Notes under the pieces: model-generated
Told to the model about the DNA's origin: nothing
What the model saw: the letters and a program-made list of their open reading frames with translations, nothing else
Database searches by the model: none
Assembly (NCBI RefSeq): GCF_030028105.1
Contig: NC_092374.1
Coordinates: forward strand, 32,621,016-32,685,015
Reading direction: 5' to 3'
Source of the DNA: Mobula birostris
Taxonomy: Eukaryota
DNA: 64,000 nucleotides
Made by a program: the position numbers and the translations under genes
In this document: one piece after another, positions 1-64,000 of the stretch
Numbering within the stretch: position 1 is the stretch's first letter
Layout: each line of letters begins with the position of its first letter

Positions 1-560
1 TCTTTTGCTCTTACCCTTGGGTTCTTTTTCAGCAGATTGCATATGGTGTTCTTGGTGTGATCTTTGCAGTATGGCCACTCCTAGGGAGAGTAGCAAGAAT
101 ACAGGATTTCTACCATTTGTAGGCAATTTCTCTTGCTGTGGGCTGAAACACTGCAAAAATGTTTTTGTAACCTTTTGCAGCTTCGTGGAAGGCTACAATT
201 CTTCTAGGGTCATCAAAGTTGTTTTGACGGAAGCACCGTGTGCATAAACAGATTTCTTGAGAAGAGCAGGCTCTGATTCAGTAATGTGACTGTCCTTTTT
301 TTTGGATCAATCCTATCTTGCCCTAAATTTCAAGTCCCCATCAAATATGGTGAATGTCTTCGATGGTGAGTGTCTCCACTTCAACAATCCTGTGATCTGT
401 GTCTTCTATATTTGAACTACCACCCGGATGAAAAATCTCATCGCAATTGGAACACCTGACTCCATATAGTTTTTCGTAGAAGGCATTACCTCAGAGGTTC
501 ACACTTTTTCCAACAAATACGTGTAATAGTGGATCATTTTTCTCAACAAAAACATACTTG
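1..560 (-). mobile_element. Degenerate Tc1/mariner DNA transposon: transposase N-terminal paired domain plus 5' region; its terminal region appears to continue at ~3061-3165 beyond the Gypsy insertion
   Basis: The reverse complement of ~1-225 gives frameshifted Tc1 HTH-like peptides (..IVAFHEAAKGYKNI.., ..AREIAYKW.., ..ATLPRSGHTAKITPR.., ..KKNPRVRAK..). Sequence on both sides of the LTR element resembles a Tc1 inverted-repeat region. Confidence 0.7.
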
Positions 561-848
561 TGTGGCGACCCACTTTCTGGCACATAGGAACCGGCTCACA
601 ACAGCGCGCGCAGGCAGAGGGCCGGCCCCGAAAAGGGCGCCAGACCATCTTCACCAGCAGGGGGAAAATCCCGCGCGCGGGAAGGGCCTGGGAATTACAT
701 TCCCCACAGCAATCCCGCCCAGGGAGGGCGGGAACGGGAAGGCTTTAAAGCGGGCCGCGAAGTTTGAATAAATCTCTTTCATCGCAACTCTAACTCACCG
801 ACTCCGTCCGTGTGGTTATTCTAGCGCTGTGTGTAGCACATCGCTACA
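561..848 (+). repeat. 5' LTR
   Basis: 288 bp, TG...CA ends, contains AATAAA; direct repeat of 2775-3060 (about 14 substitutions and 3 indels by manual count). Confidence 0.95.
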
Positions 849-1550
849 ATTGGTGACCCCGACGGCCCAAACGATATTTGGACCAGAGATGACCGACGCT
901 GCAACTGTTCACGCAGGTTCGTTAAAACTGCCAAGCTTCTGGATGCTGCGACCCCAATTATGGTTCGGACAAGCAGAAGCACAATTCCACATTCGGCAGA
1001 TAACCTCGGAGTCCACTCGCTACTACTACGTGCTGAGCTCACTCGACCAGGAGACTGCTGCACAAGTTGAGGAGTTTATACAGTCGCCCCCGGAGGATGG
1101 CAAATACACAGCATTCAAAGCCCTGCTCATAAGGACTTTCGGACTCTCACGGCGTGAACGAGCACGCCGCTTAATGCACCTGGATGGTTTGGAAGACAGG
1201 CCGCCGTCAGCATTAATGAACGAGATGCTGGCCCTGGCTGAAGGACACAAACCCTGCCTCATGTTTCAGCAGGCGTTCCTAGAGCAACTGCCCGAGGACA
1301 TAAGCCTGCTGCTGTCCGACGCAGATTTCAGCAACCAGGAAAGAGAGAGTGGCATCCGTCGCACAGATCACCAAGCCGCGTGCCCAACGACAGACCAGAC
1401 CAGGCCCGGCAGCAGAGCCTACAAAACCCGGCGACGGGAGTGAGGAGCCCAACGAACAATGGTGTTTCTACCACCAGCGTGGGGCACAGAGGTCCGCCGC
1501 TGCAGACCACCCTGCAAATTCCCGGGAAACGCCAGGGCCAGCCACTGCTG
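829..1550 (+). pseudogene. Gypsy gag, frameshifted near 1335; C-terminal Zn-knuckle-like segment in another frame
   Basis: LKLPSFW...WFGQAEAQF...YYYVLSSLD is typical of this Gypsy clade's gag. WCFYHQR appears in the 1349 frame. Confidence 0.85.
851..864 (+). promoter_or_regulatory. Primer binding site complementary to the tRNA-Trp 3' end
   Basis: TGGTGACCCCGACG lies 2 nt after the 5' LTR and is the reverse complement of the vertebrate tRNA-Trp end ...CGTCGGGGTCACCA. Confidence 0.88.
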
Positions 1551-2424
1551 ATGGCTACAGCGGCTGGCCATCAGGACAGCCTCCTGTACGTCTGGGACAG
1601 GCAGTCGGGACGCCGCTTTTTGGTCGACACCGGAGCGGAGATCAGCGTCTTACCTCCAACGAGTTACGACACCCGCAACAGAGAACTGGGACCCACCCTG
1701 AGGGCCGCTAATGGCAGCACAATACGGACCTATGGCACTCGCACGGTGCGGCTACAGTTCAGCTCCAGCCGGTTCACGTGGGACTTCACACTGGCCGCCG
1801 TGGCCCAACCACTGCTGAGGGCAGATTTTCTACGAGCCCACAGCCTGCTGGTCGACCTGCAAGGGAAGCGATTAGTCCACGCCAAGACTTTTCAAACGTT
1901 CTCCCTGGGTGAAGCACAGTTGCCAGCCCCACACCTGGACTCCATCACGCTGTCCGACGATGAATTCACCAGGGTCCTGGCGGATTTCCCATCAGTACTG
2001 ACACCGCAGTTCACGGCAGCCATGCCCAGACACGGAGTACAGCACCACATCCCCACCCAAGGACCACCCCTCCACGCCCGTGCTCGAAGGCTTCCCCCGG
2101 ACAAGCTCCGACTGGCGAAGGAGGAGTTCAAGAAGATGGAGGAATTAGGGATCATACGACGGTCCGACAGCCCATGGGCCTCCCCCCTTCACATGGTGCC
2201 CAAGGCAACGGGGGGCTGGAGACCATGCGGTGACTACCGCAGACTGAACGAGGCTACAACGCCAGACCGCTACCCTGTGCCGCACATTCAAGACTTCGCA
2301 GCAAACCTACATGGCGCAAGGATCTTTTCCAAGGTAGACCTCGTCCGGGGATACCATCAAATCCCTGTACCTCCGGACAACATCCCCAAAACAGCACTTA
2401 TCACTCCATTCAGACTTTTCGAAT
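1551..2424 (+). pseudogene. Gypsy pol: aspartic protease and N-terminal half of RT, truncated after TPFRLFE
   Basis: [63 protein letters not shown]; no YxDD motif and no RNase H. Confidence 0.9.
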
Positions 2425-2450
2425 TAAACGGTGGTAAAAATTCACCATAT

Positions 2451-2760
2451 CCACTTCACAGCACGGACAGAGCCCGACCTGCGTACCCAAAGACCTGCAG
2501 AACCGTAAGTTTCTTTTTGTACGACGGGGCGGACACCGGGCACCGCTACAGCGGCCCTACGAGGGGCCGTTTAAGGTGACCAGGAACAACGGGTTCACGT
2601 TCGTGCTGGACATTGGGGGGAGAGAGGAGGTATTCATGGTGGACCGACTCAAACCGGCCCATGTGGACTTGGCACAGCCGGTCCAGGCGCAGGGGCAGAC
2701 CTCCCAAACAGAGGCCGATCCAGACTGTGGACATTGGGGGAGGTATCGCCGGTTCTGGCG
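2451..2760 (+). pseudogene. Gypsy integrase C-terminal (GPY/F) fragment
   Basis: ..[40 protein letters not shown], followed by the G-rich PPT at 2760-2771. Confidence 0.85.
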
Positions 2761-2774
2761 GGGGGGGGGGGTTA

Positions 2775-3060
2775 TGTGGCGACCCACTTTCTGGCGCACA
2801 CGAACCGGCTCACAACAGCGCACGCAGGCAGAGGGCCGGCCCCGAAAAGGGAGCCAGGCCATCTTCACCAGCAGGGGGAAAATCCCGTGCGCAGAAAGGG
2901 TCTGGGAATATACATTCCCCACAGCAGTCCCGCCCCAGGGAGGGCGGGAACGGGAAGGCTTTAAAACGGGCCGCGAAGTTTGAATAAATCTCTTTCATCG
3001 CAACTCTAACTCACCGACTTCGTGTGGTTATTCTAGCGCTGTGTGTAACACATCGCTACA
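2775..3060 (+). repeat. 3' LTR
   Basis: 286-bp copy of 561-848, preceded by a polypurine tract and followed by the TSD CTTG. Confidence 0.95.
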
Positions 3061-3335
3061 CTTGTTTATTTATTATTTGAGTTCTCTATCTAGTTTTAGG
3101 ACTTGCGTGAGATCACAGTGGGTCATATTTATGCGAAAATCGAATTCTGCACCGTTCGCAAACTGTCAGACGAACTGGTAGAGGCAGCTACAATTACACC
3201 ATTTGAAAGGCATTCGGACGGATTCCGGGATAAGAAGAGTTTTGATAGATGTGGGCCAAATGCTCGCTTCAGAAAGCGGCTTGGGCGAGTTGGGCCGGAG
3301 CGCCTGATTCCATCCTGGATCACTGTTTTACGCTT

Positions 3336-3378
3336 GTGCTAGGCAACTCCCAATTAAATCCCAACGCTACTTAGCAAC
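3336..3378. promoter_or_regulatory. Two RFX X-box-like motifs upstream of the CARD gene
   Basis: GTGCTAGGCAAC (3336-3347) and GCTACTTAGCAAC (3366-3378) resemble GTTGCCTAGCAAC; about 200 bp upstream of the ATG. Confidence 0.4.
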
Positions 3379-3570
3379 CTAATGAAACACATGCCGAAAT
3401 TTGAGCTTACCTTTGATAAATGTTGGAAATCCGGTTCACTTGATTGAAACGTTTGTAAATTGCGTTTCCTCGGATGGACTTCCAGACCTTTAGATTTAGG
3501 ATTAAACACGGCTGAGGACATGGTATCAGGACTTCACTAAACGCCAAGTATCGACAGTAATCTGCAAGCG

Positions 3571-3631
3571 ATGTCTCGACCGTTCGGCAATCGGAAGAAG
3601 AAGGTGACATTTGGGGAGCAACTAACTTACC
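3571..3631 (+). CDS. CARD-CC gene exon 1 (MSRPFGNRKKKVTFGEQLTY)
   Basis: ATG in gcgATG context; donor C|gtgagt; phase 1 matches exon 2. Confidence 0.7.
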
Positions 3632-6600
3632 GTGAGTTACTACACATCTAATGCTGGCGTGGATACAGGTGATGGGACTGTTTGTTTCCCAGTGCACTTT
3701 TCTTTTAACTCTAGTAGCGCGCTGAATTTTCTTTTAAGATCTGATGGCAATGACAAAATTCGTACCCCCTCCCCCCACCCAATTGCAGTATTTTACAATC
3801 CTCAAATCCATCAACAGGTCAGACCACGGCAGAAAGCGCTCATCGCCATCGCAGTGTGATTCGGTCTCACTTCGTTTTCCTTCTCAAAGAGCTGAAGTTA
3901 TCTTCTCCCTTTTACCGGGCTTTGAAGGAGAAGGATGTCTTAACCACCGAGCAAGTGGGACAGATTGAGGTAAGGTTGTATTGCATTTTATTTGTTCCGT
4001 TGAACTTTGCATCCTTTGAGTCGCGAACAGTTCTCGGCCAATAGACAAGCAGACGCCGCTCTACAGATTATCCTCAATTTCCTGTACAGGTGTACATCCT
4101 CATTGACTCTGCAGGGAACCCCAGGTCCTAGCAAATGCACCCCCTTGTTTTACATCTGTTATTCTCTGTAGCTTAACAATATTTCCTGCTTGCAAATAAT
4201 TTTCATGACCTCGTTGCTTTGTTTTTATTTTACACTGTATTTTGTGACAAATAATCGTTCAGTTAAAAAAATGTTGCAAGTACAGTACTGAGCTCGGTTA
4301 TTTTACAGCAACGATTACCGGGGCGATAGTAAAGTAAGAACGGGTTGGATTCTGATGTGAGCTCTAGCTCTATAACAGCCCGCAATCATAAGTTATTCTG
4401 GGTACATTGAAATAAGGAAACTCATCTCCTTGAACTGGCAGCTTTTCGGAATCTTCTACAAATAAGATCCATCACCGATAATGCATAATTAGTTTATGAA
4501 ATCTTCTCCCCATTCCTAATAGAACATCATTAAAAAAAAATGAACTCTATTGTATTGGAAACAGAAAGTGCTGAAAATAGACATAATTTGTAGCCAGTTA
4601 ATGTTTGAAACCTAACTGAACGGATATGACTCAGAGGTAATATTATTTTCTAACCCCTTTACATATGGTGGCGGTCCCTGACATATTTCGGGGAAAATAT
4701 CAATGTTATTTGAAGTTATAACCCTCTCACTAGATAAGTACATGAATAAGACCTCAACCAATATCAGAAAGGAGAACTTTTTTTTACACAAATTCTCACA
4801 CTAGTGACAGGTGCTATCATTTTAGCAACCTTAGATGTCCAGTTAGAAACTGTGGACTGAATATTATGAAGTTAGTTTGGGAGGATAAATGTTTCTCCAG
4901 AATGGCAACAAATGGGCACAATAGTACAGGATTTTTTATTTTTAGGGGGATATGGGCATCACTGGAAGAACCAGCATTTATTGCCCTGGAGAAGGTGGTG
5001 CTGAGCTGCTGCCTCGAAGCACTGCAGTCCTTCGGGTGAAAATGCTCCCATAGTGCTGATGGACAGGTGTCCAAGATTCATACCCTATAATGATGAAGGA
5101 TCAATAACATTTCAAAATCAGGGTGGTGTGAGGCTTGGAGGGGAATCTGCAGGTGGCGGTTTTAACTTCTGCCTGGTTGTCTTAATAGTAGAGATCATGG
5201 ATTGGGAGTTGCTACTGGGGGAGCACATGCTGTAGATATTAATGCCTCAGTTGTGGAAATGAACATCTAGGTGGTGAACGGGGTGCCAATTGAGGAAGTT
5301 GCTCTGTCCTGGGTGACATCAAGTGACTGGGATTTTGTTGGAGCCACAATTATCTGGCTAAGTGGAGAGTATGTAATCATTCTCATAATTGTGCCTTAAG
5401 GAGTGTGGGAAGGCTTTGTGGTGTTAGGAGGTGAGTCAGTCACCTCAGGATATTCAGTCTCCGACCCACTCTTGTAGCTGCTGTTGTAAGTGTCTGTTTA
5501 GTTGAACTTCAGGATCTGTTGCTGGGGCAATTATAATGACACTGAATTGAAAGGGAATAGGTTGTGACTCTCTTTTTGGAGATGGTCATTGCTCAACCCT
5601 ACCTTAAAGTTCATTCAGTCCTGTTGTAGGCAGGGAGGCTTTGTCTACTGAGGAATTGGCAATGGAAATGAATGTGGTACAATCCTCAGGAATTATCATA
5701 CTTATGTCACACTATAGCCCTAATAATGGAAGGAAGATAATTGATTAACTAGTTGAATATACTCTTGAATGGTTCTGGGACTGAGGTGGATGATTTCCCA
5801 AAGCCATTTTCATTTGTGTGACGCATGGTCTAACCATTACAACATATTTTGCCCTGTAGCCCATTGACTTCAGCATTAACAAGCTCCTCGATGCAAATGC
5901 TGCTTTGATTGTGCAGGGCAGTTACTCTCTTCTGTAGAATTTAGTTCGCAAGTTCATGTTGGAACCAATGCTATGGTAAGATCTGGAGCGAGATGAACTG
6001 GGTGAAACATGACTTGGATATCAGTAATTAGGTTTTTCATGCTGCTAGATTCTAAAGCTATAATTTGTACCCTAAAGCTTCTCTTAATTGGGAATGAGAT
6101 GCCAATTTTTCAGGTCTTCATAGCTTTGGAGCTTTTTTGCTCCTCTGAGATCATTGATTTGCAATTATGAAGCAGCAAAATTCAAGTGATTAGCTGCAAG
6201 AAAAGACTTGGGACAGACAACTGTTGTCATTCATTCTGTATTTCCTTACATCAGAAGTTATTGTGTAATGTACAACTGGAAATATAATAAACATGGCTTT
6301 AAAGTAAAACTTAAGAAGTCAAACAAATTAAAACTGTTAATTGGTGCTCTGTGCAGTTAGAGAGCTTGCCAGAACTGAAGGTGGCCAAACTTCTCGAGAT
6401 TGTTAGAAATGCTGATAGCCACGTGTTCAAGTCATTTTGTGGTGTTCTTGGTGAGATGGGATACTGGTACCTAGCGCAGACTCTTCGAACAGCCACTGAA
6501 GAAAAAGAATGGACGTCTTCTACAGGTAAAGGACAAAATGAAGTGAAATGGATTCTTCAAATTTTGGTGTGACTAAAATTCAAAAATATTTTGTCCTAAT

Positions 6601-9600
6601 AATCTTTTAAGTCTTATTGCTTTCCTAAACAGAATATGCCTTGCACCAGTGAATTTTAACTTACAATTATTTTGGGTATGTTTTATTTTGGGTATGTTTT
6701 ATTTTTATAAATCCTTTTTACTGTTTTTCAGAATAAGATCAACAATATAACTAACTGTAAAAATTCTTCTTTCTACCCACTGCACCACTTAATCTGTTTT
6801 TGTTATTTTGGATAAGTTTTTCAATGCCAGTGGATAATTAAAATCAAGTTGTCAAGATTCAACACACCCACATAGTTAAAGTTAAGATTTTTTAAATACT
6901 TAAAATCACACACTCTTCATGTCTTTCTAAATAAAGTTCAAGGAGTTAGCCTACTTTTGAACAACTAAAATATTACACCTAACTCCTTTCTTATGTGCCT
7001 GTACTCTCAACATTTTTTGTTTTCATTTTGTACAGGAAGTTAATTGAAGTTTACAAACCATTAGCACCTCCACAATTGTTTCTGTAAATATAAAATGGCA
7101 GACTTGCACAAAATGGCAGACTTCCACTAGCTTCAGACTTTGAGTTAAGCAGCTCCTCTGCTTGCCTGAACTTCTCTCCTTGTTTTGCTCTGTTTTTAAG
7201 TTTTTTTAAATTTGTAAGCTACATCACCTATCCAACAGTCTATTAATTTTTTGTCTGTGTGGAATCAAGGTGGCTCCAGGTCAACACAGCCAACACTGGG
7301 AGACTGGAAATCAGCGAAGCTCCATCATCCAATCCTTGAGCCAGGTAGGTTATCCAAAGCTTTAGAAAATTATATTGTTGGACTCAACAGTGAACCTTGA
7401 GACTGTAAGTCTCGTGGGAGTAGGATCTGCCTGAAGGTGAGGTTGGAACTACTTTTCCTTAAGTGTTGGGTTAGGGTCAGTGAGACAAACTCCTGAGAGA
7501 TTAGTTCTGCCCGAGTGACAGCTGGCTATATTACATCATAGGTAGTGTCCAACAGTCTCATCTTAGAATGGAGGAAGGTGCTATGTTTTAGACTAAAAAG
7601 CTATTATTACAATTCTCATGAAGGGGACATGGCATATAACCTTGAAAGAATACTAACTAGAATGTTAAACCTGATCTTTTCCATTTTATACCAGGAAAAA
7701 GTAATCAATACATTAGGAATAGAAATTATATTGGTCAGCAATGTAAATAGTGAGATTGCATCTGTAGTGGTTTAAACAATCAGAAGAGTAAAAAATAATA
7801 TGCTTTTACATTTAATGTCTGATTTTTAAATAGGCCTATATACAAGGACACCCCAAGTTATGAATGACCTGACTTACAGAAATACAAATTCTGCAAATTC
7901 TCATAGATTTTTCAAGCTAGTAATAATAATGATAAAATATTCTACCTTAATTCATCAATGACAGGATATGGTATATATTCCATTTGTTTAACTGAGTAGT
8001 ATAGCAAGTGTAATTAATAACAATATGGGTTCCCATGGAAAACTAATCTTCCTAATTTACAGAAAAATGGCTTGTGGACAATTCTCGGGAATGAAACCCA
8101 TATGTGTTCTGGGGACTGTATTGGATTTGTGCCTACGTTTCTAGATTTGAAATTTCTATGTTATAAAATTATAAACTTCTGATGCTCCTTTTGTATGATA
8201 ATTAACAACGAAATAAATCAGAATCTGAAGCATATAATTTTATGAAAGTTTATGATACAATGGGGGGATGTTTGGCCCTAGCCCTATCAGGCAATGGCAT
8301 CAATTTCACTCCTACTTATAATTCTCTGTAATCGACTCTTTGTCCAACAATTCCCATTCAGTTCTCCTGCTACCACCTGCATGAGGGATAATGTATAGAA
8401 GTTAACTAACTTATCAGTCTGCTTGTGGGATGTGGGAGGAGACGAGGGAGAAATCCAGGCAGCTATAGGGAGAATGCTGAGGGGAAAAATGTTAACTGAT
8501 TTTATTTACACTATTTCTCCACAACTATTTGCACATGAGTTTGCTGACTTTGTATTAAATACTTCATTTTACCTTGTAGGATGTATGTCTATATACCATA
8601 AGCAGCACCTGAAAGAAAACTTTCTGCTTTCCAAAGAAGCCAATAAAAATCTAAAAGAAGACAACCTGGAGTTGGGTCAAAAGGTGGGACTTATGAGGGA
8701 AGAATATTTACAAAGGTAAATCAAAAATAAGTTATTTTCAAAATATCAAAGTAAAGGACTTAACAATAGGATACACAAGTGATAGGACTAATGATGGGGC
8801 AGTTGGTATACAAGAAATGTAGTGAGATTGTGAGGAAGAACAGGCAGTTGATAGGGAAAAGTTGCAGTTAGTGGGATGAGTTGAAGTGTAACATGGCACA
8901 AACTCAAAGGGTGAGAATACAGGACTACAAATGTTATATCTGAATGCACGCCATATACACAATAGGATAGATTATCTTGCAGCACAGTTAGAGATTTGCA
9001 GGTATGATATTGTGGGCATCAATGAGACATGGCTAAAAAATCATAGTTAGGCATTTAACATCCAAGGACACACCTTGTATTGAACAGACAGGCAGGTAGG
9101 CGGGACGTGGGTGTGGCTCTGTTGGTAATAACAAGTAAATCAAATCCTTAGAAAGAGGTGACATAGGATCGGAAGATTCCAACCTTGCAGGTAGAGTTAA
9201 GAAACTGCAAGGGTAAAACAACTCTAATGGGAATTGTATACAGAACCCCAAACAGTAGCCAGAATGAAGGATATAAATTTCAACATGAAATAGAAAAGGC
9301 ATGTAATAAGGGCAATGTTATGACTGTCATGGGGGATTTCAATATGCAGGTAGATAAGGAAAATTAGGTTGGTGCTGGATACCAAAAGAAGGAATTTGTA
9401 TAATTCCTACAAGATTTTTTTTTTTTTTTTTAACTGCTTGTGTTTGACCCCACTAGGGGAATGGCAATTCTGGATTGGGTATTGTGTAATGAACCAGATT
9501 TGATTAGGGAGTTTAAGGTAAAGGGACTCTTAGGAGACAGTGATAATAATATGATAGAATTGACCCCGCAGTTTGAGAGGGAGAAGATAAAGTCAGATAT

Positions 9601-11794
9601 ATTGATATTACAGTGAAGTCAAGGGCTTTAGAGGCATGAGAGAGGATACAGTATAGCCAAACTGATTGGCAGGAATGATAGCTGAACAGCAATGACTGGA
9701 GTTTCTGGGGGTAATTCAGAAAGCACAGATAGATACTATATGTCCCAAGGATGAAGTATTCTAAAGGGGCAATGAGGCAACTGTGGCTAACAAGGAAAGT
9801 CAAAGACAACATAAAAGGAAAAGAGGGCATATAATATAGCAAAAACTAGTGGGAAGTTAGAGGATTGGGAAGCTTTAAAATCCAACAGAAAGCAACCAAA
9901 AGACTATAAGGAGAGAAAAAGTAAAATATGAAGGTAAATGGCCAAAAAACACTAAAGAGGATAACTAAAGTTTTTTCAGATAGACTGTATACGTAAAAGA
10001 AACATGAACGGATATTAAACTGCTGGAAAATGATGCTGGAGTTGTAGTAATAGTGGACAAAGAAATGGCAGACTGACTTAATAAATATTTTGTGTCAGTC
10101 TTCACTGTGGAAGACACTAGCAGAATGCCAGAAATTCTAGAGAGTCAGGAGGCAAAAGTGACTGTAATTGCTATTACTAAGGAGAAGGTACTTGGGAATC
10201 TGAAAGGTCTGAAGGTAGGTAAGTCACATGGACCAGATGGACTACACTCCAGATTTCTGAAGGGGGTAACTGAAGAGATTGTGGAGGCATTAGTAATGAT
10301 CTTTCAAGAATCACTAGGTTCTGGTATGGTTCTGGAGGACTGGAAATTTGCAAATGTCACTCCATTCTTTAAGAAGGGAGGGTGGAAAAAAGAAAACTAT
10401 AGGCCAGTTGGCCTGACCTCAGTGGTTGGGAAGATGTTGGAATCCAGTATTAAGGATGAGGTTTCAGGATACTTGGAGGCACATGATAAAATGGGTGAAA
10501 TACAGTATGATTTCCTTAAGGAAAAATCTTGCCTGACAAATCTGTTGGAATTCTTTGAGGAAATAACAGGCGGGATAGACAAAGAAGAGTCAGTGGATAT
10601 TGTTTACTTGGATCTTCAGAAGGCTTTTGACAGGATGCTGCACGGGAGACTGCTTAACAAGATAAGAACCTATGGTGGTACAGGGAAGATACTATCATGG
10701 ACAGAAGATTGGCTGACTGGCAGGAGGCAAGGAGTTGGAACAAAGGAGGCCTGTTCTGGTTGACTGCTGAGGACAAGTGATATTCTGCAGGGGTCGGTAT
10801 TGGAACCACTTTTCGTTTTGTGCTGTATGTCAACGACTTGGATCTTGGAATTGATGGCTTTGTGGCCATGTTTGCAGATGACACAAAGATCTGTGGAAGG
10901 GCAGGTAGCTTTGAGGAAGCAGGGAGTCTGCAGAAGGACTTGGACATATTGGGAGAATAGGCTAGGAAGTAGCAGATGGAATATAGTGCAGAAAAATGTA
11001 TAGCCATGCACTTTGGTAGAAGGAATAAAGGTATAGAGTATTTTCTAAATGGGGAAAAAATTCAAAACACAGATGCAAAGGAGTGGGAGTCCTTTTGCAG
11101 GATTCCCTAAAAGATAACTTGCAGGTTGAACCAGTAGTAAGGAAGAAAAATGCAATGTTAGCATTCATTTCGAGAGGTCTAGAATACAAGAGTAAGGATG
11201 TGATGCTGAGGCTTTATAATGCTTGGTCAGACTGCACTTGGAGTATTGTAAGCAGCTTTGGGCCCTTTATTTAAGAAAAGATGTGTTGCCGTTGGGTCCA
11301 GGGGAGAGTGATTCTGAAAATGGAAGGGTTAAGACTGAGGAGCATTTGATGACTCTGGACCTGTACTCAGTGGAGTTTAGAAGAATGAGAGGGGTCCCAT
11401 TGAAGCCTATTAAATATTGAAAGGCCTATACAGTGGATGTGGAGAGCATGTTTCCTATAGTGGGTGAGTATAGGACCAGAAGGCACAGTCTCAATAGAGG
11501 GTCATCCATTTTGAACAGAGATGAGAAGGAATTTCTTTAGCCAGTGGCTGGTGAATCTGTGGAATTAATTGCTCCAGACAATTGTGGAGGCCAAGGCAAT
11601 GAGTATATTTAAAGCAGAGGTTGAAAGGCTCTTGGTTAGTTGAGGTGTCAAAGGCAGGAGAATGGGGTTGAGAAGGGTGATAAATCAGCATGATGGAATG
11701 GCAGAGCAGACCCAATGGTCAGATTAGTGTAATTCTGCTCCTATATCTAATGGTCTAAGTTTAACGACACGAGCTAGAAGGTACAAGCAGATAG

Positions 11795-11877
<83 letters not shown>

Positions 11878-14800
11878 GCTGGGGGAACTCAGCAGGTCAG
11901 GCAGCATCTATGGAGAGGAATAATGATTCACCGCTTGAATGGATGCTACCTGAAATCCTCCAGATTTTCACTACAGTATCTGCAGATTCTTTTATATTTA
12001 TGAAGCAGATGGAGTAAATGTGGGAAAATAAGGCAATTCAAAGTGATAATGAAAACAGAAGAAATATTTTAAAGATAAAGCTAGTAAAAGGCTGTGGTGG
12101 AGAGGATCTTGTCATGCTGGTCATGAGACAGGAAGTAAATATGTTGCTATCTCATGCAACTAGGAAGGCAAATTGTATGTTAATCTTCATTGTAGGTAGA
12201 ATAGGAACACTAATGTACAGTAATCTTGCTGAGATTGTACATTCTCTAAGATCTCTTTGGAAGAACTGCATGTAATTTTTATTACTGCATTCAAAGAAAG
12301 ATTTACACGCCTTGAAAACAGTGCAGCTTCAGTTAATCAGACCCAAGATGGAGCTACCTAATGAAGAAAGATTCAAGTTGACCCGCACTCACTGAAGAAA
12401 GTCACTGACATTGTGAATGGCAGACCAGTCTGTAAACACCATTTTACTGACTCCTATTTCTGTTTCTTGGGTCCTTAGAAATGCACCATGCTATACTGCA
12501 TTTCCACATTCAATGTTATTCTTCCCAGTTTCCAACAATGGTGAATTTGTATTGCAGTGCTAAATGCAGCAGCAAATTGAAAATGGAAGACCATAATCCA
12601 GATATACAGTACTTCCCAGTTTTGGAGCAACAGCAAGAGATTTACAAACATTAGTCGTAATTATAAGAGCATAGAAATAGGTCATTTGGCCTAACATGGG
12701 CATGCCACTATTTATGCCTTGTAATTTTATATATTTCTATTAGGTCATCCCCGGTCTCCTTCACTGAAGGGAGAACAAGACCAGCCGATCTAAAATTCTC
12801 CATGACTGAGCCCTCCAGTTCTGCTGAACCTCTTCTGCACTCTTTCTAGTTTGTCAAATCTTTTCTACGGTGCGGCGATCAGAACTGCGCACAATACACC
12901 AAGTGCAGCCTAACCAGTGTTTTGTAGAAATGCAATGTAGTTTCATAACCCTTGTGTTCTTTGCCCTATCCTGCGAAGGCAGGCATGTCTTATGCCTTCA
13001 TTGACCTCTCGACCATTATTGCCACTGTCAGGGAAATGTGGACTTGGACCTGCAGGTCTTTCATCAAATGGTAGCATACTACCATTTATTGTATGTGTCC
13101 CATCATAATTTGACTATTTAATATGCATTACCTCATGCTTGATGGGATTAAATGCCATCTGTCAATACTCTATAAACTTTTCATCAGATCTGTATGCTGC
13201 TACAGCCTTAGACTACCTTCCTCACTCTCCCTAACACCACTTAGATCGCTGTATGCCAGGACAAATAGGTGCAAGAACAGTTTCTTTCCGTGTGCCATCA
13301 GTCTTATGAACACTTGAATTTTAGTCTATTATAAACCAAGTCCACCTGTACATACACAGGTATACCTCATTGTATATAGTTCACGATTATTTGCACTATT
13401 GTTTTGTTTGCTTTTTGATTCTGTACAGCGAGAGCTCAGGGAAACCGGCATCAAATTCCCTGTATGTGTCCACATACTTGGCGATAATAAAGGATTCTGA
13501 TTCTAATGTCAATTTAAAATTGTTCCCTATGAAGCCCAGGATGTCGTGCATCTGTTTTGTTTAATTAGGCAATGTGTCTATGATGAAGGGTCCACCTAAT
13601 AAATTCTTAAAATTGGATTGCAATTCTGTGTTTTTCAGAGGTCCTACTTTCTATGGTTTCATGATGTTCTGGTTAATTCAGGTGTTTTCCTAACTGATCC
13701 AACGTGTAGCCCTGGGAAATGTCTCTGCCAACCATGCTGCAAAATTAAACCAATTCACACATGGCCTATATCCCTCCATTCTCTGCCTGTCTAAATATCC
13801 CTTAGACATTGCTATCATATCTGCTTCCCTCACTTCCCTTGGCAGTGCATTCTGGACACTAATCACCCAGTGTTTAGAAATAAATCTTGCCTTGCAAGTC
13901 TTTAAACATTTCCCCCTCTCACCTGGCTGGAGTTCTGTGACCATTCAGCCCATTGACTCTGCAGTGCCATTCTATTATGGCTAATTTATTATCTCTCTCA
14001 GTCCTATTCTCCTACCTTCTCTCCATAACCTTCGATGCCCTTGCTAATCAAGAAACTACCAACTTTTGCCATAATGACTTGGCTGTCATAGCTGTCTATG
14101 GCAATGAATTCCACAGATTCACTACGTTCTGGCTAAAGAAGCTCCTTCTTATCTCTGTGCTAAAGGGAAATCTTTGTATCCTGAGGCTGAGTCCCCTGAT
14201 TCTAGAGCACCCCCTCCCCCCCCCCGCCCCCCACTATTGGAAACATTCTCTCACTGTCCTCTCTATGAGGTCTTTCAATAAGAACCCCCTTATTCTTCTA
14301 AATTCCAGTGAATACAGGCCTAGAGCCATCAAACGATCTTCATACAATTGATGCTGGGACCTCTGCATGTGATATATACAGCATCTGACTTGATTGAAAA
14401 TGTAGATCAGTGGGTTAGTAACTTTAAAACAAAGATTGCTGGAGTTGTAGACAGTGTAGAAGGCTGTCAAAGGGTACTGCAGAATATGGGCAGAGAAATG
14501 GCAGATATAGTTTAATCTGAGCAAGTGTGAGGTGTTGCACTTTGGGAGGTGTAGTTAACAATAGTACCCTTAGCAACTTTGTACAGGGGGATCTTGGAGT
14601 TCCAGTCCATAACTCGCTGAATGTGGCCACGTAGGTAGATGGGATGGTAAAAAAGACATATGGCCTGCTTTCTTTGCCACTTTCATTGGTCAAAACTTTG
14701 AGTATGATTCAGGAAGTCGTGTTGCAGCTACAAATGTATATAAAGCTTTGGTAAGGCCCACTTGTAGTATTGTGTGCAATTCTGGTCGCCCCATGCAGGA

Positions 14801-17044
14801 AGGATATTGGATGGTTTGGAAAAGTGGTGGTGTGGGGGGGGGGGGGGGGGGAAGGTTTATCAGGATGCTACCTGGATTAAAAGGTATGAGCTACACGGAC
14901 AGGTTGGACAAACTTTGGTTGTTTTCTCTGGAGTGTTGGAGACTGAAGGGAGTGTATGAAATTCTAAGGGGCATGGATAGGGTAGATAGTAGAATCTGTT
15001 TCCCACAGTAAACATGTAACAGGATATGTATTTAAGGTGAGAAGTTTAAAGGAGATGTGCAGGCAAGTATATGTATTTAAGGTGAGAAGTTTAAAGGAGA
15101 TGTGCGGGCAAGTTTATTACACAGAATAGTAAGTGCCTGGAATGGGCTGCCAGGGCTAGTGATGACAGCAGATACGATAGCAGCATTGAAGAGGCTGTTA
15201 GAAGCATGAATAGGCAGAAAATGGAGAGATTAGTATCCTGTACATGGCAGAAGAGGCATTGTGTTTGGTGCAGACATTGTGGGCCTGATTCAGTATTGTA
15301 CTAACCTATGTTCTATACTTCAAGTTCTCTTGTTCTGGCAACATCTTTGTGGATTATTTCTGCACCCTAACTTAACTATATCATTCCTATATTGTAATCA
15401 GGACTGCATACAATTTTCCAAGTGCAGTCCCACAAGTCTTTTACAGCTGGAATATGGTTCCATTATGATGACATTGAGTGTGAAGTTGTTATGGCACCAC
15501 TCACCAGGTGTTCTGTTTCACTCCTGTACACTGGCTCATCATCATTGTATTCAATGGAGGCAGATGTCATCTTTTCCAACTTGTCTGTCTATGTCACCAT
15601 TTTAAGGGAACTATGCACCTGTACTGTTAAATCTTTCTGTTGAAAAACATTCTCAGTCTGTCATTCACTGCATATCCTGACATCCTGACGACATACCAAA
15701 ACAAATCACTTCACACTTGTCTGAGTTAAACTCCACCTGCCACTCCTTTGCCTACTTTCCTACTTGATCGAAATCCTGTTGTAACCATAGACAATTTCCT
15801 TACTGTCCAATATGCCACCAGTTTTGGATATCCTCTACAAACTTATTAATCAGGCCACCTACTCATCCAACTCATTAATGTATGTAACAAATCACAGTGA
15901 CCTAGCATCAATTGCTGAAGTACAACTCTGAACAATCAACAGATGGCTCTCCACCATCTTCTGACTCTTTCCACCAAGCCAATTTTGTATCCAGTTAGCT
16001 AGCTCACCCAGTAATCTCACCTTTTGGAACAGTCTACCACGTCTGTCCTTCTCAAAAGCCTTACTACATTCCATATAGACAATGTCTACCATCCTGCCTT
16101 AGTCAATCCTCAAGGTTACTGACCTCTTTCAAAAAAAAAACATTTCTGAGACACAATTTCCCACAAACAAAATCATGCTGTTTATTCCTAATCACCATGG
16201 CAGAGTAGTGGTTACCACAACAGTTTACAGTACTAGCAATCCGGCTTCAATTCCTGCCGCTGGCTGCAAAGAGTTTTATGTTCTCTCCATGACTGTGTGG
16301 GTCTCCTCCAGGTGCTCTGGTTTTCTCCCACAGTCCAAAGGCATACTGGTTGGATATTAATTGGTCATTGTACATTACCCTGTGATTAGACTAGTTACAT
16401 TGGGGGTTATCCATGCTGTATCTCAATCACTAAATAAATAATCAGTCCTCCAAATGCTGTTTCTCAAAATCACCTTCAGTGACATTGGGGTCAACTTTCC
16501 TCACACCATTGATTCTGGTGTTATCTGCCTAATCACTAATCAGGCCACTTACTATCTAATTCCTTTTTGAAGGTCTTATTTCTTCTATCATTAATCTAGG
16601 CACATGAAATGAACTCTCAAATGAAGAAACTTTAAATAGGGAAGAAAGAATTAATAATATTGATATTGGTCTAACATTCTTCCCCTTCAATTACTTTTCT
16701 CTTTCACAATTAGCATGTTTAATACTGCATTTATATAATTATGTCAAGGCTATTTTTTTGTGACTATATTTAACAGATTGCAAGTACTTGAAGAAGAATT
16801 AGCTTCAGTGACTCGTGAAAGGGATATGAGTGTGAAGGAACGTAATATCACAATCCTGGAAATTCAAGAACTGCAAAATCTCAACCATGAACTTCAGGAG
16901 CTAATAATAAAGCTTGAAAATTCTAAGATTAATGCTGTACGTAAGTATCCTAAATATGGTGTTGAGATGGTCCCTGTACCGCCATTGACTGATGGGCAAA
17001 TAAGTCTGCTTACCTTCAATCAACATGGACAAATAATTGATTAA
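3571..17044 (+). CDS. Uncharacterised CARD + coiled-coil protein, 286 aa; join(3571..3631,3818..3969,6357..6525,7270..7344,8580..8715,16777..17044)
   Basis: All junctions are GT-AG and phase-compatible (1,0,1,1,2); total 861 nt, open. CARD: HRSVIRSHFVFLLKELKL...LKEKDVLTTEQVGQIE|LESLPELKVAKLLEIV...FKSFCGVLGEMGYWYLAQTL. Heptad-rich C-terminus. AATAAA at 17149. Confidence 0.82.
3818..3969 (+). CDS. CARD-CC gene exon 2 (CARD helices 1-3)
   Basis: Acceptor caacag|GT; donor GAG|gtaagg. Confidence 0.88.
4940..6040 (-). mobile_element. Old degenerate LINE fragment (CR1/L2 group)
   Basis: Decayed RT-like and tail-like sequence similar in character to 40020-41900; no intact ORF. Confidence 0.45.
6357..6525 (+). 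CDS. CARD-CC gene exon 3 (CARD helices 4-6)
   Basis: Acceptor gtgcag|TTA; donor ACAG|gtaaag; encodes KVAKLLEIV..FKSFCGVL..YLAQTL. Confidence 0.9.
7270..7344 (+). CDS. CARD-CC gene exon 4 (75-nt symmetric linker exon, skippable)
   Basis: aag|GT...CCAG|gtaggt, phase 1-1, open frame GSRSTQPTLGDWKSAKLHHPILEP. Confidence 0.6.
8580..8715 (+). CDS. CARD-CC gene exon 5 (start of coiled coil)
   Basis: ccttgtag|GA ... CAAAG|gtaaat; encodes KEANKNLKEDNLELGQKVGLMREEYLQ. Confidence 0.82.
8740..11757 (+). mobile_element. CR1-type LINE, most of ORF2 (APE + RT) with many stops and frameshifts, in CARD gene intron 5
   Basis: ..YLNAR.., MGDFN, GPDGLH, NYRPVGLTSVVGKMLES, KSCLTNLLEFFE, VYLDLQKAFD, FADDTK, VRLHLEYC; CR1 3' tail. 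Confidence 0.92.
11799..11875. repeat. (CA)n microsatellite, abutting a Penelope-derived short repeat
   Basis: Perfect AC dinucleotide run. Confidence 0.97.
12670..16180. mobile_element. Cluster of CR1 fragments in alternating orientation, plus a Rex/Babar-like 3' tail at ~13240-13505
   Basis: Repeated CR1 RT C-terminal motifs (QFWSPH, LFSLE.RL.G, VDIVYM..SKAF); Rex-like ARTNRCKNSFFPCAI followed by AATAAA and a GATTCT tail. Confidence 0.8.
16196..16440 (+). mobile_element. V-SINE-like tRNA-derived SINE, degenerate
   Basis: V-domain-like core GTGGGTCTCCTCCAGGTGCTCTGGTTTTCTCCCACAGTCCAAAG; AATAAA-rich tail. Confidence 0.7.
16777..17044 (+). CDS. CARD-CC gene exon 6 (coiled coil; terminal exon, or spliced at the internal donor 16940|gtaagt)
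   Basis: taacag|A is phase 2 and fits exon 5; encodes LQVLEEELASVTRERDMSVKERNITILEIQELQNLNHELQELIIKLE. Confidence 0.85.
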
Positions 17045-18158
17045 TATAATGTAATTGCATTGAATACTTTACTGTTGCACTGTTGCCTGAGCCTGTGACA
17101 CTAAATGAAGTACCAGTCAGCATGTTTAGAAGGAACATCTAACTGAAAAATAAACTGCTGCGTAAATCCTTAGAATTAATAACTACTTTTCATTCAAGTT
17201 GTGTGCTGTGGCCTGATTGTTTCACTTTGTGTTTGTACATCCAGAATTCTCATACAACCAAGGAAGATTAGACTGTTTTTATGAAAATTAGCTGATATAG
17301 TGTATTTTATTATACAAAATAAATCAAAAGATATTTTCAATTTAGCAACATTGTTACATAAGAGCAGTAAAATTGTAGCAGCAACATCTTTAAAGATTTG
17401 GCACTTCACGTGAAGAGTACAGCCATTGAGCTCTTCATTTTACATTTAGAACTGCAATGTAAAACATAATTCTTTAAAAGGACAAGGAAATGACATAAAT
17501 GGGTAATTTATTTGAATTCTCGTCACATGCCGGTGATAATAAATCTGATTCTGATACTAGTGTGCAAATATGAATATATTAGTCGAGTTCTTAGAACATT
17601 GTTCATGCAACTGGCATTTTCACATTCTCCAAGACTGGGACTATACTGCATTAAATGGATGAACATACTGTTTATTGCAGTACCCCTCTCTCTCTCTCTC
17701 CACCCCTCCCAACCTTCAAGGATCATCATTAAATAGTCAAAATGCATCAGTTATTTTTATAAAAGTCATTAGTATTATAAAAACAGAAAATGCCTAAACT
17801 ATTCAATGGATCAGACAGCATCTGCTTCAAGTTAAGGCTTTTTAAAAAAAAAAATTTCCAGTTCTTATGAAAATTCAAATGTATTAAGTTTCAGGGGTAG
17901 TGTTTCATGACCTGAAATGTAATTTTTGCTGCCCGCAAAAAATGTGTTGCTTGCCTTACTGTATTTGCAGCAACTTTTATTTTCCTTCAGATTTCCAACA
18001 ACTGCAGCTTTTGGTTAACAATGACCATTCCTACCTCTATTTGGCTTTGAAAGTCATGAAGCTATTCTTATCCCATTTATTAGATAGAGGTTTAATATAT
18101 TTACTTCATTTTATAGTTCCCTTTGTTTTCATTACCTTTTTAAATATGAAAATAAGTA

Positions 18159-18311
18159 TAGTCCACCTTCACTAATCCGACTACCTGTAATCTTGTTCCT
18201 TCAATAATCCGGCACTGCTTATGCTTAATGTGATCCTTCTGTAATTCAGCATTTTCACTAATCTGGCACTCCTCAGGTCCCAATGGTGCCGGATTAGTGA
18301 AGGTTGACCTG
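18159..18311. mobile_element. Tigger/pogo-like MITE
   Basis: About 22-bp terminal inverted repeats (TAGTCCACCTTCACTAATCCG / CGGATTAGTGAAGGTTGACCTG) flanked by TA. Confidence 0.75.
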
Positions 18312-21300
18312 TACTAGTTCAGTTTATCTAACTTCCATAGATTCTGTCCCTACTCTTGCAGATGCTCAAGAGGCCTCCTGGCTGCCTTCAGTAAAATAAC
18401 AATTCCATAATGCATTAACTTTTGCATTTAGAACCTATCTTCTCAGTGAGCTTTTTGCATTATAATTGATATCAAATGACTGCCAAGAGTTGATTTATTA
18501 TTCTGCCAGTCTCATACTGGCTACCTACTTTCAATAATTATATATGGAGGGATTGGATTGTACTTATTAACAAAGTAAAGGAACAATCATAGTTTTTGTC
18601 TGACAACTTTCCATTAATATAAGTATAGGACATTTTTAAATTCTCAGTGTTGCCATTCAAGGTATATATTAATGTACCTCATTTCTGGATACAGTAAAAT
18701 GTAAATGAAGTTAGTAACCTTGATCTGGCAGTAATTTCAATTTATTACTAACAATCCTATCAACAGAACAAAAACAAGTGAAAATTTAATGTGGTTAGTT
18801 CATTATAAAATGCAACAACTTTCAATAGTGGAGATGCTGGAATTGAGAGAAGCCAAATTACCAGAAGTGCAATGTTTCAACAATAAATGCAGAATTTTTT
18901 GACTGTACATAAAATTGTTAAAATTTAGTCAAAAGCTAGATGTAGCAGAACTTGTAGATCCTTTTTAAAAGTAACCCTTTATTCAATCACTTTGGAGGTA
19001 GTTTGAATATTGAGATTTTTATTTCACCTATGTAATTTGCAATTGAAACTGAACTAATTTGAAAGAGTTGTTCCTCATTAACTACCCAAAACAAAATTCT
19101 TTTCGCATTCAGGCTATTGCGTATATGCCAGTCAAAAAGACAGTTTATCACTGATAAGACCTGTGCTGATCACTAGTTACACGCTTCAGAGATTTTTGCT
19201 TCCATACAATAGAGCACAGAATAGGCCCTTTGGTCCACTATGTCTGCATTAAGACTTGACTGGATCATACAGGGACTCAGGTAAAGTTTGGCAGTGATCA
19301 GATTAAAATTAGATTTTATACCTGCCTCCCAATTTTACTTCTGATTTATGTAGGTAAGGGATTGCAGGGCCCCAAGATAAAAAGTAGGATAGGACATTGA
19401 TTTTTGAGTGTGGACAAGGAGGAAAAGATTACTTTTTAAACTCTGGGAAGAAAAATGTTTAGCCTCAGATTAAACTGTCAACATCCTACCTTTTTTTTAA
19501 AAAAAAATGCTGAATAACTTGGAACATTTCCCTTAAGAGTTTTAAAAGTTCAAGAACCAGTAATTAGCAGACAAATCCTGCATTATCTTCCTCTTTCACT
19601 TTGTGAATATCATTTAATGCAATGTCCAAATTTACAGAAGGCAATTTGGCCCATTATGCCTGTGCTGCTCCTTACAGTTTCCATTACAATCAGCCTTTTG
19701 TGGTTCCACCCACAACAATCTCCCCTCAACTTAAACCTAAAAATGTGTGTCAATGTGTGAGGGCTATAAAAATGCACAAACTGAAATATTTTTTTTTAAA
19801 AAATCAGCAAAAACAGGAAATATTCAGTTTAGGAAGCACTTGTGCAGGGGAAGAGTTAATGTTTCAGGTAAATTGCTGTTCTTCAGTACAACGGAAACAA
19901 GTAGGTTTTAGTTTACAGGGGATGGGAAGGGTTGACTGAAGGGAATTTCACAAATGGTGTGGGAATTGAGAGGCTGTCTGATAGACAGTGGTAGTGCCAG
20001 CTGAGAGCAGATGAAGGTTTGTTAATTGAAGCTGACCTGATGTGATTATAGCTGGTGTGATGCAAGTAGAGGATGATAGAGGCAAACTGGAGAAAGAAAA
20101 TGAGGGCACTGAGGTATCAACACAGTAGGAACTGGAAATCTGAAACAAACAAGGATGCTAGAAAAGCTTTTCAAAAAAAAAAGACAGCATATGTTGAGAA
20201 AGAGAAAACTGGGGTAGTATTTACCTTTCTTTCAGATTGAAATTCTGTCCAGAATTCTTTAAACCCAAGAATTTATCTTGAGAAGGATGCATGGAACTGC
20301 AGTTTCTTACATCCTTTTCTACCATCCATAAATCCAAATATACCTGTCATAGTCAATTCCTTGATTTTCCCTCTCTATCCCTATGCTCTTTAATTTAAGA
20401 CACTCTTACTTTTCTAATACCAATGCAAAGTCTTCACACTAACATAATTTTCTCTCTCCAGTGATGCTGCCTGACCAGCTGAATGCTTCCACCATTTTGT
20501 TATTTTTGTTTTGTTTTTTGTTAAGCTCAAGCAGCACATTTTCTATCCTAACCATCTGAATTTTTAATATAGACACTTAAGATACAAAATAATTATGGTT
20601 CTCAGTAAAAACCTGTGGTGAAGTTTTAATGTTAACAATAAATAGGCCTTTCTCTCCACCCACGCATGTTCTCAGGCATTTATTAACTCAACTTGTTTTG
20701 ATCAAGAAGTATTCAACTGCGTTAAGTCTTTCCTGCAATGGAACAACAGGTCAGAGGAAAAAGAAAACTACTGAATAGAAATTGAATGGATTTCTAGATG
20801 GATTTGTTCACTCTCAAATCAAAGTAATAGGTTATTTGTAACGTCTTTTATACACAACTGTTTTTGTAACACTTTTTGTTCAAACTTCTCAGTTTTGAAT
20901 CGTCATCTACTTAGCATTGTTCACACCCTATGTTAGAATAACTAACAAAATGAAAATGCTTAGCAGGTCAGGCAGCATGTGTGGACAAAGTTAATATTTC
21001 AGTGAAAAGTGATCAATCTGAAACATTAATTCCCTTTCAACAGATGCTGCCAGCTGTTCTTTCCCAGCATTTCATTTTTATCAAGGATTTCCTTTATCTG
21101 CAGTTTCCTTTATTTTCTTGATTACTTTCAAAATCTACTAAGTATGCAGAAGCTATAGCAGATATGTAACCAGGATGCCTCCCATTCCTGTGGCTCAACT
21201 TGGTGATTTGAGCAGAATACACATTTCCAAACATGTGACCTGAAATTAAAAAGTAGTTGTGGACTTCTCCTCTAGGAGCAGCTCCAATTACACAAATTTC

Positions 21301-21761
21301 AAGCCTTAAGTTCTAGTACATAAAGTAACAGCCATATCATCATTATGTTTTGACATGGTGAATTCAAGGATGCACTATTTTACATAACTCAGAGGCAGAT
21401 GGGGCAGTTGAGGTATGATCAGACCCAAACCAACTGAATGATCTATTATATGTCTATGCAAGGTGCAAGCCATGATTATACCCACTTAACTATAAAATCA
21501 TGATAAGTTACAAGAACAGTTTTTACATTTCAACAAATGCATTGACAAAATGCACCAAAACACTCATCCTTTAGAAAGATCATCTCATATACAAACCAGT
21601 TATAGAGCAAATTGCATTATAAGGATGTTCTAAATTGACAGATTAACATCAACAGTATTCTAATATGCAAAGTATGATTAGTAATTTAAATTATAAAACT
21701 GACAGAATATTTACGTATTAAAGTATTCTGATATGGATGAAAATTAAAATGGTTACAGTGT

Positions 21762-22004
21762 TTAGCTGACATATGGCCTGGTGTAGATTGCCTTTAATGC
21801 AAGTAATAATTTAATAACTGGTGTGCACAATGCTGTAATTACAGGCAGGCTATAATATTGAAGGTAAAATGAGATATCGTGGACTTTTATTAACCCAAAT
21901 ATTTTCAAAATCCCCCGTTTTGTTGGAGGAAGGCATCGGAATCGCCAGTAGCTAACAATGTCATGGTAGCAGTGAAGATCATGCCCTGATACTGCTAGGT
22001 CGGC
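21762..22004 (-). CDS. 4-TM gene last coding exon (TM4)
   Basis: ttgcag|GCC; encodes ADLAVSG...YWRFRCLPP...FYLQYYSLPVITALCTPVIKLLLAL...YVS*. Confidence 0.88.
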   Translation of the reverse strand, partial: ADLAVSGHDLHCYHDIVSYWRFRCLPPTKRGILKIFGLIKVHDISFYLQYYSLPVITALCTPVIKLLLALKAIYTRPYVS

Positions 22005-25000
22005 CTGCAAATAGAAATAATTAATTTTCACCAAGTGCATAAATTAATTTTTCATTTTTGCAGAGAAATGCTTATGTTCATGAGGCTATTTATCCTTAAC
22101 TTTTATTAATGTTTAATTTACATATGTAACCAAATAAATTACTCCAAGGTTCTTAACAAGAGCATAACTAAAAAATATTTTTGTCAACAGACTACAGGGA
22201 GCAAAGCAGGATGGTTGAACTGAAGCCTGGTCTTAAGGATTGTTGTCAGGGAGGACAGAGTCAAGATGGAAGGACCATAGAGAGCTTGGAAGTTTAGGGC
22301 TAAAGCAACTAATAGAGCTATATGAACACTAATAGTAAAACAAGATGGGACACAAAAAGTTAACCAGTAGAACTTTGCACTGTGAAGTCCAAGGGAAATA
22401 AGGCAGTGGACAAAATTTTCGATAGCAGATAAACTGAGATGGGCAAATGCAGGCAACATTAGAGGTAGAAATAGGCAGTTGTGGTGATTCATTAATTGGA
22501 AAATTTATCTCTGGTGCAAACAAATCAACTTACAAATGCAAACACAAGGAAATCTACAGCTGCTGGAATTTCAAGCAACACACATAAAAATTGCTGGTGA
22601 ACGCAGTAGGCCAGGCAGCATCTAGAGGAAGAGGTAAATCGATGTTTCGGGCCGAGACCCTTACAAATGCTTTGGCTTTGTTATGCAGTTGCCAGGTTTG
22701 GAAATACAAGCTAAGGAACTTGGAAATACAAGTTAACATTGGTTAAATTCCAGTACCATGATTTATGATTTGTAAATCATAAGACCATTTACCATCTACA
22801 TATCCATCTAAAAGGAAATTAAAGTCTGGTATTAGAACAGAAGGCAAATTCCAGTATTTAAGTTACAAGAAATACAGTAAAACATCAAAACTATTTACAA
22901 CTACCCTGTATATCAATGCATCCACATTCCACTTTATATACCAACAGTGACTAGTTGAGAGATCATTCTGATTAGAAGATTTGGCCCGACATACTGTACA
23001 ATCATTTAACAAATGCTCAACAAAATAGTGCAGTGAAAGTTGTCCTCTATAAACCTATATAAATTTACTTCACACTTTGATGGATTATGTTTGTGTGTGA
23101 ATAATGAACTGCTTTTGGCAATCAGCATTATTTACTCTGTAGGCATCGTGGTGTAGATTAGAAACAAATTTATTTAGACCTAAAAATACTGAGAAGACAT
23201 AATCTAGACATAGGAGTGCATTTAGTGATCTTGCTGCTGGAAGTTTATACTCTCTCTCTCAGCCACTCATCTTGGCAGCAGTATGCTGCCATTATTAAGA
23301 AGCACAGACACCACAAAATCTCAATAGGAGGTTACAATCAGTTTCTCAGCACAACTGGCACTGAAACACTCGTCTTTTTAAAAATAAAAAAGTGGATATG
23401 TTTACGTTGGAATGTGGACCAAAGTATAGCTGAAGCATTGATGAGGGGAAGTCAGTGCAGAGCCCTTTTGCAAAATACAGTGGACTCTAGTTAAATGAGC
23501 CATTGGTTAATCAGGGCAGCAACTTATTTGGGACAACTATTAAAGAACAAGTAGTAATCAAAATAGCCAGGATTCCCTTTGTTTATTTGGGACACAATGT
23601 CGCTAATTGGGACAGGAGACTGTTGCCAAATAGTTTCTAACCAGTGTCAGTTGTGTGTAGCTGGTAGACAATATACCGTGCTTAGAGGGAACGGTTTATA
23701 AATAGTATCAGCTGCTCATGTTCGTGTTCAAAAAGCAGTGATTTCTGTCAGTGATAGTTAGTGAGAAATAAGCAGTAAGACAATTCAGAACTATTTTGCT
23801 CACTGCCTTTTCAAGCATTCAGGCTTGGAGATGGATATAAATGGCACAGAGTGAAAATGAAACAACTTCACTGCTTCAAGTTAGGAACAATGAAGAATTT
23901 GAAGATAGACAATCATCTTGAATCTTACAATGAAAATGAAGATTTGGAGGATGCAATAATCAAAAGCATATGAAGGCAGTCCATTATCTGGATGCCTGCG
24001 CCAATTTGTTCATTTACAGTCAAAAGAACACAGCAGCGTACACTGGAGGAATTACTGTCGGAAACTATTAGTTCCTAAAACTATAGTACTGTATTATCAG
24101 TAGTGTTCTAATTGGCTCTATATTTCATGAAATATGTAATTTTTACTCAGTATGTCTTTTGTCTTTTCTGTATCTTTTTAACTATTTTTATGAAACTTTG
24201 GCTAGTTGGGGCAGTAGCTTAAAGGGATCAAAATGTACTGGACCCAATGTGTCCCAATTAACTGGAATCCACTATAAATTCACCTAGACCAAAAGGTTTT
24301 AGCAAGATTGGAGACAGGGTAAAAGAACAATTGGTTAGTACCAAACTTAGTGGACAGAAGCCATGCCATGGATTGTGGTCACATGACATTAGAAACAGTT
24401 ATGTAAACCTTGCTGTGCTGCTCAATTGCCATTACAGCACAAACTGAAAATGCTGGAGTATTTGAGATGTTACAGAATTAACAATGATTGTAAGTCTCTG
24501 CCATAATATTTATATTTAAGAAATTCATCTAATTCTATTGAAATTATGATGCAATAGAACAAAATTAGAACTAAAGAACCAGGAGTGAGAATGCACATTA
24601 ATTCATTTGATATGGTCGCTTTTTATGGGACCTTCTCATGGCCCTTTAGACAAAGGTGGTGGGCGCTATCATACAAAGCTGAATTTCTAATTTTAAACAT
24701 AGTTCTTTTGCATCGAGTTGAACTGGTATTACATTTTATTTTACACACTGTGTGGGCCTTTATGTGTCCATATCTTTCTCTAAATGAAATATCTTTTCTT
24801 TAAATAAAAATCAATATTACTCATTCTCATCAACTATCACAGCCTTATAGCATCAACACTCACCTTCTTGCTCTGGCAGCTCTTTTATTAAATTTAATTT
24901 ACTGCACATTCTAAAGTGATAAGGCTTTTCAACAATATACTGAATCCGAAAGCATCAGAAGAATTGCTGGGTACACTGATTACTCATATTTAAGCATTCC

Positions 25001-28000
25001 AGAATATGTTTTTTTTATTCTTTCCATGTACAAATTCCAAGAAAGTTGGGTAATTAACATTTAGAACCATAGAACACTACAGCACAGAAACAGGCCTTCT
25101 GGCCCTTCTTGGCTGTGCCGAACCATTTTTCTGCCTAGTCCCACTGACCTGCACCTGGACCATATCCCTCCATGTATCTGTCCAAATTTTTCATAACTGT
25201 TAAAAGTGAACCCGCATTTACCACTTCATCTGGCAGCTCATTTCACACTCTCACCACTCTCTGTGTGGAGAAGCCTCCCCCCCATGTTCCCTTTAAACTT
25301 TTCCCCCCTCACCCTTAACCCATGTCCTCTGTTTTTTTTCTCCCCTTGCCTCAGTGGAAAAAGCCTGCTTGCATTCACTCTATCTATACCCATCATAATT
25401 TTATATACCTCTATCAAATCTCCCCTCATTCTTCTACGGTCCAGGGAATAAAGTCCTAACCTATTCAAAATTTCTCTAACTCAGTTTCTCAAGTCCCGGC
25501 AACGTCTTTGTAAACCTTCTCTGCACTCTTTCAACCTTATGAATATCCTTCCTGTAATTTGGTGACCAAAACTGTACACAATACTCCAAATTCAGCCCCA
25601 CCAATGCCTTATACAACCTTACCATAACATTCCAACTCTTATACTCAATACTTTTATTTATAAAGGCCAATGTACCAAAAGCTCTCTTTACGACCTTATC
25701 TAGCTCTGATACCACTTTTAGAGAATTTTGTATCTGTGTTCCAGATCCCTCTTCTACTGCACTCCTTAGTGCCTTACCATTTACCATGTATGTTCTACCT
25801 TGGTTTGTCCTTCCAAAGTGCAATACCTCACACTTGTCTGTATTAAACTCCATCTGCCATTTTTCCAGCTGGTCCAAGTCCCTCTGCAAGCTTTGAAAAC
25901 CTTCCTCACTGTCCACTACACCTCCAATCTTTGTATCATCAGCAAATTTGCTGATCCAATTTACCACATTATCATCCAGATCATTGATATAGATGACAAA
26001 TAACAACAGACCCAGCACTGATCCCTGTGGCACACCACTAGTCACAGGCCTCCACTCAGGGAAGCAATCCTCCACTACCACTCTCTGGCTTCTTCCATTG
26101 AGCCAATGTCTAATCCAATTTACTACCTCTCCATGTATACCTAGCGACTGAATCTTCCTAACTAACCTCCCATGCAGGACCTTGTCAAAGGCCTTACTGA
26201 AGTCCATGTAGACAACATCCACTGCCCTCCCTTCATCCACTTTCCTGGTAACCTCCTCGAAAAACTCAATAGATTGGTTAAACATGACCTACCATGCACA
26301 AAGCCATGTTGACTCTCCCTAATAAGTCCTTGTCTATCCAGATACTTGTAGATCCCATCTCTCAGTACTCCTTCCAATAATTTACCTACTACTGACGTCA
26401 AACTTATTGGTCTATAATTTCCCAGATTACGTTTAGAGCCTTTTTTAAATAACAGAACAACATGAGCTATCCTCCAATCCTCCGGCACCTCACCCATAGA
26501 TACCAACATTTTAAATACATCTGCCAGGGCCCCTGCAATTTCAAAACTAGTATCCTTCAAGGTCCGAGGGAATACCCTGTCAGGTCCTGGGGATTTATCT
26601 ACTCTGATTTGCCTCAAGATAGCAAGCACTTCCTCCTCCTCAATCTGTATAGGTTCCATGACCTCACTACTTGTTTGCATTATTTCCATTGACTCCATGC
26701 CAGTTTCCTTAGTAAATACAGATGCAAAAAAACCCATTTAAGATCTTCCCCATTTCTTTTGATTCCATTCATAGCCAACCACTCTAATCTTCAAGAGGAC
26801 CAATGTTATCCCTTACTGTCCTTTTGCTCTTAATATACCTGTAGAAGCTCTTTGGGTTATCCTTCACCTTGATTGCCAAAGCAACCTCATGTCTTCTTTT
26901 AGCCCTCCTGATTTCTTTCTTAAGTTTTTTTTTTGCACTTTTTATACTCCTCAAGCACCTTATTTGCTCCTTGTTTCCTATACATGTCATACATCTCTCT
27001 CTTCTTTATCAGAGTTCCAATATCCCTTGAGAACCAAGGTTCCTTATTCTTATTCACTTTGCCTTTAATCCTGACAGGAGCATACAAACTCTGCACTCTC
27101 AAAATTTCTCCTCTGAAGGCCTTGTGCAAAGGAATTGCATTGTTGAGTGCTGAGGTGTAGAATTCAGTTCAGTTCTCTTCCCTTCTATGAAAACTTTGTC
27201 TATTTGAATCTCAACAAGTCATGTTGAGTCTGTGATCTAATAACTATGCAGATCAAAGTATCTTTGTGCCGGCTGGTGATGTAGTGGCATCTGTACCAGA
27301 CTTTGAGAAGAGTGGTCCCAGGTTCAAATCCAGCCAGCTCCTTGCACACTTTCATTCAGTGCTGGGTTGAGCATTGAGCCAACAACTCCCTCAAAAAAGT
27401 AGATGAATGCCAAGGAAACGGCAAGGTTACCACCTGATGCACCATGAGACGTGGAGAAGAACAACACAAAGTCCATTTAAGGGGATTATCTTGCTCTGGA
27501 TTTTATTATGCTCCTACATTTATCATAAAAAAATATAAATACCAACCACTTATGAAAAAGAATCTAGTGCTTTCCCAGCGTATGTGACAAATAAACTCTT
27601 CTCGGACTGCCAGCTGGGTACAGGAATTGATTATAACCGATGTTTTGATGACTAACTGTGCAAAGATGGCAGAGTTTGTCACTGAAATGCCAATTATAAT
27701 CGATACCTGTATCTGGATGGCAGATGAGAAGAGCTTATTCACCAACTACTTATTTTTATGTTATAGTTATGTTAAAGTCTATAAAATGATAAATGTCCCT
27801 TACCAGTTCTTCTATTAATCTGTACACTGTTCCTTCAATTGCATGTTCAAGATTTTGAGCAGCAATTAGCAGCTTCAACATAAGCAAGGTCCATGAAGCA
27901 GCAACTACCAGCAGAGCCAACCTATACAAGAGTATGAAAAGTCACCAATAATGATTTCATTGACTCAATTAAAAAAACACTAAGACAAAACATTGCATAT

Positions 28001-31000
28001 TAGAAAATATGAAACAGCTGAATGTGCTGTAAACTATCAGTAGGCCAGGCAGCATCTATAAAGGAAAACAGTTTGCATCTCAGGTCAATGACCTTGCAAC
28101 TGAAATAGTCATTGATCCGAAATGCTAACTTTTCTTTTCTCCATAGATATTGCCTGATCTGCCATTAAAAGGAGAACGAAAGTTACCAGGTGATCATGGA
28201 ATAGTAATAACAGTCACCATTTTTCTAACAAAAAGCATTCTTAACATTGTTGATGAATTCAACCTTCAAACTGGATCATATAACAAGCATCCTGCAATTT
28301 CTTTAAGCTTGTTTGAATCCATAAAGTGTTCAAGTTGTGCATTCTTCAGCTGGTAAACTCTTCAGTTTGGTGCTGCTGTGCCATATACTTGGTACCAAAT
28401 TTTTGTTAAGCAATCAAATCAGAAATGTTTTTAAAAAAAAAAATCAGGATTAAACAAAAACATTGACACTGAAAATTGTCATGTTGTGCGCTGAAAATGG
28501 TTTATCTATTAAGTAAGGAACACACACAAAATACTGGAGGAACTCAGCAGGCCATGCAGCATCTATGGAAGAAAGTATGGTCGATGTTTTGGGCCAAGAC
28601 CCTTCGACAGGACTGGAGAGAAAAAAAAAGAGTAGGTTTAAAAGGTAGGAGAGGGGACAGATAAACAAGGTGATAGGTGAAACCAGGAGGGAGATGGATG
28701 AAGTAAACATCTGGGAAGTTGATTGGTAAAAGAGATACAGGGCTAGAGAAGGGAGAGTCTGATAGGTGAGGATAGAAGGTCATGGAAGAAAGGGGGGAGG
28801 AGCACCAGAGGGAAGCAACGGGCAGATGGGGGGGGGGGGGAGAGGGAGGGTTGGGGACTGGTTAAGGAGAGAGCGGGGGGTGGGGTCCCCATTACTGGAA
28901 GTTTGAGAAATCAAGGATCATGCCATCAGATTGGAAGCTACCCAGATGCAATGCAAGGTGCTGTTTCTCCAACCTGAGTGTGGCCACATCATGACAGTAG
29001 AGGTGGTCATGGATTGACATATCAGAATGGGAATGGGAAGTGAAATTAAATTGGGTGGCCACTGGGAGATCCTGCTTCTTCTGACTTGAGAGTGTAGGTG
29101 CTCAGTGAAATGGTCTCCCAATGTCACTTTCATCTAACACCTTTGTTTCTCTCTCTCCTCCCTCCAGCTTTTAAATCTACTCATCTTTTTTTCCCTCCAG
29201 TTCTGCTGAAGGGTCTGGCCCAAAATGTCAACCACGCACCCCCCCCCCCCCCCAACAGATGCTGCCTGGCCTGCTGAGTTCCTCCAGCATTTTGTGTGGC
29301 TCAGATTTCTAGCATCTGTCAATTCTGTTGTTTATCTATTGACTAAGATGAAGATCTAACACAGCCCCTGCACACGGCATTCCCAGATTTGCATACTAGT
29401 GGATATTTTATATATCCAGGTTCCTTACATATTTTATATTTGTGTATTTTTATAAGGAATAATATTTTATACATACACAAGTTCCGACCTCCAGGTGTTC
29501 ATTTGAACTGTACATCTATGCTTTATCACAACACACACTTTGAAAAAAAATCAATCATTGGCTACAAGGTGCCATAGGATACTGATATTGTAGAACACTA
29601 GATAAATCCAAGGTTTTCCATGACAGATATTTCCTGTGTTAAGTGTTTGGTGACATCTAGTGACAGTATAAATGATCCACAAGAATATTGTACAATTAAG
29701 TCTAGTCAGTGGAAGTTTCAAGATGTTTCATGAAAAAAATATTACAGATCTGTGATGTTTTATTTAATCAAGGCAATTGAGCAATCCAAAAATCCCAGAT
29801 TTAATTGTTAAACAACTGTACTGATATACAGAATTGGATTAACATTGGAGTATGATAATTAGCATAGATCTTTAAAGCATATTTCAATTAAAGTATGTCA
29901 GATGTAGAAGGGGGAATAGACCTTTTCCACACCATGTGCAATTACAAGAACTGATGTTACTGAAAAACATCTAATTGGCTTCAATAGATCATACTTGAAG
30001 ATTTGATTACATTTTAATTGTTTCAACAATATATATTTTCTCATTCATTCTTAGGATGTGGACATTGCTGGTATTGCCATCTTTTATTGTTCATTTTTAA
30101 TTGCCGCAAGGCTAACTTCACTATTATGTCTAGAGTCACAAAACCAGAAGTAGGAACAAGCTCTGAAGATTTCCTGAATCACCTTCAATTAAATAGCAAC
30201 ATTTCTGAAACAGAGGACCAATATTCTTCACCACATTCTAGACGTGGTAATTAATGTTGCTAATTAATCCCTTCTCATTGCACAATATCCATGTGCGGGC
30301 ATGTGGCCAAGTGGTTAAGGCATTCGACTAGCGATCTGAAGGTCGTGAGTTCGAGCCACAGCCGAGGCAGCATGTTGTGTCCTTGAGCAAGGCACTTAAT
30401 CACACAGTGCTCTGCGATGACACTGGTGCCAAGCTGTATGGGTCCTAATGCCCTTCCCTTGGACAACATCGGTGTCATGGAGAGGGGAGACTTGCCAGTC
30501 TTCCATACAATCTTTCCCAGGCCTGCACCCTGGAGAGTGAAGACTTTCCAGGTGCAGATCCATGGTCTCGCAAGACTAATGGATGCCTTTTGCACAATAT
30601 CCAAACTAAGATAGCCCACTCTAGTCAAATACAGGTCCAAAAATCCATCTTGTATATACTCCAGAAATTCCTCCTGCAACCATTGTTACTAATTTTTTCA
30701 GTATGAACTATCCAGATTAAAATCTCAAAATGCTGAGTTCAGAGGTTAAGGCAGACATTAGCCCTAATGAATAGATAGTCATTTTCACACTATCAACTTT
30801 ATCCTTGGTTTCTGCTGCTTTTAATATTTACTTAGTTGTACAACTCAGATTTGGTACCAGGTTGTTGCAGCAAGACTTTTATATTCCAATCCCCCTTGAA
30901 GTAAGATCAACATTCGATTAGCCTTCTCTATTACTGGCTACACGTGTGTAAGCTTTCTATGCTCTAGGAGTTTCAAAACACTGTTGCAGTTTTCTACAGT

Positions 31001-34000
31001 TTTACTCCATTTAAATAACACCATTTTTATTTCTCCTTCCAAAATGAAGGACTTCACACATTGCCACATTATACTCTTTTCAATATTTTGCCTCCCTCAT
31101 CCAGTCAATCAATATCTTTCTGTAAACTTGTATCCTCCTCACAACACACATCAAAGTTGCTGGTGAACGCAGCAGGCCAAGCAGCATCTCTAGGAAGAAG
31201 TGCAGTCGATGTTTCAGGCCGAGACCCTTCGTCAGGACTAACTGAAGGAAGAGTGAGTAAGGGATTTGAAAGTTGGAAGGGGAGGGGGAGGGGGAGATAC
31301 AAAATGATAGGAGAAGACAGGAGGGGGAGGGATGGAGCCAAGAGCTGGACAGGTGATTGGCAAAAGGGATACGAGAGGATCATGGGACAGGAAGTCCGGG
31401 AAGAAAGACGGTGGGGGGGGACCCAGAGGATGGGCAAGAGATATATTCAGAGGGACAGAGGGAGAAAAAGGAGAGTGAGAGAAAGAATGTGTGCATAAAA
31501 ATAAGTAACAGATGGGGTACGGGGGGAGGTGGGGCCTAGCGGAAGTTAGAGAAGTCGATGTTCATGCCATCAGGTTGGAGGCTACCCAGACGGAATATAA
31601 GGTGTTGTTCCTCCAACCTGAGTGTGGCTTCATCTTTACAGTAGAGGAGGCCGTGGATAGACATGTCAGAATGGGAATGGGATGTGGAATTAAAATGTGT
31701 GGCCACTGGGAGATCCTGCTTTCTCTGGCGGACAGAGTGTAGATGTTCAGCAAAGCGGTCTCCCAGTCTGCATCGGGTCTCACCAATATATAAAAGGCCA
31801 CATAGGGAGCACCGGACGCAGTATATCACCCCAGTCGACTCACAGGTGAAGTGTTGCCTCACCTGGAAGGACTGTTTGGGGCCTTGAATGGTGGTAAGGG
31901 AGGAAGTGTAAGGGCACGTGTAGCACTTGTTCTGCTTACACGGATAAGTGCCAGGAGGGAGATCAGTGGGGAGGGATGGGGGGGACGAATGGACAAGGGA
32001 GTTGTGTAGGGAACGATCCCTGTGGAATGCCGGGGGGGGGGGGGGAGGGAAAGATGTGCTTAGTGGTGGGATCCCGTTGGAGGTGGCGGAAGTTACGGAG
32101 AATAATATGTTGGACCCAGAGGCTGGTGGGGTGGTAGGTGAGGACCAGGGGAACCCTATTCCTAGTGGGGTGGCGGGAAGATGGAGTGAGAGCAGATGTA
32201 AGTGAAATGGGGGAGATGCGTTTAAGAGCAGAGTTGATAGTGGAGGAAGGGAAGCTCCTTTCTTTAAAAAATGAAGACATCTCCCTCGTCCTAGAATGAA
32301 AAGCCTCATCCTGAAAGCAGATGCGGCGGAGACGGAGGAATTGCGAGAAGGGGATGGCGTTTTTGCAAGAGACAGGGTGAGAAGAGGAATAGTCCAGATA
32401 GCTGTGATATTTTGCATTTAAATATCCTCCTCACAAGTTGCCTTTCCACCCATTTTTAATGTCATCTGCAAATTTGTCTACAATACACTCATTTCCCTCC
32501 TCCAGTTAACTTGTACAAGCTGCAAACCTCTGACACATTGCTATTCAGAAAACTACTTGAAAAAAAAATTCCCTATGCACTGCTATTGCCTGGTCATCAG
32601 TTTAAAAGCTTAAGAAAAGTGACACAGTGTGATAGGTTGCTGAAGCACACACATTACAGGCATAGTAAGCCAAATCAACTGCCCCTACCTGTTTTGGTTC
32701 TATAGCTTAGACTCTTGGCTTGAAGAAAGAAGATTGTTAGCAATGAGAAGCTTACCAGATTTTTGTTCTCTTTGGAGTAAGTCTGCTTTTCTGAATCATG
32801 TTATCTACGAGGTAGTAAAGCAGTATCATTATCCCAGCAACGTACAGCATTACATACAGAATGAAGGTCACATGAAAAGGTGCTTCAAATTGCCATTGAA
32901 TCTTATCCTGTAGTTTAACAAGTCATAAAGCAAGACAGGATATCAGATGCCTGGGCTTCAGCTATTTACAACCTCTAAACATGATACAGTTGAGATCCAA
33001 ATTACAAATTAATGCACAAGGTGACAAGAATAGAAATGTGTTATTATTCTTTTGGATAGTAAAAAAACAGATTTTTAAAATAAAGGACAGAAATAGAAAT
33101 ATTCCAAATCAAAAGCTTATGCATCTTTGTACAGGAATCACATTCTTACATGGAGTGAGTAGACCCTTTCTCCTGACTTTAGAATTCCTAGCCTACCTAG
33201 ACCTTTCTTCTCGCCATTTATCCTCCGAATACATTTCTCAGAGTGGGATCAGGTGACCCAAAGTTTAAATGTGCAGGAACAGAGAGACTGTTCATATCTG
33301 GAACAGAGGGCTGTATATTTATAATGGTACTTCAATATATGTGGAGAAGTGGAAGAGTGAAATAGGACCTTAGTAGGTTGTAATTTAAAGTAACTAAAAG
33401 GCAAATTATGGCTGAAGCTTCTGCATTCTGTTGGTATTCAGGGACACTACCTCTATCCTGGTCCAACTACAGTTACTGGTTAACCATATTATGGTAGTCA
33501 AGAAGTAAAGGAGAGTAAAGGTGTCATGATACATATCACCACCAATGGCAAGGGATGAGATCTTTGAACTGAATGTAGGGTAAGCAAATTAAACACAAGA
33601 ACCTAAACGATATTTCCTGTATCATTTGCCAGTCAGAGTACAAGTAAAAGGATAAATTGGATTAATGCATGGCTCGATGAATGGTTTAAGTGGAGAGATG
33701 CAAGTTCCTGAGACCTTGTTACTTGTTCTGATGGAGTTGAAAACAGTAGGGGGTGATATTGGGGATATTAAACAAGAAATTAGACATACATGAAATAAAG
33801 ATTAACAGTACTTTGCAAATACTTTAATCTACATATAGATACAGCTAACCATTAGTAATGATGCTTGCTGGAGGAATTCCTGAAGTGAACACAGGATGGT
33901 TTTCTGGATCAATATATTGAAGAATCAACAACAGTGTGGATCACCCAAGATTGTGCATTGTGCAATGAAATGATTGATAAGCAAGCATATCATGTGTGGC

Positions 34001-37000
34001 CTTTGGGGAGGCCATTTAATGAAGATGTACATTGACACCATTGATTCTGAAACTCAGATCTTCAAGCCAAATAAAGGAAATTGTCATGGATAGGTGATAG
34101 TTGTTTAAAATAGATTGTGGACCATTATTTATGGGGATTAACAGTTAGTTAGCAATGACAAACATCTAAGAAAAGCACAGATTAAAAAAAACAACCAGTG
34201 ATCATTCCTTCCTGGGCAGGGGGTAGGGGGCTACGGTAGGAAACTTTGTCACATGGTGTGAGCAGAATTATCTGCAGCTTAATGTGCAAAAGACTAAGGA
34301 GCTGGTGGTAGACCTGAGGAGAGCTAAGGTACCGGTGACCCCTGTTTCCATCCAGGGGGTCAGTGTGGACATGGTGGAGGATTACAAATACCTGGGGATA
34401 TGAATTGACAATAAACTGGACTGGTCAAAGAACACTGAGGCTGTCTACAAGAAGGGTCAGAGCCGTCTCTATTTCCTGAGGAGACTGAGGTCCTTTAACA
34501 TCTGCCGGACGATGCTGAGGATGTTCTACGAGTCTGTGGTGGCCAGTGCGATCATGTTTGCAGTTGTGTGCTGGGGCAGCAGGCTGAGGGTAGCAGACAC
34601 CAACAGAATCAACAAACTCATTCGTAAGGCCGGTAATGTTGTGGGGATGGAACTGGACTCTCTGATGGTGGTGTCTGAAAAGAGGATGCTGTCCAAGTTG
34701 CATGCCATCTTGGAAAATGTCTCCCATCCACTACATAATGTACTGGTTGGGCACAGGAGTACATTCAGCCAGAGACTCATTCCACCGAGATGCAACACAG
34801 AGTGTCACAGGAAGTCATTCCTGCCTGTGGCCATCAAACTTTACAACTCCTCCCTTGGAGGGTCAGACACCCTCAGCCAATAGGCTGGTCCTGGACTTAT
34901 TTCCTGGCATAATTTACATATTACTATTAACTATTTATGGTTTTATTACTATTTAATTATTTATGGTGCAACTGTAACGAAAACCAATTTCCCCCGGGAT
35001 CAATAAAGTATGACTATGACTATGACTAAGAAGATAACAACAGGAATGTGGTTCAACTGTGGGTAATAGGTGAAAGAAAGAATATTATTAAATCCAAGTA
35101 GGAAATATACAAATTGGCCCAAAAATGCCAAAGTACTCATAAAACTCAAAAGTAGTTGATTAAGAAGGTGAAAGCAGAGTATGAAAGCAAGCCTGCAGAG
35201 AACATAAAACTAATTTAAGAAGTGCTATAGACCCAGTTGTAAAGAGAAAAAATCTATTCAAACGTAGACCCCTTACAGTAAGGGACAGGAGAATATATAA
35301 TGGAGAACAAAAATGACCAGACCAGTTAGACAAATACTTTGGTTTTGTCTTCAAAGGAGAACACAGATACTGTAATCAGACTCTGCCTGATTGACTGGAT
35401 GTAATAATCATTTACTGACAACTGAAAAAGAGAAAAAGCTACTTGAATCTTATTCAATTTTAAATAGTGCACTGCCCTTGTTTGATCCCTAGCATTCTGT
35501 AAAATATATAATTTTGTCAGCTGCCTATAGTGCAAAAAGTTGTACAGCAACACTTAAGATATTGACTTTACAAGAGCAGTTAGGAATGGTCCATAAATGC
35601 CGGTCTTGCCAGTGATAGGCACATCCTGTAGTCTATTGATAAGCGTAAGCCATCTAAGATTGAGAAGAGGAGAAATGTACTCTCTGCAGAGACTGTTGAT
35701 CTATTAGAATTCTAGAATAACAGAATTAGAATAATAGAATTGGAATAACAAAAACCGGTTAAAGCCAAATAATTAAATATAATCAAGGAGTTAAATATTG
35801 TTCTTAGGACTAGAGGATGAAAGGACATACAGAAAATTACTGAATTTGGATAATCTGCCATAATCATATTTAATGGTGAAGCAGGCTTTGAGGGTTAAAA
35901 GGCCTACTCTGGTCCTATTTTCTATATTAAAAAAAACATATTCTATTAGAACTTCTATGTTGATTTGAAAGAGTGTACAGGCCCTTTGTTTAATATCTCA
36001 GCATGTACCTGGCATCAAGCTTAATAAAAAATAACTGATTCAGAGCCAAGAGGGATATACCATTTACTGGTTAATACAGAAGCCTTACATAATCAATGAC
36101 ATTAGATAATGAATTGTCTACTTGCACTTTATAAATGAAGCTAGAGCTGTTGGTAAAGGAAGCACTTTGGGAGAAAACTCACCCAAAATGACTCCAATGA
36201 GATCCATTCCTTTCATTACTCACCAATAACTTCCAGAAATCTTTGTGCCACCTTACTAGTGATTGGTTGAGGACTAGTTCAGAGGTGCTTGAAACAGGAT
36301 GATTCCTGTGAAATGTTCTCACTCTCCCACTATACAAATTTAAATTCAAAAGTAATGGGCCTGAAAACAGAAATTCACTCATTAGCACTGCCATCATGAT
36401 GACAATTTATTCCATCGAAAGTAATTTACAAGATTGCTGAAAGTAGAAAGAATTATAGGGAAGTTAGATCCTCTGAGGATCAGAGATTAAAATAAGATCA
36501 AAGAAAATGCAAATAAACAAAATGATATAAATGCCTATGAACCCTTGAGTTCTTTTCAGAAATCACATATAATGAGGTTTTGGAAATTGAATAGGTACTT
36601 ATAATATAATCTGACAAAATGGAGAGAAAAAGTGATGTTGAAGTGAATGTAAAACATTGAATCTAATGTGCATGTCCATCAACCCTGAGAGAAGAGATAG
36701 GATAGTAGTTTGCAGAGAAGATGTTTATCAAAACCTCCTATATAGGTAAAATCAGAGAAACTATGGATATATAAAATAACAAACCAAAAACATACCATGC
36801 AGGTATTCAAACATGATGAAAACAGCAGTACTCAGCAGGAAGGATGTTATTGCAAGACCAATTACTTCTCCTTTAGTAAGTCTCATATTGTCCATTTCTG
36901 GCCATAAACTAATCTGGAATTACAAAAAAAACTTACTAAATGCCATGGATAGGAATAAGAATTTTCATGAAGTTTATTATGACAATTTTTCAATTGTTTT

Positions 37001-40000
37001 TGACTATTTTGTCAGTATTCAACACGATGAGCATCTCTGCTTAGGAGTGAATATACTTTTTCATTTCTTCATTTCAGATTAAAGCACAGCAGAGGTAAGA
37101 ACTGATTGAAATTCATTCTACTTTCTAATAACATCCTAACATCAACACCATGATGCCAATTTAGGCCTCCAATGCTTCACAAATTAAATTCAGCATTTTA
37201 TTAGGCTGCAAATTGGTAAATGGGACATCTGCCAAAGTGCAGACCAGTCACAGGCAGAACTATCTTCTGCCTGCCAAAACAATAACTTAAGTTCCAACTA
37301 CAGTCCTATCATAGTGAACAACCTTTTTTGTTAAAGGAACATGCACAAAAAAAGTCATGAATCAACCAGAGTCCTAGCAATGGACTTTGTTATGTTAATG
37401 CATACATGTTTATGATGCAGATACCTCTCCAGCCCCTTGTTCAGATAATATACTTGAACAATCTGCTTTATTACCCCCATCAACCTGGACCTAAAACATC
37501 AGTGCCAACAGAAACATTAATATACCTTCAATCCTGGAGCACCCAAGGACTCCATAAAGCCAGCTCTTCCCATATGAAACCTCAGACAATATGTCAACAC
37601 CCAGGTGATGCAAAGCGTCCACAGTTTATGGGCTGCCCTGAAGTTCACCATAATTGGCACCTGTCTATAAATTCTGTTTATCTACTGAGAACCAGGACAG
37701 ATTTGATGTGAATGACCAAGAGATCAAGGAGGCAATTAACTACACATGTATAGTGTTCTTGGATTGGAGGCTCCATCTTATGCCAGTTTTTTTATTAAAA
37801 AAGGGCTTTATAGGCATCTACAGGAGGTGGTCAGAATCAGAATCAGGTTTATTATCACCAGCGTGTGACGTGAAATTTGTTAACTCCAACAAAAAAAACC
37901 TGTACTCTAAGAATAGATGGTGACAGAGATGCAGGAGATACAACAACACATCGACAGTGATGACATATCTCAACTCTTCAATACTCTATTTAAAAAATTC
38001 TGTTACCCAAACACCCAAGGTCCATCCCACTAAAACAGGGTAAAAATGTCAGAAACAGGCAATGCCAACAGGAAAGAACACTTTGCTAGTCCCAACTGGC
38101 TCATTCACTATGGACATTCAAACCCACCACATATTCTCCATGCCATAACAGGTTGATCTGAGGGCCTTTCACTTCCCCTGAGGCTAGCCAGTCCCCTTCC
38201 ACAACTGACAAGGAATCTTAGGTATGAAAAGTTAAATCTGTCTCTCTTTCCACACTGTCTTAAGCCTTGACCATTAAATGAATGTACACTTAACATTTTT
38301 GATAAGTAAGCTTGGTAAAAGGGTTTCAAAAAAAATGGAATATGCATTTTGAATAGTCAAGTAGTTTTAGAAACAAAGGTTCATTAAAAAATACTACCAA
38401 GGCAACTTGTACACAGTGTCATTAAAAAATGATTTGGAATAACTCCTGGAAGCTGCTAGTCTACAAACAGCTTAATGGTCAAATCAAAGTGAATAATGAG
38501 AAAAATATTAACTAGCAAAGCAAAAGACCAATAGTTACAACGTGGTTCAAAGGTTGCTTTTTTTTAATGTACAGATTTATAGATGTATTGTTAACTAATG
38601 TGCTTTTTACATGGGTAATTTTTTGAGTTCATGATTCTGCAGTCCAAAGCAGACTACACCGCACTATCTGATAATACATTGCATCAGTGAACAGTTAATA
38701 CCTGAGAGCAAATTCAAGGCCATGAATTAGCTAAGTATCCAAAAGGCAAATAAACAATCAATTTGTTTATTCGTACATCTGAAATTTATATTTAAAGGTT
38801 TGGATCCCTTTTATACTGTGAATACAAATACATATTTATTTTATTCAGTAATAGGACACTTCAGATCTACAAGTAGATGGAATTACAAAGCCGAGGTTAG
38901 AATCAAATTGGTCATTATATTAAACGACAGTGCAGGTTTGAAGGGCTTACTTATTCTCCAAACTACTATGAGTATACGTCATTCAAAGATCTCCATTTGG
39001 AAGCTGCCATTACATTCAGATGGCATTTGCAAATAGGATTCAGTGTTTATTACGAAGTAAATACTTACTCCACCACCTATAGGAATCTTGTCCACTGACG
39101 ATTTTGCCTTTAGATGCTTTTCCTGCAAGAGCTTTTGTTTCTGTTGAAGACCTGGTTCATTAAATAAAATTAAGAAGCCTTCAACTTTACTTCAGGTTGC
39201 AGTTGTGGAAACACTTACTCATGCTTTTGATAATTTGATAGTTTAAAAATATTAATTGCAGGAAAAGCAATGCAAAAGGAAAGCAAAATTAGATAAACAA
39301 TTAAATCAAAGATTTACCACTTGTTAAATTAATAAGCATCAAAAACTCAACTGGAACTCAAGCTAGCTATCGTTCCTGCAGATGAACAGTTGAGCTCTGC
39401 CTGTGATTGGTTTGCACATTGGCAGATGTCCCAATTTCCAATTTACAGTAACCGATGCTTTTCAATTTAAGGTGCAAATAAAGATGAGTAGACATCACTT
39501 TTGAGAAGTTTATAGAGCATGTCTGATGTTTTATGCCATTATATTTGTTTTATCAATCATGATAAACATTTCAAGCAACCCAAAAAATGCTGGAGGAACT
39601 CAGCAAGTCGGGCAGTACCTATGGAGGGAAAATAAATAGCCAATATTTTGGATTGAGACCCTTCATTAGTACTGGAAAGCTAAAATAAAAAAGGTGATGG
39701 GGAGGGGGAACTAGAAGGTGAGACCAGGTAAGGTGGAAGGTGGGTGGGTGTGGGGGCAGGGGATGAGGTAAGAAGCTATAGTGGAAGAGGTAAAGGGCAG
39801 AAGAAGAAAGAATCTAATAGGAGGGGACAGTGGACCATGGAAGAAGGGGAACCACAGGGAGGTGATGGGCAGGTGAAAAGAGAAGGGGTGAGAAGGTAAC
39901 TAGAATGAGAAATAAAAAAGAGAGGAGAGAGGTGGGAGAAATTACTGTAAGTTAGAGAAATCAAAGTTCATGCATCAGACAGAATATGGAGCAACACCTC

Positions 40001-43000
40001 ATATCCGTTAACAGGCCATCAATCACACACACCACTTTATCCTGGCTATTGTCAGGATGAAGCTATGCTCATTCAGGGAAGTGGCAGAAAGTAACTTACT
40101 GCTTATCCGTTCATGTCTGAATGCTGTCATAATTTGTTACATTCAGACATGGATTGCTTCAGATGCTGAAGAGTTTGCAATGGGTTGAACATTAAGCAGT
40201 CATCAGCAAACATCCTGAATTCTGACTAGATCTTGGAAGGAAGGTGAAGTGGCTGAAGATCATTGGGCCTAATACAGTGTCCAGAGAAATTCCTACAGTG
40301 ATGTCCTGGGGTTATTTTGCTTTGTGCAAGATATGACTCTCAATACTGGAGTGCTTTCCCCTTGATGCCCATTGATTACAATTTTAGCAGGGCTCTTTGA
40401 TACTGTATGTCAAGGGCAGTCACTTTCACCTCACCTCTGAAATTTAGGTCAGATTAAAAGTATGAAGCAAGGATGTGGTCAGGTCAGGGGCTACGTATAT
40501 TTAGCAAAACCAAACTAGAGCATCAGAGAGCAATTTACTGGCAAGTAAATGCTGTTTGATAGTACCATCAATGACACTTTCAATCACTTTATCAATGAAT
40601 GATTGATGATTGGGTTGTAATTAGCAGGACTGGATTTGTCCTGAGTGAAAACAGGTCAAATGTGGTCAATTTTCTATATTGTCAGGTCTGTGCCAGTATT
40701 GAAATTGGAATAGCTTGATGAGAGGTGCATTAGCTGTATAACTTAGGTCTTGGGATGTTGTTTGGTACCTCAGTCTGTGATGTCCAGCTCTCAGGTAATT
40801 TGCTATTTTATAGGGTGCATTAAATTGGTTGGAGACTGGTTTCTGAGTTGGTGAAATCAAAGGAAGCCAAATGGATCACCTATTTGGCTTTTGTCACTGA
40901 ACAAAATTACAGATGTTTTTTGAGCACTCAAATGCTGGGCCCACCTGTCAATGATTGAAATGTTTTGAAGACTAATCTTGGTATTACACTGGTAACATGT
41001 TTAACACTTGGAGTTAGACCTGGAATTCGAGCACTAAAAGAATCAGCGCTAAAAACAGTCGTTATAGCATTATATATAGAGACGTTATTGACAGGGTTGA
41101 GGTGCAATTGACCGGTACAAAAATCAGCAATGAACTTCACCACTCAGTGTGGAGTGGCAATCTGGACAGATGGTGTTGGGTGGGCGAGAACAAGCAGTGT
41201 CAAGGTCAAGTGGGTATATTCAATAATTGTTGAAGGCAAAGTCTGGCAGCCTTCCAAAGTCACTCTTTGAGATGTACATTGAAGTCCTGCATCCGGAATA
41301 CATGTTGTATCTTTGCTACTTTAAGTGCTTGCTTCAACTGTCATTCAACATGCAGGAACATGGAATCATTGGCTCAGGGAGGGTGGAAGGTGGTTACCAG
41401 GAAGAAGTTTCCTTGTCCATATTTGATCTGAAGCCACAATACGACTCCTTCCTTTGGAATACTGCTATGCTGTAATCTCTGGTGGATCTTCCTGGCAGAG
41501 GGGCAGGATTTACCCAGGAGTTGAAATATTCCTATTCACAGAATCATAACCTGGACGCTATGTTATGGTATCATCTGACCAACTTGTGGGACAGCTCTCC
41601 CAGTTTTGGTACCTGTTCCCAGATATTTGCGAGAAGAGCTTTGCAGATCTAACCAAAGTGGGTACAACTTTGCCACTCCCAAAATTGTACCCAAGTCATG
41701 CCAGGTAGTCTGCCCAGTTTTATTGTTTGAGATTAACAGCAAATAGTACAACTAGGCAGCTTGCTCGGCCATTTCAGAGCCCATTTGAGAATCAAATAGA
41801 GGGTTAGGTCCAGAATTGCACAACGACTATTCAGGGTGAGGATAGGTTTCCTTTTCTCGTGTATAATAGTAAGCCAGATGGCTTTTTGCAATAATCTGTT
41901 ACTTCTTCTAGTGTCTTTATTAAAGCAATACTCAAAATGCCATTTTCCAAACCTCCTAAGCTGTAAACTTCAAGCGGGCCAAACCTGTAAGTAATCAGGC
42001 ACCAAATGCTGGACCCATGGAAGGTCAGAATGAGCATTTGAGGTTGAGGCCAGAGGATTCAAGCTTTCCACTTTAATGGCATTCAATTTAAAAATAGCTT
42101 TTTTTGTCAAACTACCAACTCACCTGGAGTCATTCTAAGCATTGCAAGATTTGGGCTGACTGGTTTTTCTGATTTTTTGTGGCTCTTTTCAATACTGGAC
42201 CTGTACAATACAAAAAATATTTTCTTTAAAAACACAATGCATAAAAACTTATTTACACTTAGTGCTCTGAAATATGCCTATTCTAATTTTAAATCTTTGT
42301 TTTCTGAAAAGTACTTGAACACTTTATACGCTTTCCTCTTGAAAGACATAATGAGACTCTGATCCATTTTTCACAAGACAAGGGAGCAGAAGTAGGCCAT
42401 TTGGCCCATCAAGTCTGCTCCACCACCCCACAAGCTAAACTATTCTCCCATCTAGTTCCAATTTCCGGGTTTTTCCCCATGTCTCTTGATACCCTGACTA
42501 ATTAGATACCTATCAATTTCCTCCTTAAACACCCTCAATGATCGGTCCTCCACACCTGTATGTGGCAACGAATTCCATAAATCCACGACCCTCTGGCTAA
42601 AAAATTTCTCCTCATCTGTTTTAAATGGGTACCCTCTGTGGCCTCTTGTCCGGACTCACCCACCAAGGGAAACAGCCTTTCCACATCTACTCTGTCCAAC
42701 CCTTTCAACATTCGAAATGTTTCTATGAGATCCCCTGTCATTCTTCTATGCTCTAATGAATACAGTCCAAGAGCCGACAAACGCTCCTCATATGTTAGCT
42801 CCTGCATTCCAGGAATCATCCTCGTAAATCTTCTCTTGACTCTCTCCAACATTAGAACATCCCTTCTAAGATAGGGGGCCCAAAACTGCACACAGTATTC
42901 CAAATGAGGTCTCACCAGTGTCCCATAGAGCCTCATCAACACCTCCTTAATCTTATACACTATTCTTCTTGAAATGAATGCCAACATAGCATTCGATTTC

Positions 43001-46000
43001 CTTACTGCCGATCCAACCTGGTGGTTAACCTTTAGGGTATCCTGCACGAGGACCCCCAAGTCCCTTTGCACTTCTGATTTTTGAATTTTCTCCCCATCTA
43101 AATAATAATCTGCCTGATTATTTCTTCTTCCAAAATGTCCAACCGTACATTTTGCAACGTTGTATATCATCTGCCATTTCTTTGAACACTCTCCTAAACT
43201 GACCAAGTCTCTCTGCAACTTTTCCGTTTCTTCAACACTTCCTGCTCCTCCACCTATCTTGGTGTCATCCGCAAACTTAGCCACAAAACCATTTAATCCA
43301 TAATCTAAATCATCGATGTACATTGTAAAAAGAAGCAGCCCCAACACCGATCCTTGCGGAACACCACTAGTAACCAGCAACCAATCAGAATAGGATCCCT
43401 TTATTCCCACCCTTTGCTTTCTGCCTATCAGCCAATGCTCCACCCATTCCAATATCTTTCCTGTAATTCCATGGGCTCTCATCTTATTAAGCAGCCTCTT
43501 ATGCGGCACCTTATCGAATGCCTTTTGAAAATCCAAATACACAACATCCACAGCCTCTCCCTTATCAATCTTATTTGAGATTACCTCAAAAAATTCCAAT
43601 AGGTTGGTGAGACAGGATCTTCCTTTCATGAAACCATGCCGGCTTGTCATGCACCTCGAGGTATTTCATAACCTCGTCCTTGAAGATCGACTCCAATAAC
43701 TTTCCAACTACCAATGTCAGACTAATAGGTCTGTAATTTTCTTTTTGCTGCCTCCTTCCTTTCTTAAACAGCGGAACTACATTTGTGACCCTTTGCCACC
43801 ATCATATTAAAATTACTTTACTTTATTGTCACCAAACAATCGATACTTGAGCATACAATCATCACAGCGATATTTGATTCTGTGCTTCGTGCTCCCTGGA
43901 GTACAAATCAATAGTAAATACTGTATTAAAAATTTTAATTATAAATCATAAGTAGAAAATAGAAAAGGGAAAGTAAGGTAGGGCAAAAAAACCGAGAGGC
44001 AGGTCCGGATATTTGGAGGGTACGGCCCAGATCTGGGGCAGGATCCGTTCAGCAGTCTTATCACAGTCGGAAAGAAGCTGTTCCCATATCTGGCTGTACG
44101 AGTCTTCATGCTCCTGAGCCTTCTCCTGGAGGGAAGAGGGATGAAAAGTGTGTTGACTGGGTGGGTTGTGTCCTTGATTATCCTGGCAGCGCTGCTCCGA
44201 CAGCGTGCGGTGTAAAGTGAGTCCAAGGACGGAAGATTGGTTTGTGTGATGTGCTGGGCTGTGTTCACGATCTTCTGCAGCTTCTTCTTGTCTTGGACAG
44301 GACAACTTCCATACTAGGTTGTGATGCACCCTAGAAGAATGCTTTCTACGGTGCATCTCTAAAAATTAGTGAGGTTTTTAGGGGACAGGCCAAATTTCTT
44401 TAGTTTTCTCAGGAAGTAAAGGCGCTGGTGGGGCTTCTTGGCAGTGGACTCTGCTTGGTTGAACCAAGTCAGGTCATTTGTGATATTGACCCTGAGGAAT
44501 TTAAAGCTTTTGACCTGTTCCACTTGCGCACCACTGATGTAAATTGGATCATGCAGTCCACTACTCCTTCTGAAGTCAACAACCAATTCCTTCATCTTAC
44601 TGACGTTGAGGGATAGGTTATTGTCTTCGCACCATGCCACCAGGTTCTTAATTTCCTCTCTGTACTCAAACTCATCATTACCCAAGACACAGACTACAAT
44701 TGTGGCCGTATATATTAAGAACTTATATATTGAGTTCGATTAAATTATCTACAATTCTTGAAGTGACCATGAAAGAAATGTACCCTAACTAGTTATTCTT
44801 CAATGTGAGTTCAGTGACATCACAATTGGACCCAATCTTTTAAAATTATTTCTCTCTCATAGGCTTGTCATGCACCTCGAGGTATTTCATAACCTCGTCC
44901 TTGAGGATCCTTGAGGTAATGTAACAACGGACAAGTTTTCCCAATCACACAAACCAACTTCAAGAAATATTTTGAATATTGGAACTTTGCACTCTGTGCA
45001 TGTTATAACGTTAGTTTTTCCATTAAATTAAGTCACTTCTTGGCAAGAAAAATGCCTCATAGAGCCAACAATGAGGGTAAATGAAAGTAGCACAGCACAC
45101 AGTGGATTTGGAAGGAAGGATTGGCTAGAGGGGAGAGATGAGTTGTGGTGGAAAGCAGAGGAAATAAGGAAAGCAAAATCACAATGTCAGCCACCCACTT
45201 AAAAAGTGGAATTCAAGAAATAAAGCATGTTTTTCTCCCTATAGAATTGCTGACAAGTGGAAACAAAATATTATATGTTACCCACAATAAATCACTAAAT
45301 TAATGACTTTAATGAGTAGCATGCTCCTGAAGTATAACCTAGGCAACCATTACAATCATTTATAATAAAATAATTAAATTGACAATCAGATAATGCAAGT
45401 TATCTGTACATTAGTAACCAAATTAACAATAGAATAACTGAATGGTTACAACACAGTGGGCTCTTCAGAACATTGTATCTATCAGAACTTTCTAGTTCCA
45501 CTTCCTGGCCCTTTCTCCATGGCATTGCAAATTTTTTGCCATTAATTTATCCAGTTTATTTTTGAAGCTAGAATGAACCTTGCTTCTATTATATCTACAG
45601 GCCGCAGTTCCAGGTTTTAAACCACCATTCAGTACATTTCTTCCCTCCCTCATGTTATTTTTAATTCTTCTCCCATTTATCTGTACTCATGATCTCCAGT
45701 CTTTGAGTCCTCCACTAAATAAACCGCCTGCCACTAGCAAATCTCAGATCAGATCAGCCTTCTCCTCCCTAAAGTAAACAGCCCCAGCCTTTGCTCTATA
45801 CTTGTAAATGTCCCAGGAAATATTATTAAAAATCTTTTCTGCTCCCTTCCCATCACTTTCATAATTCCTCCTTCCTAAAATGGAGGGACCACAATCGAAC
45901 ACAATTCTCCAGCTGAAACATGATCAAGCACGTTTTAATTTCTCTGCTTTTATGCTCGCATGCATAGATACCTTCAGGTTCATCCGCTCCTGCACACATT

Positions 46001-46978
46001 TAGGATAGGATCTATTATTCTAGATTACCTCTCCTAATTCTTTTGCCAAAATACATCACCTCACATTTCCCAACATTAAATTTTAACTGCCATACATCTG
46101 GCCATTCCACCACCCTGTTTACTTCCTCTCCATTATTACTGTGCCGCAATACTGAAAAATGTGTCATCTGCTAACTTAGAAATTATGAATTGCATTAATA
46201 TAGTCCTCCACCCCAAAGAAAATGACAGTACTCACACTAACTTCTGGGGGATGTTTCAGTCCATCTTCTTGCAGTCCAGAAAAAAAAAACACTCACTACG
46301 ACCCTCTTTTGTGTTACCCATCCAACATCACATCTATTCCATCTGTGTCCCTTTTATGTCACGTGCTTCAACTTTGCTGATAAGCTTGTAATGTGGCATC
46401 TTATCAAAAACCTTTAGGAAGTCTACATACGCATCAACTGGATTACCCTCCAGTCAAACAATTTTATTGAATTGGATAAACAGGACTTGCCCCTTGGCAT
46501 GAGTCCTGAAGGTACCACCTGACTAACCATCTTATTTGAGGATCTGACAGCTTAATGGAATTCCCAAAAGCTTGTTGAGTCTGGGCTTCCAAAATTATAT
46601 TTCACAAAATTTCGTGGGAAAGAACATTAGTTAAGTAGAAATCTTAAGTCGATTCAGAAAGAGTTTCATGAAGTACTAACTGGTTTAAGCATAGTGAAGA
46701 TGAATATTCATTGGAAGAGTGATATTGAAGCATTCTTCTATCTCAGACCTTAGTACTTACATCAGATGATCAAGTGTGTTTGAAATTAAAGGTGTTACCA
46801 ATCGATGCCGTGGAGTAAGAGAGATTTTTCCTTTCTCATTAGGAGATCCATTGATCTTCCTTCTATTTGCAAAGAGCTGCTGAGATTGTATTTTTATTCC
46901 AGTATGGAGATTCTTGTATCCACGGCATGGAGTGACATCCGCTTCTTGAAATCTGTTTGATCCAGGTGTTGGAGCCAT
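21762..46978 (-). CDS. Uncharacterised 4-pass membrane protein, 381 aa; complement(join(21762..22004,27804..27921,32756..32907,36224..36360,36796..36913,39069..39151,42124..42200,46761..46978))
   Basis: Eight exons, all GT-AG, phases 2,1,0,1,0,2,0 all compatible; 1146 nt open, ending in TAA; four hydrophobic segments; upstream non-coding exon in the CpG island. Confidence 0.88.
22540..22659 (-). mobile_element. Short Penelope-like element 3' end (pLTR fragment)
   Basis: Same sequence as the ends at 31145 and 51954; 11-bp TSD CTTACAAATGC (22529-22539 / 22660-22670). Confidence 0.8.
23478..24274. mobile_element. Non-autonomous Tigger/pogo-like DNA transposon
   Basis: TIRs CAGTGGACTCTAGTTAAATG / CAATTAACTGGAATCCACTA; TA on both flanks. 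Confidence 0.75.
25064..27122 (-). mobile_element. CR1 LINE, 5'-truncated and relatively well preserved (RT domain)
   Basis: ORF pieces 26162-26737 and 25476-26285: [43 protein letters not shown]; CR1 tail at 25064. Confidence 0.95.
27268..27465 (+). mobile_element. tRNA-derived SINE
   Basis: A-box-like TGGTGATGTAGTGG and B-box-like GGTTCAAATCC; non-tRNA body. Confidence 0.6.
27804..27921 (-). CDS. 4-TM gene coding exon 7 (TM3)
   Basis: gtatag|G ... CTG|gtaagg; encodes LALLVVAASWTLLMLKLLIAAQNLEHAIEGTVYRLIEEL. Confidence 0.88.
28520..29330. mobile_element. Penelope-like element remnant: GIY-YIG C-terminus with pLTR (- strand) and an inverted pLTR
   Basis: LGDHFTEHL.. and LGSFQSDGM-like peptides; inverted terminal copies; diverged TSD TTTATCTATT(AAG/GAC)TAAG. 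Confidence 0.8.
30292..30589 (+). mobile_element. tRNA-derived CORE-type SINE (family A)
   Basis: A box TGGCCAAGTGG, B box GAGTTCGAGCC, CORE-like GTGTCCTTGAGCAAGGCACTTAA; 14-bp TSD TTGCACAATATCCA. Confidence 0.9.
31145..32422 (-). mobile_element. Penelope-like retroelement, 5'-truncated: RT thumb/linker, GIY-YIG endonuclease and pLTR with hammerhead motif
   Basis: GVIYCVRCSLCGLLYIGETRCRLGDRFAEH...PVATHFN...EQHLIFRLGSLQPDGMN; Cys-rich linker; 14-bp TSD TATCCTCCTCACAA (31131-31144 / 32423-32436). Confidence 0.93.
32756..32907 (-). CDS. 4-TM gene coding exon 6 (TM2 and basic loop)
   Basis: ctacag|GAT ... TG|gtaagc; encodes FHVTFILYVMLYVAGIMILLYYLVDNMIQKSRLTPKRTKI. Confidence 0.88.
34230..35028 (+). 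mobile_element. Rex1/Babar-type LINE 3' fragment inserted in a decayed CR1 (~33150-35930)
   Basis: WCEQNYLQLNV.KTKELVVD, YKYLG, QSRLYFLRRLRSF, FYESVVAS, RKSFLPVAIKLYN; AATAAA and (TATGAC)n tail. Confidence 0.9.
36224..36360 (-). CDS. 4-TM gene coding exon 5 (predicted luminal loop with NQS sequon)
   Basis: tttcag|GC ... TTG|gtgagt. Confidence 0.85.
36796..36913 (-). CDS. 4-TM gene coding exon 4 (TM1)
   Basis: ttccag|ATT ... CATG|gtatgt; encodes GEVIGLAITSFLLSTAVFIMFEYL. Confidence 0.87.
39069..39151 (-). CDS. 4-TM gene coding exon 3
   Basis: aaccag|GT ... GGA|gtaagt; encodes LQQKQKLLQEKHLKAKSSVDKIPIGGG. Confidence 0.83.
39575..39995 (-). mobile_element. Degenerate Penelope-like pLTR fragment
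   Basis: Homologous to 31145-31620 and 28520-29130. Confidence 0.7.
42124..42200 (-). CDS. 4-TM gene coding exon 2
   Basis: gtacag|G ... CCAG|gtgagt; encodes SSIEKSHKKSEKPVSPNLAMLRMTP. Confidence 0.83.
42372..43800 (-). mobile_element. CR1 LINE, 5'-truncated; long RT ORF remnant at 42535-43650
   Basis: [57 protein letters not shown]. Confidence 0.95.
43810..44705 (-). mobile_element. Rex1/Babar-type LINE 3' fragment
   Basis: YREEIKNLVAWCEDNNLSLNVSKMKELVVDFRR, QRLYFLRKLKKF, RTARYGNSFFPTVIRLLN. Confidence 0.9.
46761..46978 (-). CDS. 4-TM gene coding exon 1 (MAPTPGSNRF...LDHL)
   Basis: Acceptor ttctag|AATAATGG; donor AT|gtaagt; only one open frame. Confidence 0.85.
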
Positions 46979-48042
46979 TATTCTAGAAAAACAAAAATAT
47001 TTACGACAGATTATGTAATTACAGTAACTATGCAATGTGGTTACTATTCAGTGGCAGCAACAAAAAGTAACATTAATATTTTTAACATACATAGTCTTCT
47101 GCAGGTGACAAGATAGGATAACAATTTTATTAAAAGACATTTCCAATTGTTCCTGTGAATTTAATTGTTGATTGAATACTGCATTGCACTTTGAGAATTG
47201 CACTAATCTCATTTGCTTGCATTTGGTCCCCATCCCTATAAATCTTCTCTATTCATGTACCTGTCTAAATGCCTTTTAAGCATTGTAACTGCACGCACCT
47301 ATGCAGCTTCCTCTGGCAACTCATTCACAGACTGACAACCCTCACCATGGGAAAAATAAATTGCTCTTCACATGTCTTCTAAAATTTTCTCCTCTCTTAA
47401 ATCCGTATCCTCTTATTTTAAGCTCCCCCACCTAGAGAAAAAGACAGTGTTTATCCATCTTATTTGCAGCCATCATGATTTTATAAATCTCTATAAGGTC
47501 ACCCTGCAGCTTCCTACACTCCAGGGAAATAACTCCCAGACTACTTAGCTTCTTATAACTCAAGAACGCCTCCCTCCCCACCAAATTCCAGTAATATCCT
47601 TGAAATTTCTGCACCTTTTCCAGCTCAGTGATTCCTACCTACAGCTGGGCAACCAGAACCGCACACAATGCTCCAAATATGATTCAGCAACAACCTGTAG
47701 AGGTGCAGCTAGGCATTCGAACTCTTGTACACAATTGGCATGCTTGCCTTTATTGTCACTCCGTCTGCCTGTAGCAGCGAGCTCTGTATCTGTATCCCTT
47801 GAGCAATAAACTCCTCTGCTGGAGGAAATCAATAAGTCAAGGGGTACAGATACATAGTTGCCTGACACATGTGGATGGAGTGGCGATAAAGACAAGCACA
47901 CCAAATGCCTTAATCAAAATTAGAGGTGTGATGTATCAGTTTACAGGAGCGATACAAGATGTTTGGTTGACTGGTGCTGCAACATCAATATCTTGCTCAA
48001 TGTTAGTAAAACTAAAGAGCTGATTGTGTTGATTTCAGGAAG

Positions 48043-48046
<4 letters not shown>

Positions 48047-48118
<72 letters not shown>
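48047..48118. repeat. (GT)n microsatellite within decayed Rex-like sequence
   Basis: Perfect TG run. Confidence 0.97.
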
Positions 48119-48120
<2 letters not shown>

Positions 48121-48755
48121 GCGGTGAACACATACCAGTCTATAGAGAGGGAAAATAGCATGGAGAAATCAGCAGCTTTATATCACTGGGTGCTTACACA
48201 TCAGATGACCCATCCCAGACACAGCATACAGATGCAGTCGTAAGGAAGGTGCACACTTGAGTCACCCTCAGCCCGAAATCCCACACCATCAGGTTCAGGA
48301 ACTGCTACTTCTCTTCAATTTATACAACCCTGAGATTCATTTTCTTGCAGGCATACACAGTAAGTCCAAGAAACAATATAATCAATGAGAAAAAAAAATT
48401 ATACCCAACAGCACAGACAAACAGTGCAAATACAAATGAAAAAGAATAAATAGTAATAAATAAGTTATAAATATTGAGAACATGAGATGAAGTGTCCTTA
48501 AAAGTAGGTTGAGGGAAGACAGCGATGGGGCAAGTGAAGGTAACCCTTCTGGTTCAAGAGCCTGATGGTTGAGGGGTAACAACTGTTCCTGAACTTGGAG
48601 GTGTGGGCTCTGAGGCTTCTGTATCTTATTCCTGATTGTAGCAGCGAGAAGAGAGCACGACTTGAGTGGTGAGTTCCCTGATGATGGATGCTGCTTTCCT
48701 GTGACAGCACTCTGGGCGGATGTGCTCAATAGTGAGGACATACCCATGATGAAGG

Positions 48756-49455
48756 CCATAAGACAAAGGAGCAGAAGTCGGCCATTCGGCCCATCAAGTC
48801 TGCTCTGCCATTTTATCATGAGCCGATCCATTCTCCCATTTAGTCCCGCTCCCCTGCCTTCTCACCATAACCTTTGATGCCCTGGCTACTCAGATACCTA
48901 TCAATCTCTGCCTTAAATACACCCAATGACTTGGCCTCCACTGCTGCCCGTGGCAACAAATTCCATAGATTCACCACCCTCTGGCTAAAAAAATTTCTTT
49001 GCATTTCTGTTCTGAACGGGTGCCCTTCAATCCTTAAGTTATGCCCTCTCATACTAGACTCCCCCATCATGGGAAGCAACTTTGCCACATCCACTCTGTC
49101 CATGCCTTTCAATATTCGAAATGTTTCTATGAGGTCTCCCCTCATTCTTCTAAACGCCAAGGAATATAGTCCAAGAGCGGACAAATGTTCCTCATATGTT
49201 AACCCTCTCATCCCCGGAATCATTCTAGTGAATCTTCTCTGTACCCTCTCCAACGTCAGTACATCCTTTCTTAAATAAGGAGACCAAAACTGCCCACAGT
49301 ACTCCAAGTGAGGTCTCACCAGCGCCTTATAGAGCCTCAACATCACATCCCTGCTCCTATACTCTATTCCTCTAGAAATGAATGCCAACATTGCATTCGC
49401 CTTCTTCACTACTGACTCAACCTGGAGGTTAACTTTAAGGGTATCCTGTACGAGA
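48756..49455 (-). mobile_element. CR1 LINE 3' fragment, same subfamily as 42372-43800
   Basis: ORF 48840-49409: [37 protein letters not shown]. Confidence 0.93.
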
Positions 49456-50269
49456 ACTGGACCATATCCATTTTTTGATAGGATTTATCCAAAGAAGGGC
49501 CTTAAAACACATCTGTAGAAGTTTGTCTAAGTTTGTTCTAATTGTGCCTTTTCTTGAAAAAAAAACTGCATACTGTAATTTATGTTTAATTGTGAATGCT
49601 GCATATCTGATGCTATGTGCCTGTGATGCTGCAGCAAGTACATTTTTCACCTGTACTCACAAACAATAAACTCAACTTTGAAACAGTACTGATACAGATT
49701 TTAAATCTGAGACATTGACTTAGATCCCACAGATATTGCTCAATCTACTAAATTCCTCTAGCAGGTGGTCTAAGTCTCCAAATTCCAACATTTGCCGTCC
49801 CTCATGTATCTATCTGTATCTCCAAGGCTCTCTGTTCAATCTAGGGTCCCACCATTTATTCTGCAAGTCCTGCCCCAGCTTATCTCACCAAAATACAGTA
49901 CTCACATTTAGCCAAGTTAAATTCCAATCTGTCAGTCTTTTATACATCTCTCCAGTTCATCTCCATGGTCACCAAAAACATTAACATAAATGACAAACAA
50001 GAGTGGACCCAGCATCGAAACCTACAACACACCGCTTTTCACAGAATAACAGCCTCCCACTAATACTTACAGACTCCTACCAAGTCAGATTTAAATCCGG
50101 TTGGTAATCAGATCCCATGCGATCTAACCTTTTTTACCATACATGGTGGACCAGAAGCACTTGTACGCAGTAAACAAATTGGATCGCACGCTCACAGAAA
50201 TGGTAACTGTGCACTGAGAGTTTAGTTCCCTTTCCCAAGCTTCCCTCTGGTTTATTATGCTCCGGATCA

Positions 50270-50710
50270 TGTGGCCTACGTGCTCCATACCTTACCCGAG
50301 TTGTTCTTGGATGGGCTGCTACAGGTTCATGTCGAGTTTAGCACCGGCTGCCTCCTCTCCCGCAGCCCCGATCCAGCCCCCACACAACCAGAGCAGCGTC
50401 CGACCGTTGTCGCCTGCTCGACCGCCTCCTCTCCCGCTTCAAATTCAAGCGACCCGCCTCCACGGGCGCGACCAATCGACTGCCGACATTATATACCAAT
50501 CCCCGCCGTTCCTCGGGCACTGTGGGGGCGGGGAATCGCGATTGATGTCGCCGTGAACCAAACAGAATCGAGCTCTGTCAGAAGCCCCGCCCTGAAGCTC
50601 CAGCTTGCCCAATGAACATATTGAGCAGGCGAGCAGAAGAATCGTCCGCAATGGAGACGGCGCCGCGCACGGCGGTGGATTCGGGGGAGGGAGCGGCGCG
50701 AAATATGGAG
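50270..50710. promoter_or_regulatory. Bidirectional CpG-island promoter shared by the 4-TM gene and CENPH, with CCAAT, GC and CDE/CHR-like boxes
   Basis: CpG-dense stretch in AT-rich surroundings; CCAAT at 50472, 50496 and 50609; GC boxes at 50525 and 50585; - strand GGCGG-gtcg-CTTGAA-TTTGAA at 50438-50458. Confidence 0.8.
50296..50430 (-). other. Probable non-coding first exon of the 4-TM gene (5' boundary approximate)
   Basis: Donor CGG|gtaagg at 50296/50295 inside the CpG island; the next exon's acceptor at 46982 precedes the ATG. Confidence 0.6.
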
Positions 50711-53700
50711 TAAGGAATTGAAATGCCTTTGTAGTTTATGTCCGTTCAGTGCTGGGTGCTGATATGCTGCAAGCTGGTAACGTTAGTAAAGAGGATGTGC
50801 TGGAATTTTAAAAAAATGGGAGAAGTGGACGGAATATTTCATCCATCAACTATCCAGCTCTTGGCTCCATCCCTCCCCCTCCTGTCTTCTCCTATCATTT
50901 TGGATCTCCCCCTCCCCCTCCAACTTTCAAATCTCTTACTAGCTCTTTCATCAGTTAGTCCTGACGAAGGGTCTCGGCCTGAAACGTCGACTGTACCTCT
51001 TCCTAGAGATGCTGCCTGGCCTGCTGCGTTCACCAGCAACTTTGATGTGTGTTGCTTGAACTTCCAGCATCTGCAGAATTCCTTGTGTGGATGGGCTATT
51101 CCCCAGGTTACTTAGGGAAGCGAAGGAAGAGATGCTGCTTCTTTGGTGATCTTTGTGTCTTCGCTGGCCATAGGAGTAGAATCAAATGATTGGAGGGTGG
51201 CAAATGCCATTCCTTTGTTCAAGAAAAGGAGTAGGGAGTTTTTCTTCAGTTATAGGCAAATTATTGGAGAGGATTCCTAGAGGTAGGGTTTACGGGTATT
51301 AAATGGAGAGGCATAGTCTGAATAGGGATGGTCAGCATGGTTTTGAGAGGGGCAGATCATGACTCCCAAGTCTGATTGAACTCTTTGAGGATGTGATACA
51401 ATGCATAATGAAGATAGTGCACTTGAGGTGTACGTGGTTTTTAGTAAGACCTTTGACAGTGTTCCCCGCGGTAGGTTCATTTGGAAAGTCAGGTGGCATT
51501 CAGAATTGGCTTGCCACAGAAGACAGAGAGTGGTAGGAGATCTCGCGTATTCTGCTGGAGCTCAGTGTGCTGTGGGGTTCTGTTCTGGGAATTCTCTTTG
51601 GGATTTTTATAAATGACTTGGACGAGAAAGTGGCAGATGGAGTTCAATTTGGAAAAATGTGACGTGATATACTTTGAAGGTCGAACGGCTGGATTTATTA
51701 GTGTGGAGGAACAGAGGGATTTTGAAGTCCACTTCCACAGATGTACAAGGTTGCTGTACAAGTTAATAGGGAGGTGAAGAAGGCATGTAGAGTATTGTCC
51801 TTTACTTGTTGGGAGATTGAGTTCAAGAACCGTGAGGTAATGTTGCAGCTCTGGTTAGTCTATACTTGGAGTATTGTGTTCATTTCTGGTTGCCTCATTA
51901 TAGGAAGGATATGGAAGCTTTTGAGGGGGTGCAGAGAGATTTACCAGGATGTTAACAACAGGAATTCTGCAGATGCTGGAAATCCAAGCAATACACATCA
52001 AAGTTGCTGGTGAACGCAGCAGGCCAGGCAGCATCTCTAGGAAGAGGTACAGTCGACGTTTCAGGCCGAGACCCTTCATCAGGACTAACTGAAGGAAGAG
52101 TTAGTAAGAGATTTGAAAGTTGGAGGGGGAGGGGAGATACAAAATGATAGGAGAAGACAGGAGGGGGAGGGATGGAGCCAAGAGCTGGACAGGTGATTGG
52201 CAAAGGGGATATGAGAGAATCATGGGACAGGAACCAGAGGATGGGCAAGGGGTATGGTCAGAGGGAGAAAAAGGAGAGTGAGAGAAAGAATGTGCATACC
52301 CCACCTCCCCCTCGTACCCCATCCGTTATTTATTTTTATACACACATTCTTTCTCTCACTCTCTTTTTTCTCCCTCTGTCCCTCTGACTATACCACTTGC
52401 CCATCCTCTGGTTCCCCCCCCCTTGTCTTTCTCCCCGGATCTCCTGTCCCATGATCCTCTCATATCCCCTTTGCCAATCACCTGTCCAGCTCTTGGCTCC
52501 ATCCCTCCCTCTCCTGTCTTCTCCTATCATTTTGTATCTCCCCCTCCCACTTTCAAATCTCTTACTAACTCTTCCTTCAGTTAGTCCTGATGAAGGGTCT
52601 TGGCCTGAAACGTCGACTGTACCTCTTCCTAGAGATGCTGCCTGGCCCGCTGCGTTCATCAGCAACTTTGATGTGTGTTGTTTACCAGGATGTTGCCTGG
52701 ATTAGAGAACATTCCTTATTAGGAAGGGTTGAGCGACCTACAGCTCTTTGGAGCAAAGGATGAGAGGTCACTTGACAGAGGTGAACAAGGTGATAAGACG
52801 CATAGATACAGTGGATAGCCAGAAACTTTTTTCCAGGGTTGGAGTGGCTAACACCAGGGAGTGTGATTTTAAGGTGATTGGAATAAAGTGTGTGGGCACG
52901 TGGCCAAGTGGTTAAGGCATTCGACTAGTGACCTGAAGGTCGTGAGTTCGAGCCCCAGCCGAGGCAGCATGTTGTGTCCTTGAGCAAGGCACTTAACACA
53001 CAGTGTTCTGCGAAGAAACTGGTGCCAAGCTGTATTGGCCCTTGCCCTTCCCTTGGACAACATCGGTGTCATGGAGAGGGGAGACATGCAGCGTGGGCAA
53101 TTGCTGGTCTTCCATATAACCTTGCCCAGTCCTGTGCCCTGGAGAGTGAAGAATTTCCAGGCACAGATCCATGGTCTCACAAGACTAACGGATGTCTTTA
53201 ACGGAGTAAAGTATACGGCGATGTCGGAGGTACTTTTTTTTTTTTAGAGTTTCAGTGTGTGGTGTGCATTGCCAGGATTGTGATAGAGACCGATATGTTG
53301 TAAGGGCATTTAAGAAACCTAGGCACATGCATGAAAGAAAAATGGAAGGCTATAGGGGAGGGAAAGGTTATATTGATCTTAAATTAGGTTGAAAGGTCAG
53401 CACAACTTTGTGGGCCAAAGGTCCATTACTGTGCTGTACTGTTTACATTCTATATGAATAAGGTTATAAAAGGATACCAGATATGTTAAAGTGCAAAAAT
53501 CTGGCAAACTACAATGTAGTAAAAATGTAAGATTGTCCATTTTCAAATAAATAATAAAGAAACACATGGCTAAATGATAGATTGGAGGAGATGCAACAGA
53601 ATGCTTAAATGTAGACAGAGTAAGGTATTAGGAAGACTAACCATCTTAAGGTTTATTTTGAAATAATTGAATGCAAAAATTGATATCCATTTTTCAGTTC

Positions 53701-56700
53701 TATGGGGTATTCATGTAACTACACTTGGAGTATTATGTACAGTATTGATCTCCTTAGAATCACATGCTCTGTTGGGCCATCGAGTGCCTACCTATAGTAG
53801 AGATACAAGAGACTACAGATGCTTTAATCTGGAGTATAAAATAAACTGCTGGAGAAACTCGGCAGGCCAGGCAGCATGTGCAAAGGGCGGGGGGGGGGGG
53901 GGGGCGGTACCTGTCCTAATTCAGTTTACCAGCATTTAGTTCTGTGTCTTGGTGATTCAAGTGCTTACCCAAATACTACTTAAATGGGTGGGAGTACCTG
54001 ACTTCACCACCTCAGACAGCCCCTTCAAATTGCAGCCACACTTCGGGTGAAAATATTTTTCCTCAGAATGCAGCACTGTGCACTTATCAAGGTTGAATGA
54101 CAGTTGTGATTGTTTGGTGCACCTTTCTAGGTGATCAATATCATCTTATAACCTAAGACTGTTCTCATTACTATTGTTAGGACAACCAATTTTCATGTCA
54201 TATTCAAACTAATACCTCCTATAATCATATTCAAATCAGTCATGCATAGGACAAATAGTAAGGTTTCAAAGGTACATTTAATGCCAGAGAAATGTATACA
54301 ATACATATCCTGAAATGTTTTTTCTTCGCAACCATCCACGAAAACAGAGGAGTGCCCCAAGGAGTGAATGACACTTAAATGTTAGAACCCCACAGCCCCC
54401 CAGCTCCCCCCTCCCATGCGTAAGCAGCAGCAAAGCAACAATCCCACCGACAAAAGAAAAAGCATCGGCGCCCACCACCAAGCACTCAAGCATGTATCAA
54501 AGACAGACTTGCAGTACCCGAAAGACTACTCATTCACCTGGTATTCGACATACCACAGGCTATCTCTGTCCCTAATGAGGGAAGAAGAAGTGTCTCTGTT
54601 TCACAGCAAGAGGGGAGACATAACAAACAACTCGCTGATTACGATGTTGAAAGTCTGTTGCGTCGCTTTTTCCGAGCTCTGTGCCCAAAGATCTCAGGTC
54701 TCTGGGCACATAGCCAGAGATCTTCTGTCTCCCACGCTACACCGATTTCCTGCCAGGACACCAACCTTCGGTCCACCCATCTCCAGAGCCACGAGATCCT
54801 GGAACTCTGAAGGTGAGCTAATCTCTTAGGCTGCATCCTCGGCATATCGAATAACGGCCAGTCGTGAAACTCTGAGAGCAGGTCCCATTCCCGCAAAGAA
54901 CCCAAGTCAGCGTCTAATTCCAGGTCAGAGTCTTCAAAAGAACCCTGGAAGGGAAGAATAGAGATATTAAAGATAGAAATAGAGCTGTTTCCGAAGATGC
55001 AAGCAAAGGAGGCGCCATTGTAAGGGTCCCAACATGAGTCAAAGAGTCGTACAGCATAGAAATGATATTTCCTACTGTATGCATGATGACCTTTTTGCCC
55101 ATCTATCTATTTGCCCACATTAGGAATGTTCTTTCAAAGCTCTGCCTTTTTAAATATTTGTTTCTCTCACTGACAAAGCCATGCTTCCTATCTTTGATCT
55201 ACCCCTCCCTTTCCAAGTATTAATCATGTTTCTCATAACTTTTATTTTAACTGAAGTTAGACTCATGGGCCTGTAATTACCTGATTAGTGCCTGGCAGGC
55301 CACCTTGAATAAAGGTAACACATTTGCTATCCTCTAATTATAACCTCTAGTTAGTAGAGGTTCTTTTTTTTTTCTCTTTTTTTTTCAAAAAAAAATTATT
55401 AACACTTTATTCTTATTGATATATTGCTTAGCTTTGTTAATCAGTTATTTGCTAATTTAATACTTTATTGTATATATTGACACATTGACTTGATTATCTT
55501 AATGTATTTTTTGTTGATCTTTAATAATAATTAAAAAAGGTTTTAAAAATGAAATAACCTATGGCCAGTGAAGATGTGAAAATCTCTATCACAACCCCAG
55601 CAATCTCTTTTCTAGAATACATCTCATGAGGCCTGAGGATTTATATATCTTTATATAGAGTAAACATCTAAAGCAATCTCCTTTTTAATATCAGCATTGA
55701 TTGAAATATCCGTGTTCCTCTCCATGAAACCTGCAACTACAATGTCTTTCTCATCCGAATGCATATGAGAAGTGTTCATTTAAGCCCTCATCAACATAGC
55801 CCCATGCACAGATTGCCTCGTGATTCCTAATGGGGACCCTGCTTACCCGCTTTTTAATATAAAATGCCCAGGGGAATTTTCTTAATCTGTCAGAGATGTT
55901 TCATGGCCCCACTTCATACTAATTTAGTTTTGAAGTCCTCTCCTACATGTTCTGTACTCCTGAAGGGCCTTGCCTTTTTTTCCAGTGTTTATTCCTGCCA
56001 TCCGCTTCCTTTTTTAAACCTTATCAAATCCTCTATCCCTTGACCTCTTGGGCTTAGCTTCCCTGATTTCACTTTTGCAGGCTGAACTCTCACTGTTTCA
56101 CTTTTAAGGGACCCCTATTTGTTAGATGTAGGTTTACCCTTGGATAACTTTCCCCTCTGCCTCTGCCAAATCCTGTTTATGATATTGAAACTGGTCTTCC
56201 CTCTCCAACCAAGATCACCTTTATCCCTTTCTACAACTATCCTGAAACTTAGTGTTTTGATTAGTATCCTCAAAGTGCTCACCCACAGTTCAGTACTGCC
56301 TCTCCTCTATTAGGAATATCTATATACAGTTGTCACTTTTCTTATAGTACCTTTGATGTCCATTCACTTTCTGTTTCCATGCTGGTGATTCTAGCCCTCT
56401 ACCAACTAGGTTGTTCACAACTTTGGTGTCACAGTAGATCAAAAGAGTTAAGTTTGTATTTAGGCCACTACTGTTCAATTTGTCTATCATGTTGGTTTCC
56501 AGTTGAACAGTATCTTGATTTTAAAATTCTCATATTTGATTTAGAAGTTCCTTTCCGGTCTTCTTTCCATCTTTTTAATTCCTTCCAGCTATGTAACTGA
56601 GATATCTAGACCCCATCCATTCTAGCTTTTGAACATGCCTGAATTTAATGGTTCATTTAATTTACCTTACTCTCAGTTTGAAAGGCTTTAAGTTGTGGAA

Positions 56701-59700
56701 AGTCCTCTCTAGTTTCCTCTACCTTAATCCTTAAAAGCCATTTGTTTAGCCAAGCCTTTGCTAAACTCCATTATCTTTTGCATACCTTCACATTAATAAT
56801 TTAATGGGTAGTGATAGTGTGAGGTGCACATTTTTGCTCTACTAAAAGTGCTATGTAAATAGAAGATGTGTGCCAGCTAATATTCATACCTGAATTACAA
56901 AAATCATCTGCTCATTATTATACTGTTATCACCCAGTGTGGGGTGTGCATAATACCCACTAATAATACACATTAATTAAATTTTTACAGCTCTTCTTAAG
57001 GATGTGATTTATAGTTCTGATGTACCACTCCACCCTGGAGATTCCTTGGCTTATTTCTGTTCCTAATTGGAATAATTTACTGCACACTTTAAAATTTGTA
57101 TGTTCACATTATTTGATATCTTGCAATAGCCTATCTACAGTATTTTCTAATATTTATAGAACAGAAAGATCTATCCTACAAAAGCTTGGCAGTTCCTGTA
57201 TGAAGCTGGGACAGTTGGCACTTGATAATTTCCATGTAACACCAACTGTTGAACAAGAAAATGCTACCGTAATGGACTCTATTCTGCATCTTATGTGGTG
57301 AGTAATGGCTGTGCATTTAGTGAGATACAGTAGATTTTCAATATCCCATCACAGCAGAATTATTAATCATAATGATTTTTTGTTGATTTCTATTAGAGCA
57401 TTAGAGTTTCCAGCCATAGTCTCCTTTTTAATTAATAGAGTGGAGAGCAAGAGGAAGGCACAATATCCCCGAAAGGTCTTTGGAGGATGATGCAAATGGA
57501 AAATCAAAACTGGCCAAGGAAATTACTCTTAATTTCTTAAATTTGGTAATATTGTAGGAAAGTAAAAACACATTGTATTGGGATGAATATTAAATTCATT
57601 AAAATTCCATGCTGCAAGGCCGTGCCATGTACATGTGGGATTGATCTTATAGTAAAGCTCAATGCCACCTTCAGTCCCGAAAATTTGAAACAAAGGCAAG
57701 ACGTCTGATTTGTTTACTTTTATAGATGTAAAAATAACAATTGTTTTATGTTTTATATATTTTCTTGATAGGTTAAAGGATCAAGTAACCCAACAAACAC
57801 TGGAACTAGAAACTGGTGTGAAAGCTTGTAAGATGTTTTGAATTACCTTTTAAGTTATTTTGATTTGCTTCATTTCTTTGTGAAATTTGATCTCTGCAGT
57901 TATTATTTCTTCATAGAATCATAGCATGCTTCAGCACAGAAAAGGGTCCTTCGGCCCATCTAGTCTGTGCTAAACTTATTCAGCCTAGACCCATCAACCC
58001 GCACTTGGACCATAGCCCTTCGTACCCCTTTCATCCATGTATTTATCAAAGTTTCTCTTAAATGTTGAAATCAAACTCCCATCCAGCACTTCCACGTGCA
58101 GCTAGTTCCATACTTGCATAACCCTCTGAGTAAAGAAGTTTCCCCTCAGGTTTCCCCTTAAATATTTCATCTTTCACCCCCTAACCCAATCGATCGCCTC
58201 TGATCTGGGCCGACATTTATGTGCCAGGCGGCACCTAATTAATTAGCTTGTTTATTTTGGCTTTTTTCTTAAAGATGTGCTGGGTGCGTTCCGACTACCG
58301 CTGCATTCTTCGCGGCAATGTATCAGTCCGCGGCCCGGAGGTTGGGGCCCACTGCCCTAACCTATGACTTCTAGTTCTTGTCTCACCCAGTGTCAGTGGA
58401 AAAAGCCTGCTTGCATTTACCCTATCTATAATTTTGTATACCTCTATCAAATCTCCCTCATTCTCCTACACTCCAGGGAATAAATTCTGAACCTATTCAA
58501 CCTTTCCCTATAACCCAGGTCCTCAAGTCCTGGCAGCATCCTTGTAAATTTTCTCTGTACTCCTTCAATCTTAATATCTTTGCTGTTGGTAGGTGTACTG
58601 CATGCAATACTCCAAATTAGACCTCACCAATATCTTCTACAACTTCAACATTCACTGAACATGTTTAGAATAGAATAAAGTTCCTCTGTTTGATGTTATA
58701 GTTTGGAGAACTAACATTCATCCAGAATCTAGTGCATAAAAATTTCTAATGCAGGATTGAAGGAGTACTTCATTGGGGTGGTACTGTCCTTAGGGCAAAA
58801 CATTAAATGTAAGTTCTATATATACTTTTGACTGGACATAAAGGATTGCATAGTGCCATTTTGAAGGAAGACGGTGGAGATGGAGATGTTTTTTGTGGCC
58901 TGACCAGTATTTGTCTCCATTAGTATTACTGCAACAGATTATTTAGTCATTATCCTGTTGCTGTTTGTTAGAACTGGCTGTGTGAAAGTTGTTTGCCTTG
59001 TTTTCTATGTTGTAACAAGGACTGCATTCCCATAGACAGGAGAAAATCTGTAGATGCTAGAAATCCAAACAACACACATCAAAATGCTGGAGGAACTCAG
59101 CAGGCCAGGCAGCATCTATGGAGAAGAGTACAGTTGACGTTTTGGGCCAAGACCCTTCAGCAGGACAGCTGAATTTCTCCAGCATTTTGTGTGTGTTGCT
59201 TGCATTCCCATGTTGTTTTATTGGTGGCAAAATGCTTTAGAATGTCCTAGGATCTAGATGTATGTTATAGTATTGTACTTTATTTTATTTTGCCTTTTCC
59301 TCCTTTATGTGAAACCATAGAAACTACAGCACAGAAACAGGCCTTTTGGCCCTTCTTGGCTGTGCCAAACCATTTTCTGCCTAGTCCCACTGACCTGCAC
59401 ACAGACCATATCCCTCCATACACCTCCCATCCATGTATCTGTCCAATTTATTCTTAAATGTTAAAAAAGAACCCGCATTTACCACCTCGTCTGGCAGCTC
59501 ATTCCATACTCTCACCACTCTCTGTGTGAAGAAGCCCCCCCTAATGTTCCCTTTAAACTTTTCCCCCCTCACCCTTAACCCATGACCTCTGGTTCTTTTC
59601 TCCCCTAGCCTCAGTGGAAAAAGCCTGCTTGCATTCACTCTATCTATACCCATCATAATTTTATATACTTCTATCAAATCTATTGTTTAATTGCCCTAAC

Positions 59701-62700
59701 ACCGGGTTGTCCCCTGCACTAGGATTTGAGCCCCAGCACGTCGATATGCTCTCGGCCTGGACCCTGTTGCCACGTTCTGACCCATACCTGACGTTTACAG
59801 ATCAACCTGGCATTTAGATCGATCCAACCTCATTCCTGGTTTAGGTGGACAGACTTCGAAACTCCTCTGTTCTGGCTCCTCTCCAATTTGCTTGCTCCAA
59901 CTCCAGCTCCAACTCCATCTCCAACTCCATCTTGAACATGCCTTGGCCTCGCTCCAGTCACTTCTTGTCGAACATGCCCTGCTCTGACTTGGCATTGCAC
60001 CCGCATGCCTCGACCGTCGAGTCAGCCTTGGCTTTGCGCGCCTTTTCATTGTTTACGATGATAGCTTACCACAATTTACCCCAGAAAAAGTGTTATTAAT
60101 GAAGTATTTAATTGTATTTCATGCTTTATGAACCACCAGTAAGCTGTTGCCCAATGTCAGTAGCGCCATCTTAAGCAGGAAGAGCATAAAGATTCATCTT
60201 CCATAGCCAGTTAAATTCATAGAGTAATACAGCATGGAGGTGGGCCATTCAGCTTAATTCATCCATGTCAACCAAGATGCATATCTAACTAATCCCATTT
60301 GCCTATGTTTGGTCCATATCATTATAAACTTTTCCTATCCATGCACCAGTCCAACTGTCTTTCGTGTTGTAATTTTTCCTGCCTCTAACACTTCCCCTGG
60401 CAGTTTGTTCCATATACCCACCTCCTCTGTGGGAAATTCATGTTCCTCAGATCTCTTTAGGCCCCCAGCCTTGATTTACTGTTGGCTCTCTTGGTCTGAT
60501 GTCTGATTATGAGTTAAAGACCCATTCAATCAAATCTGATGCAGTACCATAATGCATTGTTACGTTGTCTGGGGAATTGCATTTCAGGTGAGATGTTCAG
60601 CAAAGTCTGATCTCCCCTACGTTATCACAGTTATTCTATTCTACTTTGAAAGTACTTTGCTGGCTTAGAAATGCTCTGATATCAGGAAACATGCTTTTTT
60701 ACTTTTCGGATTTAACGCTTAATAAAATTTATGTTAATCCAAAGTCTGCTCACCTATTACACATTTCACAGTTTGAGGATATTGTATTTTGTGCTTTGTT
60801 CTCCAAAATCACTCTATAAAATTGCTAGTTTCCCCTTTATGTAATTTTCTTGAGTTTGCTTTCTCCTCTTGCCCTCCAACGTCAACAGTGCTCTGATTTC
60901 CTCAAACTGCTGTCTGGAATATAATTCTCCGGAACTTCCGCCATCTCCAATGGGATGCCACCACCAAGCGCATCTTTCCCTTCCCCTCCCCCTACTTCAC
61001 CATTCTCCATCCCCTTTTCCCTCTCTTGCGTTATCTCCTTGCCTGCCCATCACCTCCTTCTGGTGCTCCACCCACCTTTTCTTTCTTCCATGGCCTTCTG
61101 TCCTCTCTTATCAGATTTCCCCCTTCTCCAAACCCTGTATCTCTTTCACCAACAACTTCCCAGCTCTTTACTTCATCCCTCCCCCTCCCGGTTTCACCGA
61201 TCTCCTTGTGTTTCTCTCTCCCCTCCCCCCACCTTTTAAATCTCCTCATCTTTTTTCTTCAGTCCTGCTGAAGGGTCTCAGCCTGAAATATTGACCATAC
61301 TTTTTTCCATAGATGCTGCCCCGCCTGCTGAATTCTTCCAGCATTTTGTATGTGTTGTCTGGAATATACTTTACCATTTCTTACATCCTTCCATATGTAG
61401 ATTTCTCTCCTTTCTCTTCTGTTGCTTTCTATATTCATTGTTTAAAACGTTCATTATTTATTAACATTTACTATGTTGCATAGCTGAAAGTAAGAAGGGA
61501 GCTGCCTCTTCGGCCTCTTTTTTAAAAAAAAATGCACTATGTTCCTCTTTCAACAGCTCTCTAAAATAACTCACTATGATAGGTTATTTTATTTCTTTAC
61601 TTGCTGCATTCTTCAGCTAAGTAGCTGGTATCGTGTGCATTATAATAGAAACATGGAACATCTACAGCACAATACAGGCCCTTCGGCCCACAACGCTGTG
61701 CCGAACATGTACTTACTTTAGAAATTACCTAGAGTTACCCATAGTCCTCTATTTTACTAATCTCCATGTACCTATCCAAGAGTCTCTTAAAAGACCCTAT
61801 TGTATCCACCTCTACCACCGTCACCAGCAGCCCATTCCATGCAATCACCACTCTCTGTGTAAAAAAAAAGTATCCCCTGACGTGTCCTCTGTACTTACTT
61901 CCAAGCACCTTAAAACTATGCCCTCCCGTGTTAGCCATTTTAGCCCTGGGAAAAAGCCTCTGACTATCCACACGATCAATGCCTCTCATCATCTTGTACA
62001 CCTCTTTCAGGTCACCTCTCATCCTCCGTCGCTCCAAGGGGAAAAGGCCAAGTTCACTCAATCTACTCTCATAAGGCCTGCTCCCCAATCCAGGCAACAT
62101 CCTTATAAATCTCCTCTTCACCTTTTCTATAGTTTCCACATCCTTCCTGTAGTGAGGTGACCAAAACTGAGCACAGTACTCCAAGTGGGGTCTGACCAGG
62201 GTCCTATATAGTTGTAACATTACCTCTCGGCTCTTGAACTCAATCCCACTGTTGATGAAAGCCAATACACCATATGCCTTCTTAACCACACAGTCAACCT
62301 GCGTAGCAGTTTTGAGTGTCCTATGGACTCTGATCATCCACACTGCCAAGAGTCTTACCATTAATACTATATTCTGCCATCATATATGACATACCAAAAT
62401 GAACCACCTCACACTTATCTGGGTTGAACTCCATCTGCTACTTCTTAGCCCAGTTTTTCATCCTATCGATGTCTCGCTGTAAACTCTGACAGCCCTCTAC
62501 ACTATCCACAACACTCCAACCTTTGTGTCATCTGCAAATTTACCAACTCATCCTTCCATTTCCTTATCCATGTCATTTATGAAAATCACGAAGGGAAAGG
62601 GTCCCAGAACAGATCCCTGAGGCACGCCACTAGTCACTGACCTCCATGCAGAATATGGCCTGTTTACAGCCACTCTGCCTTCTGTGGGTGAGCCAGTTCT

Positions 62701-63962
62701 GGATCCTCAAAGCAATGTCCCCTTAGATCCCATGCCTCCTTACTTTCTCAATAAGCCTTACATGGGGTACCTTATCAAATGCCTTGCTTTTGACAAGGCC
62801 ATGCTGACTATTGTGTGGTGTGTGGCCAAATGGTTAGGGCGTTGGGCTCACCATTAGAAGGTCGTGGGTTCAAGTCTCGGCCAAGGCAGCATGTGTGTCT
62901 TTGAGCAAGGCACTTAACCACACATTGCTCCAGTCCACCCAGCTGAAAATGGGTACTGGCAAATGCTGGGGGTTAACCTTGCGATAGACTGGCGTCTTAT
63001 CCGGTGGGCGGGAGTCTCGCACTCTCAGTCGCTTCACACCACAGAAACCGGCATAAGCACTGGCCTGATGGGCCACAAAGCTCGGGGCAGACTTTAACTT
63101 TAATGCCAACTATTCCTAATCATATTATGTTTCTCCAAATGTTCATAAATCCTGCCTCTCCGGATCTTCTCCATCCACTTACCAACCATTGACATAAGAC
63201 TCACTGGTCTATAATTTCCTGGACTATCTTTACTCCCTTTCTTGAATAAGGGAACAACACTTGCAACCCTCCAACCCTCCAGAATCTCCTCCCTCGCCTT
63301 CCACAGTAGCCTGGGGTATATCTCATCCGGTCCCAGTGACTGACTTGATGCTTCCCAAAAGCTCCAGCACATCCTCTTTCTTAATGTCCATTTGCTCAAG
63401 CTTTCCAGTCTGCTGTAAGTCATCCCTACAATTGCTAAGGTCCTTTTCTGAAGTGAAATAATACATTGGTATATTGGATTGTCCACAGTGTATGTGAATG
63501 ACACATTGTATACTCCTTTTTTAGGAGTTAAAAGAAAAAATATCTTGCAGAAAATTCTTTATTCATTGCAAATTTAATGACTAAAATAATTTCTAGTACT
63601 TTTGAGGTTCTAAACTGAAAGAAAAAAGTAAAATTGAACAAATGGTCAATGAGAGATCCTAATCAAAAGACCTTCATTTCTTGGTCTATAAAATGACCAG
63701 TAAAACTCAGTAAAAAATATTAAACAAGTAGCCAAAAGTTGTTGCAACACATATAAAAGTTGCTGGTGAATGCAGCAGGCCAAGCAGCATCTCTAGGAAG
63801 AGGTACAGTCGACGTTTCAGTCCGAGACCCTTCGTCAGACCCTTTGTTTAGCCAAAAGTTGTTGTTTTTTTTTTGGGACCAAAATTAATTAGTATTTGTA
63901 TTTTTTTAACCAGGTCTTGAAACTAATTCAGGGACTGTGTCGGAAGATAATTTGAAAGAAAC
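50651..63962 (+). CDS. CENPH: Centromere protein H, 5' part; join(50651..50709,57160..57297,57772..57827,63914..63962), continues beyond the window; in-frame upstream ATG at 50612
   Basis: DSILHLMW|[18 protein letters not shown] aligns by eye with human CENP-H DRMTLLLR|LRAQTKQQLLEYKSMVDA, and AVDSGEG resembles ADSGGEG. Junctions are phase-consistent GT-AG. The 56- and 49-nt exons match the human exon sizes as I recall them (not verified). Confidence 0.8.
50850..51088 (+). mobile_element. Penelope-like pLTR fragment in CENPH intron 1
   Basis: Near-identical to the 31145-31350 end and to 52480-52680. Confidence 0.88.
50957..50992 (+). ncRNA. Minimal type-I hammerhead ribozyme motif, intact core
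   Basis: AGTC-CTGACGA-AGG(gtctcgg)CCT-GAAA-CG-TC^GACT: stem I AGTC/GACT, stem II AGG/CCT, palindromic ACGT helix III; predicted cut after 50988. Confidence 0.8.
52051..52086 (-). ncRNA. Minimal type-I hammerhead ribozyme motif, intact core
   Basis: The - strand reads AGTC-CTGATGA-AGG(gtctcgg)CCT-GAAA-CG-TC^GACT. Confidence 0.78.
52583..52618 (+). ncRNA. Minimal type-I hammerhead ribozyme motif, intact core
   Basis: AGTC-CTGATGA-AGG(gtcttgg)CCT-GAAA-CG-TC^GACT; predicted cut after 52614. Confidence 0.78.
52890..53200 (+). mobile_element. tRNA-derived CORE-type SINE (family A, second copy)
   Basis: Highly similar to 30292-30589; imperfect TSD GGA(A/G)TAAAGT. Confidence 0.88.
54260..55019 (-). 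mobile_element. Non-coding retroposon with an AATGGCGCC 5' end and a Rex-like 3' tail
   Basis: The - strand starts AATGGCGCC and ends ...CATTAAATGTACCTTTGAAACC; GC-richer than the flanks; appears to split a decayed CR1. Confidence 0.55.
57160..57297 (+). CDS. CENPH: CENPH exon 2
   Basis: ttatag|A ... TG|gtgagt, open frame. Confidence 0.8.
57772..57827 (+). CDS. CENPH: CENPH exon 3
   Basis: tgatag|G ... T|gtaaga; encodes [18 protein letters not shown]. Confidence 0.82.
57915..58650 (-). mobile_element. CR1 3' fragment
   Basis: Homologous to 25064-25640. Confidence 0.85.
58187..58354. mobile_element. hAT/Charlie-type MITE (left end largely deleted) inserted in CR1
   Basis: Right end CCGCGGCCCGGAGGTTGGGGCCCACTG; 8-bp TSD CCCTAACC (58179-58186 / 58355-58362). 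Confidence 0.75.
59034..59200 (-). mobile_element. Short Penelope pLTR insertion with an inverted tail
   Basis: 11-bp TSD TGCATTCCCAT (59023-59033 / 59201-59211); variant hammerhead core CTGCTGA. Confidence 0.8.
59312..59680 (-). mobile_element. CR1 3' end, near-identical to 25064-25420
   Basis: [37 protein letters not shown]. Confidence 0.92.
60870..61360 (+). mobile_element. Degenerate Penelope-like fragment with pLTR
   Basis: Homologous to 31145-32200; decayed hammerhead AGTCCTGCTGAAGGGTCTCAGCCTGAAAT. Confidence 0.75.
61645..63460 (-). mobile_element. CR1 LINE fragment interrupted by a SINE
   Basis: ORFs 61735-62361 and 63100-63504 carry CR1 RT motifs. Confidence 0.9.
62812..63102 (+). 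mobile_element. tRNA-derived CORE-type SINE (family B, different 3' half)
   Basis: A/B boxes and GTGTCTTTGAGCAAGGCACTTAACC; tail ends ACTTTAACTTT; diverged TSD ATGC(TG/CA)ACTAT. Confidence 0.85.
63745..63848 (-). mobile_element. Short Penelope pLTR insertion ~65 bp upstream of CENPH exon 4
   Basis: 16-bp TSD TAGCCAAAAGTTGTTG (63729-63744 / 63849-63864); hammerhead with a stem II mismatch. Confidence 0.88.
63914..63962 (+). CDS. CENPH: CENPH exon 4
   Basis: aaccag|GT ... AC|gtatgt; 49 nt, phase 1 in. Confidence 0.75.
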
Positions 63963-64000
63963 GTATGTTTATTCAGTTTATTATTCTACTGTGAAGTAAA

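What the first reader, a model, noticed from the sequence alone, without database searches (positions are those of the whole stretch)
3571..17044. Unrecognised CARD + coiled-coil adaptor gene
Seen: a clean 6-exon, 286-aa ORF. Established: the CARD pattern (H..VIR.H.V.L..EL; L.EKDVLT; LL.I; F..FC..L...G..YLA..L) is closer to caspase-2/RAIDD-type CARDs than to CARD9/10/11, yet it is followed by a coiled coil (RERDMSVKERN) as in CARD-CC scaffolds and the DLG5 N-terminus, with no caspase, death, PDZ or NACHT domain. I cannot match it to a named human gene. Inference: a lineage-restricted death-fold adaptor or decoy.
Basis: partly seen in the sequence, partly recalled or inferred. Interest (0 to 1): 0.7.

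Follow-up and report, generated by a model that had tools for sequence, protein, structure and literature searches.

The report
Phosphatase-docking CARD protein of jawed vertebrates
This is a real, spliced ray gene of an unnamed family found from chimaeras to frogs, whose protein joins a death-fold CARD domain and a predicted coiled coil to a strictly conserved motif that likely docks protein phosphatase 1, so it likely steers that phosphatase to a still unknown target.

Summary
The 6-exon, 286-aa gene is real. Contigs from 3 of 5 public runs (one study) are spliced across all five introns. Orthologues, all 'uncharacterized' or hypothetical, occur in chimaera, sharks, rays, coelacanth, lungfish, bichirs, sturgeons, gar, bowfin and amphibians. 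None was seen in amniotes, though this is not proven. The CARD is confirmed (Pfam, AlphaFold, fold search: best Apaf-1/caspase-9) and followed by a 76-residue predicted coiled coil. A complex model placed it in the PP1 groove (0.84, best control 0.02; plant PP1 stand-in; possibly from memory). Eel orthologues lost the CARD but kept the coiled coil, and 2 of 4 kept the motif. The CARD lacks all five Apaf-1/caspase-9 interface residues and the CARD9/11 intron, which argues against a plain decoy or CARD9-like scaffold. Best reading: a PP1-targeting subunit with a private CARD. Target unknown. No paper found.

The parts
2990..3570 (+). 5' untranslated part covered by a spliced contig (true start unknown)
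   Evidence: X3 contig of 1508 nt begins at 2990 and is unbroken to 3631; in-frame stop 11 codons upstream of the ATG; contigs cannot show a start
3571..3631 (+). Coding exon 1 (residues 1-20), basic N-terminus, low model confidence
   Evidence: pLDDT < 50 for residues 1-26 of the orthologue model
3595..3612 (+). KKKVTF (residues 9-14): RVxF-type PP1-docking motif with Thr at the x position
   Evidence: K10, V12, T13, F14 invariant in 21 of 21 rows of A8; weak Pfam PP1_bind hit E 0.09, below cut-off; complex model 0.84 against best control 0.02
3632..3668 (+). Alternative extension of exon 1 (donor at 3668); gives a stop after codon 26
   Evidence: joint in runs X2 and X4; translation
3818..3969 (+). 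Exon 2 (residues 21-71): CARD helices 1-3; phase-0 intron follows helix 3
6357..6525 (+). Exon 3 (residues 72-127): CARD helices 4-6
   Evidence: Pfam CARD E 0.0057 on the exon alone, below cut-off; whole orthologues above cut-off in 8 of 10
7270..7344 (+). Exon 4 (25 codons): linker; the matching stretch is present in sharks and rays but absent from the chimaera and bony-vertebrate proteins and from some annotated isoforms
   Evidence: spliced in 3 of 3 runs; alignments
8580..8715 (+). Exon 5 (residues 153-198): end of linker, start of predicted coiled coil
16777..17044 (+). Exon 6 coding part (residues 198-286): coiled coil to about residue 246, then a low-confidence beta-rich tail; stop
   Evidence: helix 171-246 at pLDDT 87-96; heptad hydrophobicity 0.65 and 0.47 at two of seven positions; contigs
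17045..17172 (+). 3' UTR with AATAAA at 17149
   Evidence: contigs end at 17110-17172

Best explanation
The gene likely encodes a targeting subunit of protein phosphatase 1 (PP1): its conserved N-terminal KKVTF is predicted to bind the RVxF groove of PP1, its coiled coil would dimerise it, and its CARD would place the phosphatase on a partner through a family-specific surface rather than the standard apoptosome surface. Shown here: the gene and its splicing, the family's range, the conservation island, Pfam CARD hits in orthologues, and the loss of the five canonical interface residues. Predicted: CARD fold, coiled coil, PP1 docking (about 0.8). Inferred: dimer formation; release of PP1 when Thr13 is phosphorylated, as reported for RV[S/T]F motifs; and CARD-mediated targeting (about 0.5). 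The family has Glu at the caspase-9 R52 position and Arg at the Apaf-1 D27 position, a double charge swap that would fit self-association or binding to its own paralogue (speculative). The substrate is unknown; initiator caspases with PP1-sensitive inhibitory sites are one candidate (about 0.2).
For: Motif in 21 of 22 full-length orthologues from chimaera to Xenopus; the exception, P0027, is a model with a different N-terminus. Column identity is 0.94 against 0.40 and 0.35 in the flanks and 0.71 in the CARD (21 rows, P0027 dropped first). The conserved letters are V, T and F, which a basic localisation signal would not need. The same four letters KVTF of RRP1B bind the PP1 RVxF pocket in a crystal structure, and x-position phosphorylation blocks binding (PMC9813921, passages read). 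Complex model: 0.84 in three runs, best of 3 controls 0.02; runs share at least 47% of contacts; partner pLDDT at least 46. The mark was reached by 51 of 78 solved and 2 of 108 mismatched microbial pairs, and by 71 of 105 solved and 2 of 126 unrelated eukaryotic pairs. The best contacts join residues 12-14 to the C-terminal strand of PP1, the known RVxF groove (groove residues recalled). Four eel-group proteins keep the coiled coil but have no CARD (0 of 2 scanned hit Pfam CARD; all four read by eye), and 2 of 4 keep the motif. CARD fold. Interface residues R13, R52, R56, D27, E40 (PMC6365033, passage read) are kept by the ray's CASP9-like and APAF1-like CARDs but read F, E, A, R, V here.
Against: No binding experiment exists. 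The complex used a plant PP1 (195 of 233 residues identical to a vertebrate PP1 core) and the stingray orthologue's first 34 residues. Peptides and disordered chains are untested in the tool's calibration, and many RVxF complexes are solved, so the pass may be from memory. A loose RVxF arises in 2.8% of random 30-mers, so the case rests on conservation. The ray paralogue and four amphioxus relatives have CARD plus coiled coil without the motif, so the ancestral job did not need it. Two of three runs show an exon-1 splice that stops after codon 26. Dimerisation, tissue, localisation and substrate were not tested.
Confidence: 0.6

Rival explanations
1. CARD decoy or adaptor for the apoptosome or PIDDosome: the CARD binds caspase-9, caspase-2 or Apaf-1 directly and blocks or aids activation; the N-terminal motif is incidental or a nuclear signal.
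For: Best fold matches are Apaf-1 and caspase-9 CARD entries. Best profile score among the 26 ray CARDs tested is the CASP9-like one. The phase-0 intron after helix 3 is at the same codon as in the ray's CASP9-like gene.
Against: Only 18-19% identity to those CARDs, the same as to the CARD9-like one (20%). None of the five interface residues is kept and two are charge-reversed. The CARD is lost in eels while the gene is kept. The motif is better conserved than the CARD.
Confidence: 0.13
2. PP1 inhibitor or sink: the protein binds PP1 through the motif but acts by sequestering it (in a CARD or coiled-coil polymer, or as the 26-residue product of the alternative splice), not by delivering it to a substrate.
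For: Same motif evidence. Eel forms consist of motif, Pro-rich linker and coiled coil only. The alternative donor at 3668 leaves just the motif.
Against: The CARD is conserved at 0.71 column identity across chimaera, sharks, coelacanth and amphibians, more than a spacer needs. No inhibitory phospho-motif was identified. The short splice form is an ordinary candidate for decay (inference).
Confidence: 0.2
3. A CARD9/10/11/14-like CARD-coiled-coil scaffold that nucleates BCL10 filaments for NF-kB signalling.
For: Same domain order. The language-model search returned CARD9-named clusters at 0.85-0.86, below the 0.9 level and with fewer than 170 shared features, so a lead only.
Against: Profile scores of 4.6 and 2.2 bits; different intron position and phase; helix-1 Arg missing; the tree puts the family with its paralogue and amphioxus proteins (97/94), apart from CARD9/11. 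The ray has its own CARD9-like and CARD11-like genes.
Confidence: 0.04

Closest known systems
RVxF-type PP1 regulatory subunits (RRP1B, RepoMan/Ki-67, KNL1; ASPP proteins as regulators with folded domains)
   Same: Basic residues followed by V-T-F in a low-confidence (likely disordered) segment; identical KVTF in RRP1B (PMC9813921, passages); weak hit to the Pfam PP1_bind model; model docks it on PP1.
   Different: None that I recall carries a CARD; three full-text searches for CARD with RVxF or PP1-binding found 0 papers. No SILK-type or other second motif was identified.
[quoted passage not shown]
   Same: Best fold matches (Z 15.3, rmsd 1.4 A, 92 aligned); intron at the same codon as in the ray CASP9-like gene, two codons from the APAF1-like one.
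   Different: 19% identity; no protease or NB-ARC domain; all five interface residues replaced.
CARD-coiled-coil scaffolds CARD9/10/11/14 (and DLG5 N-terminus)
   Same: CARD followed by linker and coiled coil.
   Different: Much shorter coil; no PDZ/SH3/GUK; different intron; separate clade; helix-1 Arg absent. DLG5 was not compared directly; no Takusan or PDZ Pfam hit.
PEA-15 (death-effector-domain protein that binds ERK)
   Same: Works-like analogy: a small death-fold protein used to position a signalling enzyme rather than to start cell death (PMC11874512, passage read).
   Different: Different death-fold class, kinase rather than phosphatase, no coiled coil; no homology claimed.
Unnamed CARD-coiled-coil proteins of rays (paralogue) and amphioxus
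   Same: One clade with the family (97/94). The ray paralogue shares the intron after helix 3 and exon borders after the CARD and in the coil.
   Different: No RVxF motif (KTSF or KKSF at the matching place in the paralogue); 32-36% CARD identity.

Membership tests
CARD domain (death-fold superfamily) | Pfam PF00619 above curated cut-off | tested here: met
   8 of 10 chondrichthyan orthologues and 5 of 8 bony-vertebrate orthologues; the window's own exon 3 alone scores below cut-off; the spliced window protein itself was not scanned
CARD domain (death-fold superfamily) | Six-helix bundle superposable on solved CARDs | tested here: met
   AlphaFold model of the Pristis orthologue (86% identical), helices 30-125 at pLDDT 84-92; Foldseek Apaf-1 CARD E 6e-5, rmsd 1.4; VIA Z 15.3
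RVxF-type PP1 regulatory subunits | Conserved [RK]-x(0,1)-[VI]-x-[FW] motif in a disordered segment | tested here: met
   21 of 22 full-length orthologues; pLDDT < 50 for residues 1-26; consensus pattern recalled
RVxF-type PP1 regulatory subunits | Motif docks in the PP1 RVxF groove (model) | tested here: met
   0.84 against best control 0.02; plant PP1 stand-in; may be from memory; supports, does not show
RVxF-type PP1 regulatory subunits | Measured, motif-dependent binding to PP1 and effect on substrate or place | not testable with these tools
   needs pull-down or calorimetry
CARD9/10/11/14 CARD-CC scaffolds | CARD orthology (sequence, tree) | tested here: not met
   2-5 bits against the family profile; separate clade
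CARD9/10/11/14 CARD-CC scaffolds | Phase-1 intron before helix 4 and helix-1 Arg, as in the ray's CARD9-like and CARD11-like genes | tested here: not met
CARD9/10/11/14 CARD-CC scaffolds | BCL10 nucleation | not testable with these tools
   needs experiment
Apoptosome CARDs (caspase-9, Apaf-1) and their decoys | Type I interface residues R13/R52/R56 or D27/E40 | tested here: not met
   F39, E77, A81, R54, V67 in the window protein; R13 column is Arg in 5 of 5 named ray CARDs and in 0 of 9 family rows (residues from PMC6365033)
Caspase-2 / RAIDD CARDs | Orthology or shared intron with CASP2 | tested here: inconclusive
   CASP2 not found among scored candidates; the RAIDD-like CARD lies in one exon and scores 15 bits
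DLG5 / MAGUK | PDZ, SH3, GUK domains after the coil | tested here: not met
   transcript and orthologues end after exon 6; no such Pfam hit

The most novel reading that the evidence does not exclude
An undescribed PP1 holoenzyme subunit built on a death fold: an old chordate CARD-coiled-coil gene gained an RVxF motif in early jawed vertebrates, uses a charge-swapped private CARD surface to assemble or to reach a CARD-bearing substrate, is switched off by phosphorylation of the motif, lost its CARD in eels, and was lost from the CCNB1-CENPH interval in mammals, while staying testable in Xenopus eggs.
Probability: 0.45. Interest if true: 0.68.

Novelty: new variant of a known kind. Interest (0 to 1): 0.52.

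Why it matters
CARDs are known as assembly modules of death and immune signalling, and PP1 gets its specificity from docking subunits. I found no paper that joins the two in one protein. PP1 removes inhibitory phosphates from caspase-2 in oocytes and in mitosis (PMC7785872, passages read), so a CARD-bearing PP1 subunit is a concrete candidate link between phosphatase and death-fold signalling in non-amniote vertebrates. Xenopus laevis has two copies, so it can be tested in egg extract. The family is already in databases as uncharacterized, and it may turn out to be a modest, tissue-specific regulator.

Tried and rejected
Longer gene through the donor at 16941: rejected (contigs read through; orthologues end alike). 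PDB sequence search with the shark alignment: 0 hits at E 0.01. With the wider alignment, the only hit under E 0.001 was a designed protein, and RAIDD scored E 0.09. Atlas feature search gave CARD9-named clusters below 0.9, a lead only; for the neighbouring minus-strand gene it gave nothing useful. CASP2 not located. No run is on record as RNA, so tissue and level are unknown; X1 and X5 gave no spliced piece among the rows listed. Absence in amniotes is not shown: the HMMER library holds one protein per 50% cluster and could hide one. Of the 20 hits at E <= 1e-10, 18 carry a species name (none an amniote or non-eel teleost) and 2 are unnamed multi-domain proteins; only 28 of the 105 new hits were looked up. 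The word-based search was incomplete, as it missed lungfish, bichir and gar. Synteny of orthologues in other species could not be checked. Weak Pfam hits on the coil (Cep57_CLD_2, DUF2247, Tox-HDC and others, all below cut-off) were treated as coiled-coil noise. The C-terminal tail was not folded alone. Paper searches: 0 papers; six gene ids, 0 papers; 24 papers, 15 listed, none about this family by title or abstract start; supplements were not searched and may list these ids. Earlier findings of the scan: none.

Full report
1. The observation. Six exons with GT..AG ends give 861 nt, 286 aa. Five public runs hold part of the stretch and were laid on it. Three runs of one study hold contigs with no mismatch that skip the introns: ex2-3, ex3-4 and ex4-5 joints in 3 of 3, and ex5-6 in 3 of 3 by loose end and continuing record. 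The ORF's ex1-2 joint is in 1 of 3, in a single 1508-nt contig that covers all six exons. The other two use a donor at 3668 that stops the frame after codon 26. The runs are only guessed to be RNA and may share a source with the genome, but spliced joints cannot come from the DNA. A tempting donor at 16941 is read through.

2. The family. Exon 3 finds 15 proteins from 10 cartilaginous fishes including the chimaera Callorhinchus. The window protein is 86-88% identical to the sawfish and stingray proteins, so the window is likely from a ray. A profile adds coelacanth, paddlefish, sturgeons, basking shark, Xenopus laevis (two genes), Pleurodeles and bowfin (25 hits). A full HMMER scan gave 112 hits at E <= 0.001 and 20 at E <= 1e-10. 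Look-ups name lungfish, bichirs, gar, two more frogs, four eel-group fishes, a ray paralogue and amphioxus proteins. All are uncharacterized, hypothetical or auto-named. No amniote or non-eel teleost is among the 18 named of the top 20; the limits of that absence are given under Tried and rejected. The gene is single-copy by the searches of this genome, with one paralogue on contig C18.

3. The CARD. Pfam CARD passes the cut-off in 8 of 10 chondrichthyan and 5 of 8 bony-vertebrate orthologues. AlphaFold of the sawfish protein gives six helices at 30-125 (pLDDT 84-92 by blocks), a low-confidence linker, one helix at 171-246 (87-96) and a weak beta-rich tail; pTM is 0.36, so the domains' relative position is unknown. 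Fold searches rank Apaf-1 and caspase-9 CARD entries first (Foldseek E 6e-5, rmsd 1.4; VIA Z 15.3), CARD9 at 11.5 and RAIDD at 9.6. I took 26 CARDs from the same genome (gene names by recalled resemblance). The family profile scores the paralogue 81 bits, four amphioxus proteins 50-70, CASP9-like 25, APAF1-like 20, RAIDD-like 15, CARD9-like 4.6 and CARD11-like 2.2. A tree of 30 rows (13 of the 26 ray CARDs, 11 family members, 6 relatives) groups family, paralogue and amphioxus at 97/94 and leaves deeper ties open. The phase-0 intron after helix 3 sits at the same codon as in the CASP9-like gene and the paralogue, two codons from the APAF1-like one. CARD9/11-like genes have a later phase-1 intron, and the RAIDD-like CARD has none. 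The Apaf-1/caspase-9 interface uses R13, R52, R56, D27 and E40 (PMC6365033, passages). The ray's own CASP9-like and APAF1-like CARDs keep them. This protein has F39, E77, A81, R54 and V67 there, and the R13 column is Arg in 0 of 9 family rows against 5 of 5 named CARDs. So it is a CARD, but not one built for the standard apoptosome contact.

4. The missed feature. Residues 9-14 read KKKVTF. Exon 1 alone hits Pfam PP1_bind weakly (E 0.09). The motif is present in 21 of 22 full-length orthologues; the exception is a frog model with another N-terminus. In the 21-row alignment K10, V12, T13 and F14 are invariant. Column identity is 0.94 against 0.40 before and 0.35 after, 0.71 for the CARD and 0.59 for the coil. 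Four partial or alternative-start records also lack it, as do the paralogue and four amphioxus proteins. In four eel-group proteins the CARD is absent, mostly replaced by Pro-rich sequence, the coil is kept, and two keep the motif (KKVAF, KRVTF). In the literature, KVTF of RRP1B binds the PP1 RVxF pocket, and phosphorylation of the x residue blocks binding (PMC9813921, passages).

5. Complex model. Residues 1-34 of the stingray orthologue (motif and the six following residues identical to the window's) were folded with a plant PP1 catalytic domain, the cleanest full-length one in hand (195 of 233 identical to a vertebrate core). The score was 0.84 in three runs against a best control of 0.02, with contact agreement of at least 47% and partner pLDDT of at least 46. 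The mark was reached by 51 of 78 solved and 2 of 108 mismatched microbial pairs, and by 71 of 105 solved and 2 of 126 unrelated eukaryotic pairs. The lowest-error contacts join V12, T13 and F14 to the last beta strand of PP1, the RVxF groove as I recall it. Peptides are outside the calibration and such complexes are well represented in the PDB, so this shows likeness, not binding.

6. Surroundings. Flanks of 120 kb upstream and 80 kb downstream show, in order: a zinc-transporter gene (SLC30A5-like, recalled), two tandem cyclin genes (Pfam Cyclin_N and Cyclin_C), an LTR retroelement, this gene, an unidentified minus-strand gene, a probable CENPH (recalled), a KGD4/MRPS36 exon (Pfam E 0.012, below cut-off) and a CDK7-like kinase. 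A human gene list for this region runs SLC30A5, CCNB1, CENPH, MRPS36, CDK7 with nothing between CCNB1 and CENPH (PMC10137185, table row read). That list is not complete (it omits RAD17), but it agrees with my recall that humans have no gene there. The paralogue lies about 30 kb from POLG-like exons (recalled), which would fit an origin in the vertebrate genome duplications (inference). The cell-cycle neighbourhood is not taken as evidence of function.

7. Mechanism. Most likely the protein is a PP1-targeting subunit: the motif docks PP1 (predicted), the coil dimerises (inferred), and the CARD supplies place or partner through a private surface (inferred). Thr13 would switch binding off when phosphorylated (inferred). 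The double charge swap at R54 and E77 would fit self-association (speculative). Caspase-2 is dephosphorylated by PP1 in oocytes and mitosis (PMC7785872, passages), which makes initiator caspases a candidate, but the interface residues argue against direct standard binding. Rivals are a PP1 sink (0.2), an apoptosome decoy (0.13) and a CARD9-like scaffold (0.04).

8. Novelty and score. The parts are known; the combination and the family appear undescribed. Searches joining CARD with RVxF or PP1-binding gave 0 papers, six gene ids gave 0, and one search listed nothing relevant (listing only). The library lacks most subscription journals, and supplements were not searched. Verdict: real gene, new variant of a known kind, interest 0.52.

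Noticed in passing
window 561-3060: LTR retroelement directly upstream (LTRs 561-848 and 2775-3060, 270 of 290 columns identical; gag-like, protease and partial RT hits; apparently internally deleted). The spliced X3 contig begins at 2990, inside the 3' LTR just after an AATAAA and about 30 nt after a TATA-like box, so the LTR may supply a start site; contigs cannot show this.
   Followed up: partly
window 3632-3668: Alternative donor used in 2 of 3 runs; leaves a 26-residue product holding only the PP1 motif, or a decay target.
   Followed up: partly
window 50336 to about 21980, minus strand (exons about 46760-46983, 42123-42199, 39050-39152, last near 21980-22005): Unidentified small gene, tail to tail with this one, starting at the CpG island 50200-50800; basic, with several S/T-P sites; no Pfam hit on two exons and no useful Atlas hit.
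   Followed up: partly
window 50700-57300 and L016:1867-1929, plus strand: Probable CENPH, sharing the CpG island head to head with the unidentified gene (recalled resemblance and position; no Pfam hit on two exons).
   Followed up: partly
L006 and L004 (G000:C6 about 32.59-32.62 Mb): Two tandem cyclin B-like genes just upstream of the window.
   Followed up: partly
G000:C18:14652000-14665500: Paralogue with CARD and coiled coil, shared exon borders, and a degenerate motif (KKSF); near POLG-like exons.
   Followed up: partly
P0035/P0138, P0036, P0046, P0069: Eel-group orthologues lack the CARD; the Anguilla one is auto-named 'YLP motif-containing protein 1-like', probably a misname.
   Followed up: partly
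P0044, P0072, P0078, P0080: Mollusc and annelid proteins with a related N-terminal CARD-like part and long coiled coil, auto-named as CENP-E-like or myosin-like or unnamed; the family may reach back to early bilaterians.
   Followed up: no
window 17020-17030: The window protein is one residue shorter than the sawfish and stingray proteins near its C-terminus (two Leu instead of three).
   Followed up: no
   Followed up: partly

Follow-up and report, generated by a model that had tools for sequence, protein, structure and literature searches.

Two hammerhead motifs in CENPH intron 1 of Mobula birostris as probable end-pieces of separate Penelope-like insertions

Intron 1 of the centromere protein gene CENPH in Mobula birostris carries two intact hammerhead motifs on the sense strand, and the question raised by this locus is whether they form one self-cleaving unit in the CENPH pre-mRNA or are neighbors by chance. 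The original prediction, made from the window (the whole 64,000-nt stretch of DNA analyzed here, G000:C6:32,621,016-32,685,015, in a genome of 4.01 Gb), was that the pair acts as a dimer. The best explanation, which we consider very probable, is that the motifs are end-pieces of two separate Penelope-like element (PLE) insertions and likely inert passengers of a spliced intron.

Hammerhead motifs and their element family

The CENP-H exons in the window are 100% identical to the Mobula birostris CENP-H protein. The coding part of exon 1 lies at 50612 to 50709 on the plus strand, with the donor GT at 50710, and exon 2 lies at 57160 to 57298 (+; end approximate), so the placement of both motifs in sense within intron 1 (50710 to 57159, +) is correct. 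Transcript-like contigs from runs X1 and X2 depart from the genome at 50709 and run on into the opening 30 nt of exon 2; these two contigs with the joined form come from one study, and the RNA status of the run set is a guess. The contig comparison covered the unique exon 1 stretch in four of the seven runs. Run X5 gave a 35-nt partial match to the exon 1 stretch only, and run X6 gave no match to the unique CENPH exon 1 stretch. A further copy of the family lies antisense in CENPH intron 3 (63745 to 63838, minus strand); its core is intact, but helix I is incomplete because the sequence ends just 5' of the core.

Motif 1 (50957 to 50992, +) has C3 at 50961 and C17 at 50988, and motif 2 (52583 to 52618, +) has C3 at 52587 and C17 at 52614, with 1626 nt from one C17 to the other. 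Both read AGTC.CTGA(C/T)GA.A.GGGT-loop-GCCT.GAA.ACGT.C.GACT. An antisense motif at 52051 to 52086 (minus strand; C3 at 52082) is as intact as the two plus-strand motifs. As had been claimed from the sequence, the cores are complete on the CENPH strand: CUGAnGA, GAAA, and the NUH triplet are present, the last as GUC at 50986 to 50988 and at 52612 to 52614. Helix I has 4 bp (AGUC/GACU) and is extendable. Helix II also has 4 bp, and its closing pair is G.U, not G-C. Helix III is, as was also noted originally, nothing but the palindrome, ACGU at positions 15.2 to 16.2, with a zero-nucleotide loop in both motifs, so that it can pair in a dimer only. An extra nucleotide follows position 9, namely the A ahead of GGGU. 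The G10.1-C11.1 pair is absent, as all three copies have U11.1, which gives G.U (or A-U without the extra nucleotide); in the minimal hammerheads of PLEs, this pair is highly conserved but not universal. The U11.1 variant is also found in pseudo-LTRs (pLTRs) beside long open frames and is therefore a subfamily trait. Among 87 sampled copies, position 11.1 is T in 43 and C in 41.

A loose core pattern had six matches in the window, compared to 0.98 ± 0.95 in shuffled sequences, so these matches are not chance sequence. The covariance-model scan originally proposed as a check gave no match to the Rfam hammerhead models at the gathering score in the window and none at an E value of ≤10 in 50800 to 52800. 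Rfam matches to miRNA precursors at 52187 to 52487 were rejected; all were below the gathering scores and reflect the inverted-repeat hairpin at that site.

The 390-nt repeat in which the motifs lie is the 3' pLTR downstream of a frame encoding RT and GIY-YIG domains. At loci L009 to L012, pLTR homology begins 4 to 8 nt past frames that end in GIY-YIG. All three long frames tested (901 to 1014 aa) had RVT_1 followed by GIY-YIG, with E values of 1.5e-5 to 6.3e-5 and 9e-4 to 2.5e-3, respectively, all under Pfam's cut-offs; homologues have the same domain order, RT and then GIY-YIG. Locus L034 is a pLTR-ORF-pLTR tandem with a period of 3711 nt, and the RT-EN linker of locus L032 has C-x4-C-x2-C ahead of the GIY-YIG domain. 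A CX2-5CxxC motif in this linker is a mark of the Neptune and Nematis clades (PMC8557442). Because RT and GIY-YIG frames adjoin the pLTR, a tandem is present, and the linker carries this motif, both CENPH motifs are, by sequence, known minimal hammerheads of Penelope-like pLTRs with a linker of the Neptune/Nematis type. The assignment covers the two clades, Neptune and Nematis, together. The original attribution to Penelope-type minimal hammerheads, with a dimer through the palindrome as the active form, was right. In the study of Cervera and De la Pena (2014; PMC4209133), cleavage was absent for single minimal hammerheads and slight for dimers. Elsewhere in the window, the element is represented by a longer fragment (31141 to 32417, minus strand), with a frame ending in GIY-YIG (31539 to 32417) and then the pLTR, in which the palindrome is mutated to ACAT.

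The exact 29-mer core occurs in 38,883 copies in 4.01 Gb, and the exact 35-mer (core plus helix I arms) occurs in 30,840; reversed controls gave 0. The family seems both young and very numerous (254,404 first-look candidates), and copies with open frames of 901 to 1014 aa are located at G000:C11:144219641, C20:30699342, and C25:37697987. The long frames of locus L020 were rejected as PLE protein, being simple repeats. Several subfamilies among L040 to L159 retain the 36-nt motif yet diverge directly outside it. In older copies, CTGAnGA is replaced by CTGC(T/C/G)GA (A6 to C), at 59150, 61280, and 29230 in the window and in 6 of the 87 sampled copies; these are perhaps a variant-core subfamily rather than the outcome of decay.

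The ray motifs have in common with the minimal hammerheads of PMC4209133 the Type I core, the palindromic positions 15.2 to 16.2 without a loop 3, the short helix I, the extra nucleotide after position 9, the pLTR position, and thousands of dispersed truncated copies. They differ from the motifs described there in the length of helix II (4 bp in the ray versus 7 to 8 bp in Schistosoma families), in the G.U at 10.1-11.1 of the CENPH-intron copies in place of the typical G-C, and in copy number (at least 30,840 in the ray versus 4,000 to 9,000 in coelacanth and Xenopus). A ray is not known to be named in PMC4209133, whose supplements may include a cartilaginous-fish motif. A literature search for hammerheads in shark or ray PLEs found none among the listings; a 2026 preprint (bioRxiv 10.64898/2026.07.22.740005) covers one chondrichthyan genome. 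With the Neptune/Nematis EN+ PLEs (Craig et al. 2021, PMC8557442), the ray element shares an RT followed by a C-terminal GIY-YIG domain, the C-x4-C-x2-C linker, partial tandems, an inverted 5'-truncated arm, and a tail at one end, although the window contains fragments only. The hammerhead in the pLTR is likewise common to Poseidon of Anolis (PAc; Frangieh et al. 2024, PMC11167929). In PAc, the copies terminate at either of two positions beyond the cut site; the ray copies end at +66 and at +98/+101. In contrast to Penelope/Poseidon elements, which are described without a linker Zn finger, the ray element has C-x4-C-x2-C. Protein-assisted cleavage was measured in PAc (PMC11167929).

Two insertions in one LINE fragment

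The host of both motif-bearing insertions is an old, RT-like LINE fragment (50780 to 52890, +; limits approximate). In tblastn, positions 51066 to 51617 gave a match of 31% over 222 aa (E value of 1e-17), and we take the fragment to be CR1. Its segments at 51773 to 51953 and 52681 to 52889 match one continuous copy at 62287 to 61893, with a 14-nt overlap, so the host LINE is continuous across the second of the two insertions (insertion B). Downstream of the LINE fragment, a dispersed repeat at 52889 to 53199 is also present at 30292 to 30590 (87% alike over 314 nt); its start looks tRNA derived, and it presumably resembles a SINE. L008 2364-6101, some 10 kb beyond the final CENPH exon, is a LINE-like element whose first frame is GDSL-esterase-like and which also has an RT frame.

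Insertion A (50839 to 51086, +) is a 5'-truncated pLTR end with its tail and ends 98 nt past C17. Its probable target-site duplication (TSD) at 50825 to 50838 is identical to 51087 to 51100 at 11 of 14 positions. Insertion B is made of an inverted arm (51954 to 52295, minus strand), which is a pLTR with tail and contains the intact motif at 52051 to 52086, and a direct arm (52296 to 52680, +), which is a near-complete pLTR without tail and ends 66 nt past C17. The TSD of insertion B is identical at 14 of 14 positions, with the left copy at 51940 to 51953 and the right copy at 52681 to 52694. The inverted arm and the motif-2 copy differ from each other at 7 of 203 sites, and the motif-1 copy differs from these two at 10 of 208 and 11 of 203 sites. 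Because each insertion has its own TSD (14/14 versus 11/14) and the motif-1 copy is more divergent, the sequence places motif 1 and motif 2 in two independent insertions, not in one unit. The sequence common to the surroundings of both motifs is only ~215 nt long, and the rest of the interval consists of LINE and inverted arm. The ends of the copies differ by 32 to 35 nt. All three copies extend 66 to 101 nt beyond C17, indicating that the RNA that was copied had not been cut there, in line with what is reported for the anole element (PMC11167929).

As judged from its structure and from comparable loci, inverted insertion B is an ordinary product of this element. Neighbor pairs among the first 100 matches listed were in the -/+ orientation within 4 kb in 8 of 99 cases and in the +/- orientation in none. 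Other inverted pairs, hand-picked (n = 13), had a TSD-like match of 13 to 19 nt in 10 cases and none in 3, and loci L013 and L014 have the same triple layout as the CENPH intron. Inverted 5'-truncated PLE copies with a 30- to 40-bp tail at one end have been described (PMC8557442), as have opposite-strand minimal hammerhead pairs 100 to 700 bp apart (PMC4209133).

The tail-out inverted insertions (L002, L004, L011 to L013, L015 to L018, and L021, as well as 51954 to 52680) have duplications of 13 to 19 nt, mostly ~14 nt, and the tail is often on one arm only. In vitro, the anole PLE protein both cuts and extends each of the two strands (PMC11167929), and by analogy, the tail-out duplications would fit priming from both nicked strands. 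Within the CENPH intron, the inverted insertion at 51954 to 52680 is a ~340-bp hairpin that A-to-I editing or dsRNA helicases would likely act on.

Predicted folding and alternative readings

RNA spanning 50780 to 52760 was folded for the minimum free energy (MFE) structure, enforced alternatives, and ensemble probabilities, using one parameter set that ignores tertiary contacts, proteins, helicases, and editing. In the MFE structure, 50913 to 51083 pairs with the inverted arm, and a 93-bp duplex covers motif 1, which is predicted to be buried against 51985 to 52092. What is left of the arm is taken up by the 5' half of the direct arm, which creates a three-way junction branching near 50913, and motif 2 is unpaired to the arm (P of pairing, ~0) and without a partner. 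The ensemble gives a P of ~1 for pairing between motif 1 and the arm, and burial of motif 1 is predicted by the time the transcript has grown to 52100, when motif 2 has yet to be made. The original prediction that the antisense copy at 52051 sequesters a partner thus holds for motif 1 in the predicted fold. Its proposed role as a regulatory brake does not, since the copy is the inverted arm of motif 2's own insertion.

The double-core dimer came out at +91.8 kcal/mol and, with the arm blocked, at +23.4 kcal/mol. Because the energy model under-rates hammerhead junctions (the dimer is at +23 even with the arm blocked) and a single parameter set was used, the telling value is the 68 kcal/mol that the arm contributes. 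The ensemble probability was 1.6e-13 for helix III between the motifs and 4e-49 for a core cutting at 50988.

We therefore favor a course of events in which insertion A and inverted insertion B landed in the same old LINE fragment. Motif 1 would be unable to cut alone in the CENPH pre-mRNA because its helix III is without a loop. About 1 kb downstream, the antisense arm would emerge and pair with motif 1, the 5' half of the direct arm would capture the rest of that arm, and the branch of the resulting three-way junction would lie upstream of motif 1. Motif 2 would stay free of the arm and without a cis partner. The pair, made up of young insertions, is likely inert because the reversed arm is predicted to bury motif 1 before its partner is made. 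The intron would then be spliced out and the copies would decay at CpG sites, with selection keeping the motif in the active element and not at the CENPH locus. Several points weigh against this reading: a trans partner could engage motif 2, which the predicted fold leaves free; the energy model has the limits given above; the RVT_1 and GIY-YIG matches lie below Pfam's cut-offs; the contigs are from one study with a guessed RNA status; and the sample of strictly intact copies (2 sense to 5 antisense, see below) is too small to discount moderate selection against sense copies.

The alternative that survives best, although we find it quite improbable, is a splint role for the arm. If the branch lay at the palindrome, motif 1 would supply the 5' half and motif 2 the 3' half of a single core, which would make one slow cut at 52614, and no 1626-nt piece or circle would result. 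The two sense copies have separate toeholds, copy 1 on the tail at one end of the arm and copy 2 on the 5' part of the pLTR at the other, and the MFE structure is itself such a three-way junction. The single core was at +25.5 kcal/mol with the arm and +19.4 kcal/mol without it, so the arm adds only ~6 kcal/mol, and among 10 internal branch positions none was cheaper than the palindrome (a branch at 50945, at +25.9, looks like a constraint conflict). However, even before the core forms, placing the branch at the palindrome costs 13.8 kcal/mol relative to the MFE position near 50913, the ensemble probability is ~1e-11 to 1e-13, and helix II is closed by G.U. Copy 2 also has a 5-nt gap relative to the arm, which would stall branch migration upstream, and splicing is reported to proceed despite slow hammerhead cuts in introns (PMC2995048). 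The wider possibility that splinted self-cutting at 52614, through the same accidental layout (L013 and L014), points to self-cutting introns across ray genomes is highly improbable.

We regard as very doubtful that motif 2 is occasionally cut in trans, by a copy in another transcript or with the protein of the element, as a genome-wide background that is not CENPH specific. The freedom of motif 2 from the arm (P of pairing, ~0) and the tens of thousands of intact copies would allow this, and cleavage of the anole element is protein assisted, its ribozyme having cut only with the protein of that element (PMC11167929). However, the intermolecular helix would have just 4 bp, the intron is short-lived, and the copies show no strand bias; in the anole study, RNA-seq ends at the cut site were not found (PMC11167929).

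The original prediction itself, a double-core dimer in cis that cuts at 50988 and 52614 and frees a 1626-nt RNA that may circularize or tune CENPH, is extremely unlikely. Both cores are intact and in sense, the fold is nested and sterically allowed, dimer cleavage is reported for the class (PMC4209133), and in zebrafish, an engineered fast hammerhead placed in an intron can lower mRNA up to 20-fold (PMC11856399); slow intronic hammerheads reportedly leave splicing intact, and fast ones do not (PMC2995048; PMC11856399). Against it stand the energy with the arm in place, the negligible probability of a core cutting at 50988, the independence of the insertions, the hundreds of such pairs expected by chance, and the spliced exon 1-exon 2 contigs. 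The freed piece would be LINE debris and an inverted repeat, with no tandem monomer. Because the pair is not a unit, motif 1 is buried, and the dimer is at +92 kcal/mol, the folding model makes a 1626-nt circle very unlikely. The claims of a functional dimeric unit and of a released RNA are not upheld, and an effect on CENPH is unsupported. Animal non-LTR retrozymes (PMC7229834; bioRxiv 10.64898/2026.07.22.740005) likewise have Type I hammerheads of PLE origin and yield circles by double cleavage, but they are described as ~300-nt head-to-tail repeats (51 to 972 in the preprint) with a motif per unit, whereas the interval here is 1626 nt of LINE and inverted arm. A retrozyme was rejected, as such repeats are absent and only ~215 nt is shared.

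Chance pairs, strand bias, and decay

Under random placement, ~295 same-strand pairs within 2.5 kb would be expected genome-wide. Among the matches listed, such pairs were observed in 3 of 99 cases for the 29-mer and in 1 of 99 for the 35-mer. The CENPH pair is one of hundreds of chance neighbor pairs expected.

Strand bias was sampled in six 200-kb blocks (1.2 Mb) between same-strand Pfam exon matches of long genes, with each block inferred to lie within a single gene. These blocks held 118 copies, 60 in sense and 58 in antisense orientation. The sense-to-antisense ratio was 17:17 for young copies and 5:6 for loosely intact copies, and strictly intact (GUC) copies numbered 2 in sense and 5 in antisense, a comparison of low power. 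The copies are therefore without strand bias overall, and moderate selection against strictly intact sense copies is compatible with the 2:5 ratio at this low power. Locus-specific selection on the pair was rejected, as there is no strand bias and the base rate suffices.

Of the sampled copies that span the motif, 11 of 87 were intact, 7 of them strictly. Changes in the sampled copies are mostly at CpG sites, two of which lie within ACGTCG. The original prediction had set the CENPH pair against the copies in the neighboring gene (22640, 28590, 31204, and 39650). These are truncated or mutated, as described, but with 11 of 87 copies intact, four broken copies out of four have a P of 0.58 to 0.71, and the contrast reflects the base rate. 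Regarding the description of this neighbor as a four-transmembrane (4-TM) gene, none of the 103 minus-strand frames of at least 62 aa matched a membrane-protein family.

As found, the CENPH pair matters little, its members being chance neighbors among the ends of a known ribozyme-bearing retrotransposon. The pair is useful as a worked control, in which core intactness reflects insertion youth and the antisense "brake" is a normal inverted insertion product of the element. The splinted core, if it exists, would be a new route by which antisense repeats assemble dispersed, half-active ribozymes in host pre-mRNAs. The ray family, with more than 30,000 intact cores, long open frames, and frequent TSD-flanked tail-out inversions, is a good system for finding out if PLE hammerheads cut at all in vivo.
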